From contig OZ241834.1 of the NCBI GenBank assembly GCA_965202585.1, forward strand, positions 20,770,001 through 20,834,000: a stretch of DNA of 64,000 nucleotides, written 5' to 3'. Below, piece after piece: positions 1 to 64,000 of the stretch. The notes beneath the pieces are model-generated. The model had not been told where the DNA came from, did not search any database, and worked only from the letters and a program-made list of their open reading frames with translations. Positions within the stretch are counted from its first letter, which is position 1, and every line of letters starts with the position of its first letter. Origin of the DNA: Thalia democratica (lineage: Eukaryota). A program made the translations under genes and the position numbers.

Positions 1-504
1 AAGTAGTTTTTCTCTTAAGTACAAACTTTTGAGCCAAAAAATTGTGTTCGAAATGTAATTTAGTCTGGTATTTCTTATACACGCACTTTTCGGCTGTGTT
101 CAAAATAGTTTACAGGGCTTGAGAAAATAAGTTACTGTTGTTTTCTTATAAGCCCAGTGAAGTGTATAAAAATACTTAAATATTAAAAAGCCTTGTGTAA
201 TCAGTAATCAATTCTGTTTAAATATGAATTGTTTTGAAACTTTTAGGGTAGTGGTGGACAACTTTTGTAGTCAGCGATTCATATTTACTAAAAAATCATT
301 TCTTGTTTCAACTCGTTTAAAAAATGTAATTGCGGGCTGCATAATTTACAAAAATAACATGTAGAAAACTAAAAGACTTGAGCATAATTGTAATAAAATG
401 ATTTACTATTATTGTGATCTAGGAAATACTAAAGTAACTAAAAACCAAATTGAAAGTGTATTTCAAAATCATAAACATCAAAAAACTAAATTTTAATTAT
501 TTTG

Positions 505-603
505 CCCCAAATAAGCCCCCTTTCGCCCCCTAACTAATTATCGCCCCCCGAAATACTAAAATCGCCCCCAGGGGGGCGATATCGCCCACTTTGGGAAACC
601 CTG
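505..603. mobile_element. Right end of a hAT-type non-autonomous element (left end not found in window)
   Basis: Repeated CGCCCCC subterminal motifs ending in CCCACTTTGGGAAACCCTG, the same terminus as the complete TSD-flanked MITE at 14007-14261. Confidence 0.55.
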
Positions 604-1414
604 ATCTAAATCTTTAAAAGTTTATTAAAGTATGGACATATTAACAGGCACAAAATTCATATACAAACCTTTAAAAAAAAAAAAAACTTTAGTAAAACTA
701 CTAAATAAATTTGATAAATAACGGTTTAAAGTATTTTTTAGTACTATAAAAAACAATAAAGTAACTGTATTAAAGCACTTTCATAGGGTTTTATTTCAAT
801 AACTATTTTCTATTTTTGAAGACATCAAAGTTTTATCTTAGCTAAAACCCTTCATTTCTCCTTCCGTCAAGTGTCATAACTTTTGTTATAGGTGGTTTTT
901 TAAGTTTAGTTGAAGCTTAAAGTCTAGAATATTGGCTTTAATCAACAAATTTTCATACAGAAATACGAAAAAAAATAATATTTTGAACTTACAGTTGTGT
1001 AACCACTGTGTTATACTGATATTAAAGAACATCAACAAACAAAAATATATAGCTAATGTATCAGGCTATAGTTTTAATTATAATTTGAAGCTCTGCAAAA
1101 CGAAAAAAAATTAGTTACAAATTTACAAAATTAAATTTTTTTGTAATATAAGTTAGACTAATTTATTTTTCAGTAGTTTTTATATATAAGTTTTATTACT
1201 GACAGTTTGTCTGTAACAGTTGCTATCTGCATAACTTGTACAAGGTAAAATCGTGAATTTAAATTTTAAAAAGCCTTATTTTAAATATGTAATTTTCAAA
1301 AAAAATTAATAATATTTATTATTCATTAAACTGAACTTAATTCTTTTTTAGTTAATTTAAAAAGCCTTACACATCTATAATAACCTGACTTAGTTTTTAT
1401 ATGTACACAATAAA

Positions 1415-1507
1415 GACGCTCAAAATATTTGGTTCTAGGCCCTGGTGCACAAAGAACCTTTCGGTTATCGAGTCGCACACCACGGGTACCTTTTAACGTC
1501 TTGTCCA
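1415..1507 (-). repeat. Dispersed ~90 bp repeat (SINE-like fragment), copy 1
   Basis: Reverse complement aligns with 15222-15312 (GTGGTGTGCGACTC...AAAGGTTCTT.GTGCACCAGG); weaker copies at ~16700-16770 and ~22971-23035. SINE origin is inference. Confidence 0.6.
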
Positions 1508-2548
1508 GGACTATAAACTATTATTAAACGCATGTTTTAAAAACAATAAAAGTTAAATACTTCCAAAAGTTTATAAAAGTCTTTTAGTAACTAATAGTAA
1601 ACTGTATGTTAAGATTTTATTAATTTTTTAACAATATTTGATAAAATATTTCCATTAAAAAACAAAAACGAATTGAAAATCCAGCTTGCGTACATTGTCT
1701 AGTATCTATTAATTATAAAATTCTACCGAACCAATGGTCTACATAGGTTCAAAAATTTAAGAGAAACATTAAAAAAAAATTTAACAGTATGTACAACTGC
1801 TCTAATCAGGCATAACAAATAAATATTAAATTTCAATATTTTGAGATACTAATAATAATCTCGATATCGAGTCTCGAAGTAAGTTATCTTGAAATGGTTA
1901 TTTGGTAAATATAAAGCTACTAAAATTAAAGTAGTAAATATATTAAATTTTTATTTAAGTTTATTAATAAATATCTTTCAAATACATTTTTTTGTTGAGT
2001 TTCTTTTTATCTGTCTTCTTTTTCTCTTGATAAAACTTTTTAATGATTACAGCGGAAACTTAAAAATAGTCTTATTTTAGAAAAAAAAAATGAATATAAA
2101 CTATGTTTAAAATCAATGAAACAGCTTGAAACATTTTTAAAATACTTTGAAAATAAGCTTGAGAAAACAAAATAAAGTAAAAGGCAAAATCTAGAACAAC
2201 CAAGTTAGAATACAAACTTTAAAGACAAAAAATCCGGACTCTGATAAAATATTACTAAAAGCAAATACAAAAAAAAAACATCAGAATTTGAAATTCATTT
2301 AAATAAAAGTTAATAAAATAAATAATTTTATCCTTAAAATTGATCATACAGCTTAAAACATAAGTTTAATTACTTTAAAAAACTAGTGTTGAAAACAGAA
2401 TAAAACTAACAATGGTAAGGTATATACTTGAAGTTCAAACTTTTATAAACATTTTTTTTTCCTAAATGACAAAGATATCAAATATATACAAACGACCAAA
2501 ATAATGCGATTATTTTGATAATAAAAGCTGCTATAGATACGTCATAAG

Positions 2549-2640
2549 AAAGTGCTATTTTTTAATGACGTCACAATGCACACCAACAAACTGTAGATTA
2601 CTGCATCAGAATAGGTTAAGTTGCTCAACGTTGTCAAGTT
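2549..2640 (+). promoter_or_regulatory. Putative snRNA-type proximal promoter of U3 copy 1
   Basis: AAGTGCT, TGACGTCACAATG and TGTAGAT..CTGCAT.AGAATA blocks shared with the upstream region of the second U3 gene; TGACGTCA begins 75 nt before the U3 start in both (2566 vs 2641; 47777 vs 47852). Confidence 0.6.
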
Positions 2641-2837
2641 AAGATCATACTTTTAGGGATCATTTCTAAAGTGTGTGTCTCACGAACGTTATTTAACAAT
2701 GACGGTCAACCTCTCACGATGATGAATTGTAGAGCGGTTCTTCTGAGCAGGAAAATGACTTCAACTTGCTGAATGTCGTAATGACTGTTCCACTGTTGTC
2801 AAGGCAACAGTGGAGGGGAATCTCTCTTTCTGAGTGA
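2641..2837 (+). ncRNA. U3: U3 snoRNA gene, copy 1
   Basis: 5' AAGATCATACTTTTAGGGATCATTTCT matches U3 box A'/box A; box C' (GATGATGA), box B (CTGAGC), terminal box D (TCTGAGTG); ~197 nt; near-identical copy at 47852-48047. Confidence 0.88.
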
Positions 2838-4009
2838 TCAACAGTAAGCCTAAAGTGGCGTTTTTATTAACCATATCTATAATTGATTGCTAATAAAGAA
2901 ATGTTGTTACAATTATAAACTGCTTAATTGTAAAATTCAAAATAATTAATAAAAGTGATAAAGCAAATTTCTAAACTATCATCTTAAGTGTAAAAGCTTT
3001 GATATTTTTAAGCCGGTAGAAATAATATTTTAAGATTTTATATATTAAAATAGCAAGATACTTTAGATAATTAGATAAAATAAAATAACTTTAAAAAATT
3101 GTTAGTTAGGTTAAACATTAATATATTTTATAATATTCAGTTCCATTAGAAAAAATACAAAGAATTTTTTTTTGAAAATGTTTAAGTCAAAAGTTAATGC
3201 TGCTAGTAATAAAATAAATTACTTAAAACAAACTAAATTTTAACTATTGAAAACTTTATAAATGCACCTATTAGAATAAATTTTAAAATAAGTTTAAGTG
3301 TAGCTACAGCTTAATGCTCAAACTTTTTTTTAACTTAAAAATTCAAAATACAAATTACTAGATAGTTTCAAATGCAAACTAACCGTGTTTATATAAATGA
3401 AGTGAAAACTTTCTAATTAATGAAATTAAGATAAAAACTTATCAGGCAAAAAATAAGTTTAAGAAATAAAAGTTTTACATGATCAAAAATAGTTAAGCAT
3501 ACTTTTTAATCGAATATTTATTTTTCAATAATTAAGAAATATTTATTGCTAACTTATTGTGTTTAAATCCTTTACCTATACAAATACTTTACGATAGAGT
3601 TTTTTATAAGTATTTATTTTTACAAATTTTAGTTTTTACAATAAAGAACAAGATATTTGAGTTTAAGTAATGTTTTGCGTGTATCAAATACAGCTGCATT
3701 TTAAAAAAGAAACTTAATTGTTTAAAGTTTAAAAGTCTTTAATCAAAAAAATATTTCAACTTGTAATTTTTATTATACTTTTTCAAGTATTTGAAACCTA
3801 ATTTTGTAAGGTAATTTTTTTAAATCCTGTATTCGCTCAAACGAATATTTTAATACATACTTTTAGTTTAAAGTTTTAGCAACAAAAGCTTGAAGCATTA
3901 TACACAACAGTATCTAGTCTTCAAAAAGTGTTTTGTAAGGGATTTTTTACTTTATAGCAAATACTTAAAATGATGTGACGTAACAAAAAACCCTTTTGTT
4001 GAATAGCTT

Positions 4010-4262
4010 ATCTGAAGCTCGATATCAAAAGTTTTGACATTTCTTTTTCAACTTGTTGTGTTAACTTTTGAGCTACACACGTTTAAAAGTTTTAAAGATG
4101 ATGTTTCACCAACATTAAGCTATTGCTTCAACACCTTTTGTTGAAATATTGATTGTTGTTACAGCTTGTATTTGACCTTTTATGTACTTTATTAAGAATA
4201 ATGTAATTACTTTTGACAAGCTTTGAGTCTTTTAAGGTTTTATAAGTTTTTTGTTAGCTTTT
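4010..4262. repeat. Dispersed repeat; uninterrupted homolog of the sequence split by the PLE insertion at 36.5-44.5 kb
   Basis: Aligns with 36355-36558 and continues without a break into 44453-44520 (AATGTAATTACTTTTGACAAGCTTTGAGTC vs CATGAAATTACTATTGACAAGTTTTAAGTC). Confidence 0.8.
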
Positions 4263-4590
4263 TTTTGATAATTTTTAAAATTTAAGCTTGACCGAATAGT
4301 ATGTTTCAGTTATTCTAATGAAATATAATTAGTTGAATTTTTTTTCTTCTACAACTGTTACAAAACAGTCATAAATTTAAAGCTGTAAAAGTTACAAATG
4401 AGACGCGGTAACTTTAAAAAAATTTTTTTATGCTTTATTTGATTAACTTAATTCTTTAAACAATTGTTAAAGTTTTATCTTCTATTCTAGTACTTCGACT
4501 GTTATAAAGACAAACTTATAGTAGAAAATGTAATACAAAAAAAAATCACCAATGCTTTTAATTTAATGTTTACAAAATAATTTGTAAATT

Positions 4591-7072
4591 ATGCAGCTCT
4601 TTACTAATGCACAGATAAAAGGTAAGTTTTTATTTTTTGTAGAAAATAAAAACTAAGTTTTTAATTGTCTTTATAAAATTTCAGCGTCGATCATTTTGTT
4701 AACAATAACAACATGAAAAACATTTTCAAGTACTTTAAGAGATAGTAGTTTTTATTTGCAGATTTCAAGTTTACATTTGAGTTAATGAAAACCTCCGATG
4801 GATTTTTAGATGTTAAAGACGTTAGAATGACTGTTCTTGGATTGGGGTTTAAGCCGATTAATAGTGAGCTTGATGTATGTTTTCAATAGGTGTGAATAGT
4901 TTTACCTTTTTTTCAAGTCTCAAACTTTGTAGTTTTGATGCAAATTTAACAAGGTCTAGTGTATACGTTTGTATTTTTTTTTTAGAAGTATCGAAAACTT
5001 AAATTTAAAACCGATCTTCAAGTTTAATTAAGTAGTATATTATTTTGTTGTTGTAGTGTTCGATAACTTTAATTAAATTATAGTTGCCAAATGAATTAAT
5101 TTAAAAATACTTACTCACTTTAATGATATTTTTGTATAAGCAAAATAAATTTACAGGCTAGAGTTTGATAAATACTTTTAGTAGTAAAAACTTTATTTTA
5201 AGTTGATTTCGAGGCTTATAAAAAATAATTATTTAAACTTTAACTTTTTAATGTTTAGACTTTATATTTCTCGCTTAACTTCATTTATTCTATAAATAAA
5301 TCATGCTACTAAGTAGGAGCTGTTTTTACAAATATCAAGAACTAACATTAGCACTCTCAATCTAAACTGGATAACTTAACAGTTTCTTAGAATATATAAC
5401 TTAGAATAAATAGTATGCTAAATTTTTAGATGCATATAGACCTTTTGAAGCACAACAACATATACAAGCTAGACTTTAAAAGCTTTGTTGAATTGCTCGA
5501 AAAGTTTTACAAAACAGCGGTGAACATAGAAGACGAAATAGTTGAAGTTTTTGAGATGTTTGACAAGGTTCATAATTTTATACACAATAAAAAAAAACAA
5601 CTTGTAAAAATTTGAATTAAAATCATTTTCACTACTTATACAAAAGTTCAAATTAAACATTAGTGAAATAGAAAAAAAATATCAGATAAATAAACTGAAC
5701 TAGCTTCTAAGGAAACCTCTATTTTTTTTTATATTATATTGACACAAAGGAAAGAGACGGTGTACTGACAAGTGATGACTTCAGACACATGATGGACAAC
5801 ATTGGACAGGACAAACTGACCACTGAAGAAGTGGAAGAAATGCTGAAAGTTGCCGATGTCGACGGTGACGGGGAAATAACCTATCAAGGTACTTAATTTG
5901 AATTATTGTTGCAAATATACTCTAGTTTCACTTGGTAAAGTTTTTTCAATTTTTTTTTAACATAGTTCGGAATGATGTTAGTCGCGGGTCAAATTTTCGA
6001 TAATAAATAATAATATGGGCCGCATTTTAAAAAATAACTGTAGTACCTTTCCTAATGTTATTACCTTAAACCGTATATGTGATAAAAAAAGCAATTATAA
6101 TGCCTAAGTAATTTTTTAATTTAAAATTTAGAGACTATTTTAATATTTTTACCAGCAAAAAAGTTCTTTTTAATTTTTGATAAAGAATATTTTTAGATGC
6201 AAAGTATACCACAAACCGCAGATTTTTGCTTAGCGAACTGCAGTTTGCAGATCCTTAGTTTAGAATTTACAAAATAATATTATAAAATCTTACATTATAA
6301 TCAAACAACAAAAGATTTAACTTATAAACTTAGTTTATAAACTTAATATAATATTTATTTACCTGTTTAAAGAAACTACGTTAAAGCTCTATTTAAGTTT
6401 TATACTTAAAAATTTTTAATAAAATGTTGTTGCTTCAAAAACCAGATAAACTTAAAAAATTGGAATCAAAGTGTGAGTGCATTTTCTTAATAATCAATTA
6501 CGATAGTTTTGTGTTTCAAATTAAAAGTTGCTTTTTCTTGAAGTTTATACTTACTAACATAGGTAAAACATAGCTCAGAGTTTTTATTTATATAAACCGA
6601 TAGAAAAGTTTTCTAGTAAAATAATGTATTTCTTAATTTTGATATTTCAACTAAAAATTTTGTTTCAAATAATTTTTTTTTTATTAAAGTGAATAGTAAA
6701 AAAATAAAAAAAAGAAAAGCTGAATAATACTTAAAAAATTCATAATTCATGTTTTATTCAAGCTTTTAATCAACTATTTTAAACTAATGTGTGTACATTG
6801 AACAATTACCGTTCTTAAATTAGGTAGCAGTATAAATTAAATTAAAACTTGTTGCACATTTATTATTTATAACCACTTAATTATTTTATTATGTAACTAT
6901 TCAAAAAATTAATTTTTTATCTAAAAAAATAGAAAACAACTTTTATCTACAAAAGGAATAGTTTACCCTTATTTTTGCAACAAATTAAATTTTTGTATAT
7001 TGTTAAAGTTTAATAGCTAAAGTTGTTTACAGAAATATTAATTTTTCAGAGTTCCGAAGAATGATGCTTTGA
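4591..7072 (+). CDS. Divergent calmodulin-like EF-hand protein, 5 exons (4591-4621, 4762-4874, 5430-5567, 5750-5888, 7050-7072), ~147 aa
   Basis: Phase-consistent GT-AG joins give [48 protein letters not shown]|MHIDLL...EVFEMFDK|[46 protein letters not shown]|EFRRMML*; calmodulin length and C-lobe similarity; canonical EF4 loop [12 protein letters not shown]. Confidence 0.82.
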
Positions 7073-7500
7073 AACAGAAAAAAAATACAGATGATTATAA
7101 CACTAAATATTTGTAAATAATACTTAGTTTGTTTCCGTTTTGAAAAAATTTATTATCATTTAATGTAAATTACAGTTTTAATTTTGATAAATGTTTATTT
7201 TACAAGAAAATTTCAAGTTAAATCTAAAAAATATATTAATAATTTATCTTATAACTAAATAAGCAAGTTTATTCAAAAATTATTTTATGTAGAACAGAAG
7301 ATTTTTTTTTTAACTTAAAAAACTAACTTAACACAAAAAATAATGACTCATATTATAAAGTACAACTTTATGACAAAGTACATTTTGTGATTAAACGAGC
7401 TACTTGATAGAAAATAATAAATGAAGTAGAAAAACAAAATAATTTTTCAAACTACGAACATAGTTGTTTACTTATAATCAGGTACAAATAAGATAACATT

Positions 7501-7971
7501 CTTAAAGTCTTGTAAAAGTTTAATATATTTTTCTATTTGTCGTCAGAAATATACAGTATAAACGAAACATGAAAGTACAAAAAGTTTATCACTCAAATCA
7601 ACAACATTTGTACTATAAAAGTGATCAATAAGTGTAATAAATAATCGATGTAAACAAATTATTACACTAAACTTAAAAACAAACTTAGAAACAAAATGAT
7701 TAACTCAAGTACATAAAGAAACTTTATTCTTAATTTGTTTTTGTTCAAACAATTCTGTTTTTTTTTAATTAAAAAAAGCTTCAAGTTTTTGTTGCTGAAA
7801 TATAATTTAATATATTCTAATTACAAAAAAATTATCGAGTACCTAGATTTAAAATTATTACAACTTAAGATTTAATTTAGTTTAAAACTAATAATACTTT
7901 TATGATCAGTTTCTACTATACGTTTCTGACGACAAGTAGGTAAATAGATTAAATTGTTACAAAAGTTTAAG
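7501..7971. mobile_element. Degenerate MITE with ~70 bp imperfect TIRs (CTTAAAG termini, Kolobok-like)
   Basis: 7501-7575 resembles the reverse complement of 7900-7971, core TTGTCGTCAGAAA / TTTCTGACGACAA. Superfamily is inference. Confidence 0.45.
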
Positions 7972-8984
7972 AATTTTGTTTTATTTGTACTGAAATGAAG
8001 TATATTTTGTTTTAATAAAAACAACTTTATCCAACAACTAATCACTATTTAAGTAAAACAAAAAGTGGTTTATATAACCAATAAACAACAGTTTTAATTT
8101 TTGAAGCTAATCAGTCTGAAAAATATATTTCGTTTGTTAAACTTTTTTGATAAATATTTAATTTGAAAATCGAGATTTAAACAAACGAAAGATCTCCTTA
8201 AGTATTTAGTTTTTAGAAATGACACATATATATTTAAACATTATTTATCATTTTAAACAATTTTGGTTTTAAAATTACCAAAAGCTGTTTAAGTCTTCTC
8301 TGAAAAAGACAGACCACCTGCAATGCATAGTATTCATCCTAATTATTAAGTAGAAACTAAGTGATCTATACTTGAGACTTTTAACTCTTCAATTTGTAGT
8401 TATTTAGATAAACTTTATCGTGATTTATAACATCAATTTAAATTGGTCAACGTAGATTTAATGGTCATAGCATCAACTAAGGGTCAGTAGCCTTATATAA
8501 AAAACGGGCAAAAAAAGTAGGTCGCGGTTTGCAGTTTTTAGAAATACTTTTTTTTAACAGTAAAAAGTATATTAAATTAAAAATGTGATAAAAATACAGT
8601 ATTAAAGAACTAGTAAATGATATGTTTAATAAATTAAGCTAAATTTTTGAAGAATGTCTGATTAGTAAGATTGTGGTAGTAAAAAAATACTATTTTTTTG
8701 TAAATACTAATAGAAATAACTGGCAACAACTTTGAAATATCAAAACTTCAATTGTCCATATCTGAATAGTCGTTCACCGCAAACAAAAATAGCTACTTAA
8801 CAAAATTCTAAACTAAGTAACTTTAATCTATTATTAGCTGAAAACTTAAAAGGTAATTATGTACAAAATCTTTTTCTAAGTTTTTATTAATTCGAAATTT
8901 AAACAAATTTTAAAATCGTTGAAAATTATTTCAATCTTAGTTCCATATAACTTTTCTATTTTTTCGGGGGAATTTTTAACTAAA

Positions 8985-10045
8985 ATCCATCGTAAATTAA
9001 ATTCAGAAGCATTATATGTTCCGTGGGCATCTTTTGGTCCAGTCAAGCAGAAGTTAGGAGTTTTAACGGGTATGGTGAAGCGTTTCACCTGACTTTGTTC
9101 TCTTTGCTTTCTTGAAGGCGAGTTGAAAACACTTCAAAACACTTTCCTTTCCCTTGGTTATCCAGGTAACTTAGTTTCGAAAGTTATAACAAGAGCTGAA
9201 GTTCAACAGCTTTAAAAATGATTGGCCCTCAGAAGTGTCCGGTATACTTAAAACTTCCTTACCTTGAAAATATTTCTGAGAGGTTTTCTAAGAAAATTTC
9301 AGAGGAAATAAACCAAGTTTTCAGCTCTGTTCACTTAAGAACAGTTTTGTATACTGATCGACCTCTAAGTGGAATTTACAAAGATGTTTCTCCCACCCAT
9401 GAAAAAAGTAACATCATCTATAAATTTAGTTGTCACTGTGGTAGTGACTACGTGGGAAAAACATCTCAAAGGTTTCATGTAAGAATCGATCAGCATGTTC
9501 CGAAAGTCTTGAAAACCTTGTTTGATGGCCGTTCTGAGAAACCAACGAAAAAATAGTTCTCGGCGATTGGGCAACATTTGTTGGACAATCCTGAGTGTGT
9601 TAAAAATTATAAAAAGGACAATTTTTCAGTCTTAGTAAGAGGGGAGAACTATTTTCAATTGCATATTTTTGGAAGCCTTATGTATTCAATCTTTAAGGCT
9701 TAGTTTATGTAAGCAGAAAAAGTTCGTACACCAAACTAGACTTTTCAAATCTTTGTATTAGTAATTTTAAAGTAATTAGTTTCTTGTTAAATTTTAATTT
9801 TAAATAAAGTTTTAATTTTAATTTTTTTCGCTTGTTTATTTAGATTGTTTTAATTCTAACGAGTTTTATTAGTATACCAAATTTATTTAGCACAAGCACG
9901 TTTTTAATTTTTAACATTTGATTATTACGTCATTTTATATCTTGAAACTTAAAACTTCAGTATGATTTTATTTCAATTTGTTTTTATTCCAATTCAGTAA
10001 GGAACTATTTCTGATGAGCCTTACCACGAAAGTACTAAAATAAAT
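8985..10045 (+). mobile_element. 5'-truncated, decayed Penelope-like retroelement (different family from the 36-44 kb element)
   Basis: RT-thumb remnant (ALYVPWASFGPVKQKLGVL...LGYP) with stops, GIY-YIG motif IIYKFSCHCGSDYVGKTSQRFHVRIDQH in ORF 9218-9556, SAIGQHL after a stop, then a hammerhead-like motif in the 3' UTR. Confidence 0.8.
10006..10042 (+). ncRNA. Minimal type I hammerhead ribozyme motif, partly decayed
   Basis: TATTT-CTGATGAG-ccttacca-CGAAA-GTAC-TA-AAATA: canonical core, 5-bp stem I, palindromic AGTACT stem III as in PLE minimal hammerheads; stem II weak. Confidence 0.6.
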
Positions 10046-10858
10046 TTAAAGAAAATGAAATGTACTCTGTTATATTTTTTAAACAAGTTATGCACCGGAA
10101 AAAAGCTGTTCAAATATAATTTTTCAAAAAATAATTGTTTTAGCAAATGCTAAAAGTTCAGTGTCTTTTATTTTAGCCAAAATAGTTTTTTTTATGCTTT
10201 ATTTTTGTACAAATAAATTAGTTTAAAAGCTTGAAATTAATTAAATAACATTAACTCTCCATTACTGTTAACACTAAAGTAAATTCATAGTATTTACTAT
10301 TTTTTTTAATAAACTTAGGTACTAATTCTAACTTTATAGCGTTTCACAACTTTAAATCAATAACAGTATAACCAAAGCTAGTGTTTTGTATTTTACTTTA
10401 ACGAGATTTGTTTACCTCTACTTTTTAAATTAGTGTAAATATTTTAGCATAAGTTAATGTTTTTTTAAGTGTATTTAAAGCAAATTAATTATGTTTTAAG
10501 TTTTTTAAACTACATTATATAAAGATTTTTTTCTTAGTATTGTGTTTTTTATAATATTCTCAGGTAATATTTAACTTTATTTTCTTTTACTCATTAAAAA
10601 AAATAAATGATACAACTTTTTTTAAGGTAAAATTTCACAAGTTTGAATAAAACATAAATAAGATTTTTTATATGCCTTATTAAGTAAAATTTTCTATTTT
10701 AGAACATATTAAAATTAAAGTAGATCTTTCAATACTAATAAACTATTATCATCTTTACGAAACAACTGTAAAGCTAAAGCAGAAAAGCAACACTGATAAC
10801 AATTCTATATTTGATCAAGAGAATTTAGAAAACTTATAAACTTCTTGGGAAAAGAAAA

Positions 10859-12683
10859 CTAGGCTCCTTCAATTTCGCACGAGCCTAAATGTTGCCCTGT
10901 AACGCAATCGTCAATTTCGAACATCTCACTTACTGGGTTGGCGAACACACATTTCTCCCGCCCATCCTGCCTATAGTTTTTCAAATTCTTAACTGAAAAC
11001 AGGGTGTTTTCCTGGTCCAGGTCGAAAAAATTCCCATCGTCATAAAACTGCCATTTGTCTGACACTCCATAGTTTTTTAGTCCCACCCAGACGCCTTCGT
11101 CGAAATCATTTTGCGATTTCATCGTTTTAGTTATTTGCCTAAGATAAAAAGTGACGTCACCAAATAAATAAAGTTGTTTGTGATCAAGGTTTTCAAAAAC
11201 TGTGTCATGGTTTTAAAAGAAGCTTTTAGGAACTAGTAGTTGGCACTGAGGTTATGAAAATAGCAGGAGTAAATTTATAAACAGTTTTGGTTGCATATTA
11301 TTAAAATGTTTTTCGTTGAGGAGTTTAGTATTTGAAGTTTAGAATAAACTTTATTTCCATTTTAAAATATAAATTACTGTTTTATTATTTAATGCTACTA
11401 AACCTTTGCATTTAAATTAAAACATTAAAAAAAACTAACAGATTTATAAAACTATTTTGTTGAAATAAAATTGGTCCTTGCTCTATTATAAGTTTATTAC
11501 TTTATTTTAAACATAAAAAATAAACAAACAAATTTCTCTTGTACATAGTATTATAACATATATAATAAAGCAAAATTCAACACAAATATATGATAGTATA
11601 TATTAAAACGCATAATAACATAATTTTAAGTAATTTTAGTAAATGAGTTAAAATATTAAATTAAGAAAAGTTTAATTTAAGCTTAACATTTTTAGCAAAA
11701 ATAATTTAATATATTCACTGCTTTTAAAAGGGCATTTGATTAAAAAATATCAAATATTTGTTTCATATTTATAAAATCAGTAAGTTTCTGTTAAACCTTT
11801 ACATTATTAAAAATAAGTTCAGCAATATAAAAAATAACTTAAAAGTTAAACTAACTCATAACGACTCAATCCATCTTTGCCTAGATTATTCTTTAAAAAG
11901 CGTCCATTTTCTATGGAACATAATTCGATAAATGAGTTGTAATGGTTTGACGGCGATAAAATTTTTAGCTTGAATTGTTTCACTGTTAAAAATATTAGTT
12001 GTTTTTTAAATCAAATTGTTGATTTAAACATTGTACACATTTGTAACGTTTTATGATACCTAACTCATTTTCAACCTAATAAACCACTAGACATACTTCT
12101 TATATTACCTTACGACTTCAGCTTATACTTTTTAAACAGAACGTAAACTTTAATGGATTTCTTGTTTATACTGAAATATTTAAGTGTAATAACTTTAGGC
12201 AATCATAAAAAAATCAATTTTAAAAGACCTATTTTCAAAGGTTTAATTAAATAGTTTTTTTATACTTCAAATTCGAATTATACTTGTACTTTTAATTTCA
12301 CAAAATCATATGTTTTTACTATTTAAGAAAAATTTGAAAACAAATGCTAACAAAGTATCAGAGCTCTCAAATAGCAGTAATTGCTTAAAACAAATTAATA
12401 TGATAATCTGAGTAATTAAAAACTCAAACATGCCCTTTCTATTTTACACAAGCAGATCATACTCGCTTTGCTATAAGTTTTTAATTTTTTTTAGATGTAA
12501 CAAAAAAAAACATTATTTGAATCACCTAAAAAATATAAAAAACTATTTTAAACCTAATTTAACTTTAAACAAACCATCATGGTGGCTGCTGGAATTCACT
12601 GCGATTATAACCACGATCACACCAATAGCAATTGCAGAAGCTACTGCGAATTTTTTCTTACTTTTGCTAGTAGACTCTACCAT
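10859..12683 (-). CDS. Type II transmembrane C-type lectin-like protein, 3 exons (12683-12575, 11982-11856, 11138-10859)
   Basis: Phase-consistent joins: basic KSKKK then hydrophobic FAVASAIAIGVIVVIIAV; CTLD with four Cys (ELCSI, EKCVF, DDCVT, GSCE) and VWVGL motif. Start may be further upstream (ATG 12764 or another exon). Confidence 0.72.
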
Positions 12684-13789
12684 CGCGCTATTTAAAACAT
12701 CCCAACTGATATTCTCGTCAACAAAAAACTTGTATATTAAAGGTAAAAAAAAATAGCGCGTCATACGAGAGATATGATATTGTCTTCATGTACTGATAAA
12801 AGTAGTTTAAACTTATGAAAATCGTTTTTAAAGTACATTTCAAAATATAAGTTTTTCTTTATGCTACATGTATCAATTGTACGCTTAAGTTAAAAAACAT
12901 ATAGTTATAAAGTAAAAAAAAGCCAAGCATATGATGCCTTAAAACTACGGAAAAAGAATTTTAAAAATCTTAAACAATTTTGTTAAAACAATAATTTTTG
13001 GTAATAAATTTGCACGATTTACTTAAATCTATAAATAAATAAAAATCTAACCTTTTTAAATTTAATTTTTTAACTTGTTATAAATAGCTTGTAAATATAA
13101 TTTCAAATGTAGTCTTGAATTTCTGAATTAAAAAAAACTACAACTAAGTGCTTTTTTGTCTTAAAAAGCTTAAAAGCTGTAATACTGAAAGTTTGAACTA
13201 AAATAGTTTGTCAAATAACGTAAGAAAGGTTTAGCGTAATATTAAAATTATGTGACTTTTTAACTACAAATTTCATAATTAAAACTGTCCCAGCACCGCA
13301 GTAAAAATTATTGTAGCGGTGACAGTACAAAAAGATGTAAAATTGTTAGAAAAATTTAAGCTAAAGATGATAAAAGATATTAATAAAAGTGTACTATTGT
13401 TAATTTGTTTTTATGACAAAATGCTTTGATTTTGTGCATTGTATAATAACGAGTAAAATAATAAATACACTATGTATTTAAAACACGACAACTGTGTTAA
13501 AAAAACTTTAATTTACAAGTTACTTCAGAACTATTAACAAACCTCAAAATGAATTTTCAATAAATTATATAAAAGGCGCAGACGGTAGGCTTAGTTCAAT
13601 ATCTACTGAATTGTAACCAAGACCTTTTTAAGCTACTCATTTTCAAAACCTCAAAATATCTAGTAAAAGATTTAAGCTTTCCCTTCAGGCCTAAAAATAT
13701 CTAGTGCAAGTTTCGAAATTTTTATAAATCATACCGAGGAAGCTTAATTTTCCAAATATCAGAATAACTAGTGTAAGCTTTGAAAATTC

Positions 13790-13862
13790 AGTTGCTGGTG
13801 GGCCGCACTTTTTAATCTTCAAGAGCCAGAATAGACCCGCGGCCACCGTTTGCCGACCCCTG
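13790..13862. mobile_element. Right end of a hAT-type MITE
   Basis: GGGCCGC...CCCGCGGCCACCGTTTGCCGACCCCTG, typical hAT MITE terminus; left TIR not found. Confidence 0.45.
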
Positions 13863-14006
13863 GCTTATAGCTAACAAGAAAACATGTTTATAAACTAATA
13901 ATATAAAAGTGACAAAATGTAAGTGAAAACATGAGATAAGAAGTACTAAAATGTGTTTCAACTTTTCAAAATAACAATAACTTAAAAGAAATTAATCAGT
14001 ATATAC

Positions 14007-14261
14007 CAGGGTTTCCCAAACTTTTTTGCAAATGGCCCCCTTTAAAGAGTTTGAAAAAGCAATGGCCCCCTTCAACGTATAGGTTACTCATAAACTATAT
14101 ACATAAGACCTTTTTTATTTCTTTTTTTTTTTTTGCTCTTCATCTGCAACTCAAGAATATCTAGTGTAAGTTTTAAGTTATGGCCTCATGGCCCCCCCTG
14201 TGGCTCCTTTACTGCTCATGGCCCCCTGAGTATCTGTCATGGCCCACTTTGGGAAACCCTG
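14007..14261. mobile_element. Complete hAT MITE, 255 bp
   Basis: TIRs CAGGGTTTCCCAAA / TTTGGGAAACCCTG with a perfect 8-bp TSD GTATATAC (13999-14006 and 14262-14269); internal ATGGCCCCC repeats. Confidence 0.92.
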
Positions 14262-15221
14262 GTATATACACATGCCAAAAAAAATATTTCTTTATGTTTA
14301 CAAGATAGTATAAAAGATACTCTAAAAAATAGTTTTCATTTTGTTAAATAGGTGCTAATTTTTAAACAATTTTTGAATTGCAAATGCTGTAAGAATAACT
14401 GTGTTGTAACATTTTTAAGTATTTTAATTTAAAGTACCTCTTTCTATCAAATCTACCGACCATCCTTTTTTGAACTCGCTTATAGAATAAAAAGTTTTAT
14501 ATTTACTTTAAGGACATCTTGCTTGTTAGATAATTTTTTAGTAGAAAATTAAATCTAGAATGCTTTTGTTGACCGATTAATTACATTCCTCATTTTACGG
14601 ATAAAACTGTTAAAAACAAGCGTTGTAAATTAACTGGAACAAAGATTAAAAGAGTTTTATCATATTTGTTAACGTGATAATTTTTTTCACTTATTTCAAA
14701 ATATCCGGTTTATTTCGATAAACTATTGATAAACGTGATAACTTTCGATTAATTCGTAATCAAATTCGCTTGGTTAATACAAAGTTTAATGAAATGTACT
14801 AATAGATGTTGGCTTTCAAATCATAAAAAGATATACATATGATGAATTCTTGGTAAAGTGTTGTATTTTAAAAACAATAAGTTAACCGTAAAGTTATTTA
14901 AAACCTGTTTACTAAAAAAAAAAAATAATGTACAAGTTTATTTTACACTATCGTAAAAAAGTGCTCTTTGTATATCTTATTATTTATTTTTTTAACTATC
15001 ATTCAAGTTTTTTAAGTCCCTGATACAAACAGCAACGTTTTATTGTTGAAAAATTATTAAGGTATATTTGAGTTGAATTAGCTCAGGAGAGCTTTTAGAT
15101 TTTTTTCAAATGGTACCTACATGATTTGCTTTTTTATTAGCAAACATTTTCTATTTAAACAAGCTAAAACAAATTTGTTATTATCAAATTGAATAGTGGA
15201 AATGCTTATAGCTTGTTTTAA

Positions 15222-15312
15222 TGGACAAAACGTAAAAAGGTATCCGTGGTGTGCGACTCAATAAACAAAAGGTTCTTCGTGCACCAGGTCCTAGGACCAA
15301 ATGTTTTAAGTG
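15222..15312 (+). repeat. Dispersed ~90 bp repeat (SINE-like fragment), copy 2
   Basis: Reverse complement of 1415-1507 with few mismatches. Confidence 0.6.
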
Positions 15313-17481
15313 TTTTTTTTCTCGTTCAATAAACCATAATAATAATTAACAAAATGATGATAAGTAAATTTTTGACACAACTAAAACTGTTTACCAAATT
15401 GGAAACACTTAGCTTTTTCTTTTATTACACTTTATAATTTTTAAAAAATATTGATGAACAAATTTGATACTTATAACAGTAAAAATTTACAAAATATTTT
15501 TTCTAAACATTGAAGATTTTTTTAAATACAATTTAAAGACACGCTTAATAAGAACTACTAAAATTGTCCCTAAAAAACTTTATAATATAAAAACAAGCTA
15601 TAAAAGTAAAAAAAATCGATTATAGTTTATACCTAATAGTAATTTATAACTAACAATTTTCTAACCAAATTTAAATTTCCAAATTGTTACTTGCATTAAA
15701 AAAAATTATACATAAAAGTTAAAAAAAAGTATTTGTTCATTTTATATTCGACATTAAAAGTAGTGTTTAATATCAAATAATACCTTAGTAAATATAAACT
15801 AGTTGTAACGAAGTTATTTAATAAATGTTGAGATAACGATAAAAGTTAAATACAAACTGTAAACTAAAAACTTACCAAAATGTTATGCCGTTGCGTAAAA
15901 CAACAACTTTAATTCACCTACTAAGTTTCTGCTTTAATTAGTACTAAACTTTTAATTTTAAAACTTAACTTACGGACTAATGTTAGAGCAATTTATGAAG
16001 TTTTTGCTAAAAATATTTTTTTCTACCTTTTTAATCTACAAACCGCTTATGAGTTCAATTAAAATGGAAATACAAATCTAGCTTCAAAAATGTTTTAGTA
16101 TAATTACAATGCTTTAATGTTTAACCACAAAAATAAATCAAACAGACGTTTTGTTTAGTTCATTTTGAGCACTAAACATACATTTTTTATAAAGCAGTTA
16201 ATGTTTTTTTTTCTACGCGGAAATCTTCAATTTTTTTTAGGCAATATAGAAAACTTTTGGTTACTTCAAAATTAAAGTTTTAGGAAAATTTACTGACATT
16301 AATTGTCGTTAAACAAAAGCATAAGTACATATTTTTAATTAAACGATATAGTTATTACTGTGAGTCCTTTAAATTTTAAGTTATTTATATTTTTTAACAC
16401 TATTTACAAAATATTAGATTAAGTGCTTATGTACACGATAACAATACATGTTAATTAGCCAGCACTACTTTAAAAACTTTTAATATTAAGGTTTATAAAA
16501 TAAGAACAAAAGGTTAAATTTACACTTGTTTTTTGACTGTACGTTTTAATTTGTTGGTATACAAACATTTTAAGATTTGGTTTAAAATAAATAATTCATG
16601 TTTAAATAAGTTTTAGCACAACAACCAGTTTTAATAGTTTTGAATAAACTATAACTTAATAATATTAAATAAACATAATTTAAACAATTTTTAAGCATTG
16701 TTGTGTACGACTCGACAACCGAAAGGTTCCTTGTACACCAGTTCTTCAGCAAAACTTTTTAAGCGTATTTTTTAATCGTTCAATTAACAATACATATTGT
16801 GCAAAAATAAAAACGTTTATACTCAAAAAAAATGCGCTTTATGAAAATAAAAAATAAAGTAGTAACGTTTGCGTAATATCTTTATATACATTTTAACAAT
16901 CATTTTTTTCTATTCTGTTTTGCTAAAAATGTTTTAAAATGCTATCTAAATTTCATCTTAACAAATACAACACTGTTATAACATAAAAATACTAACAGGT
17001 TTTTTAGATTAATCAATACTTGTTTAAGTTTTCTAAACTCGATTCATTATGGTATACAATAGAATCAACGTTCGTTTGCAGCACTTCTTGACAGTATATT
17101 ATTTTTCAAGTCTTAATTTCTTATAATAAATGTAGCCTATAGAAGCTTACATTGGCAAAATAATTACTTAGTAAAAGATCTATATAAAATCTCAAATTCG
17201 ATAATTTTATGTTTTTTTAAAGGTTTGCAAAAGAAATTTTAAATTTAAGTTGGTTTTAAATTACTTGAATCACAAATAAATTATTTTAAAGAAATGGTAA
17301 GTTTTACCTTGAGAGCAAAGAATAAAAAACAATAGTTTTTTCACTAATTTTTCTGTTTAAGTTTTCGGTGTATATTGCACAAAAAAAACAACAAAAATAT
17401 TACTGAATTTTTTTATTGTCGAACTAATAGAATTATGACAGAAACAGGTTTAATGTAAAAACGTTTTTAATTTAAGCGTAT

Positions 17482-19293
17482 TCATCTCCTAATGTACCTT
17501 CTGTGTTCGCACACGAAGTTAGCTGTAGCGTCGCATTCACGCAGGTAAACTGGTTTTTCCAGATTTCTGTTGTACTGAAGGCAGTAACCTTTTTTGAAAT
17601 TCTTGTTTTCACTGTTTATCCAGAAATTTCCGCCGGTTTCAGTCAACGGGTAAAGTGCAGTCCTGTGATTAGAATTTTTTATCAAGTTTGCTTTCTTTTA
17701 GTTGTTCACATAACCAGTGTCGTTTTAATTTGTTACAAGATTTTAAATATGGTAGATAATCTGGAAAGTGTGAACTTATTAAACACAAATAAGAATTAAA
17801 AAAAATTAGCGAAAAATTTTGAGCTTGATGAACAGAATACTTTACTGAAAACTAACTTAATGTTTTTCACTGATTTCTCGTAAAGCGTGTCTTTCACCAG
17901 CCAACCATCTTCAGTCACGTTGAAGTAGGTGAAAAAGTTGGCCACGACGTATCCCTTGCGGTAGCTCTGGCACACTGCCCTGCCCTCATCGTAAGTCTTG
18001 TGCCTGTAACCGAACTCGTAATGCACTGTGGAGGTGTCGTGCAAGTTGCTGTTGGGTATCAGCAGAGTGTCTTGATCAACGTAGAACATCCAACTGTACT
18101 CTTTTGAAATTAAACTTGAGTTAATGAGATCTTTGAATAAAAACCGGTCAGAAACTCTAAAAGGTAGCTTGTTTTGTTCTTTTTAATATTTTTAAAATTT
18201 GATTATTTTCACTCCAAGTATTTAAACTTTATCACCAAAGCAATGTTTTACTTGTTTAAACAGCTTTAACGAGGCTTTGAGTTTGTTAAAAAACCTTAAT
18301 CGAATACATTTTCTTAACTATATTCACTGTAAACTTAAAAAATAAAAGAACAAAAATTCAGAAACAAATCAACAACCAACCGTAGCACTTCCCCCAACTG
18401 CCTCTGCCTCCCTCGATATAACACCACGGGGTGGCGCTGGTGTGCTCAACCCAACTTTTAGTCGAACTCGAACCTATCATGCCCTTCTCAGCGACCGTCC
18501 ACGTCTCGTACCTCTTCGTGCACGAGTCCCAGAACTTGGGCCGAAGCTGCTTGCCGTGGTACTCGCTAAAGTCGCACCGGCGGCCGCCTAGGGTCTTCGC
18601 GAAAAGGTTGAAAGCACCTTTTGTTTGTATTGGTAGATGAGAAAAAAAGTTAGTGAGCACTACACAGCAGGCTTGAAAAAAACACTGTGTTTAGTCTTGT
18701 AAAATCCCCGGCAGTAAGAGTTAAGTTATTATTTTAGTTGATTTAACTCCTACTGTCGGGGTTTACTTACACTAAGCGCAGTGCTTTTTACCAAGTCTGC
18801 TACACAGTAAAAATTTCGTTGAGACTTTTTATAACTAAAATATAGAAATCCATTTACAATTGTAAGAAAATGTGTTATTGTTTACTTATAACTACAACTA
18901 AAAGTAGCTTAACAACTGTTGTAAAAAAAATAATAATTTAAGTCTTTTTATAACAGTTTTGAGAAATTTATATTAAACAAGCAACTAGCTAACCGTAATG
19001 AGCATCACATAAAGTAGTCACAGTAGTTATAACCTGTTGAAAAATAAGTTTACTTGTTATATTTGGTAATCTTAACACAAAATATATCAATTAATTTAGT
19101 AATAGTCTATGTATTTTTAAACACTATTATTTTTTTTGTTGTTTTAATTAGTTTATTTACTAAAATAAATGTGATATAAGACTTTGTATAAAAACTTCAA
19201 AATAAAATTTTACAAGTAAAAAGTTTCAAAAACTTTGTAGTAATGTTTTACACTAACCACGACTACAAGTAGTAGAAAATGCAATTCCTTCAT
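17482..19293 (-). CDS. Secreted FN2-like + C-type lectin domain protein, intact copy; exons 19293-19258, 19033-18994, 18617-18381, 18100-17857, 17662-17482
   Basis: All joins phase-consistent: signal peptide MKELHFLLLVVVVITTVTTLCDA; 4-Cys FN2-like domain (GRRCDF..YHG..SCT..PWCY..WGKC); CTLD with four Cys (AVCQS, GYCLQ, RECDA, FVCE). The 3' end could instead splice at 17498. Confidence 0.75.
18699..18766. repeat. Short intronic hairpin (~24 bp imperfect arms); mirror copy at 20986-21053
   Basis: GTAAAATCCCCGGCAGTAAGAGTTAA ... TTAACTCCTACTGTCGGGGTTTAC. Confidence 0.6.
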
Positions 19294-20463
19294 CGTACCT
19301 TTTATTTCTTTTGTAGTAAAATTTTTTTTTGGTCTTTTATATATTTATGTATACTTGTCATGTGTTACACAACTAGCACTGTTTTATTTATTCTGACAAT
19401 AAAACTCCAAGCTTAATACTTATTCACAAATTATATAACTTGTACTAATTTTTGATTAACTGTTAAACTTTATTAGCTTTAATCTACTATTAGCATAATC
19501 TTTAATCTGTGTCTATTGTAATGGAAATTATAATGAGTGCACGATACATTGCCTCAAAAATTATACTAAATCGTGGTTTAAAATTTTTTGTTTTATATTA
19601 TATAATTGATAGTAGTATTTAATACAATTATTATAAAAAACTGTTCATCATTCAAGTCAAAGATTAACTTTTGTGTATTTTAATAACTATATGAAACTTT
19701 AATTTACTATAACTATTTGGGTCCATTTAATTGTCATAGGGTTGTATTATTTTTTTACTAAAGTTGACCTAAAATCAAATTACAACAATTGTTTTATTTT
19801 AATTTTTTCGACAAAAAACTAATAGCGACCAATTAACTTCTTAATTCCATACGTTTTTTGCTTTTTCCAATTTATTGTTTAAGATTTAAACATTTTTATT
19901 CATTCAAACGTTTTTGTTCGTTAATGTTATTTTATTTTTTGTAAATTTTCAATTATGAAAAAAAAACTTTTTAGTGCATAACTTTAACTGCATTTGAGTT
20001 GTCTACAAAAGTAGTAATTTATATATAAAGTATCTAGTTACTAAAATGCTTAAAAAGTTACATATACAAAAACATTAACGATTAAAAATGCTATTTTTGT
20101 GTAACATAATCTAAAGTTTTTAGTTTTTAATCTAACAATTATTTTTTTCGAAAAATATCTGTGTAACTTTGTTTTTTATACCTTTTAAAATTATTCTTTA
20201 ATACTAAATTAAAAAATAAAGTTGTTTCATTTAATCCTATCTTACTAAGTTTCAATGATTTAGTAAGACAAGAACTTATTTAAATAAAATGTTACGCTTT
20301 TAAAGTATTTTGACTCTAGCTATTTCCAAACATAACTACTAGAAATACTCTCTACTTAGAGTACAAAAGTACAAAAAATAATTTTGTTCGAGTATGATAG
20401 TAGTTTTGAAAGCAAAGGTACGATGAAACAAAGGTACGAAAGCAAAGAGAAATAAAAGGTACG

Positions 20464-22257
20464 ATGAAGGAATTGCATTTTCTACTACTTATAGCCGTGG
20501 TTAGTGTAAAACATTACTACAAAGTTTTTGAAACTTTTTACTTGTAAAATTTTATTTTGAAGTTTTTATACAAAGTCTTTTATCACATTTATTTTAGTAA
20601 GTAAACTAATTATAACAGCTTAAAAAATAGAGTTTAAAAGTACAAAGACTATTACTAAATAAATTTATATATTTTATGTTAAGGTTACCCAAAATAACAA
20701 ATTAATTTATTTTTCAACAGGTTATAACTACTGTGACTACTTTATGTGATGCACATTATGGTTAGCTAGTTGCTTGTATAATATAAATTTCTTAAAACTG
20801 TTATAAGAAGACTTAAGTTATTTTTTTTTACAACAGTTGTAAAGCTAGTTTTAGTTGTAGTTATAAAAAACCGGTATCAAATTTTCTTATAATTGTAAGT
20901 GGATTTCTATATTAAAGTTATAAAAAGTCTCAACGAAATTGTTACTGTGTAGCAGACTAGGTAAAAAGCACTGCGCTTAGTGTAAGTAAACCCCGACAGT
21001 AGGAGTTAAATCAACTAAAATAATAACTTAACTCATACTGCCGGGGATTTTACAAGACTAAACACAGTGCCTTTTTCAAGTTCTTACCAACCATTTTTTA
21101 TCTACCAATACAAACAAAAGGTGCTTTCAACTATTTCGCGAAGACCCTAGGCGGCCGCCGGTGCGACTTCAGCGAGTACCACGGCAAGCAGCTTCGGCCC
21201 AAGTTCTGGGACTCGTGCACGAAGAGGTACGAGACGTGGACGGTCACTGAGAAGGGCATGATAGGTTCGAGTTCGATCGAAAGTTGGGTTGAGCACACCA
21301 GCGCCACCCCGTGGTGTTATATCGAGGGAGGCAGAGGCAGTTGGGGGAAGTGCTACGGTTGGTTGTTGATTTGTTTCTGAGTTTTTGTTCTTTTAACTTT
21401 TAAGTTTACAGTAATTATAGTTAAGAAAAATGTACGTGTATAAGATTTTATTAATCAACTCGAAGCCTTGTTAAGGTTGTTTAAACGAGTAAAACATTGC
21501 TTTGGTAATAAAGTTTAAATACTTGGAGTGAAAATAATCAAATTTTAAAAATATTAAAAAGAACAAAACAAGCTACTTTTTAGAGTTTCTGACCGGTTTT
21601 TATTCAAAGATCTCATTAACTCAAGTTTAATTTCAAAAGAGTACAGTTGGATGTTCTACGTTGATCAAGACACTCTGCTGATACCCAACAGCAACTTGCA
21701 CGACACCTCCACAGTGCATTACGAGTTCGGTTACAGGCACAAGACTTACGATGAGGGCAGGGCAGTGTGCCAGAGCTACCGCAAGGGATACGTCGTGGCC
21801 AACTTTTTCACCTACTTCAACGTGACTGAAGATGGTTGGCTGGTGAAAGACACGCTTTACGAGAAATCAGTGAAAAACATTAAGTTAGTTTTCAGTAAAG
21901 TATTCTGTTCATCAAGCTCAAAATTTTTTGCTTATTTTTTTTATTCTTTTTTGTTTTTAATGAATTCACATTTTTCAGATTAACTACCATATTCAAAAAC
22001 TTGTAACAAATTAAAACGATACTGGTTGTGTGGATAACTAAAAGAAAGCAAACTTGATAAAAAATTCTAATCACAGGACTGCACTTTACCCGTTGACTGA
22101 AACCGGCGGAAGTTTCTGAATAAAGAGTGAAAGCAAGAATTTCAAAAAAGGTTACTGCCTTCAGTACAACAGAAATCTGGAAAAACTAGTTTACCTGCGT
22201 GAATGCGACGCTACAGCTAACTTCGTGTGCGAACACAGAAGGTACATTAGGAGATGA
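20464..22257 (+). pseudogene. Second FN2-like + CTLD gene copy with a premature stop; exons 20464-20499, 20721-20760, 21121-21357, 21640-21883, 22077-22257
   Basis: Same exon sizes and splice sites as the left copy; TGG to TGA at 22117-22119 removes the CTLD Trp (GGNFW vs GGSF*). Confidence 0.75.
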
Positions 22258-24030
22258 ATACGCTTAAATTAAAAACGCTTTTACATCAAACCTGTTTCTG
22301 TCATAATTCTATTAGTTCGACAATAAAACATTTCAGTAATATTTTTGTTTTTACTTTTTTTTGTGCAATATACACCGAAATCTTAAACAGAAAAATTAGT
22401 GACAAAATAAAATGTTTTATATTCTTTGCTCTCAAGGTAAAACTTACCATTTCTTTAAAATAATTTATTTGTGATTCAAGTAATTTTAAACCAACTTAAC
22501 TTTAAAACTTGTTGTTCATACAAAAAAAAAAGTGGATCAATTAGATTTTATATAGATCTTTTACTAAGTAATTATTTTGCCAATGTAAGCTTCTATAGGC
22601 TACATTTATTATGAATAAGTTAGACTTAAAAAAATGTTACTGTCAAGAAGTGCTGCAAACGAACGTTGATTTTTTTTTTTGAATATGATAATGAATCGAG
22701 TTTAGAAAACTTAAATAAATATACATTAATCTAAAAATATTATTTGTATTTTGATGCTGTAATAGTGTTGTATTTGTTAAAATAAAATTTAGAAAACATT
22801 TAAAAACATTTTTAGCAAAACAGAGTAGAAAAAAATGATTGTTAAAATGTATATAAAGACATTATGCATATTTTAATACTTTATTTTTTATTTTTAAAAA
22901 GCGCATTCTTTTTTTAAGTATATTCGTTTTTATGACAGCACATATGTATTGTTTATTGTACGATTAAAAAATACGCTTAAAAAGTTTTGTCTAAGAACTG
23001 GTGATCACTTTCGGTTGTCGAGTCTTACATAACAGTTCTTAAAAAGTGTTTAAGATTTTTTCAAATAATGTTTATTTGATGTTTTTAAGTTATTTACATT
23101 GTAGTTTTTTCAAAACTATCAAAACTGGTTGTTATGCTAAAACTTAATTAAATTTAAATTATTTGTTTTAATCCAAATCTTAAAAGGTTAGTAAAACAAC
23201 AAATTAAATTGTACAGTTAAAAAACAAATGTAAATTTAACTTTTTTTTTTTTGAAAATAACGGGCCAGACTTACTAACAATATGGACCAGATATTTTAGA
23301 GAAAGAGTATTTTTAAATCCGCAATACTATGGAAAAAAGCAATTTTATAAAATTTAAAAACAGATAAGTTCAAAAAAATCAAACTCACCATAAAGTAACA
23401 CTAAAAATTACTTTAATTAAACTTTACCGTATTTATTATAAAAAATAAAAATTTAGTTAAGTTTAAAATATTTATAATATTTCTTAAACTTTACTTATAA
23501 TAAATAGAAAAACTTTTATTTCGTTAAAAAAAAATTTAGCTTCGAAATCATATAGAAAAATTACTAAAATTTATGATAGCTGTTAATTTTAAGCACTACT
23601 TGAATATATTGAAAATCTGACTCAATAACTTTATCCTGGTAAAATAGATTTACTTATAATCTTGCATTTCAAAAACTATGTTTTTAGTTCTTATAATGTC
23701 TTATACTGTTTTAAATTTATATAAAAAATGTTATAGATGTTCTTGAAAAACTTAAGCCTAAAAGCTAAAATAAAATGTTAATAAATCGAAAAAATTCATT
23801 AAAAAAATGTAAAATAGCTACGTTTTATTTTTTTATTTTATTTTTGGTTTAAACTTTCTATATTACGTGGGAATAAAACATAGTGTGTTTGTTTTTCAAA
23901 GACATTGCTAGTTTAAGTGTTTACGTTTTTTCACTTCACATAAGATGATTTTTATTTGCTATAAAAAACGTTATACTATTAATATTGACTGCAAAAAGAA
24001 TGCCCAATTTACACAGTGTAAAGAGCAAAG

Positions 24031-24174
24031 TATAATAAAACAAACGTTAATGTACTGCTTCGTTTAAATGCCAGGTTTATTTACCAGTAAACTTTACTGC
24101 CATTGTCTAAATGTTATTTACTGTTTTGACAAGGTAATCAAACGAAGCAGTACATAAACGTTTGTTTTATTATA
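24031..24174. mobile_element. Small MITE with ~35 bp TIRs
   Basis: TATAATAAAACAAACGTTAATGTACTGCTTCGTTT ... AAACGAAGCAGTACATAAACGTTTGTTTTATTATA. Confidence 0.7.
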
Positions 24175-25198
24175 AAAAAAGTTAGTAAATATTGTTTGTT
24201 TTTGTTTGTTTATTGCAATAAATTAAAATTTGTGAAAAAATACGAAAATGTACTTTGAATACATCGTGCTTTTAATTTTCAATAACTAAATTTTCTTATA
24301 TAGTTTAACTTATATAGTAAAATTTTCTTTTTTCAATATTTTTAATACAAAAAAATACAAAAAATACAAATAAATAAGTCAATTTAATTCTACTTTGAAA
24401 AAAAAAATCAATAAAATTATTTTATAGACTATTTTCATTTAAAAGATTGTACTTAAGTAAGTTTCAATTGAGTAAGTTTTATAATATAAGCTTTAAACTG
24501 GTAACAAAATGTAGTTTATTTATTTCAAAAGACAACTTACAACTTTAAAAGCTATCCGAAACTTAGTCTTAAATAACCAACAAGTTTGCTAAAATTGTTT
24601 ATCTGTACTTTAGCTCTATAATTCTATTTAAGCAGAAAAAAATCTTTAAGACAATAAAAGCAGATTAATAATTTAAATTACTACAAACATTTTAACCAAA
24701 ATCTTTTAAAATTAGAAAAAAAACTATTAACACTTTACCATTAGCCTAAAAGTATAAACTTGTAAAATTAGGTTTACTTAACTAATATATGTAGATGTAC
24801 TGTAGGAACATTTCATTAATAAGTTTATTAAAGCAACTATTTGTTTCTAAATTTAACGATCGTTCAAAAAATAATTTATTTTTATAGGTACTGTATTAAT
24901 GTCAAAGTATAGTAAATAAGTAAAACTGAATTATTTTAAAATTATTTGTAAAAGCTATTTTGATAAAGTAATTATTTTTAAAACTTATCGTCTTATAAAC
25001 GTTCGGTTTAAAGTTAAATGTTAATACTTGAAACAAACGATTAAAAAGGATAATAAAAAAAAGGTTATTGTATTAGTAATGTACTACTATTTACATAATT
25101 AGTTTTATCTTAATTTTTTTTGTTAAGTAGTGTTATACGATTGTTGATTCTAGTTAAAAAAGACTATCGTACAATTATGCAAACGTTGTTCACAAAAT

Positions 25199-28100
25199 TC
25201 ACTTTCTTTGCAAAAGCTTGAAAGCACTGAAGGCGGAAACAGTTTTAAAACCAAGTGAAACTGCCGAATCCAATAATGAACCGACTTTGGTGAAAAGACC
25301 TGACTCGTCCTGTCTTGCATTTTGCTGCTGAGCAAGCAACTCGTTCATGTTTTCTATGTACCGCTTTTGCTCTTCTGCGTGTGAGAGTTCCATCTTTTCC
25401 AGTTGAGCTACATGAAGCTGTTGCTGTTCTTCTCGGTTTTTCTCCAGAGTGTTTAAGTGATCCATTAAACTTCGGCTTTGTTTTGAGTGAGAGTCTTCAA
25501 GTTGTTTTATGTTAATAGCAAAGTTTTTTTGTTGTTCTTCGTGTTGCTTTTTCAACACTGCAATATGCTCTTTGCTTGCTTTGTCTTTCTTTTTCTGTAG
25601 TTCAGCCATGTCCTTATTGTACTTTTGATCCTGCAACTTTTGTCTTTCTTGAACTTTCTTAATGACATCCTTGTTTTCTAGTTCCGAACTTATTTTTTCC
25701 TCTTTAATCTTATCAATCACTTGGTTTTGTTTTCTACGCTCCTCTTCATAACTTTCTCCAAACTTTTTTATTTTTTCCATGTGCTCTTTTTGCTTTTTTA
25801 TTATGACTTCTTCAACGTCTGACTTCTTCTTTTCAATAACGTTTATTTCTTTATACAAGCCAACATTATTTATAATACTTAAAGAAATCTCTTCTATATT
25901 TGCTTCTAGTTTTACTTTATACTTGTCTTTTGTGTTCTGATCAAAGATTTTTGAGTTTGAAAATTTTGAGATAACAGTATTTTTAAGATTTAGAAACGAT
26001 TCAGTTAGTTTGTCGAGGTTTTCTAAATCGATACTTTTAGACAGGTTGAAAAACTCGTTTAAATACTGATCGTAAAGCTTGCTGTAAAAAGATTCTGACA
26101 TAGCTTGAACCAGCGTATACTCATCAGGTAGGTCTGTAGTCTTAAAGTGCTCTACAAAGTTTTCGAACATTTTCGGCAAGTCGGCGCATTTGATCGAAAT
26201 TCCGTTTAAATGCTTTCCGTTCACGTGAGATTGCTGGATAACAGTCTTTACAAAAATACCCATCTCTTCGACAAACGAATCTTCAACCGACCCCAAAGTG
26301 CCGTCTTCGTCTAACTCTTCCCCCGGGTCGGGCATCAAAAAGCATTGAACTTCTTCGAATGAGTTGTTTAATAGTTTTTTGTGGCGACTCATCACGTCTT
26401 TTTCCAGCCAATCTTCATTTAAGTAGTCAATGCCGCCTTTGAGCCCGTAGCAATGCTGATCTGCATGACGCCAATCGCGTACGAGAAACATTAAAGATTG
26501 AAATGGTTTGCTGTCACTGTTGTCTAAAATGAAATTTGCATATGTTGAAAACATTTCAAGATGCTCAAACTTGTCTTTGCTCAGCTCTCTGGTGACGTTG
26601 TAAATCTGCACGCTGCTTATAAGAGTACTTAGAGAAAACAAGATTTTGTTTTCCTTCTCAGTAGACTCGTTGTCGAAGGTACCTTGTGTGTCGATTAGTA
26701 GAAAAGCTTTTTCGGTTTCTCTCAGCTTAATTTTAAATATTTTACTGTATGCCAGCATCCCTTTAGTTTCCCGAACACTACCTGGTTTGTATTTAAAACC
26801 AGAAAAGTCGTCTGGAATGCCACTAATTTTGTCAAGAGGTGTCCCTTTTTCCATTTTAGACAATCGGTCAATAAACCAATTCAAAAGAAAGGACTTGCCT
26901 GAGCGATAAGGTCCCGCAACAACTAAAACAACAACTTCTAGACTATCTACATTGTTAAACTGTACAATGCTTTCAAAGCTGTCTTTGTGATAAACTATGT
27001 CTTCATTGTCTTGTGAATATGACGCTATTTGAACTGCTTTCGGATTTTTGTCGAGCATAGAAATTCCTAAAGGTTTTCTTAAGGTTTAGTTTTTAGAAAA
27101 AAGACAAATCTAGCAACAGAAGAACAATTTTAAAATTAAAAGAGTTCATTAAGATTTTTTAATCTAGAAAAAAAAACAGATTAAAACAATTTTAGACTAA
27201 TAAACTAAATATATCAATACAAATTAAGTAGACCGTTGTATTTAAGATTACTTAATTAACAAAGGTCGTTATTGTATGCTAACATACTTTTTACTCATAA
27301 TTTTTTTTTAGTGATTTAGTTATATGCTTGCTTGCTTAATTTTCAAAGTAGCTGTGAAAATAAGAACCATGATTCTAATATAAGCTAATAAAAAATAACT
27401 AGTTTAAGTTAAACCGTCTCGGATCTAGTATTTCAAATGACTAATTGAATAAGTTTGACTATATAAAAAGCCTTTAAATATTGCAAACCAAGTTAGTATG
27501 TTTAGTTTGTTTAGTTATTTGTTTTACTATCAATGTATTTTAACATAATATTGTAATATACAACTAGTTCTTGTTTATAAGGATTAAGGGTCAAAACTGT
27601 TTTAATCTTTAACTAAAGTTGAACTTTTTAAAACATAACTAACATTTTCTTTAGTCAAAGTTCTAATAGTTCAATTGAAGTAGTAAAATAAATAAAATCT
27701 ACAAATTTACAATGTATTTTTTAAATAACAGTACTTTAAGTTTTTTTTATTTAATGACTTGAAACCCATAATCAAAAGATAAACAGTTAATTTTAATCAC
27801 CAAAAGTCTTAATTTAAAATAATTTAAGTAATCTTATATTAGATTTAAATTTGACATTATATCTTAAATGAACAAAAAGTTGTTTGTGTTTAAGTTAGAA
27901 AAAAAAATGTGATAATAAGAATTGTAATTGATTGTCACGTTCAAAATTTATAGAGTTTGAAGCAAAACTATTTACATTTTTTATCATAACTGTGAGTATG
28001 GAAAAAGTAAAAATTAAACAGTACTATTAGAAGTTTTAACTTTCAGAAACCTATTTTTATTTGAAGATGAAACATAAAAAGAACCAACAAAAAATCTAAG

Positions 28101-31100
28101 TGTTAATCATACATCGTTAATTTTTTTTTTGTTTTGGTTTAAATAAAACCCCAAGTATTTACTACCTCTAAAACAAGAAAAACTAAGATTATTTAGTACT
28201 TTAATTAATTTTTATGAAAACAGATACAATAACTTCAATTAGAAAGTCTTACTAAGCTTGATGACTGTTCACGCTGTGATTTAATAAATAATATTTATAT
28301 TATTCTGTTTACCTACTATATTAGTGTTATCAAAAATAGCATTACTAAAAAGTTTTAACTTTTATGGACGTTTTTCTTCAATAAAATTTATTGTTAACTT
28401 TTTGTATCTGTTATCAACTAATTTAATTTGTTAATTTTTTTTATGTGGATTCCGTTGGCTAAATTAACCTTTCCAAACAATATTAAAACAGTTTAATAAC
28501 ACTTAAGAAATGGTAGTTGTATGTCTTTTAAAATTAGTGCATATATGTATAGAAGCCGATGTATAAGTGTTAAATAAATGTTATATTACACCGTAACTGA
28601 GTGGTAAAATAAAAAAGTAACAAGCTAGCACTTTTGTGTTATCTAAACAGTTCTTTCAAGCGAGTAAATTGGGCAGTAATATGTAGTCAATACAAGTACA
28701 AACTAACTTGAAAAAATTCTTTTGTAAGTTGACGCTTGTACCTTGTTGTCGACAACCTCTTTCACTGAAAAAAATAAATTGGAAATAACTCAACTTAAAG
28801 CTTTTTTTAAACATACACTTACTTTTAATGCCTAATTCCTCAAAGTTTTTGTCTGTTCTTGAACCTTCAAATGGCTGGAGTAGTTTAACAACTTCGTCAG
28901 CTGATAAAAAGTTTTTTATTTTATCTTTTAGTGAACTTTATAGTATAGAAATATTTGGATTTTAGTTTTACAATATTTAAATAAATATACGTACTAATTG
29001 GTTGAAGTGCAAACTTTATTGATCTTTTGACGTAATCATCGGCTATTTCACCGAAATCTGGTGAAAAGAAAGGGTGCTGAATACCATGAATCTTTTCAAC
29101 TGAAATTTATTTAACTACATTAAAGTTACAGAAGTGTTTATATATTAATTGAAATAATGGTTTTAGCTGTAACAATAAGTTTTAGTCTGTTTTTAAGAAA
29201 ATACTTGTATTTAAAACCAAATAAGAGAGCTTACTTATACAGAAGATTATTTTTGAAGCAGTGTCCTTTTTTAACGTTGGAAACAATAGCTTAATTTTTA
29301 CTAATACAGCAAAAACTTTTAAACTTTCTCGATCCTTATTTATCAAAATGAAATACATTCAATATTTTAATAAGTTTTGATTTTTTATTATTTTAGTTTA
29401 GTTTTTTAGATATTTCTCAAAGTATGTTTTCTCGGAAAGTTTTTTAAATGCAAAATGCTCTCACGGATAGTTCATATACGTATTTTTCTATCTTTTAGTT
29501 TAATTAATAGTTGTTCAGAACGTATAGAAAAATATTTTTTAGAACATATTTTAAAATGTTTGTATGTAATCTAATAGAAGTTATATTCAAAATAAAAACA
29601 CATTAATTTCTAAATAAGTACGCTTTTTTAAGTTATAAGTTGACTAAATCTATAAATTTATAGAACATTTTGACAACTTTATTGAAACATAAAAATGTTT
29701 TAGTTGAAAAATTGTGGTAATTATAGTTCACAGAGTTTTTAAACTTAAATTTGAAACGATTACTGATACAAGTTTTTTATTTATAAATACAGTTTTTTTT
29801 ATTTTAAATTACAAATAAATAAACTAAAATATTAAAGTTTAAGTTTTCTTTGTATAAAAATAACATAGTTTATGTAGTATACAAACTTAAAAAATATAAC
29901 TGTGATGTTTACGTTTTAAAAAGCTACATACGTTCTAAGTATGTTGGTTATTTTTTTTATTAATATTATATACTTAATTATTAATACGTCTCACATATTT
30001 AATGATTAAAATAAACACCATTTTTTAATTTTTGTATAATTGAATAATACTTATGACATTTTTTATTACTGAAGATAGCTAAGCAAACAAAACTGTTAAA
30101 AACTACTTAAAGTAAATAAAATAAATGTGTAGTTTTTCCTGTAGTTGCTATGTTTTAAGTTTACTTAAAATACCCTTACTATATAAACAAATAGATAAAA
30201 TGATAAGCTTGATATATTTTTTTAGTGATTTAACTTAAAATTCTTTATTTAGTACACTTATAATGCTTTATATAAGTATTTTGTAAATAAATGTTTTGCA
30301 GTGTTTTAAAAATTTATATTTTTAATTTTTCTGGCATTAATTTTCTAACAAATTTTCATCTTTATAGTATTGCCTTTTGTATTTTTTACGTTTTTGTCTA
30401 CGTTATACCCCTAGTATGTTTAAACCCCTAGTAACTTCTTTTTTTAAAGTTATCAAGAAACCTTTATTATATTTTACTTATATGATCGATGAAAATGTGA
30501 TTTTTACCATCCATAAAAGTAAAGTACTACTTTAAATATAGTCAAGACTATATAATCAATATCTACTCATATCAAAACACAATGAAATTTGAAACATGTA
30601 CAACATCAATGTGTAATATATGTTCATATATATTTTGTTATTGTTTGTGTTAAAAAAACTTTTGCTACTTGATTTATTTTATAAACTTCCAAGGTTTAAG
30701 TTATTTTTGATAATGAAGTTTATTTGTTAGAAGTATTTAAAAAGTACTAACTCAGAGGTTTTAAAGGTACATGTAATATTGATTTTAGATATTGGTCAAA
30801 CTCTTCAGTCAAATCAGGGATAACAAATGGCACATTGACATTTTTAAACAATTCTTTGAGTTTTTCTTTGCTTTGATCAACTGCAAAAAAAAAATGTTAG
30901 CATAAATCGTTTTCTCCAATCAACATGAAAACTAACAAGCGGTTTAAAAAAATACCCAGAAACAACTTTAATAACACAGTAGCAACTTATAAAAATTATT
31001 TTTATACTTTTTTAACAAAGTTATAAAAATGAAACCTATTTGAGTAAGAACATGGTCGTGGTAGTTGTTGATACTTGCATGCCGTATATGTCCTGCACCT

Positions 31101-31236
31101 CCAACACTTATTGATCCTTGGGTGAGGTCTCCGACGGCATCTAGCCTGTGAGAGGTAACTTTTAAGCAAAATTAAATTTGATCTTGTTTATACTTGGATC
31201 AGCTCACCTTGGGTCTCTATTAGGTTCAGTAGACAT
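25199..31236 (-). CDS. Atlastin/GBP-family large GTPase with coiled-coil tail; predicted 7 exons (31236-31208, 31145-31036, 30880-30752, 29099-28995, 28900-28823, 28764-28708, 27066-25199), ~791 aa
   Basis: Last exon: P-loop VAGPYRSGKSFLLN, ETKG, LIDTQG, LSTLISSVQIYN, LMFLVRDW, CFLMPDPG (atlastin/RNF112-like), long charged coiled coil, no TM hairpin. Six upstream exons are mutually phase-consistent and join in frame at the acceptor before 27066; that last join is inference. The 619-aa GTPase ORF itself is high confidence. Confidence 0.7.
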
Positions 31237-31978
31237 GTAGAAGTCTGAATATGCGGAAATATAAGTATATGCAGATGAAAAATTTTCTTAAAACATTGAT
31301 GTTTATAAATATTAATCAAAAACTTACAACATATACATATACGAGTAGTTACGATAATTGTAGAAATAAAAAATATACAATTATAAGATGAACGCATAAT
31401 ATTTTATCAATGATGTTTTTTTTAATTGATATTTGTTACGGTTCTGTATGCAACTTTTGTTTCTGAGATAATTATTTATTTCATGCATAAAAACAATTTT
31501 TTTGATGTTTCTGACAGCCGTTTCTACAATTAAAAGCCTTTTGCGTTATAAGAAGTATAAAAAGGTGGCTTTATGAAAAATAAATACATTATAACACAAA
31601 CGTGATAAGTGTTTTAGTAAATTATTTGGCGCTTGAGCATTTAATTCTTTTCAAATTAAAAATAAATGTTTAATGAGCTGGTTTAATTTTTCTTTCTATA
31701 TATCTCTTATCTTCTTAAAAATTTATTGATCAACAATAAAAATGTTATTTCCTTGAAAGACATTAATGTAACAAAAACTTCGACTAAAAAAAATAAATTA
31801 TAACTAAATATTAAAAAAAAGTAATAAGAAAGAGTTTTTTTTGTAACTTTGAACCTTAAAAGGATCAATGTTTACAGTAATAGTTATATCTTTAAAAAAA
31901 TCGTTACAATTAGAAATACAAACAAAAGTTTTTTTTTTTTTTTATATGGGTAATTATTTTAAATATTATATTTCAGCT

Positions 31979-33716
31979 CTACTGTACAACACATTTCTCT
32001 TGTTTACTTCCAGACATATATCTATTTTTTTCATCATTTAACTTTTTTATTTGAAACTCTAGTTCTTTGACACGGTTTTCTAAAGTTTGTATTTCATTTT
32101 TTAATTTTACTTCATTTAACATAAAATCCTTTTGTTCTTCTTGACTTTTTTCTTCAGACAGTTTGAGTTCTTTAATTTTTTGTTCAACTTGAACATATTT
32201 TATACGATTGCTTTCGATCATTTCTCTCTTTTCATTTTCTATAAATGCAAATTCTTCTGTATGCTTTTTGATTAACTCTGAACGAATCTTTTCTCTTTCT
32301 TCGCCGTCTTTCCGCAGCTCTTCTATCTCGGCTTTTTTTTCTTCGTTACGTTTTGTATTTTCTTCTCTTATTTGATCCAGCAAATTTTTGTGCTTTTCCA
32401 TTTCTTTATTTAGCTTTTCTTCAAGCTTTTCAATTTCGTTGTTACAATTCTGAATCTGATTTTTTAGTTTATTGACAGTTTTTAGTTCTTCTTCCCTTAA
32501 TTTTTTCTTGTTTTTTGCCTCAAAAACTTCGACTAATTTGACAAATTTTTCATCTATTGCTTCTTTTAGCCTACGTTCATAATCATTCTTTATTGTTTTA
32601 TCAATATCTGTTGACGTTGAAAAGCTATAAATAACCTCATTTTTAAGTTTAAAGTGTTGCTTGGTTAAGTCAAAAATACTTTTATGATTACTTTCATTTA
32701 TACCGTGGCAATAATTTTTGTTACATTGGTCGTGGAGCTTTCTGTAAAAAAACTCTGACGTAGCCTGTCCGGGAGTGTTGTCGTCAGGAATGTCGGTTGT
32801 TGTGTAATGTTTGATGAAGTCATTGAACATTACGGGTAGATCGCTGCATTTAATTTTATCTATTCCAGCAATTCGCTTTTCCCTACCGTACGAATGCTTA
32901 ATGACGTCACAGACAAAACTGCTCATCTCTTGCACAAAACCTTGCTTAACGGACCCTAATGTGCCTTTTTGGTTTAGTTCCATTCCTGGGTTAGGCATCA
33001 AAAAGCACTTGATATCTTCAAAAGAACTACACAGTATTTTTTTATGATCCTTCATAGCATCTTTCTCAAACCAACTTTCATTTAAGTACATTGCTCCCCC
33101 TTCAAACCCAAAATCGTGTTCTTTTCTGTGTCTCCAATCACGAATGAGGACTATCAAAGATTGAAAAGGACACTTTTCTTTTTTTTCTGAAAAAAGTTTA
33201 GCGTATGTTGAAAACATCTCCAGATTTGCCAGCTTATCTTTGCTCAGCTCTCTGTACGTTGTAAATCTGCACGCTGCTTATAAGAGTACTTAGAGAAAAC
33301 AAGATTTTGTTTTCCTTCTCAGTAGACTCGTTGTCGAAGGTACCTTGTGTGTCGATTAGTAGAAAAGCTTTTTCGGTTTCTCTCAGCTTAATTTTAAATA
33401 TTTTACTGTATGCCAGCATCCCTTTAGTTTCGCGAACACTACCTGGTTTGTATTTAAAACCTGAAAAGTCGTCTGGAATGCCACTAATTTTGTCAAGAGG
33501 TGTCCCTTTTTCCATTTTAGACAATCGGTCAATAAACCAATTCAAAAGAAAGGACTTGCCTGAGCGATAAGGTCCCGCAACAACTAAAACAACAACTTCC
33601 AGAATATCTACATTGTTAAACTGTACAATGCTTTCAAAGCTGTCTTTGTGATAAACTATGTCTTCATTGTCTTGTGAATAAGACACTATTTGAACTGCTT
33701 TCGGGTTTGCATGCAT
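31979..33716 (-). pseudogene. Paralogous atlastin/GBP-like GTPase split by a 2-nt frameshift near 33255; C-terminal CaaX (CVVQ)
   Basis: ORF 33234-33716 is nearly identical to the paralog N-terminus; ORF 31979-33217 continues the GTPase (LIRDW, CFLMPNPG) and coiled coil. AACGTACAGAGAG vs AACGTCACCAGAGAG in the intact paralog. Confidence 0.78.
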
Positions 33717-35216
33717 ACTTTGAATCTTGCTGTATTAACTGTTTAGCTATACTGTGATACAAAAGCTAGCAACTAAATTATTGTTATTGTTAGATATTTT
33801 TAGTGTTAAACAATTATAATAAAAACGTGATTGATTTACAATACCTTTTTTTTTTTTTTTACTTTAAAAAATATATATACAACTTAAATTTAAAAACTAT
33901 TCTCGAAAAACATAAAACAAAACTTCTTTTTATTAACACTATTTAATGATAGAAATAGCATTTGTAAATTCACTTTTTTTACTGAGTTTGAAGGACATTT
34001 TTAAGCTCTTAAATCAGGATTTTTTTTTAGTCGTAAACAACTTTATGAGGTAAATTGATCGGTTAATGTTTACTTATTTACGTATTTTAATCGTTAATTA
34101 CTACCGTAAAAAAAAGAAGTAGTGAGAGTAGGAAGTAGTGATCAAATAAAGAGAAAAACTAAACCAATTAATTACAAATTAAATAATTACTACAAATTAA
34201 CTGTATTACCGAATGCTTACCGATTATCAAAAGTATAAGTGCAAAATTTTAAATTAAAGCGTGATTTTCTACAATAATAGTCGTTCAATCTACTAATTTT
34301 AAGTTAATTTAGTTACTACTGTGTTTGCGTTAACAAATATTTAAAGTGACTGATTTGTTTGTTTAGCTAAAGATAGTGGTTTCACCATTAGCAAATAAAA
34401 TCTACAAAATAAGAGGAAGTATAACTGTTTGCAAAACTATCCTATCAAAAAGTCGATCTTTATTAATAAATGAATCTTTTATAGAAAACAAAAATTCAGT
34501 ATGAAAATTTTTAAACACGTTTATATTTTACCAAATATATTTTTTTTGTAATTTATAATATGTCTAAACAGCTAATAATTCAAATTTTTATGCCCATAAA
34601 AACATTTAGCTCCAATTACAGTTAAAATGATGTTTTACTTTAACCTGTTCAACATTTTATTATTCTTTTTTTTTGCAACTCGTTTTTATGAGATAGTTTT
34701 TCAGCTAAATATTGATACAACACAGTTGACCTTATTAGCCGGTAACTTTTTAAGTTAGTTTTGTAGCTTTATATTTTTATTGAATGATAATAACCTTACG
34801 ATAAGTCATGAAACAATATTGCTTTGATTTATACTTTTTTCGGCTTAAAAGTTAAAACATATTATGTTAGCAGCTTTGCAATTTTTAAAAATAATAACGT
34901 TTTTCAAACTTTATGTTTTTCAATATTCTAGTACGTTTTGTAACTAGTTTTATTGAAACTGTTAGTTTTATGCGATTACTTCCTGTTTACACAATTGACT
35001 CTAGCTACTGTTTTCTCCGTGCTTTCTTCAACCATTTCAACGTTATATCTCTTAAATTCTGGCAACACTGCTGCTGGCCCCTCATGTTAAGCAAAAGTGC
35101 TTCATTTATTTTTCAAATAATGAAAACGAAAAACTCTTAATTTTGAAATATCTGCAAAACTTATTCATTTTACGCAAAAAAAAAAACAATTTCCGTTTTT
35201 GCTTGGTTTAATAATT

Positions 35217-35252
35217 TCTCTTTCTGAGTGATCAACAACGAGCCTTGAGGGG
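35217..35252 (+). pseudogene. Remnant of the U3 3' end plus downstream flank
   Basis: TCTCTTTCTGAGTGATCAACAACGAGCCTTGAGGGG matches 48033-48068 with one mismatch. Confidence 0.6.
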
Positions 35253-36542
35253 TGTTTTTATCAATTGTATATATCAAACATATATATATATATAAAAGGA
35301 AGGAGAAGAAGTATACAATATTAAATGCTCCATTCAACAAAAGTGTAGCAACACGGGTAAGGAAACGCTTTCTAGAGATTGTGGATAAAAAATTTACTGA
35401 AGACCATCCATATGTCAAAGCTTGTTATGTAGTTTTTTTATTAGATAAAATTGTTTTTGAATAAAAAAACTTAGTTAGTAAAATTTTTTTAGTTAAGTTT
35501 TATTCAATAATAAGTTGGTAAATGTTAACTAAAGTCTGTAGGTATTAATTTCATTAACTGTTAAAACCTTACAAATGCACCTATGCAAATGAAAGTCAAG
35601 TTTGAATATAGCTAAGGCTTAAGGTTATTTATTTTAGCTTAGACTAGTAAGAAAATCCTAAGTATATGATTTTTAAGCAACAAAGATACATACTATTAGG
35701 TATTTTAAAATAAAAAATTACCATATTTAAATGCTTAGAGTAAAAGTTTGATAAAAATAAAAGTAAGAATAAAAATATTATTTGGTAAAATTAAGGTTCA
35801 AAAATTTAAATTTTTTCATGAATTAAAATGAAGAAGACGTTTTTATCCGAATATTTAATTTTAAGATTTGAAAACAATATTTCCAGCTTTTTCTAGTGTT
35901 GAAATTTCTATTTTATAAAGAAAAATTTTGATAACATCTGCTTTAAGTATGGATATTTGTAAATGTTTTTTATTTATATAAAAAGCAAGGAGTGAAGAGT
36001 TTTAAAACAAAACATAAATTAAATATAGTTACAAATTTTCAAAAAAATAAAATACTTATTTAATTTAAATCCAAAACTGCTGACTTTAATCAATAAAAAT
36101 GTTTTATTAACTCATTAAAGTTTTTGAGTTTGTATATTTTTTCAAGCATTAAAAATAGAGATTTGTAAACTAATTTTTAAAATACTGAATTCGATTAAAC
36201 GAACAATTTAAAACATACGCTTAATTTAAAATTTTAGCAATAAAAACTTTAAGCACCCTATACAAAAATTTATGTTCTTGAAAAGTGTTTTGTGTCGCAT
36301 TTTTTTCTTTATTTGTTTAAACTGATATTAAAGAACCCGTTTGTTAACTAAGTTATATTAAGCCGATATCAAAAGCTTTGACATTTCTTTTCAACTTGTT
36401 ATGTTAACTTTTGAGCTACTCACGTTTAATAGTTTTAAAGATGATGTTTCACCAACATTAAGCTACTGCTTCAAAAATTTTAGTTGAAATAATGATCGTT
36501 GTTACAGCTTGTACTTGACCTTTTATGAAGTTTACTAAAAAG

Positions 36543-36558
36543 CATGAAATTACTATTG
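36543..36558. other. Left target-site duplication (16 bp, CATGAAATTACTATTG)
   Basis: Identical 16-mer at 44453-44468 on the other side of the PLE insertion. Confidence 0.9.
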
Positions 36559-36630
36559 TAGGAAGGTTTTTGAATGTATTTATATACCATTTGCAACTTA
36601 ATACCAATAGGTTCATTTTGTTTTTTATAT

Positions 36631-36686
36631 TTTATTACACAAAGCTTTTCAAAATCATGCAAGATTTCTTTGTCAAGTGATAAATT
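36631..36686 (-). ncRNA. Candidate variant minimal hammerhead ribozyme in PLE UTR (copy 1 of 4)
   Basis: Reverse complement of the motif at 41621-41672. Confidence 0.42.
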
Positions 36687-36815
36687 TTAAATGAAATTTG
36701 AAAAAATTTTCGTTGAGTGAATAGCTTAAAAAATAACTTTTAATTATGACGTATGAATAAATTAAAACAAATACAAAAATTAGAGATTCAGTAATTAAAA
36801 CTAAAGGCATGTTTA

Positions 36816-39341
36816 TTAATAGATTGTTAATAACTTTGTTTTGCCATTTAATGCTACTTGCGTATTTAAGTTAGGTCGCTCTTCTTCAATCAATATTGAT
36901 TCCAGGCTGTAAAGTTCGCTTTTCTTACATCGTTTTAAAACTTTAAAATTTTGAACAATGTCAGAGTTTTGACAGGATGTGCAATTAAAAAGATGTTCAA
37001 ATATTGCGCTGTTTTTATCTGTTCCGCAGTGGTCTGTAATTCGTCGGAATATTTGCCGTGATGTTTCTCCAATGTAAGAGATGCTCTGATCTGCAGAGCA
37101 GGTATATTTATAAATAACATTTGCGTCAAATACTTCCGAACATTTACTTTTGTTGCTGAAGTAGTCAGAAACCTTTTTGCTGGTGTAGGCCGGTTTAATA
37201 CTAATGTTGTGTTTTTGAAATATGGATGCTATTCGTTTTTGGAACCTTATTGAACAGCTTCCAACGTAAACTGTTGTGAAATAAGCGTAGTTTTCGGTTT
37301 CTATTTTCTTTTCATTTTTTGTGTTAATATTTTCATTTTGTTTAAATGTTGAATTGTCGATTTTGTGAGCTTCAAGAAATTTGTTGATTTTGGACTTTAT
37401 AAGGTTTATTGGATACTGATTCTTGAGTAATAAGTTTTCAATTTTTGTAAGTTCATCTTTAAAAGCGGTAAAATTTGAGCATATATTAAGCGCTCTGTTT
37501 AGATAAAAGTTTATTAAACCGAGTTTCCAAGATTTAGGACAAATACTAGTATATTGCATAATTAGACCTGTGTCTGTTGGTTTTCTGTACACATTTGTGT
37601 GTAGTTGGTTTGATATTTGTTTTACTTCAGTGTCGAGAAACGGTAGTTTTCCGTCAACGGATCTTTCTAGAGTGAATTCTAAGTTTGGGTGTAGAGTATT
37701 CATTTCATGATAGAAGTTTGTTAGTTCAGTTTGGTCTTGTGTGACAACGAATATATCATCTACATACCTTGTGTAGAATAGAGGTTTTGTTTTTGAATTT
37801 GTTTGTAATTGGTAATTTTCTTTTGATGCTACAAACCAATTGGCTAGGATTGGGGCTAATGGGCTGCCCATTGCAACACCGTCTATTTGTTTGTAGACTT
37901 TTTCACCATAAAGGAAAATACTTTGGGAGCACAACTGTAAAATTTTTCTTAATATATTTTTAGTAATTTTAGTTTCTTTAAAAATTGATTTGATATTTGT
38001 GTCATAAATTGTTGTTAATATGTCTTCAATTACTTCTTTTAGCGGAACGTGTGTATATAGGCTTTTGATGTCTAAACTAGCAAAAGCGTTTGAGTGTTTT
38101 ATATTTAGCTTGGATATTTTGTTAACAAATTCATTTGATGATGAAACGCTATATTTGTCATACAAGCAACTTTTTATTTGTTTTTCTAACCATTTAGCTA
38201 GATTGTACTCTGGGGTGTTGATAGCTGATAATACTGGCCTTATTGGATAATTTTCTTTGTGCGTTTTTACTACACCATATAATTTGCCTGGTTGTGAGCC
38301 TCGTGGATAAATATTGTAATAGGTTTTTTGGTTAACTATGTTTTTAATATAATTTCTGCAATAATAAATGACTTTGTTTTCTTGTATAATCCATGGGGCT
38401 AATTTACATTCTTTTGTGTTTACGGAATTAAGATTATACTTTATTTCTTCAAAACGGTTTTTGTCTAGAACAATTTTATCTAACTTTTTAAAATAATCTG
38501 ACTTATTTAAGACGACAACTCCATTACCTTTATCCATTTTGCATACAATTATTGATGAGTTTTTTGAAAGATTACTAAGTGTTTTATGTATTAATTGGTT
38601 TGGTCTGGCTTCACATTTGTTTTGTGCATCATTAATAAACTTTTCTGTTGTGTCACGAAGATCAATTTTGTCATTAAAGGTTAGGTTAATTTTGTTACTC
38701 GTTGAGATTTTTCTTATTTGAGTGTCAATATTGGCGCGTAGTTTAACTTTGTCTATGCTTTTTGGTAAAATACTATGTTTAAGTCCATATTTAAGAGCGT
38801 TGTTTTCAGTAAGAGTGAGTTTTTTTGAGCTAATATTTACGATAGTTTTTGGTAAGTTTTTGTTATTCTTAATCCATAAATTATAAAGCTTTTTGTTGTG
38901 TCTTTCAATTATGCTCTTTTTATAGTTAGATATTGAATTATTTCTTAGATTATTTTTAAACACAATGAATTTAAATGTACTTGTTTTAGCTTTTAGTGAC
39001 TGATAAATTTGTTTGAACTCACGTTTTTTTGTTTTCAATTCATTAATAATTAGTTTTCTTTGATCCGATACTACCTTTAGTTGGTAATCTTGTTGTCTGT
39101 AGACTTCTAAATCTGGTGGATTAAACTTTAAAAATGCTGGTATGAGCTTCATTTCCAAACATTTGTCAAAATATTTTGCATCTAGTTTTAATTTGGTTAC
39201 TTTTTGGTAAAGTTTTTCAAAACTTCTTAACTCTTTTAATTGTATACCTTCGCATGCTGCAATTCTTTTCATAAGTACTATTGTAGGAAGGTTTTTGAAT
39301 GTATTTATATACCATTTGCAACTTAATACCAATAGGTTCAT
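36816..39341 (-). CDS. Penelope-like RT + GIY-YIG endonuclease, full-length, 841 aa
   Basis: RT motifs KLYGVVKTHK, LDIKSLYT, GVAMGSPLAP, RYVDDIF, LPFLD; GIY-YIG VIYKYTC...YIGETSR..RR..H; translation identical to 41688-44213. Confidence 0.95.
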   Translation of the reverse strand: MNLLVLSCKWYINTFKNLPTIVLMKRIAACEGIQLKELRSFEKLYQKVTKLKLDAKYFDKCLEMKLIPAFLKFNPPDLEVYRQQDYQLKVVSDQRKLIINELKTKKREFKQIYQSLKAKTSTFKFIVFKNNLRNNSISNYKKSIIERHNKKLYNLWIKNNKNLPKTIVNISSKKLTLTENNALKYGLKHSILPKSIDKVKLRANIDTQIRKISTSNKINLTFNDKIDLRDTTEKFINDAQNKCEARPNQLIHKTLSNLSKNSSIIVCKMDKGNGVVVLNKSDYFKKLDKIVLDKNRFEEIKYNLNSVNTKECKLAPWIIQENKVIYYCRNYIKNIVNQKTYYNIYPRGSQPGKLYGVVKTHKENYPIRPVLSAINTPEYNLAKWLEKQIKSCLYDKYSVSSSNEFVNKISKLNIKHSNAFASLDIKSLYTHVPLKEVIEDILTTIYDTNIKSIFKETKITKNILRKILQLCSQSIFLYGEKVYKQIDGVAMGSPLAPILANWFVASKENYQLQTNSKTKPLFYTRYVDDIFVVTQDQTELTNFYHEMNTLHPNLEFTLERSVDGKLPFLDTEVKQISNQLHTNVYRKPTDTGLIMQYTSICPKSWKLGLINFYLNRALNICSNFTAFKDELTKIENLLLKNQYPINLIKSKINKFLEAHKIDNSTFKQNENINTKNEKKIETENYAYFTTVYVGSCSIRFQKRIASIFQKHNISIKPAYTSKKVSDYFSNKSKCSEVFDANVIYKYTCSADQSISYIGETSRQIFRRITDHCGTDKNSAIFEHLFNCTSCQNSDIVQNFKVLKRCKKSELYSLESILIEEERPNLNTQVALNGKTKLLTIY

Positions 39342-39355
39342 TTTGTTTTTTATAT

Positions 39356-39411
39356 TTTATTACACAAAGCTTTTCAAAATCATGCAAGATTTCTTTGTCA
39401 AGTGATAAATT
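39356..39411 (-). ncRNA. Candidate variant minimal hammerhead ribozyme in PLE UTR (copy 2 of 4)
   Basis: Same motif, one unit (2725 bp) from copy 1. Confidence 0.42.
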
Positions 39412-39706
39412 TTAAATGAAATTTGAAAAAATTTTCGTTGAGTGAATAGCTTAAAAAATAACTTTTAATTATGACGTATGAATAAATTAAAACAAATACA
39501 AAAATTAGAGATTCAGTAATTAAAACTAAAGGCATGTTTATTAATAGATTGTTAATAACTTTGTTTTGCCATTTAATGCTACTTGCGTATTTAAGTTAGG
39601 TCGCTCTTCTTCAATCAATATTGATTCCAGGCTGTAAAGTTCGCTTTTCTTACATCGTTTTAAAACTTTAAAATTTTGAACAATGTCAGAGTTTTGACAG
39701 GATGTG

Positions 39707-41488
39707 CAATTAATACATAAAACACTTAGTAATCTTTCAAAAAACTCATCAATAATTGTATGCAAAATGGATAAAGGTAATGGAGTTGTCGTCTTAAATA
39801 AGTCAGATTATTTTAAAAAGTTAGATAAAATTGTTCTAGACAAAAACCGTTTTGAAGAAATAAAGTATAATCTTAATTCCGTAAACACAAAAGAATGTAA
39901 ATTAGCCCCATGGATTATACAAGAAAACAAAGTCATTTATTATTGCAGAAATTATATTAAAAACATAGTTAACCAAAAAACCTATTACAATATTTATCCA
40001 CGAGGCTCACAACCAGGCAAATTATATGGTGTAGTAAAAACGCACAAAGAAAATTATCCAATAAGGCCAGTATTATCAGCTATCAACACCCCAGAGTACA
40101 ATCTAGCTAAATGGTTAGAAAAACAAATAAAAAGTTGCTTGTATGACAAATATAGCGTTTCATCATCAAATGAATTTGTTAACAAAATATCCAAGCTAAA
40201 TATAAAACACTCAAACGCTTTTGCTAGTTTAGACATCAAAAGCCTATATACACACGTTCCGCTAAAAGAAGTAATTGAAGACATATTAACAACAATTTAT
40301 GACACAAATATCAAATCAATTTTTAAAGAAACTAAAATTACTAAAAATATATTAAGAAAAATTTTACAGTTGTGCTCCCAAAGTATTTTCCTTTATGGTG
40401 AAAAAGTCTACAAACAAATAGACGGTGTTGCAATGGGCAGCCCATTAGCCCCAATCCTAGCCAATTGGTTTGTAGCATCAAAAGAAAATTACCAATTACA
40501 AACAAATTCAAAAACAAAACCTCTATTCTACACAAGGTATGTAGATGATATATTCGTTGTCACACAAGACCAAACTGAACTAACAAACTTCTATCATGAA
40601 ATGAATACTCTACACCCAAACTTAGAATTCACTCTAGAAAGATCCGTTGACGGAAAACTACCGTTTCTCGACACTGAAGTAAAACAAATATCAAACCAAC
40701 TACACACAAATGTGTACAGAAAACCAACAGACACAGGTCTAATTATGCAATATACTAGTATTTGTCCTAAATCTTGGAAACTCGGTTTAATAAACTTTTA
40801 TCTAAACAGAGCGCTTAATATATGCTCAAATTTTACCGCTTTTAAAGATGAACTTACAAAAATTGAAAACTTATTACTCAAGAATCAGTATCCAATAAAC
40901 CTTATAAAGTCCAAAATCAACAAATTTCTTGAAGCTCACAAAATCGACAATTCAACATTTAAACAAAATGAAAATATTAACACAAAAAATGAAAAGAAAA
41001 TAGAAACCGAAAACTACGCTTATTTCACAACAGTTTACGTTGGAAGCTGTTCAATAAGGTTCCAAAAACGAATAGCATCCATATTTCAAAAACACAACAT
41101 TAGTATTAAACCGGCCTACACCAGCAAAAAGGTTTCTGACTACTTCAGCAACAAAAGTAAATGTTCGGAAGTATTTGACGCAAATGTTATTTATAAATAT
41201 ACCTGCTCTGCAGATCAGAGCATCTCTTACATTGGAGAAACATCACGGCAAATATTCCGACGAATTACAGACCACTGCGGAACAGATAAAAACAGCGCAA
41301 TATTTGAACATCTTTTTAATTGCACATCCTGTCAAAACTCTGACATTGTTCAAAATTTTAAAGTTTTAAAACGATGTAAGAAAAGCGAACTTTACAGCCT
41401 GGAATCAATATTGATTGAAGAAGAGCGACCTAACTTAAATACGCAAGTAGCATTAAATGGCAAAACAAAGTTATTAACAATCTATTAA
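39707..41488 (+). CDS. 5'-truncated PLE ORF retaining RT and GIY-YIG domains
   Basis: Identical to the C-terminal ~590 aa of the full ORF; the track start (39704) is a GTG created at the inversion junction, and the first real ATG is MDKGNG. Confidence 0.85.
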   Translation, partial: QLIHKTLSNLSKNSSIIVCKMDKGNGVVVLNKSDYFKKLDKIVLDKNRFEEIKYNLNSVNTKECKLAPWIIQENKVIYYCRNYIKNIVNQKTYYNIYPRGSQPGKLYGVVKTHKENYPIRPVLSAINTPEYNLAKWLEKQIKSCLYDKYSVSSSNEFVNKISKLNIKHSNAFASLDIKSLYTHVPLKEVIEDILTTIYDTNIKSIFKETKITKNILRKILQLCSQSIFLYGEKVYKQIDGVAMGSPLAPILANWFVASKENYQLQTNSKTKPLFYTRYVDDIFVVTQDQTELTNFYHEMNTLHPNLEFTLERSVDGKLPFLDTEVKQISNQLHTNVYRKPTDTGLIMQYTSICPKSWKLGLINFYLNRALNICSNFTAFKDELTKIENLLLKNQYPINLIKSKINKFLEAHKIDNSTFKQNENINTKNEKKIETENYAYFTTVYVGSCSIRFQKRIASIFQKHNISIKPAYTSKKVSDYFSNKSKCSEVFDANVIYKYTCSADQSISYIGETSRQIFRRITDHCGTDKNSAIFEHLFNCTSCQNSDIVQNFKVLKRCKKSELYSLESILIEEERPNLNTQVALNGKTKLLTIY

Positions 41489-41620
41489 TAAACATGCCTT
41501 TAGTTTTAATTACTGAATCTCTAATTTTTGTATTTGTTTTAATTTATTCATACGTCATAATTAAAAGTTATTTTTTAAGCTATTCACTCAACGAAAATTT
41601 TTTCAAATTTCATTTAAAAT

Positions 41621-41672
41621 TTATCACTTGACAAAGAAATCTTGCATGATTTTGAAAAGCTTTGTGTAATAA
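41621..41672 (+). ncRNA. Candidate variant minimal hammerhead ribozyme in PLE UTR (copy 3 of 4)
   Basis: TTATCAC-TTGACAA (U3/A8 variant of CUGANGA)-stem II GAAATC/GATTTT-GAAA-palindromic AAGCTT-GTG; lies in the repeated UTR where PLE hammerheads are known to occur. The cleavage triplet would be UUU and stem I is short. Confidence 0.45.
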
Positions 41673-41687
41673 AATATAAAAAACAAA

Positions 41688-44213
41688 ATGAACCTATTGG
41701 TATTAAGTTGCAAATGGTATATAAATACATTCAAAAACCTTCCTACAATAGTACTTATGAAAAGAATTGCAGCATGCGAAGGTATACAATTAAAAGAGTT
41801 AAGAAGTTTTGAAAAACTTTACCAAAAAGTAACCAAATTAAAACTAGATGCAAAATATTTTGACAAATGTTTGGAAATGAAGCTCATACCAGCATTTTTA
41901 AAGTTTAATCCACCAGATTTAGAAGTCTACAGACAACAAGATTACCAACTAAAGGTAGTATCGGATCAAAGAAAACTAATTATTAATGAATTGAAAACAA
42001 AAAAACGTGAGTTCAAACAAATTTATCAGTCACTAAAAGCTAAAACAAGTACATTTAAATTCATTGTGTTTAAAAATAATCTAAGAAATAATTCAATATC
42101 TAACTATAAAAAGAGCATAATTGAAAGACACAACAAAAAGCTTTATAATTTATGGATTAAGAATAACAAAAACTTACCAAAAACTATCGTAAATATTAGC
42201 TCAAAAAAACTCACTCTTACTGAAAACAACGCTCTTAAATATGGACTTAAACATAGTATTTTACCAAAAAGCATAGACAAAGTTAAACTACGCGCCAATA
42301 TTGACACTCAAATAAGAAAAATCTCAACGAGTAACAAAATTAACCTAACCTTTAATGACAAAATTGATCTTCGTGACACAACAGAAAAGTTTATTAATGA
42401 TGCACAAAACAAATGTGAAGCCAGACCAAACCAATTAATACATAAAACACTTAGTAATCTTTCAAAAAACTCATCAATAATTGTATGCAAAATGGATAAA
42501 GGTAATGGAGTTGTCGTCTTAAATAAGTCAGATTATTTTAAAAAGTTAGATAAAATTGTTCTAGACAAAAACCGTTTTGAAGAAATAAAGTATAATCTTA
42601 ATTCCGTAAACACAAAAGAATGTAAATTAGCCCCATGGATTATACAAGAAAACAAAGTCATTTATTATTGCAGAAATTATATTAAAAACATAGTTAACCA
42701 AAAAACCTATTACAATATTTATCCACGAGGCTCACAACCAGGCAAATTATATGGTGTAGTAAAAACGCACAAAGAAAATTATCCAATAAGGCCAGTATTA
42801 TCAGCTATCAACACCCCAGAGTACAATCTAGCTAAATGGTTAGAAAAACAAATAAAAAGTTGCTTGTATGACAAATATAGCGTTTCATCATCAAATGAAT
42901 TTGTTAACAAAATATCCAAGCTAAATATAAAACACTCAAACGCTTTTGCTAGTTTAGACATCAAAAGCCTATATACACACGTTCCGCTAAAAGAAGTAAT
43001 TGAAGACATATTAACAACAATTTATGACACAAATATCAAATCAATTTTTAAAGAAACTAAAATTACTAAAAATATATTAAGAAAAATTTTACAGTTGTGC
43101 TCCCAAAGTATTTTCCTTTATGGTGAAAAAGTCTACAAACAAATAGACGGTGTTGCAATGGGCAGCCCATTAGCCCCAATCCTAGCCAATTGGTTTGTAG
43201 CATCAAAAGAAAATTACCAATTACAAACAAATTCAAAAACAAAACCTCTATTCTACACAAGGTATGTAGATGATATATTCGTTGTCACACAAGACCAAAC
43301 TGAACTAACAAACTTCTATCATGAAATGAATACTCTACACCCAAACTTAGAATTCACTCTAGAAAGATCCGTTGACGGAAAACTACCGTTTCTCGACACT
43401 GAAGTAAAACAAATATCAAACCAACTACACACAAATGTGTACAGAAAACCAACAGACACAGGTCTAATTATGCAATATACTAGTATTTGTCCTAAATCTT
43501 GGAAACTCGGTTTAATAAACTTTTATCTAAACAGAGCGCTTAATATATGCTCAAATTTTACCGCTTTTAAAGATGAACTTACAAAAATTGAAAACTTATT
43601 ACTCAAGAATCAGTATCCAATAAACCTTATAAAGTCCAAAATCAACAAATTTCTTGAAGCTCACAAAATCGACAATTCAACATTTAAACAAAATGAAAAT
43701 ATTAACACAAAAAATGAAAAGAAAATAGAAACCGAAAACTACGCTTATTTCACAACAGTTTACGTTGGAAGCTGTTCAATAAGGTTCCAAAAACGAATAG
43801 CATCCATATTTCAAAAACACAACATTAGTATTAAACCGGCCTACACCAGCAAAAAGGTTTCTGACTACTTCAGCAACAAAAGTAAATGTTCGGAAGTATT
43901 TGACGCAAATGTTATTTATAAATATACCTGCTCTGCAGATCAGAGCATCTCTTACATTGGAGAAACATCACGGCAAATATTCCGACGAATTACAGACCAC
44001 TGCGGAACAGATAAAAACAGCGCAATATTTGAACATCTTTTTAATTGCACATCCTGTCAAAACTCTGACATTGTTCAAAATTTTAAAGTTTTAAAACGAT
44101 GTAAGAAAAGCGAACTTTACAGCCTGGAATCAATATTGATTGAAGAAGAGCGACCTAACTTAAATACGCAAGTAGCATTAAATGGCAAAACAAAGTTATT
44201 AACAATCTATTAA
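41688..44213 (+). CDS. Penelope-like RT + GIY-YIG endonuclease, full-length, 841 aa
   Basis: Same motifs as 36816-39341; open frame, identical translation. Confidence 0.95.
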   Translation: MNLLVLSCKWYINTFKNLPTIVLMKRIAACEGIQLKELRSFEKLYQKVTKLKLDAKYFDKCLEMKLIPAFLKFNPPDLEVYRQQDYQLKVVSDQRKLIINELKTKKREFKQIYQSLKAKTSTFKFIVFKNNLRNNSISNYKKSIIERHNKKLYNLWIKNNKNLPKTIVNISSKKLTLTENNALKYGLKHSILPKSIDKVKLRANIDTQIRKISTSNKINLTFNDKIDLRDTTEKFINDAQNKCEARPNQLIHKTLSNLSKNSSIIVCKMDKGNGVVVLNKSDYFKKLDKIVLDKNRFEEIKYNLNSVNTKECKLAPWIIQENKVIYYCRNYIKNIVNQKTYYNIYPRGSQPGKLYGVVKTHKENYPIRPVLSAINTPEYNLAKWLEKQIKSCLYDKYSVSSSNEFVNKISKLNIKHSNAFASLDIKSLYTHVPLKEVIEDILTTIYDTNIKSIFKETKITKNILRKILQLCSQSIFLYGEKVYKQIDGVAMGSPLAPILANWFVASKENYQLQTNSKTKPLFYTRYVDDIFVVTQDQTELTNFYHEMNTLHPNLEFTLERSVDGKLPFLDTEVKQISNQLHTNVYRKPTDTGLIMQYTSICPKSWKLGLINFYLNRALNICSNFTAFKDELTKIENLLLKNQYPINLIKSKINKFLEAHKIDNSTFKQNENINTKNEKKIETENYAYFTTVYVGSCSIRFQKRIASIFQKHNISIKPAYTSKKVSDYFSNKSKCSEVFDANVIYKYTCSADQSISYIGETSRQIFRRITDHCGTDKNSAIFEHLFNCTSCQNSDIVQNFKVLKRCKKSELYSLESILIEEERPNLNTQVALNGKTKLLTIY

Positions 44214-44345
44214 TAAACATGCCTTTAGTTTTAATTACTGAATCTCTAATTTTTGTATTTGTTTTAATTTATTCATACGTCATAATTAAAAGTTATTTTT
44301 TAAGCTATTCACTCAACGAAAATTTTTTCAAATTTCATTTAAAAT

Positions 44346-44397
44346 TTATCACTTGACAAAGAAATCTTGCATGATTTTGAAAAGCTTTGTGTAATAA
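44346..44397 (+). ncRNA. Candidate variant minimal hammerhead ribozyme in PLE UTR (copy 4 of 4)
   Basis: Identical to 41621-41672. Confidence 0.45.
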
Positions 44398-44452
44398 AAT
44401 ATAAAAAACAAAATGAACCTATTGGTATTAAGTTGCAAATGGTATATAAATA

Positions 44453-44468
44453 CATGAAATTACTATTG
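44453..44468. other. Right target-site duplication (16 bp)
   Basis: CATGAAATTACTATTG, identical to 36543-36558. Confidence 0.9.
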
Positions 44469-47400
44469 ACAAGTTTTAAGTCTTTTAGGGTTTTATATTT
44501 GTTAGCTGATTTGTTTTCTAAATGACGTGGGAATATTAAAATCAACTTGTAACATAATTAAAAGTTTGAGAAATGCTGCAGAAAAAGCGTAAAAAGTTTT
44601 CACATATATAAGCAACAAAGTATTAACTTTCCTAAAATTTTATAACCTGCTATATTTGAGACACATAAGACTTTTTCTATAAGCAGAAAATCCTTTAAAT
44701 CAATGTAAAGTTTAGTCTTTTTTAACCAACTTATAAAATTTTTAAAAAACCTTCAAAACTAATTTTATTTTTGTAACATCTTCGATCAAGTTTATTCATT
44801 ATCAATAAATTCATTAAGAAGTTATGAAAATTTATAAACGTTTCTTTTTATTTGATTTAGTTTTAAATTAAGTTTTATAAAAAATTAATTAATTGCATAG
44901 TTTCATTTTATTTCAGAGTTAATCATTTTTTTAAATTATTTTGATTATTACACAATCCAAAACAAGCATTTTTTTGTCAAAAAAAACTTAAAAACTGTCA
45001 CTTGTAACTTTTTTTTCTCTTCCCTTATTAAAAACTACGGTGTACGGAATCAACAAAAAAAATAATTTAAAAAAATATATATGTATATATTAAAGTTGCT
45101 ACTCATCCAGACAAAAAAAAACCAGCCTGTGTGACAAGAAGCTAGACTGAGTTTATAAAGAAACGAAACCTGTTTAACGACCATAATAAAATCCCTTAAA
45201 GTTTACAGATGACTATTACATAAAAACCATGACCTAGTATTAACAACCTCTTTACCAAAACGTTCAGCCAGACCGGACAAACTAACGGCTGGCAAGGAGG
45301 TTAATCCCCTCGGTTGCAAGTCTGACTTCAACAGTTAGAGCTTTATTATGTTAATAATACTATACCATGAAAACAAAAGATGTTACTTTACCACTTGAAC
45401 CAAATAATACTTGTTTAAGTTATTAAAATTTTTATTTATTATATCTTATTCTATTCTTAAAAAACATTTTGGAGTTTTTAATAAATTTAATATGAATATT
45501 TATTATTGTATTTCTTGAAGTTTAATTTTTTTATTAAACGTTTAGAAATTAAAGTGTTAATAAAAAATGTTAATGTAAGTAACCTTCTCATAAATGAAAA
45601 TTTAAAGATATTTTAGTTTAGTTAAAAAACAGTGATCTTGTTAAGTATTAAATAAGGTGGATATAAATCTTTAGTATTAGTTTTTAATTATTTTTTTCCA
45701 ACTAAAACATTTAGCGATACCTTATAATTACTGTACATAAAAAACTGTAAGTTACTAGTTTTAAGTGTTGTTGTACGTAACACTTAGCTAAAAACAACTT
45801 TGTTGGTATTAAAAGATGTAATTTTAAACAAATTTTAAAGAAATAAAACTTCTTATTTAGATAGTATTTAGTATTTATGCTTTTAAACAAAAAACTTTCA
45901 AAAACTTATATTTTCGAATGTTTATAAACAAGCTATGTCTTTGCTGAGTTTTAAACGTAACTAAAAAATTGATTTATTATAACAATGTAGCTTAAAATAC
46001 GTGGTATTTTTTGCCGGTGATCATAAGTTTTAGTAAGCTTAACAAATATGTAAATATTTACATCATACAGTTTGAAAATATCAGTAAATATTTCAACTGT
46101 ACAACTGGGAGCCTTTTTTGAACAAAAGTTTAGTTAGTTCTAAATTGACTTTAAAGTTGTAAGCTTTCAGTTAAACTACAAACCTGTATTTCAAAAAAAA
46201 AAGGTTTGAGCAAGGTTTAGTGTGACCAAAAGGTAAACTTTAATATTTATTTCTACAATTTATTTTTTTAGCACATTCTTAATTTGTTTTGAAACTTTGA
46301 TAATGTAATCAAGAACATACTCTTTTTTAAAATTGGATTTGATATTTTGTCTAAAATATTAAACTTTAGCGAGTAAATATAGTATTACTGTAGCTTCTAC
46401 ACTGGTTTAATTTAAATAATAAAAGTTTTAAGTATATGTTTTTAATTATTTTTCAAGACACAGAAACATGTGCTAGTGTAATAAAGAAAGGATACTGTTT
46501 AAATTTGTTATTATTGTATGTTCCAGTGAACTTGTTTCGCTAGGATCTTTATTAGGAAACGCTTAGATTTTTATATTGAATATAATTTAAGTAAAAATTT
46601 CACGAAAGCTATTGCAAAAGCCTACTGTCTTAGCACTAAATTAATTTACTGGAATAAAAAAATGTTTTTTTTAATACCTTTTTTTGGTTTTAATTTGTTG
46701 CAAAAACAAAATTAAAAGAAAACTAACGAGAAGAATACTAAGAGTTGAAACATTGGCAAGCCAGTAATTTTTATTCTGCGGCCAGGTTCGGCCCTTGAGA
46801 CGTACGTTGCCCCACTTCTACTTTAAAGCGCATTTGAAATTTTTTCTCATTCGACGTCTTATTTAGTTAATTAAGATAATCCATAACTTACAAACTGTTT
46901 TCTTACATCAAAATTTTAAATTAAATGCAAAATGATTTTACTCACATACCATTAAGTTCTAACTTATTTTGGTTGTTAATCTGTTCATACAGTCAAACGA
47001 TTTATTAAGATCTAGTTAAACTATACAAAATTATTTACCCTTGTCAAGATATAGCACCCTCAACAATGTCAGAAGATGTAAGTCAATAACATCACTAAGT
47101 TAACCTACAACTTCTAAATCAATATTAAGGTGTTTTGAAATATCAATCTCGATAAAAAAACTAGACAAACTACTGTATCTGATTATTTCAACTATTGTAT
47201 TTAAATTTGACAAAGTTGAAATTAACTTTTAGTTTCCCGGCAATGATTTTTTATCTTATGTTAAACACTGATGTTAGTTTAGTTAATTTTAAGCAATTTG
47301 AATACTTTCTTTCAAAAATCGCACAATTTATGAAATCATTAAGTACTGGAGCTCACTATAAAATAGTTTTTTTCGAGTTATAAAGTAAAAACAAATTTTC

Positions 47401-47757
47401 ACTTAATTCAACTAAACTCAAGCTATGTGAATTAAATTTGATGACAGAAGAGAAAAAACTGTTAGCAGCTCAACTTACCTAACTATTAAAATACTTAAGG
47501 TAAAAAAAAAATTGAAAAAATTAAATTCAGTTCTATACAAAATATATTTATGTTACTATGAATTTATTTTTAATAAGAAATAAAAGAAAAATTTTGCAAG
47601 CCCAATTTGCAGTACCAACCAGACAAAATTTTACATTTAATCTAAAAATAATTAGTTAGAATTTAAATTAAAGAACAAGTTAAGAGTGCTAGTAGTTAAA
47701 AAAGCTAATTGATTAGCTTAATTTCGAGTAGAAACCTACTCTCAATGTTGAGTCATG

Positions 47758-47851
47758 AAAGTGCTCTATTGTTTTGTGACGTCACAATGATTAGCAGCAA
47801 GTTGTAGATAGCTGCATTAGAATAAATTGAGCTGTTCATCAATATTAAGGT
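47758..47851 (+). promoter_or_regulatory. Putative snRNA-type proximal promoter of U3 copy 2
   Basis: Same blocks and same -75 spacing of TGACGTCACAATG as 2549-2640. Confidence 0.6.
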
Positions 47852-48047
47852 AAGATCATACTTTTAGGGATCATTTCTAAAGTGTGTGTCTCACGAACGT
47901 TGTTAAACAATGACGGTCAACCTCTCACGATGATGAATTGTGGAGCGGTTCTCTGAGCAGGAAAATGACTTCAGCTGGCTGAATGTCGTAATGACTGTTC
48001 TGCTGTTGTCAAGGCAACAGTGGAGGGGAATCTCTCTTTCTGAGTGA
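47852..48047 (+). ncRNA. U3: U3 snoRNA gene, copy 2
   Basis: Box A'/A, C', B and D as in copy 1, with only a few substitutions or indels between copies. Confidence 0.88.
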
Positions 48048-50357
48048 TCAACAACAAGCCTTGAGGGGCTTTTTGCTCTAATAAGTTAATTTTGAGAATG
48101 GTGGCAGAATTATTTTTTTTAAATATAAAGGATACTTTACCGTTTTAAAATACCATCGAATTTTCTAGTTTCAGTATTAACTTAAATCTGTGAAAAATTA
48201 GCTTTTATGAATCATATTGAATATAAACAATTAATTTTGATTTGTTGCATTTAAAAAACAATTAATATTAGATGAGTGGTTGAAAACTTATTTCTCTACT
48301 ACTATTTTTAAAACCTTACATTTTATATTGTAGTTTGTATAAAGCTGCACATTTAAAAGTCTAATTCGTATGTATATTCTAAAAACACGTGGTTTTAAAA
48401 TACTTTTGTTCTAGTCATATTATAAACTTTGCCTTTATAATAACTTAATAATGAATATTTTTATAAAGATTATGAAATCTTAAGAGTCATTGATTTTTTA
48501 AATATTTTCTAAAGCACATTAAAATAGTTTAGAAGTTGTTGTATTTTGCCAGTCATTTCAAATAATTGAAATGACAAGTAGAGTCAGTAAAATATATTTA
48601 ATAAAATAAGTATTACAATTGAAAGTTATTCATAATACCAATTGGTTAAATTAAATTTTACTTACAACTATGGTATAAAAATTATAGTTAGGAGTGAATC
48701 AAAAGAAAGGTATCATCAACTATTAAGTTTATTAACACTGCTTTTTTTAAACGATGATAAATGTTTGAAAATTGTCTTACTAAAAAGGTTACTGTTACAA
48801 ATAGGCCTAAGAAACTAAACAATATTTGAAAATTTGTTTTAGACTCAAAAAACTTTTAAAAACTAACAATGGTATGAAAACACATAAATTTACTAAACGA
48901 TAAAAAAATGCTAAAAATATTTTATTGCACGGTTATCAATTTTTACAATATAAGCTAGTTTAAATCTCTTAGTAACCTTTTAATGGCTAACTTTAAAAAC
49001 TACAAGAATAATTTTAGCTATTATCTAAAAAGACATGATATACCTCATTTTTAATGTGTGTAACATGTTATTTATTGCAACTTTTTAAACGTTCATTAGC
49101 TCACTTAGCTAGTATCCATTTAAGTTATTAGTAGTTAGCAATATTAAACGTAAAAAATAGAAATTTATAACTTTACGATTTTTCTTACAAAATAATAGTA
49201 GAGCTACAAATAGAAATAAACAAAAAGAAAAAAAATTGCTTTATGTTTTAGTCATTAATACGATATACCACTCTTTAATGCAAAAAGATAGCTTGACACC
49301 AAATTAACTTGAGTCAGCCTGAGTAATATTACTATATTAGTAGTATAAATTGTACTAAAATAAAATTTATTTTTTTTAGTAAAATCTAAAATAAAAACAC
49401 TGAACAAATTCATTCTACTAATAAAAAACATAATACTTTGAAAAACTATACTTTTGAAGAAAATAACTAACAAAAGTCAAAAAAAAAACCATATTAATCT
49501 TTGTCCTTAAAAATTTTAACTATGATTTAAATTAAGTTTAATTAAAACTTCCAAGCTGTATACTGAGATAAAATACGCACTCTTAACTCATATACTAAAC
49601 TCTAAATAGCAAATAATCATTTTTCAATATTTTATTAATTAGCAAAGAAAAAATTACAACTTGTAAAAGTAGAAAGTACAACTAATGATGCTAAAAAACT
49701 TTATTTCTAACTCCGTGCTTAAACTTTATCTCTAACGTGCTTTTATTATGAAATTGAGAGAGGCAAAAATAGTTATACATATAAGTGGCAAATAAGTATT
49801 ACATAATTATTATCTAAATGGTACTTAAATAAATAGTAAGTTATTTAAATTTTAATACTGAATTCAATAAAACTGAAATTATATTTTAGTACTTTACTAT
49901 CACAAAAGAAATGACAATCTGTAATAGTTTCAAGGATAGGTGTCAGCATCGCTTATTGACACTTTTGAACGGTGTCACTCTAGCATGGTTGGACACTTTT
50001 GCACAGCGTTACTTTATACAAGGTTGCCAAATTTCCTCCAGGTATAAAATTACACGTTTAAGGGTCTATTTTTAGTTTAGAATTATGTTTAAGGTAAAAA
50101 ACTGTGTTCCGCAGTATAACAATATAGAAAAGATACTTTAGATGTGCTTCTAAAAAAAGTTCGATGACAAAAAAATGTTATCTATACAATAGATTTTAAT
50201 TTAAAATCGAAATTTTATTAATTATTATGTAAAATTAGTTTAAAAGGTTTTAATGTGATTTTGTTCAAAATTCCATATTTTTTTAAAATTGCAGGTTTTT
50301 TATTAATCCTGTCTATATAATAACTGTAATTTAAGTCTTATTTAAATTAGTTAAATT

Positions 50358-52051
50358 TAGTGATGTACCGGACCCACATTATCGGGTCCGGCCGGACCCG
50401 GATCCGGACTTTTTTTTCAAGTTAGAATCCGGCCGGAACCGGACCCGGACTTTTTTTTTCAAATTAGAATCCGGCCGGAACCGGATCCGGATTTTTTTTT
50501 CAAATTAGAATCCGGCCAGATCCGGATATCAGACAAAAATGGCAATATCCGGCCGGACCCGGATAGTGAGTCCGCTACATCACTAGTATAAACTAGCCTG
50601 AGTCAGAATGAGGTTTTTAAAAACTGAAAAAAAAGAACTTTAATCTAATAATAAGTAAAACAGCTAGCCACAAGGTTTACAAATTTAGGTGTTATTTACA
50701 ATTAAAAATCTGAAATCAAGTTCTTGAATAAAATATACTAGAAAATTACCAAATATTGAAAACTGGATCAGCTCAAACTCATTCAAAATTCAAAAGAAAA
50801 CTAGCCTGAGTTTTTATAAAAACTAAACTAGCCTGAAGCATCCAAGATTTTCTAAAGTTCCAAAAAATTTTGAAACTAGCAGGGTTGCCACTGTTTAAGT
50901 CAATAAAACTAGCTAGAGTGAGTATAAACAAGCCTGAGTCAGAATGAGGTTTTTAAAAACTGAAAAAAGTACTTTAATCTAATAATCAGTAGGACAGCTA
51001 GCAAAGGTTGACAATTTGGTAGTAAAGTTGTGGACTGATTGTGGTACACTTAACTTATTAGTACTACCCATCGTAATTAAATCCTACCTTATTTAATTAA
51101 TATCTAACAAATACTAAATTCTAACTGAGACTACTTTCTATAATCAGACACGACAATTTCGAGTGATGAATCTTTTATACAAAACACAACAAGAAATACT
51201 AGCATATACAAAATTATTAATTACTTTGGTAACACTTTAAAAACTGGAAGCTATTTAAATCTATATAAAAGGACTTAAAACAATAAACTAAACATTAAAT
51301 AAAACTTTTAGTAAAGAAGAAACTGTAAAATGTTTAATAAACTATTAAACACTAAACCTGGCTTAAATATGTAAAAACAATTAAACACCAGTTGAAATAT
51401 TCACTTTTAAAACAAAACACTACTTACAATAAGCATTAACAAAAAAGTTCAAGATATTTTGTTGCTTCAAGCTGCACACCAAACTAACTAACTGCTTACA
51501 TATAAACTGCCTGTCATGTTCTGATGTTTTGTTGCATCAGTATTTAGTTTGAAACATTTCGTCATATGATTCTCATTGGTTCGTACATTCAACCGTATTT
51601 ACTCGAAATATTCTATGAGCTCAACTTTAAACAATAAATAATGCAAGTATTCATTCCAAAGTTTTCAATTTTACAACATATGTAAAGAGTTGCATTTCTG
51701 AAATGTTTATTTCATAGTTTAAATGTAAACAAATGTAAATTAGTCACGTGTACAAAATGAGCCAATCACGGTAGGTGTTTAATTGACGAAAATGACTCTT
51801 ATTAAATTACACAGGGTTTGTTTTTGAAAAAATACCTTTCAGTATGCTTTTTTTTACTAACTAGATCCGGGTCCGGCCGGACCCGGACTTTTTTTTCAAA
51901 TTAGAATCCGGCCGGAACCGGACTTTTTTTTCAAATTAGAATCCGGCCGGAACCGGACTTTTTTTTCAAATTAGAGTCCGGCCGGATCCGGATATCAGAC
52001 AAAAATGGCAATATCCGGCCGGACCCGGATAGTGAGTCCGGTACATCACTA
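50358..52051. mobile_element. Composite hAT-like MITE: element 50358-50585, ~1.27 kb insert, duplicated 3' part 51862-52051
   Basis: TIRs TAGTGATGTACCGGAC / GTCCGGTACATCACTA; internal ~35-40 bp tandem units CCGGAC-T(n)-CAAATTAGAATCCGGCCGGAA; the outer flanks GTTAAATT (50350-50357) and GTTAAAAT (52052-52059) match 7/8. Confidence 0.7.
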
Positions 52052-52780
52052 GTTAAAATAAAACTGTATATAGCATTATTCGCTGACAATAAATGTTACA
52101 TGTTGTTAGGTTATGTTACAAGATATCTTAGTTGTATTTTTAAAATTAACTTATTTTTTTATTTTTTTAAACTTATTTTTATCCTTAAAGTAGAAATTTT
52201 TAGGTTTAATTTTAATTAAGTTGTAGTACATATTAAACACAAAGTTTAAATTTAAGCTTAAACTCATTTAAAGCTTGCTTACTTTTACCATTCTGTATAG
52301 TTCGTTTTTAATTCTTATACCAGTATAGTAATGTTTTAAAATGAATAATACAAAATTAAGCCGTGCAAAAATTACGCCGAGCTTAAAACGTATCCGTTTG
52401 TACTATAAAGCCACTATGTGTTTTTCTAAACCGTTTCGCAGTTATCCTTTTAATTATGTTACGATGTCATTATTTAGTCTTTCACAACCTAATTATTTTT
52501 TAATTTATTGACTACAATAATGAAGAACATATCAAAGAAAAAAAACAAATATTTCTGTACAGTACTATCAACAATTCATTTAAAACATTTTATTTCACAA
52601 TAAGTAATAAAAAAAAATTAAAAATTTTGCTAAAAGCTAAAACTTGTTTTATGCACAAGTCAATAACCGTAGTTCAGGCTTACTATCAAAAAATTTCATC
52701 TATTCACGCCTAGAATGAAGTTTTATGAAAAACACTTAAAAGTAAGATATTTTATCTGTATATATAAATAGTATTTGATG

Positions 52781-55700
52781 TTACTGCTGCATGCCCGGCG
52801 ACCTGACATCGTTGATTTTGAGGATCATCCTGACGAGCTGGGTGGCCAGCGAAATCTGCTGCTTCTTTCCCATCAGCGTCTCGATCACATGCTGCACTTT
52901 CATGTCTGTTTATACAAACAGTATTTCAGTGTTTATTTATCAAGATATTTAAAACGAGTAACACAATTACAAATATTTTTGTACCTATTAATTTTATGAA
53001 ATTTATACGCATACTAATTTTTTTTGAACTTGTGTCTAAAAACTTGACACAACCTTTTTTTCAAATTTGTAAAAATTTGCACATAATAATTTAAACGCAA
53101 CTAAACAAACAGTATTTCTTCATATCAACTCGTAAAAATATATCAAGTTGAAATGAATTTATAGAAATACTCAAGTCTAGAGAAAATATTCTTTCAAACT
53201 CGACAAATACTTCTGCACATAAGAACTTTAGATCAACTTATACTCATATGTACATATGTTTAAATATTTCAACAACAAACCTTAAGGTTAGTTTTTTTTT
53301 TTCTCATAAGATATTTTTGTTCAAAATAATTTTATGCAATTTGTACGCAAAGTACATATAGTTTTAATGTTTCAATTTTTTTTTATATTTCAACAAACCC
53401 GGTTGGTTGGTTTGGAAGCAGTCGACTCCCAAGTGGGAGTTCCCCTCGTTGACCTGCATGCTGCGGACGCTGGTGAGGGTGTCGATGGGCGACAGTCCGC
53501 TGTTTTCGGCGAGCGCGAGTGGCACCGTCTCCAGAGCTTGCGCGAACGACCTCATCGCGTACTGCTCCATCGATGGACACTGCGGAAGTATATGTATTTT
53601 AGAGGACGTTAAGGTTGCATATTTTAAGGTTTTTATTTGTAATTTTCAAATTGAAAACTGAAAAATAAAATTAGCCGGTTTTGAAACAAAATTTGAACAT
53701 TAAGTCTTAAAAGCTCCAATGATGGACACTTGAACTGTTAAATATGAACTAAATTATGATGATTTTAGATGATCTATTTCAAAAATTTTAATATTTAAAA
53801 AACTAAAAGCTTAAGCTTTTTTTTATCTACTTCAACATAACTTAAACTTTTTAGTTAAATATCTTAAACACTTAAAATACTGGGTATAATTAGTCCACTC
53901 TTACATAATACTTCTAGTAAACACTTGTGGAATACAAAGACAATAGTCAACTAATGTGTGTAGAAATTATATCGGTAAATGTAAACAATACTAAGAGATT
54001 GTTTAAAATGAGACTGATATTTATACAAAAACAATTTACTTCAAGATATAGATTGCAATTATCTTAAGTAAACAGTAACAATTTATAACAAAAAACAGCT
54101 TCAATAGTAATTATTATACGAACCTGATCAGCGGCTTCACTGACGGCGATCGAGCATGCAATCTCGCAAGCTCCGCCCCCGTACACGATCCTGTTGTCTC
54201 TCACCAAATTTCTCACAACACACAACGCGTCGTGGATCGACCTCTCAGCTTCCCCACAAATCTGCATTTCGGTTATTAGGTTGTTGTGAAAATTGAGTAG
54301 AAACTTATTATCTCGTTTGATGTTTTGAATATTGATTTCAAAAATATGACAGATGAAAGAGTTTTTAGCAAGGAATTCTTGATAAAAAATTTTCATATAA
54401 ATTTATTTGACTTTGTTTTGATATATTTTTGACTCTTAAATAGTTTCATCAATTTTCACATTAATAAGATACTGTTTTTTGTTAGTATCATACTCTAAAT
54501 CTTAATAGTAAAATTCGCAGTTTCATATTTCTTTTTCTAGAATATAAAACAGATAATACTTAATATATGAATATTAAACAAGTTAATCTACTAACTTGCA
54601 AAAGCTAGTTTCATATGTAATGTTGCTGTATTTACTATATAAACAGTATAAGTTAGTAAGTTTTATGTTATAATCGTAACTTTTTCATTATAATTGAAAA
54701 TGAAACTAAACCAACTAAATGAATTTAGCCTTATTTGTAAGATTATGTAGCCTAAAATCCTAGAAATATTGTAGGAAAAAACATCACTAAAATTATAAGT
54801 AAACTAAAATTTTTACTTTTCAAATATTTTAAATTAAGTAATAAAAATAGTCTTATTTCAAAAACAGTCTTTGACTTCTACCTTGAAAGTTAATAAAATT
54901 TTTTTTTATAAATCATACAATGTACCATTTTATTTTACGATTTAATGAAGCTTTTATACTTTCAAAAAGCCTCTTTTAAAATTGATAGAAGTAACCTTAG
55001 GTATTTTTCTAATTCAACCAAGTTAGAAATTTACATTATTTTCATTACTTAAACCACGTTTCAACAACAACAACCACACACACCATTTTGTTTCCGCCGC
55101 GCAGGAAGATGGTGACGGCCTTGCTGTTCTGGCAACCCTCGATGACGAGCATGTGCTCCTTGGTGGTGCCGAAGCTCAGCTCCCTCACCTTCCCCGCGCT
55201 TCCCAGCTTCTCCGGCGTCAGCTCGCTGAACCTCGGCACGATCCGACCGCCGGTGGCGATTGCAATCAACTGGCGAGAAAAAAATATTTATTGATTGTAA
55301 TAACAGGATGTTGGGTCTACTTGAGTTATTTGGAGTATTGTTTATAATAAAATAAAAGTGGTAAAATAAATTTGGTCGTATTTGAAAGTTAATTACTTGT
55401 ATTAAAAAAATGAAACCCTGATGGAGGGCAGTGAAATATATTGGCTTTGAAAAATAAAAGAGTTGCGCCTGGTCCCAAGTTGTTTATGTTAAAAATACAT
55501 TTCATCTGAATCATAACTGTTTGTTATCAGTATTGACAGTTTTTTTTAGTGACAGTTAATAACATAGATAAATTACAGTGTAAAACTTTTTTTTTCGTGT
55601 TTTACCACTTTTTGGATAACAACTTGACACCAAAAGTAATTGTAAACACCAAAGTATTGTTAACAATAAATAAAAGTTTAACTTTTAGGAAAAAACTAGA

Positions 55701-58700
55701 TTTATTGAACTTTAAACTTACTAAATACAAAATCGTAAAATTTAAAGAGTTTACTTAACTTTAAAAGAAATTACAGTTACATACTAAATTATACAATATA
55801 AAGACAACTTTACATAAATCATAATTAAGAAAATTTACCTTTTTAAACAAAGGGAATTTACCATAAGGTTAAAAATCTCTGGACTACACAATTAAACTTT
55901 CTTAAATACTTTAATATATTCATACAAATATCAAACCTCGATTTCGGGACCTCCCACCCATCTGACGGCGGGAAGCTCGTTTTGAAGGAGCAAATGGTTG
56001 GCTTCGTCGTCGAATCCCCACTGGCAGATTGCCAAGTTTGCACCGCTGTCTTTCACCTGCAAAAATGTTTACTAGTATTGCAATGTGAATTTTTACAATA
56101 GAATCTGGATAATTGGTAAAGATTACGGGTAACAACCAATATTTTATTTTTTTTATTTAATAGACTACTAAATAATGTTCTAGCTGAAACTGTTTCTAAT
56201 TTCTTTTTAATTATTTACATATTATTTATATATACTTAAATTCACATACACTCATTTTATGTAGTTATTTTATGTTATAAATTGATATTAATGATTTAGA
56301 TTATGATATACATTTGTCAGTAATGTTTACTTAAGTAATAAAAAAATTAAGCTATATATTTATAGCTGTTTGAAATTGTTTAAGTAGTGAAACGAATAAT
56401 ACTTTAATTGGACAAGAAGCTTAAATAAATTTGTTTGTGAAACAAAAAAAAATTTAATTACCTACTTGTATGCTATATAAAAATTTTTTTAATTATTTAA
56501 TTATTTAAGATCAGTCATTAAGAAGATCTAAATTTTAATAACTAAAAATTAAGACTGTAAATAAATAAAATAATTATCTTTACAGTTCTTATAATTGATA
56601 ATGTAAACAAAACATTAAATAAATATCCGTGCCATTCAAAACTCACTTATGATTAAACGACTAAGAGATAATCTTATTTATATTCAATGTCTTAAGAACA
56701 AATTCAAGTAAAATTTTAGAGCTATTTTATAACTTATATTAGTTTTTAATTCAAATAAATATTGTGCTCAATTTAGAAATAGGCCACTATAGTAAGACTC
56801 GAATAATTTTAAAAGATTGAACTATAAAATAAGTCACGTGTAACAAAAATTTATTTTACAAAATTGATGATAACTGACTTGTTGGATCATTTGAAGGAAC
56901 TTTTCTTTTTCATAAGCCTGAAGTTTCTTGTAGTCTTCAACGCAGGTAACATCCAACTTATGCTTGGTTTTTGGCTTTGGTGGTTCAAAGGGGCAGGTAA
57001 GAATTGCAATTTTCGCGTTGTCAATAGACTGTTATTGGTAAATAGCAGACAATGTTATTATTTTCTTAAGGTCTAATCTATATTAAACTAAAATTATGTA
57101 TACTTATATATACATTTAAAAACACCATGAGGAAAAACTTATAAATCAAATTAAAAAATTAACAGTGTAAAATACCTTTGGTCGATAAAACTGTATAAAA
57201 ATTTAAATTAGATCGAGAAAAAATATTTCAGCTGAAATATCAAGCATTAATAAGTATACTAAAAACGAAAACATATTTTTTTAGATTTATTTAGATACAA
57301 GATTAAACAAAACTAATTTACTGGGTACACTTACTGTTATAGATATTCAGCTTTTTAAGTCAGTTACTAATCTTTTTTATACTAATTGCCTAATATATAA
57401 AACATAATGTTTTCAGCTCTACCTTTGTTGGTTTTACAACAAATTTATAAAAAAAAACAAGCTTAATTGACAATCACAAACCTTTGGCATCTGAGGGTGG
57501 CTCATGTCCTTGTCGATGAGAACTCCCTTGATGAGCTCTGAATCGGCCAGCTTGCCTCCGGTCTTCGTTTCGATTTTGATCAGCTCGAAGTCGACGTCCT
57601 TCCTCTCGAAGTCGGCCACGCTCATCACCGCTCCCACCGCCATCTCCGCGAACTGACGGTGGCACTTGTTCACGCTGGAACGTTGTTTGTAATGTAAACA
57701 AACGCGAGTGGTGTGTTGGTATAGAGAAAAAATACCAGCTAATGTTTAATACAAAAGTTTAAATGGCATTCATTGTATACAAAAAAAAATCAACTGTGAA
57801 AATTTTGCCATATATGAAGAAAAAAAAAGGCAGTGTCTAAAAACTAAGCTGACCTAATAAATGTTTATTTATTTATAATTATAATTACTCATAAATTAGG
57901 AGGACCAATAAATAAAACCTCAATTTACTTTTAACAAGTGTTTCCTCAATTTTGCTTGAAATTAACTACTTTAAGGACTTTTTTGTTGCTAAGACAAAAG
58001 GTATCTTATCTTTAGATGATACATTTATTTATAAAAAAGTTATTTAAGCCACTAAATTTACAGCTTAAAATAAAAGTTATTCAAGAAAAATAATAGTTCA
58101 ACCTTGATTCGGTGAAAAAAAAAAACGGTTACATGACAATTCAAATTCGGACAACTCAAATTCCGACAATTCAAATTCTCAAAAAAATATTTAAAATACT
58201 ATATCTTAAAAAGTAAACTATATTTGATAAAAATAAAAATTATCTATGTTGATCTTATTAAAATCAACAAGCCACTTTTTCTTTTTTACTAAATTTCAAA
58301 CATTTTTTAAGATATTTTAAATATACTAAAAATAACTATGTATTTTATTCTATTTAAGCCATATCTCAAAAAATATTTAATGTTTTGCAAAAAGAAAAAA
58401 ACTACTTGTAGATATTAAACGAACCTGCATATATATTTTTTATGTTTAACAAATATACATTACTTTTTTTATTTTGGTCTTTTCAACATTTTTTTAAGAA
58501 TTCGAATTGTCGGAATTTGAGTTGTCCGAATTTGAATAGTCGTGCACCCAAAAAAAACCACAAGTTTAAAGTTAAGACAAAAAAGAATATTTAAAACAAG
58601 TGTTTCCTCAAACAGTTTTTCAATCATTTGGTTAAAATTTTTCAATTAGTACTTAATAATTTTAACCAAATGATTGAAAAACTGTTTGAGGAAAAACTTG

Positions 58701-61700
58701 TTTTTTTTTTTTTTAATTTTAAAATAAATCAAGGGTAAGAAATAGTCTAGTGTTAATGTTGTTTTATAACTTGCATTTCGATGCTTTTTTTTCTTAGTTC
58801 TGTATAAAACACATATGAAGTTTCAACATAACTAAGACTTAATATTTTAAGTTGCTAAAAAAGATTAACTTACACTTGGATATAGGTAATTTAAAATGTA
58901 TCAAGGAATTTATTTAAAACCAGTTTCATTATGAACAAGTCATTTAACCTAGCAAATATATTGAGCTAAAATTAGATGTTAAAACAACAACAAATCTTTT
59001 TAAAAGACCAGTAACGAACAAAAAGTAACACATTTAAAATCAGTGACTCTTAGAATGATACAATACATTGAATTTTTTTTTCAAAAGCATTATTATTAAT
59101 AAAGAGAAATATATTTTTGAGAACAACATTTTTAGTTAGATATAATTTATAACAACTTGATTTAATTATCTCAAATTGTAACTCAATTATTGTCTAATAT
59201 CAATTAACACATACATGTTATATTTCAGAGAATGAAAATTCCATTGTGTCTTACACAATCAATTACTAATCTCCCTTCTTTAAATTCTAGTTTTATTATA
59301 GATTTAGTCTTAGTTTTAATTTTGATAAGGTAAGTTTCTAAATTTATTAAGAAATAATACTATAATACTAAATTATAATTTAAATTACAATATAACTTAT
59401 ATATGACTTATGTATTTTATTACTTGAAGAATATTAAAAAAAAAAACACTTTTAAGCTATTTTCCAAAAACTTTAATTTTATGATTTTGTTCCTTTGATT
59501 TAAAAACTACATGATTTCTAGTAGGTTAAACTCACATTTTGCTTCCGAGCGTGGTCATGGCAACCTGAATGAGGTTTTCCGGGTCGTTGGGGTTCACGTC
59601 GAACTTCTCGCTGATTTCTTCCAACCTCTTGATGGCGATTTTCAACCCGGCCTCGTAGCCGTCGATGATTCTGATTGGGTGGATTCCTTTGTCGATGAGC
59701 TCCTCAGCTTGCTCCAAAAGCGCACCGGCAAATACTGCGAATGCGAATATGTTGCGTGTTAATGTATATGATTATGACATAAAACAACGTTTTAAAAATA
59801 AGTACTGATGAATGCATCAACATTTATTTCTTTAAAATAATTTTAAGTTTTCATGCTATTAGAAAGACTTTTTTATAAAAATCAACAAAAACAAAAATCA
59901 AATTTCAATGCACTTAGAAAGTACTTGATAAATAATTTACTACAAGTAAAAAAATATTATAAAAATCAAAATATATCTTAAATTAAAAATTATTTCTTCT
60001 ACAAATTTTAGTTTACATTTCTATAAAAAAAATTCAATTTAGCACACTCTTTATTTTTTGATCGAAATTTGTATATACTTAATTAATCAATCACAATTTT
60101 TAAATAAGTCAAAAGAAAATTAAGTTTAAGTGAGTGTAAATTATACCCGATGTAAAATAAAAACTTCAATAAAATTTGCAATTTAAAACTATAAGTTTTA
60201 CATATCAAATATCTAAAATAAATAATAGGTTAGCAATAAATATAAAAAAATATTAGCTTTTATCAAACATTGATAAAATGTTAGTTTACTAAATCTTCAT
60301 CTTATTTGAAATCGCCAACAAAGAACCATGCATTCATTTAAAACTCTATACTTTTGCATATTCAATATAGGAATTATAAGTTACTGTAGCAAACAAAAGT
60401 AAGGTTATAATTGTGTACAAAACAAATAAAGGTCAATGAATTAAATTTATTTTATAATTTATATTTAAGTTTTTTTTTTTAGATTTATGCTCAATTAAAT
60501 AATTAAAACAATAGCAAACAGGTACACATTAACATGACTTAAAGAGACTTATTATACTTTTTTTTTTAATTAAAAGTTTAATATTTAAAAAGTTAGCATT
60601 GAGAGCAACCTAACAATTTATGCTAAGTATAATAAATTTAAGTTTTTGATTGGGTAAATCATAGGTTTACATTAAATTTTTGAGCACCTTATTGTTGTTG
60701 TTCAATAAACAATGAATCATCAGATAATTGTTACACTTATATATAAAAGATTTAGGTATTTATAATTTGATAAGTAATATTAGTAATTATATGTTTAGTA
60801 AGTTAATTATTTAATATCAAACACATATCTTGGTCTGAATAACAACATTTAATAGTTTTTTTTCAGATGTATATCATTAACAGCAAGAAACTTATTTTTT
60901 GATATTTTTACTAATTGGTCAACTTTAAAAATTAATTTAGTTTTATTGATAAAAAGATTACCATCAAGTTGTTGCTACAACTTTTAACATAAATTTGAGA
61001 TGTTTTAAGATTGGATATTATTACTACTCATACCACCAACCTACAACACCAGTAGTTCCATCACCAATTTCGTCATCCTGAGACTTGGAAAGCTCGACCA
61101 TGAGCTTAGCAATCTGATGGCTGACGTCCATCTTGTCCAGAATGGTGGCTCCGTCATTTGTGATGGTCACATCACCATCTGGTGACACCATCATCTTGTC
61201 CAAACCTGTTAAGTGGAAATTTATGTTTTTTAAAGCTTCTTGTAGGTTAATAAAATTTAACACTCAAGTTTTGAAGATGAAGGCAATTTTAAGTTCACTG
61301 GTTGATTTTTGAACGACCATAAGTTATAAAACACCAATATTGATAAATCAGCTGCTTTTCTTAAAAACTTAATTTTCTTTAAGTTTAAGAAGATAATATA
61401 AGGATTAAAACATAGTTTGTCAAACCTCAATAACTTAAAATAAACTTTTTTTAAATTTAAACATGTCAATGATTTAATTATTTTGTTAGCTTTTTGTCCA
61501 AAACAACTTATTTTATTTAGTTGTTTTATAGTTATGAACTAAGAATTTACAAAAACAAAACTAATTTAAATAACTTAATTGACAAAGATATTAAGTTTAA
61601 GATACATACATTAAGTTAGTAAAGGGCATAGAGGGGGTAAAACACTTTTTTCACGAATTGATCTTATTTTATATAGTTGTTACTAAGCTTCAAGATGCTT

Positions 61701-62532
61701 TTTATAGATTTCAGAAATTTTTCCTACGTCTTTTGATATAACTACTTCAAAATTTCAGAAAGTGTTTGTTGATATAATTATAGAATTCTGTCAAAAAAGT
61801 TTTTCAAAAAATTAAAAAATAAAATTATTATATAAAAAATAAACAAAAAAACATACTGTTATGACAGAATTTTCTAAATATTGCAAGGAACATTTCCTGA
61901 AAATTAGAGGTAGTTATCTCAAAAAACGTAGGAGAAGATAGATTTTTAGTGATTTCTAGTTATTTGCTGTTCTAGTGGAGTTTCCCATAAAGAACCTATT
62001 GTTGCCTCTGACTTTGACCAGCTTTAACTCGAAAACTATTAAAAAATTTTTTCAAACTGTAAAAAGCATCTTGTAGCTTAGTAAAAACTATATAAAATAA
62101 GATCAAATTGTGAAAAAAGTATTTCACCACCCCTATGCCCTTAGTTAATAAACATTTTCTTAAAAACATTAACAACATTCAAAATTGGTTAAGACAAAAA
62201 GTTTAAATTATTTTTTTTAGTGTAAATACTTTTTAAATGTTTTACTTAAAAAACAAAAAGTTATGTACAAATATTTACAACTGACGATAATTTTTTAACA
62301 ACATCAAAATATCATGTAAATAGAAATTTAAAATATCACAAGTAAGTGTAAACGCTATATACTTACCATTTGGTCCGAGTGAAGTTCTAACAGTGTTTGC
62401 AACAGCTTTTGCTGCAAGAATGTGAGACTTGATGGCATCAGTTCCACTAAGTCTGGATTTCTCACCTTGATCGCGCACTACAATAAACGGCCTTCCATAT
62501 TCATCCAAACACACTTGACCAACAGATGTCAT
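52781..62532 (-). CDS. CCT5: T-complex protein 1 subunit epsilon, 10 exons (62532-62367, 61205-61041, 59734-59536, 57674-57482, 57028-56879, 56056-55937, 55269-55084, 54261-54124, 53579-53399, 52905-52781), 540 aa
   Basis: Exons sum to 1623 nt with consistent phases; epsilon-specific motifs [69 protein letters not shown]. Confidence 0.97.
58126..58549. mobile_element. MITE with ~60 bp TIRs in CCT5 intron 3
   Basis: CGGTTACATGACAATTCAAATTCGGACAACTCAAATTCCGACAATT ... AATTGTCGGAATTTGAGTTGTCCGAATTTGAATAGTCGTGCACCC, poly-A on both flanks (possible TSD). Confidence 0.8.
58603..58694. repeat. Perfect 37-bp inverted repeat with 18-nt spacer in CCT5 intron 3
   Basis: 58603-58639 is the exact reverse complement of 58658-58694. 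Confidence 0.9.
61621..62143. mobile_element. MITE with ~100 bp imperfect TIRs (AAAGGGCATAG termini, Kolobok-like) in CCT5 intron 1
   Basis: AAAGGGCATAGAGGGGGT...GATCTTATTTTATATAG vs CTATATAAAATAAGATC...CCCCTATGCCCTTA. Superfamily is inference. Confidence 0.72.
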
Positions 62533-63459
62533 ATTTTAAGTTTATATTCTACTGAAATATTCTGTTTAAGTATATAGCTAAGCTTCATTTACATTTGGTT
62601 TTAGATACACTTTATAAAGATATCTATATTCTATACAATTTGAAAAACATATGAAAATCTATTCAAAATGTATATAAATATTACTGTCATTTCAATGTCT
62701 TTCTAAAAGAATAGAAAGTAAATACCATAAATAAGTAACTTAAACAATAAAATTTAAAAAAATACTGATTATTAATTTACCATATCAAACTTATCATTTC
62801 ATTTTAGTATTGAAAATATTTTTCTTAGTTTTTTTAACAATGTACTTCTATAAAAAAAAATACACCATTTAAAAACAAACTATATTACACAACTATGAAA
62901 AGCACTAAATTTTTCCACTTGTTTAATTGGTTTTAATTTAATTATTTAAATAAAAAAGTTTATTATTTATATGTGTATTAGTAAAACTTAATTGAGGGTT
63001 GCCAAAAGTTTTTAGAAAATTTTTTCTTGGTTTTCTAAAACTAAAACAGAGAAAGTACAGTTTTTATAGAACATAAAATTAAACTCAGGTTTTGAGATAA
63101 AGACGTTTTAGTAAAAAATTTCCGATAGAAACGTATTGACCTAAAAATGTTTAGTGTCAATTTTTTGAAAAATTCAAAAACCACTAAAAATCTATCTTTT
63201 CTTTAATTTTAAGCTAGAGATCTAAAATGTTTATGAAAAATTTCATTTATAGTTTAAAACACTTAGAATATTAATAAACTAAAAATAAAAGTTTATGATT
63301 AAAAAAGACTTTTTTTATTTTCAAAATCAAAAAATCATTTGTTCAATCAACTTAAACATTAGTTTTAAACTTACTAAGAAAACTTGAAGATTGGCTAAAA
63401 AATGAAGGAGAAAATATATTTTTAGTGAAATAGTCTTTTATGTTTAGGTTTTTGCCTTC

Positions 63460-63614
63460 TATAAGGAACCTCTTGAGGTCACCAACTTTGGTTGCTTATG
63501 TCTTTTAAGTTACTTAGAACTTTGTTAAGAGATTTAAAATGTCTGATAGCTTAGATTAAATTCTACAAAATAAGATCAACTTGTAAAAATTAAGATAGAC
63601 CTCCCTATGCCCTT
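63460..63614. mobile_element. Right-end fragment of the same MITE family
   Basis: AAAATAAGATCAA...CCTATGCCCTTAA, similar to 62090-62143. Confidence 0.55.
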
Positions 63615-64000
63615 AACAAAAGATACTTTACTTTTCATAAAAAAAATTCTGACCATAAAATTATTTTCTTACTTGTTACTTGTATGTACACAGAATATTC
63701 TTAATGTTGTAAAGATTTCTTTTAATCTGAGGTCTATTGCGCGAGAAAATAGATATATTGTTAATGATTTTGTCACCTATGGTGTAAGGGACCCAACAAC
63801 AACTTTAAAAACTCTTCAACATAAATGTTTAAAGATCAAAACCAGGTGGTCTACACATATACAAAAAATTATTAATTTTCAGAGATATTCAAGGATAGAA
63901 AAATTGCAGTCCTTAGGTTTGTTTTGGAAACATTTTAGAAAGATGACTAATATCATATATGAAATGAAATTTTTATACTCTATAAAAGCTGATTGAAAGT

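What the first reader, a model, noticed from the sequence alone, without database searches (positions are those of the whole stretch)
36543..44468. Head-to-head Penelope concatemer flanked by a single TSD: signature of priming from both target strands
Seen: one 16-bp TSD encloses two oppositely oriented arms whose 3' ends both face outward. Each outer junction has microhomology between TSD end and element (TACTATTG, 8 nt, left, element positions +59..+66; CAT, 3 nt, right, +41..+43), and the arms meet at a 7-nt microhomology (CAATTAA). The uninterrupted target repeat survives at 4010-4262. Known: PLEs often show tandem and inverted partial copies. Inference: both nicked strands primed reverse transcription at slightly different RNA 3' ends with primer-template pairing, and the two cDNAs were joined at their 5' ends. 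This differs from L1 twin priming, where one 3' end lies internal. Intact identical ORFs imply a recent event.
Basis: partly seen in the sequence, partly recalled or inferred. Interest (0 to 1): 0.82.

Follow-up and report, generated by a model that had tools for sequence, protein, structure and literature searches.

The report
Textbook Penelope-like retrotransposon insertion, head-to-head
This is one very young insertion of a Penelope-like jumping gene in the usual shape for that class: two arms facing away from each other, partial tandem repeats, a short extra "tail" on one end and one duplicated target site. It is a clean example of a known pattern, not a new one.

Summary
A 7.9-kb insert (36559-44452) consists of a minus-strand arm of 1.16 units and a plus-strand arm of 1.74 units. 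The unit is 2725 bp and there is no mismatch between copies. The insert is bounded by the 16-mer CATGAAATTACTATTG, and an 80%-identical paralog (3803-4259) carries that site once. The 8-nt and 7-nt overlaps exceed chance; the 3-nt one does not.

The element encodes an 841-aa RT plus C-terminal GIY-YIG protein, so it is a canonical EN+ Penelope-like element. It has no hammerhead ribozyme.

The architecture is the published "typical Penelope structure": an inverted 5'-truncated copy, a partial tandem, a TSD and a one-sided tail (PMC3846280, PMC8557442). A 2024 in vitro study showed a PLE protein cutting and extending both target strands from two adjacent RT start sites (PMC11167929).

Primer-template pairing rests on one junction, and no read data confirmed the inner joint.

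Earlier notes of this scan describe the same head-to-head scar on other pieces of this genome (retrozymes).

Interest is modest.

The parts
36543..36558 (.). Left copy of the 16-bp target-site duplication CATGAAATTACTATTG. Its last 8 nt (36551-36558) are also the element's +66..+59 read on the minus strand.
36551..39713 (-). Left arm, 3163 nt, 1.16 units. Read 5' to 3' on the minus strand it runs ORF +2354 to the unit end, then one full unit, then +1..+66.
36551..36573 (-). The 'tail': element positions +44..+66 (TCAAAAACCTTCCTACAATAGTA, A/C-rich). It is present at the outer end of the left arm only.
   Evidence: compare with PMC3846280 and PMC11167929
36816..39341 (-). Intact 841-aa ORF (RT plus GIY-YIG), identical to the right-arm ORF.
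39707..39713 (.). Head-to-head joint. The 7 nt CAATTAA are shared by both arms, whose 5' ends lie at ORF +2354 (left) and +745 (right).
39707..44455 (+). Right arm, 4749 nt, 1.74 units: a 5'-truncated unit (39707-41730) followed seamlessly by a full unit (41731-44455) that ends at ORF +43.
39707..41488 (+). C-terminal 593 codons of the ORF in the truncated upstream unit.
41688..44213 (+). Intact 841-aa ORF. [quoted passage not shown]
44214..44412 (+). 199-nt spacer between the stop codon and the next ATG (core of the pseudo-LTR). It has no hammerhead motif.
44453..44468 (.). Right copy of the 16-bp duplication. Its first 3 nt (CAT) are also element positions +41..+43.
3803..4259 (+). Uninterrupted paralog of the target (80% identity) that carries the duplicated site once.

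Best explanation
This is one recent retrotransposition of an autonomous Penelope-like element (PLE) with a C-terminal endonuclease. It left the class's standard product: an inverted 5'-truncated copy abutting a partial tandem, a tail at one outer end, and a single target-site duplication.

Most likely course of events (inferred, not shown):
1. The GIY-YIG endonuclease cut both target strands with a stagger of up to 16 nt, leaving two 3' overhangs.
2. Each 3' end primed reverse transcription near the element's two adjacent start sites just inside the ORF. The top strand started at +66 with 8 nt of pairing. The bottom strand started at +43 with little or no pairing.
3. The template was RNA longer than one unit: two molecules, or one multimer of at least 3.15 units.
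4. The two cDNAs stopped at ORF +2354 and +745. Their 3' ends annealed over 7 nt (CAATTAA/TTAATTG) and each was filled in on the other.

Shown directly: the anatomy, the identity of the copies, the coding capacity, the single-copy target site in a paralog, and the statistics of the overlaps.
For: PLE identity:
- RVT_1 hit with E = 4e-11.
- GIY-YIG scores above Pfam's cut-off on the C-terminal piece.
- Relatives carry the animal PLE domain set DUF8422/HTH_animal/RVT_1/GIY-YIG.

Structure and the TSD are confirmed.

A single event:
- One duplication encloses both arms, and neither arm has a duplication of its own.

Two separate reverse transcriptions:
- The left arm carries +44..+66, which the right arm lacks.
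- The right arm is 1586 nt longer than the left.
- So neither arm can be copied from the other.

Both outer ends lie within 23 nt of each other in a 2725-nt unit. That is about 2% by chance if one of them were a random 5' truncation point.

A contig from another sample (X18, loose end at 36550) shows the element ending at the same +66 next to a different flank. This makes +66 a recurrent end.

The positions of the overlaps match what pairing of 3'-overhang tips would give (sequence). The 8-nt and 7-nt overlaps are unlikely by chance.

Literature:
- The same architecture is described as typical, including a pLTR that holds the first 12 or 22 codons of the ORF (PMC3846280; PMC8557442).
- The PAc protein cleaves and extends both strands, and its two RT start sites delimit the tail (PMC11167929).
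Against: - No read or contig confirms the inner joint.
- Only one insertion of this family could be examined, so pairing at the start site rests on a single 8-nt overlap. The 3-nt overlap is chance level.
- The in vitro work reports starts at sites not homologous to the cut DNA. The 8-nt match could instead reflect endonuclease preference for tail-like sequence.
- The RNA around the start sites shows no significant fold (z = 0.40).
- The data cannot say whether one or two RNA molecules were used.
Confidence: 0.6

Rival explanations
1. Reverse transcription was primed from one strand only. The polymerase then switched template to an antisense transcript, or primed on itself, as proposed for Adineta vaga Penelopes. 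The far end was attached to the other target end by 8-nt microhomology annealing, as at L1 5' junctions.
For: PMC3846280 argues for self-priming from palindromes at inverted junctions. A related Tara Oceans contig (L033) does have a 12-nt palindrome, GTGGTGCACCAC, at its head-to-head joint. An 8-nt overlap is also what microhomology-mediated 5' end joining gives.
Against: The joint here is not a mirror: the two 5' ends are 1116 nt apart in unit coordinates. Neither arm can be copied from the other. The left outer end falls at +66, a recurrent end of the family, which a random attachment point would hit about 2% of the time. An antisense transcript would have to start exactly there, and no promoter motif suggests that (sequence reading).
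Confidence: 0.15
2. Assembly artefact. The inner part is a mis-join or a wrong number of identical units, or a chimeric long read produced the inversion.
For: PLE tandem and inverted repeats are known to upset assemblies (PMC8557442). 7.9 kb of 100% identical repeats is hard to assemble. No public contig or indexed word confirms the joint.
Against: Both flanks belong to one locus: they are collinear with the paralog and share a precise 16-bp duplication. The left flank abuts a minus-strand 3' end and the right flank a plus-strand 3' end. An inversion joint must therefore exist between them, whatever the true unit count. A fold-back chimera would give a perfect mirror, which is not seen.
Confidence: 0.1
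3. A composite that already existed was copied as one piece. A master locus with the same head-to-head structure was transcribed end to end and retrotransposed, or two independent insertions landed at the same spot.
For: PLE pLTRs have been suggested to act as bidirectional promoters (PMC3846280). PLE endonucleases can target their own tail sequence.
Against: A read-through RNA would have to begin exactly at the outer base of the left arm. Two insertions would leave two duplications, but only one is present and there are no filler bases. Zero differences across all copies favours one event.
Confidence: 0.05

Closest known systems
Canonical EN+ Penelope-like elements, e.g. Pen2a_Av of Adineta vaga (PMC3846280) and the general scheme in Craig et al. 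2021, Fig. 2 (PMC8557442)
   Same: [quoted passage not shown] Partial tandem pseudo-LTRs. An adjacent inverted 5'-truncated copy. One TSD around the whole insert. A short extension (tail) at one outer end only. A pLTR that runs into the first codons of the ORF: 12 or 22 codons in Pen2a_Av, 14 or 22 here. An overlap at the inverted joint.
   Different: The arms here are much longer than a pLTR: each contains a full ORF. The tail is 23 nt rather than 30-40. The TSD is 16 bp against 8-10 bp. No hammerhead ribozyme motif was found in the unit.
Poseidon PAc of Anolis carolinensis, in vitro system (PMC11167929)
   Same: Both target strands are cut and extended. There are two adjacent RT start sites inside the 5' part of the ORF, and the stretch between them is the tail. 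That stretch is A/C-rich. The template is a tandem transcript.
   Different: The PAc starts lie at +111..118 and are reported as not homologous to the cut DNA. Here the ends are at +43 and +66 and one shows 8 nt of identity with the target. The PAc pLTR carries a hammerhead ribozyme.
L1 twin priming
   Same: The second target 3' end also primes on RNA. The product is inverted next to direct, with one TSD and a microhomology at the inversion joint.
   Different: In L1 the second start is an arbitrary internal site and the two segments are consecutive parts of one RNA. Here both ends sit at the element's start region, the arms overlap in content and exceed unit length, and there is no poly(A).
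Animal non-LTR hammerhead retrozymes in this same genome (earlier scan notes s1-313704, s1-317318)
   Same: Head-to-head halves with a 12-14-bp TSD. Follow-up agents read these as the usual Penelope-style scar.
   Different: They are non-coding 328-nt units with hammerheads. The present element is autonomous and lacks a hammerhead.

Membership tests
Penelope-like elements, canonical C-terminal EN+ type | Reverse transcriptase domain of the PLE type in a single ORF | tested here: met
   RVT_1 E = 4e-11. YVDD motif present. 396 relatives found, the best sharing the HTH_animal/DUF8422/RVT_1 architecture.
Penelope-like elements, canonical C-terminal EN+ type | GIY-YIG endonuclease at the C-terminus | tested here: met
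   PF01541 scores 25.1 bits against a cut-off of 22.6 on aa 742-823. The motif VIYKYTC...SYIGET...R...H is in the translation.
Penelope-like elements, canonical C-terminal EN+ type | Partial tandem organisation giving pseudo-LTRs | tested here: met
   Seamless 2725-nt period in both arms.
Penelope-like elements, canonical C-terminal EN+ type | Optional inverted 5'-truncated copy upstream, with the whole insert flanked by one TSD | tested here: met
Penelope-like elements, canonical C-terminal EN+ type | [quoted passage not shown] | tested here: met
   Positions +44..+66 are present on the left arm only. The tail is 23 nt, against the published 30-40.
Penelope-like elements, canonical C-terminal EN+ type | [quoted passage not shown] | tested here: not met
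   No Rfam hit at E <= 1 over 35500-45500, nor at E <= 10 over the pLTR. No CUGANGA box on either strand of the insert.
Penelope-like elements, canonical C-terminal EN+ type | Placement in a named PLE clade by phylogeny | not tested
L1-type twin-priming product | The outer end of the inverted segment is an arbitrary internal position of the RNA, and the two segments are consecutive, non-overlapping parts of one RNA | tested here: not met
   Both outer ends lie at +43 and +66, and the arms overlap in content. An internal copy of the start site on a multimeric RNA cannot be excluded.
Fold-back (palindromic) read or assembly chimera | Perfect mirror symmetry around the joint | tested here: not met
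   The sequence left of the joint is the reverse complement of ORF +2361 onward. The sequence right of it is ORF +752 onward.

The most novel reading that the evidence does not exclude
PLE integration in general is a symmetric two-strand target-primed reaction. In this reading a dimeric RNP uses the two adjacent start sites on the two strands within one event, base pairing of the overhang tip helps choose the tail-proximal start, and the head-to-head joint forms by 3'-3' annealing of the two cDNAs. This young family has intact ORFs and no hammerhead, so it would be a natural system in which to prove that.
Probability: 0.4. Interest if true: 0.5.

Novelty: new member of a known kind. Interest (0 to 1): 0.3.

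Why it matters
How PLEs generate their tandem and inverted insertions is still called undefined in the field (PMC8557442). This locus is an unusually clean product:
- There are no mutations between copies.
- There are no filler bases at any junction.
- Both arms are longer than a unit.
- Tail-plus and tail-minus ends occur in the same event.

It argues against snap-back self-priming for at least this event. It agrees with the 2024 in vitro finding that both strands are extended. It also shows that the family is probably still active in a marine planktonic animal.

As a single locus without read support it adds an example, not a principle.

Tried and rejected
- **Rfam searches.** I searched the insert for hammerhead or any other RNA family and found nothing. 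There is also no CUGANGA box.
- **Exact-protein look-up.** I looked for other genomic copies encoding exactly this ORF. It is not on record.
- **JGI metagenome scan.** I scanned with an 18-base pattern from the element's 3' end. It returned 32 loci, none with any similarity to the element by blastn, so all are chance matches.
- **Logan contigs laid on 36150-40100.**
  - The contigs are short fragments and none bridges the inner joint.
  - Flank contigs of X17 and X18 differ from the window by 2-3% and stop at 36558.
  - I could not tell whether these are empty alleles or paralogs.
- **Word search around the joint.** An 81-nt query gave only 4 sampled words, and no run held more than one. This is inconclusive.
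- **RNA fold of the start-site region.** It folds no better than shuffles.
- **Bacterial-type promoter and terminator scan.** It is not informative for a eukaryote.
- **Pyatkov et al. 2004 (PMC522041).** The paper is not held, so I could not read it.
- **Literature search for a published twin-priming model for PLEs.** I found none.
- **Explanations rejected.** These are a fold-back chimera, two nested insertions and copying of a pre-formed composite. The reasons are given under the rival explanations.
Full report
**1. What is there**

Repeat finding and direct base comparison show a 2725-nt unit laid out as two opposed arms.

| Arm | Strand | Coordinates | Length | Units |
|---|---|---|---|---|
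| Left | minus | 36551-39713 | 3163 nt | 1.16 |
| Right | plus | 39707-44455 | 4749 nt | 1.74 |

- The two full units are identical at all 2725 positions. The partial units are identical to them as well.
- Each arm holds an intact 841-codon ORF: 36816-39341 on the minus strand and 41688-44213 on the plus strand.
- The right arm also starts with the last 593 codons of a truncated unit.
- With the ORF ATG as +1, the right arm ends at +43 and the left arm at +66.
- The unit therefore ends a few codons into the next ORF, after a 199-nt spacer.
- The arms' 5' ends lie at +745 (right) and +2354 (left) and share the 7 nt CAATTAA at 39707-39713.
- No junction has extra bases.

**2. The duplication and the empty site**

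- CATGAAATTACTATTG occurs only at 36543-36558 and 44453-44468 in the window.
- The flanks joined through one copy of it align at 80% identity to 3803-4259.
- Across the site itself, the stretch aligned (4096-4298) has no gap and carries the site once.
- The insertion is thus later than an old local duplication that also carries a U3 snoRNA gene.
- The last 8 nt of the left copy and the first 3 nt of the right copy are also element sequence. The real stagger is therefore between 5 and 16 nt.

**3. Chance**

Simulations used the window's own sequence.

| Overlap | Length | Probability by chance |
|---|---|---|
| TACTATTG (left outer junction) | 8 nt | 8.5e-5 |
| CAT (right outer junction) | 3 nt | 0.03 |
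| CAATTAA (head-to-head joint) | 7 nt | 1e-3 |

The 8-nt and 7-nt overlaps are real features. The CAT overlap carries no weight.

**4. What the element is**

- The ORF matches RVT_1 with E = 4e-11 and has the YVDD motif.
- Its C-terminal 177 aa pass Pfam's GIY-YIG cut-off.
- Its relatives share the animal PLE architecture DUF8422/HTH_animal/RVT_1/GIY-YIG. There are 396 of them at E <= 1e-10, the best at 79% identity on a Tara Oceans metagenome contig.
- It is therefore a canonical Penelope-like element with a C-terminal endonuclease.
- It lacks a hammerhead ribozyme, which is unusual for that group. There is no Rfam hit even at lax thresholds and no CUGANGA box anywhere in the insert.
- I did not assign it to a clade.

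**5. Reads**

All public runs that hold words of this locus are kept as short contigs.

- Laid on 36150-40100, they show that the 3'-terminal ~1.1 kb of the unit is about two orders of magnitude deeper than its 5' half in two runs. That is expected for a family dominated by 5'-truncated copies, or for 3'-biased transcripts. The kind of those runs is not recorded.
- One contig of run X18 has the element ending at the same +66 against a different flank. This makes +66 a recurrent end.
- Marine metagenome contigs carry the family at 98-99% identity.
- No contig bridges 39707-39713, and no indexed run holds more than one of four sampled words around it.

**6. Is the assembly credible without reads?**

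Yes, for the topology.

- The left flank abuts a minus-strand 3' end and the right flank a plus-strand 3' end.
- Both flanks belong to one target site. An inversion joint must therefore lie between them, whatever the exact unit count.
- A fold-back chimera would give a perfect mirror. Here the sequence on the two sides of the joint comes from unit positions 1116 nt apart.
- The number of identical units per arm remains the weakest point.

**7. Mechanism**

Geometry:
- A bottom-strand nick at the left edge of the duplicated site and a top-strand nick at its right edge leave two 3' overhangs.
- The top overhang ends in ...TACTATTG-3', which can pair with CAAUAGUA at +59..+66 of the RNA.
- The bottom overhang ends in the complement of CAT.
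- Extension of each overhang gives exactly the observed orientation, with both element 3' ends facing outward.
- The 3' ends of the two cDNAs are ...CAATTAA-3' and ...TTAATTG-3'. They are complementary, so they can anneal and prime fill-in on each other.

Two facts from the sequence constrain the alternatives:
- The left arm contains +44..+66, which the right arm lacks, and the right arm is 1586 nt longer. Neither arm is a copy of the other.
- Both outer ends fall within 23 nt of each other in a 2725-nt unit. That would be about a 2% coincidence if one of them were a random attachment point.

These facts exclude snap-back copying. They make the single-primer, antisense-template idea of PMC3846280 unlikely here. 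A related Tara Oceans contig does show a 12-nt palindrome at its head-to-head joint, so that route may exist in the lineage.

Template:
- The templates were longer than a unit.
- They were either two RNAs of at least 1.16 and 1.74 units, or one multimer of at least 3.15 units. On a multimer the second start would be an internal copy of the start site, which is formally L1-style twin priming with a 678-nt gap.
- The identical units give no means of choosing between these.

**8. Comparison with what is known**

- The Adineta vaga Pen2a element has an 842-aa ORF, pLTRs, an adjacent inverted pLTR, a 9-bp TSD and a 31-bp tail on one inverted pLTR. Its pLTR holds the first 12 codons of the ORF, or 22 with the tail. 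Its inverted joint has a 15-bp overlap. The authors call this the typical Penelope structure.
- Craig et al. 2021 draw the same scheme and state that the tail is often present at one end only.
- The 2024 PAc study shows cleavage and extension of both strands. It also shows two adjacent RT start sites whose interval is the tail, in an A/C-rich segment inside the ORF start. The tail here is also A/C-rich, with 16 of 23 bases A or C.
- That study reports no homology between the start site and the cut DNA.
- With one locus I cannot separate pairing from endonuclease preference for tail-like targets.
- I found no paper that spells out a two-strand priming model for the inverted copies, and the field calls the cycle undefined.

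**9. Earlier notes of this scan**

Earlier notes report thousands of hammerhead retrozymes in this genome, inserted head-to-head with 12-14-bp duplications and read as Penelope-style scars. They also report a truncated PLE between inverted arms with a 12-bp TSD. I did not test these. They agree that the shape is routine in this genome.

**10. Verdict**

- The object is a new, young and probably active member of a known class, in its standard insertion form.
- Interest is 0.3.

Noticed in passing
window 36543-44468: This C-terminal-EN Penelope-like element has no hammerhead ribozyme motif on either strand. Canonical EN+ clades usually carry one in the pLTR, and this same genome is reported to hold thousands of hammerhead retrozymes.
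   Followed up: partly
window 2641-2838 and 47852-48048: There are two U3 snoRNA genes (Rfam 107 and 111 bits), 87% identical to each other. The first lies next to a diverged ~0.9-kb segment (3345-4259), and the second copy of that segment (35683-36558 plus 44469-44507) received the PLE insertion.
   Followed up: partly
window 8961-9640 (+): A decayed remnant of a distantly related PLE. tblastn gives about 27% identity to aa 576-804 of the ORF, split over two frames.
   Followed up: no
window 25199-27058 (-) and 31979-33217 (-): Long ORFs of guanylate-binding-protein type (GBP/GBP_C). The nearest Atlas clusters are mostly chordate. Together with the Tara Oceans relatives of the PLE, this hints at a marine planktonic animal, possibly a tunicate.
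   Followed up: partly
L033:1-210 (Tara Oceans contig, family 79% identical): The related element is also a partial tandem (68-208 equals 2813-2952). It has a head-to-head joint whose centre is a perfect 12-nt palindrome, GTGGTGCACCAC. This is a different kind of joint from the one in the window.
   Followed up: partly
window 41720-41727 and equivalents (ORF +33..+40): A TATA-like TATATAAA sits just before the tail-less end (+43). It recalls the TATATATA noted in the A. vaga pLTR. No transcript data were examined.
   Followed up: no
window 36150-40100, runs X17 and X18: The summed contig depth of the unit's 3'-terminal ~1.1 kb is about 100 times that of its 5' half. This fits massive 5' truncation in the family, or 3'-biased transcripts. 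Metatranscriptome runs also hold a word of the element.
   Followed up: no
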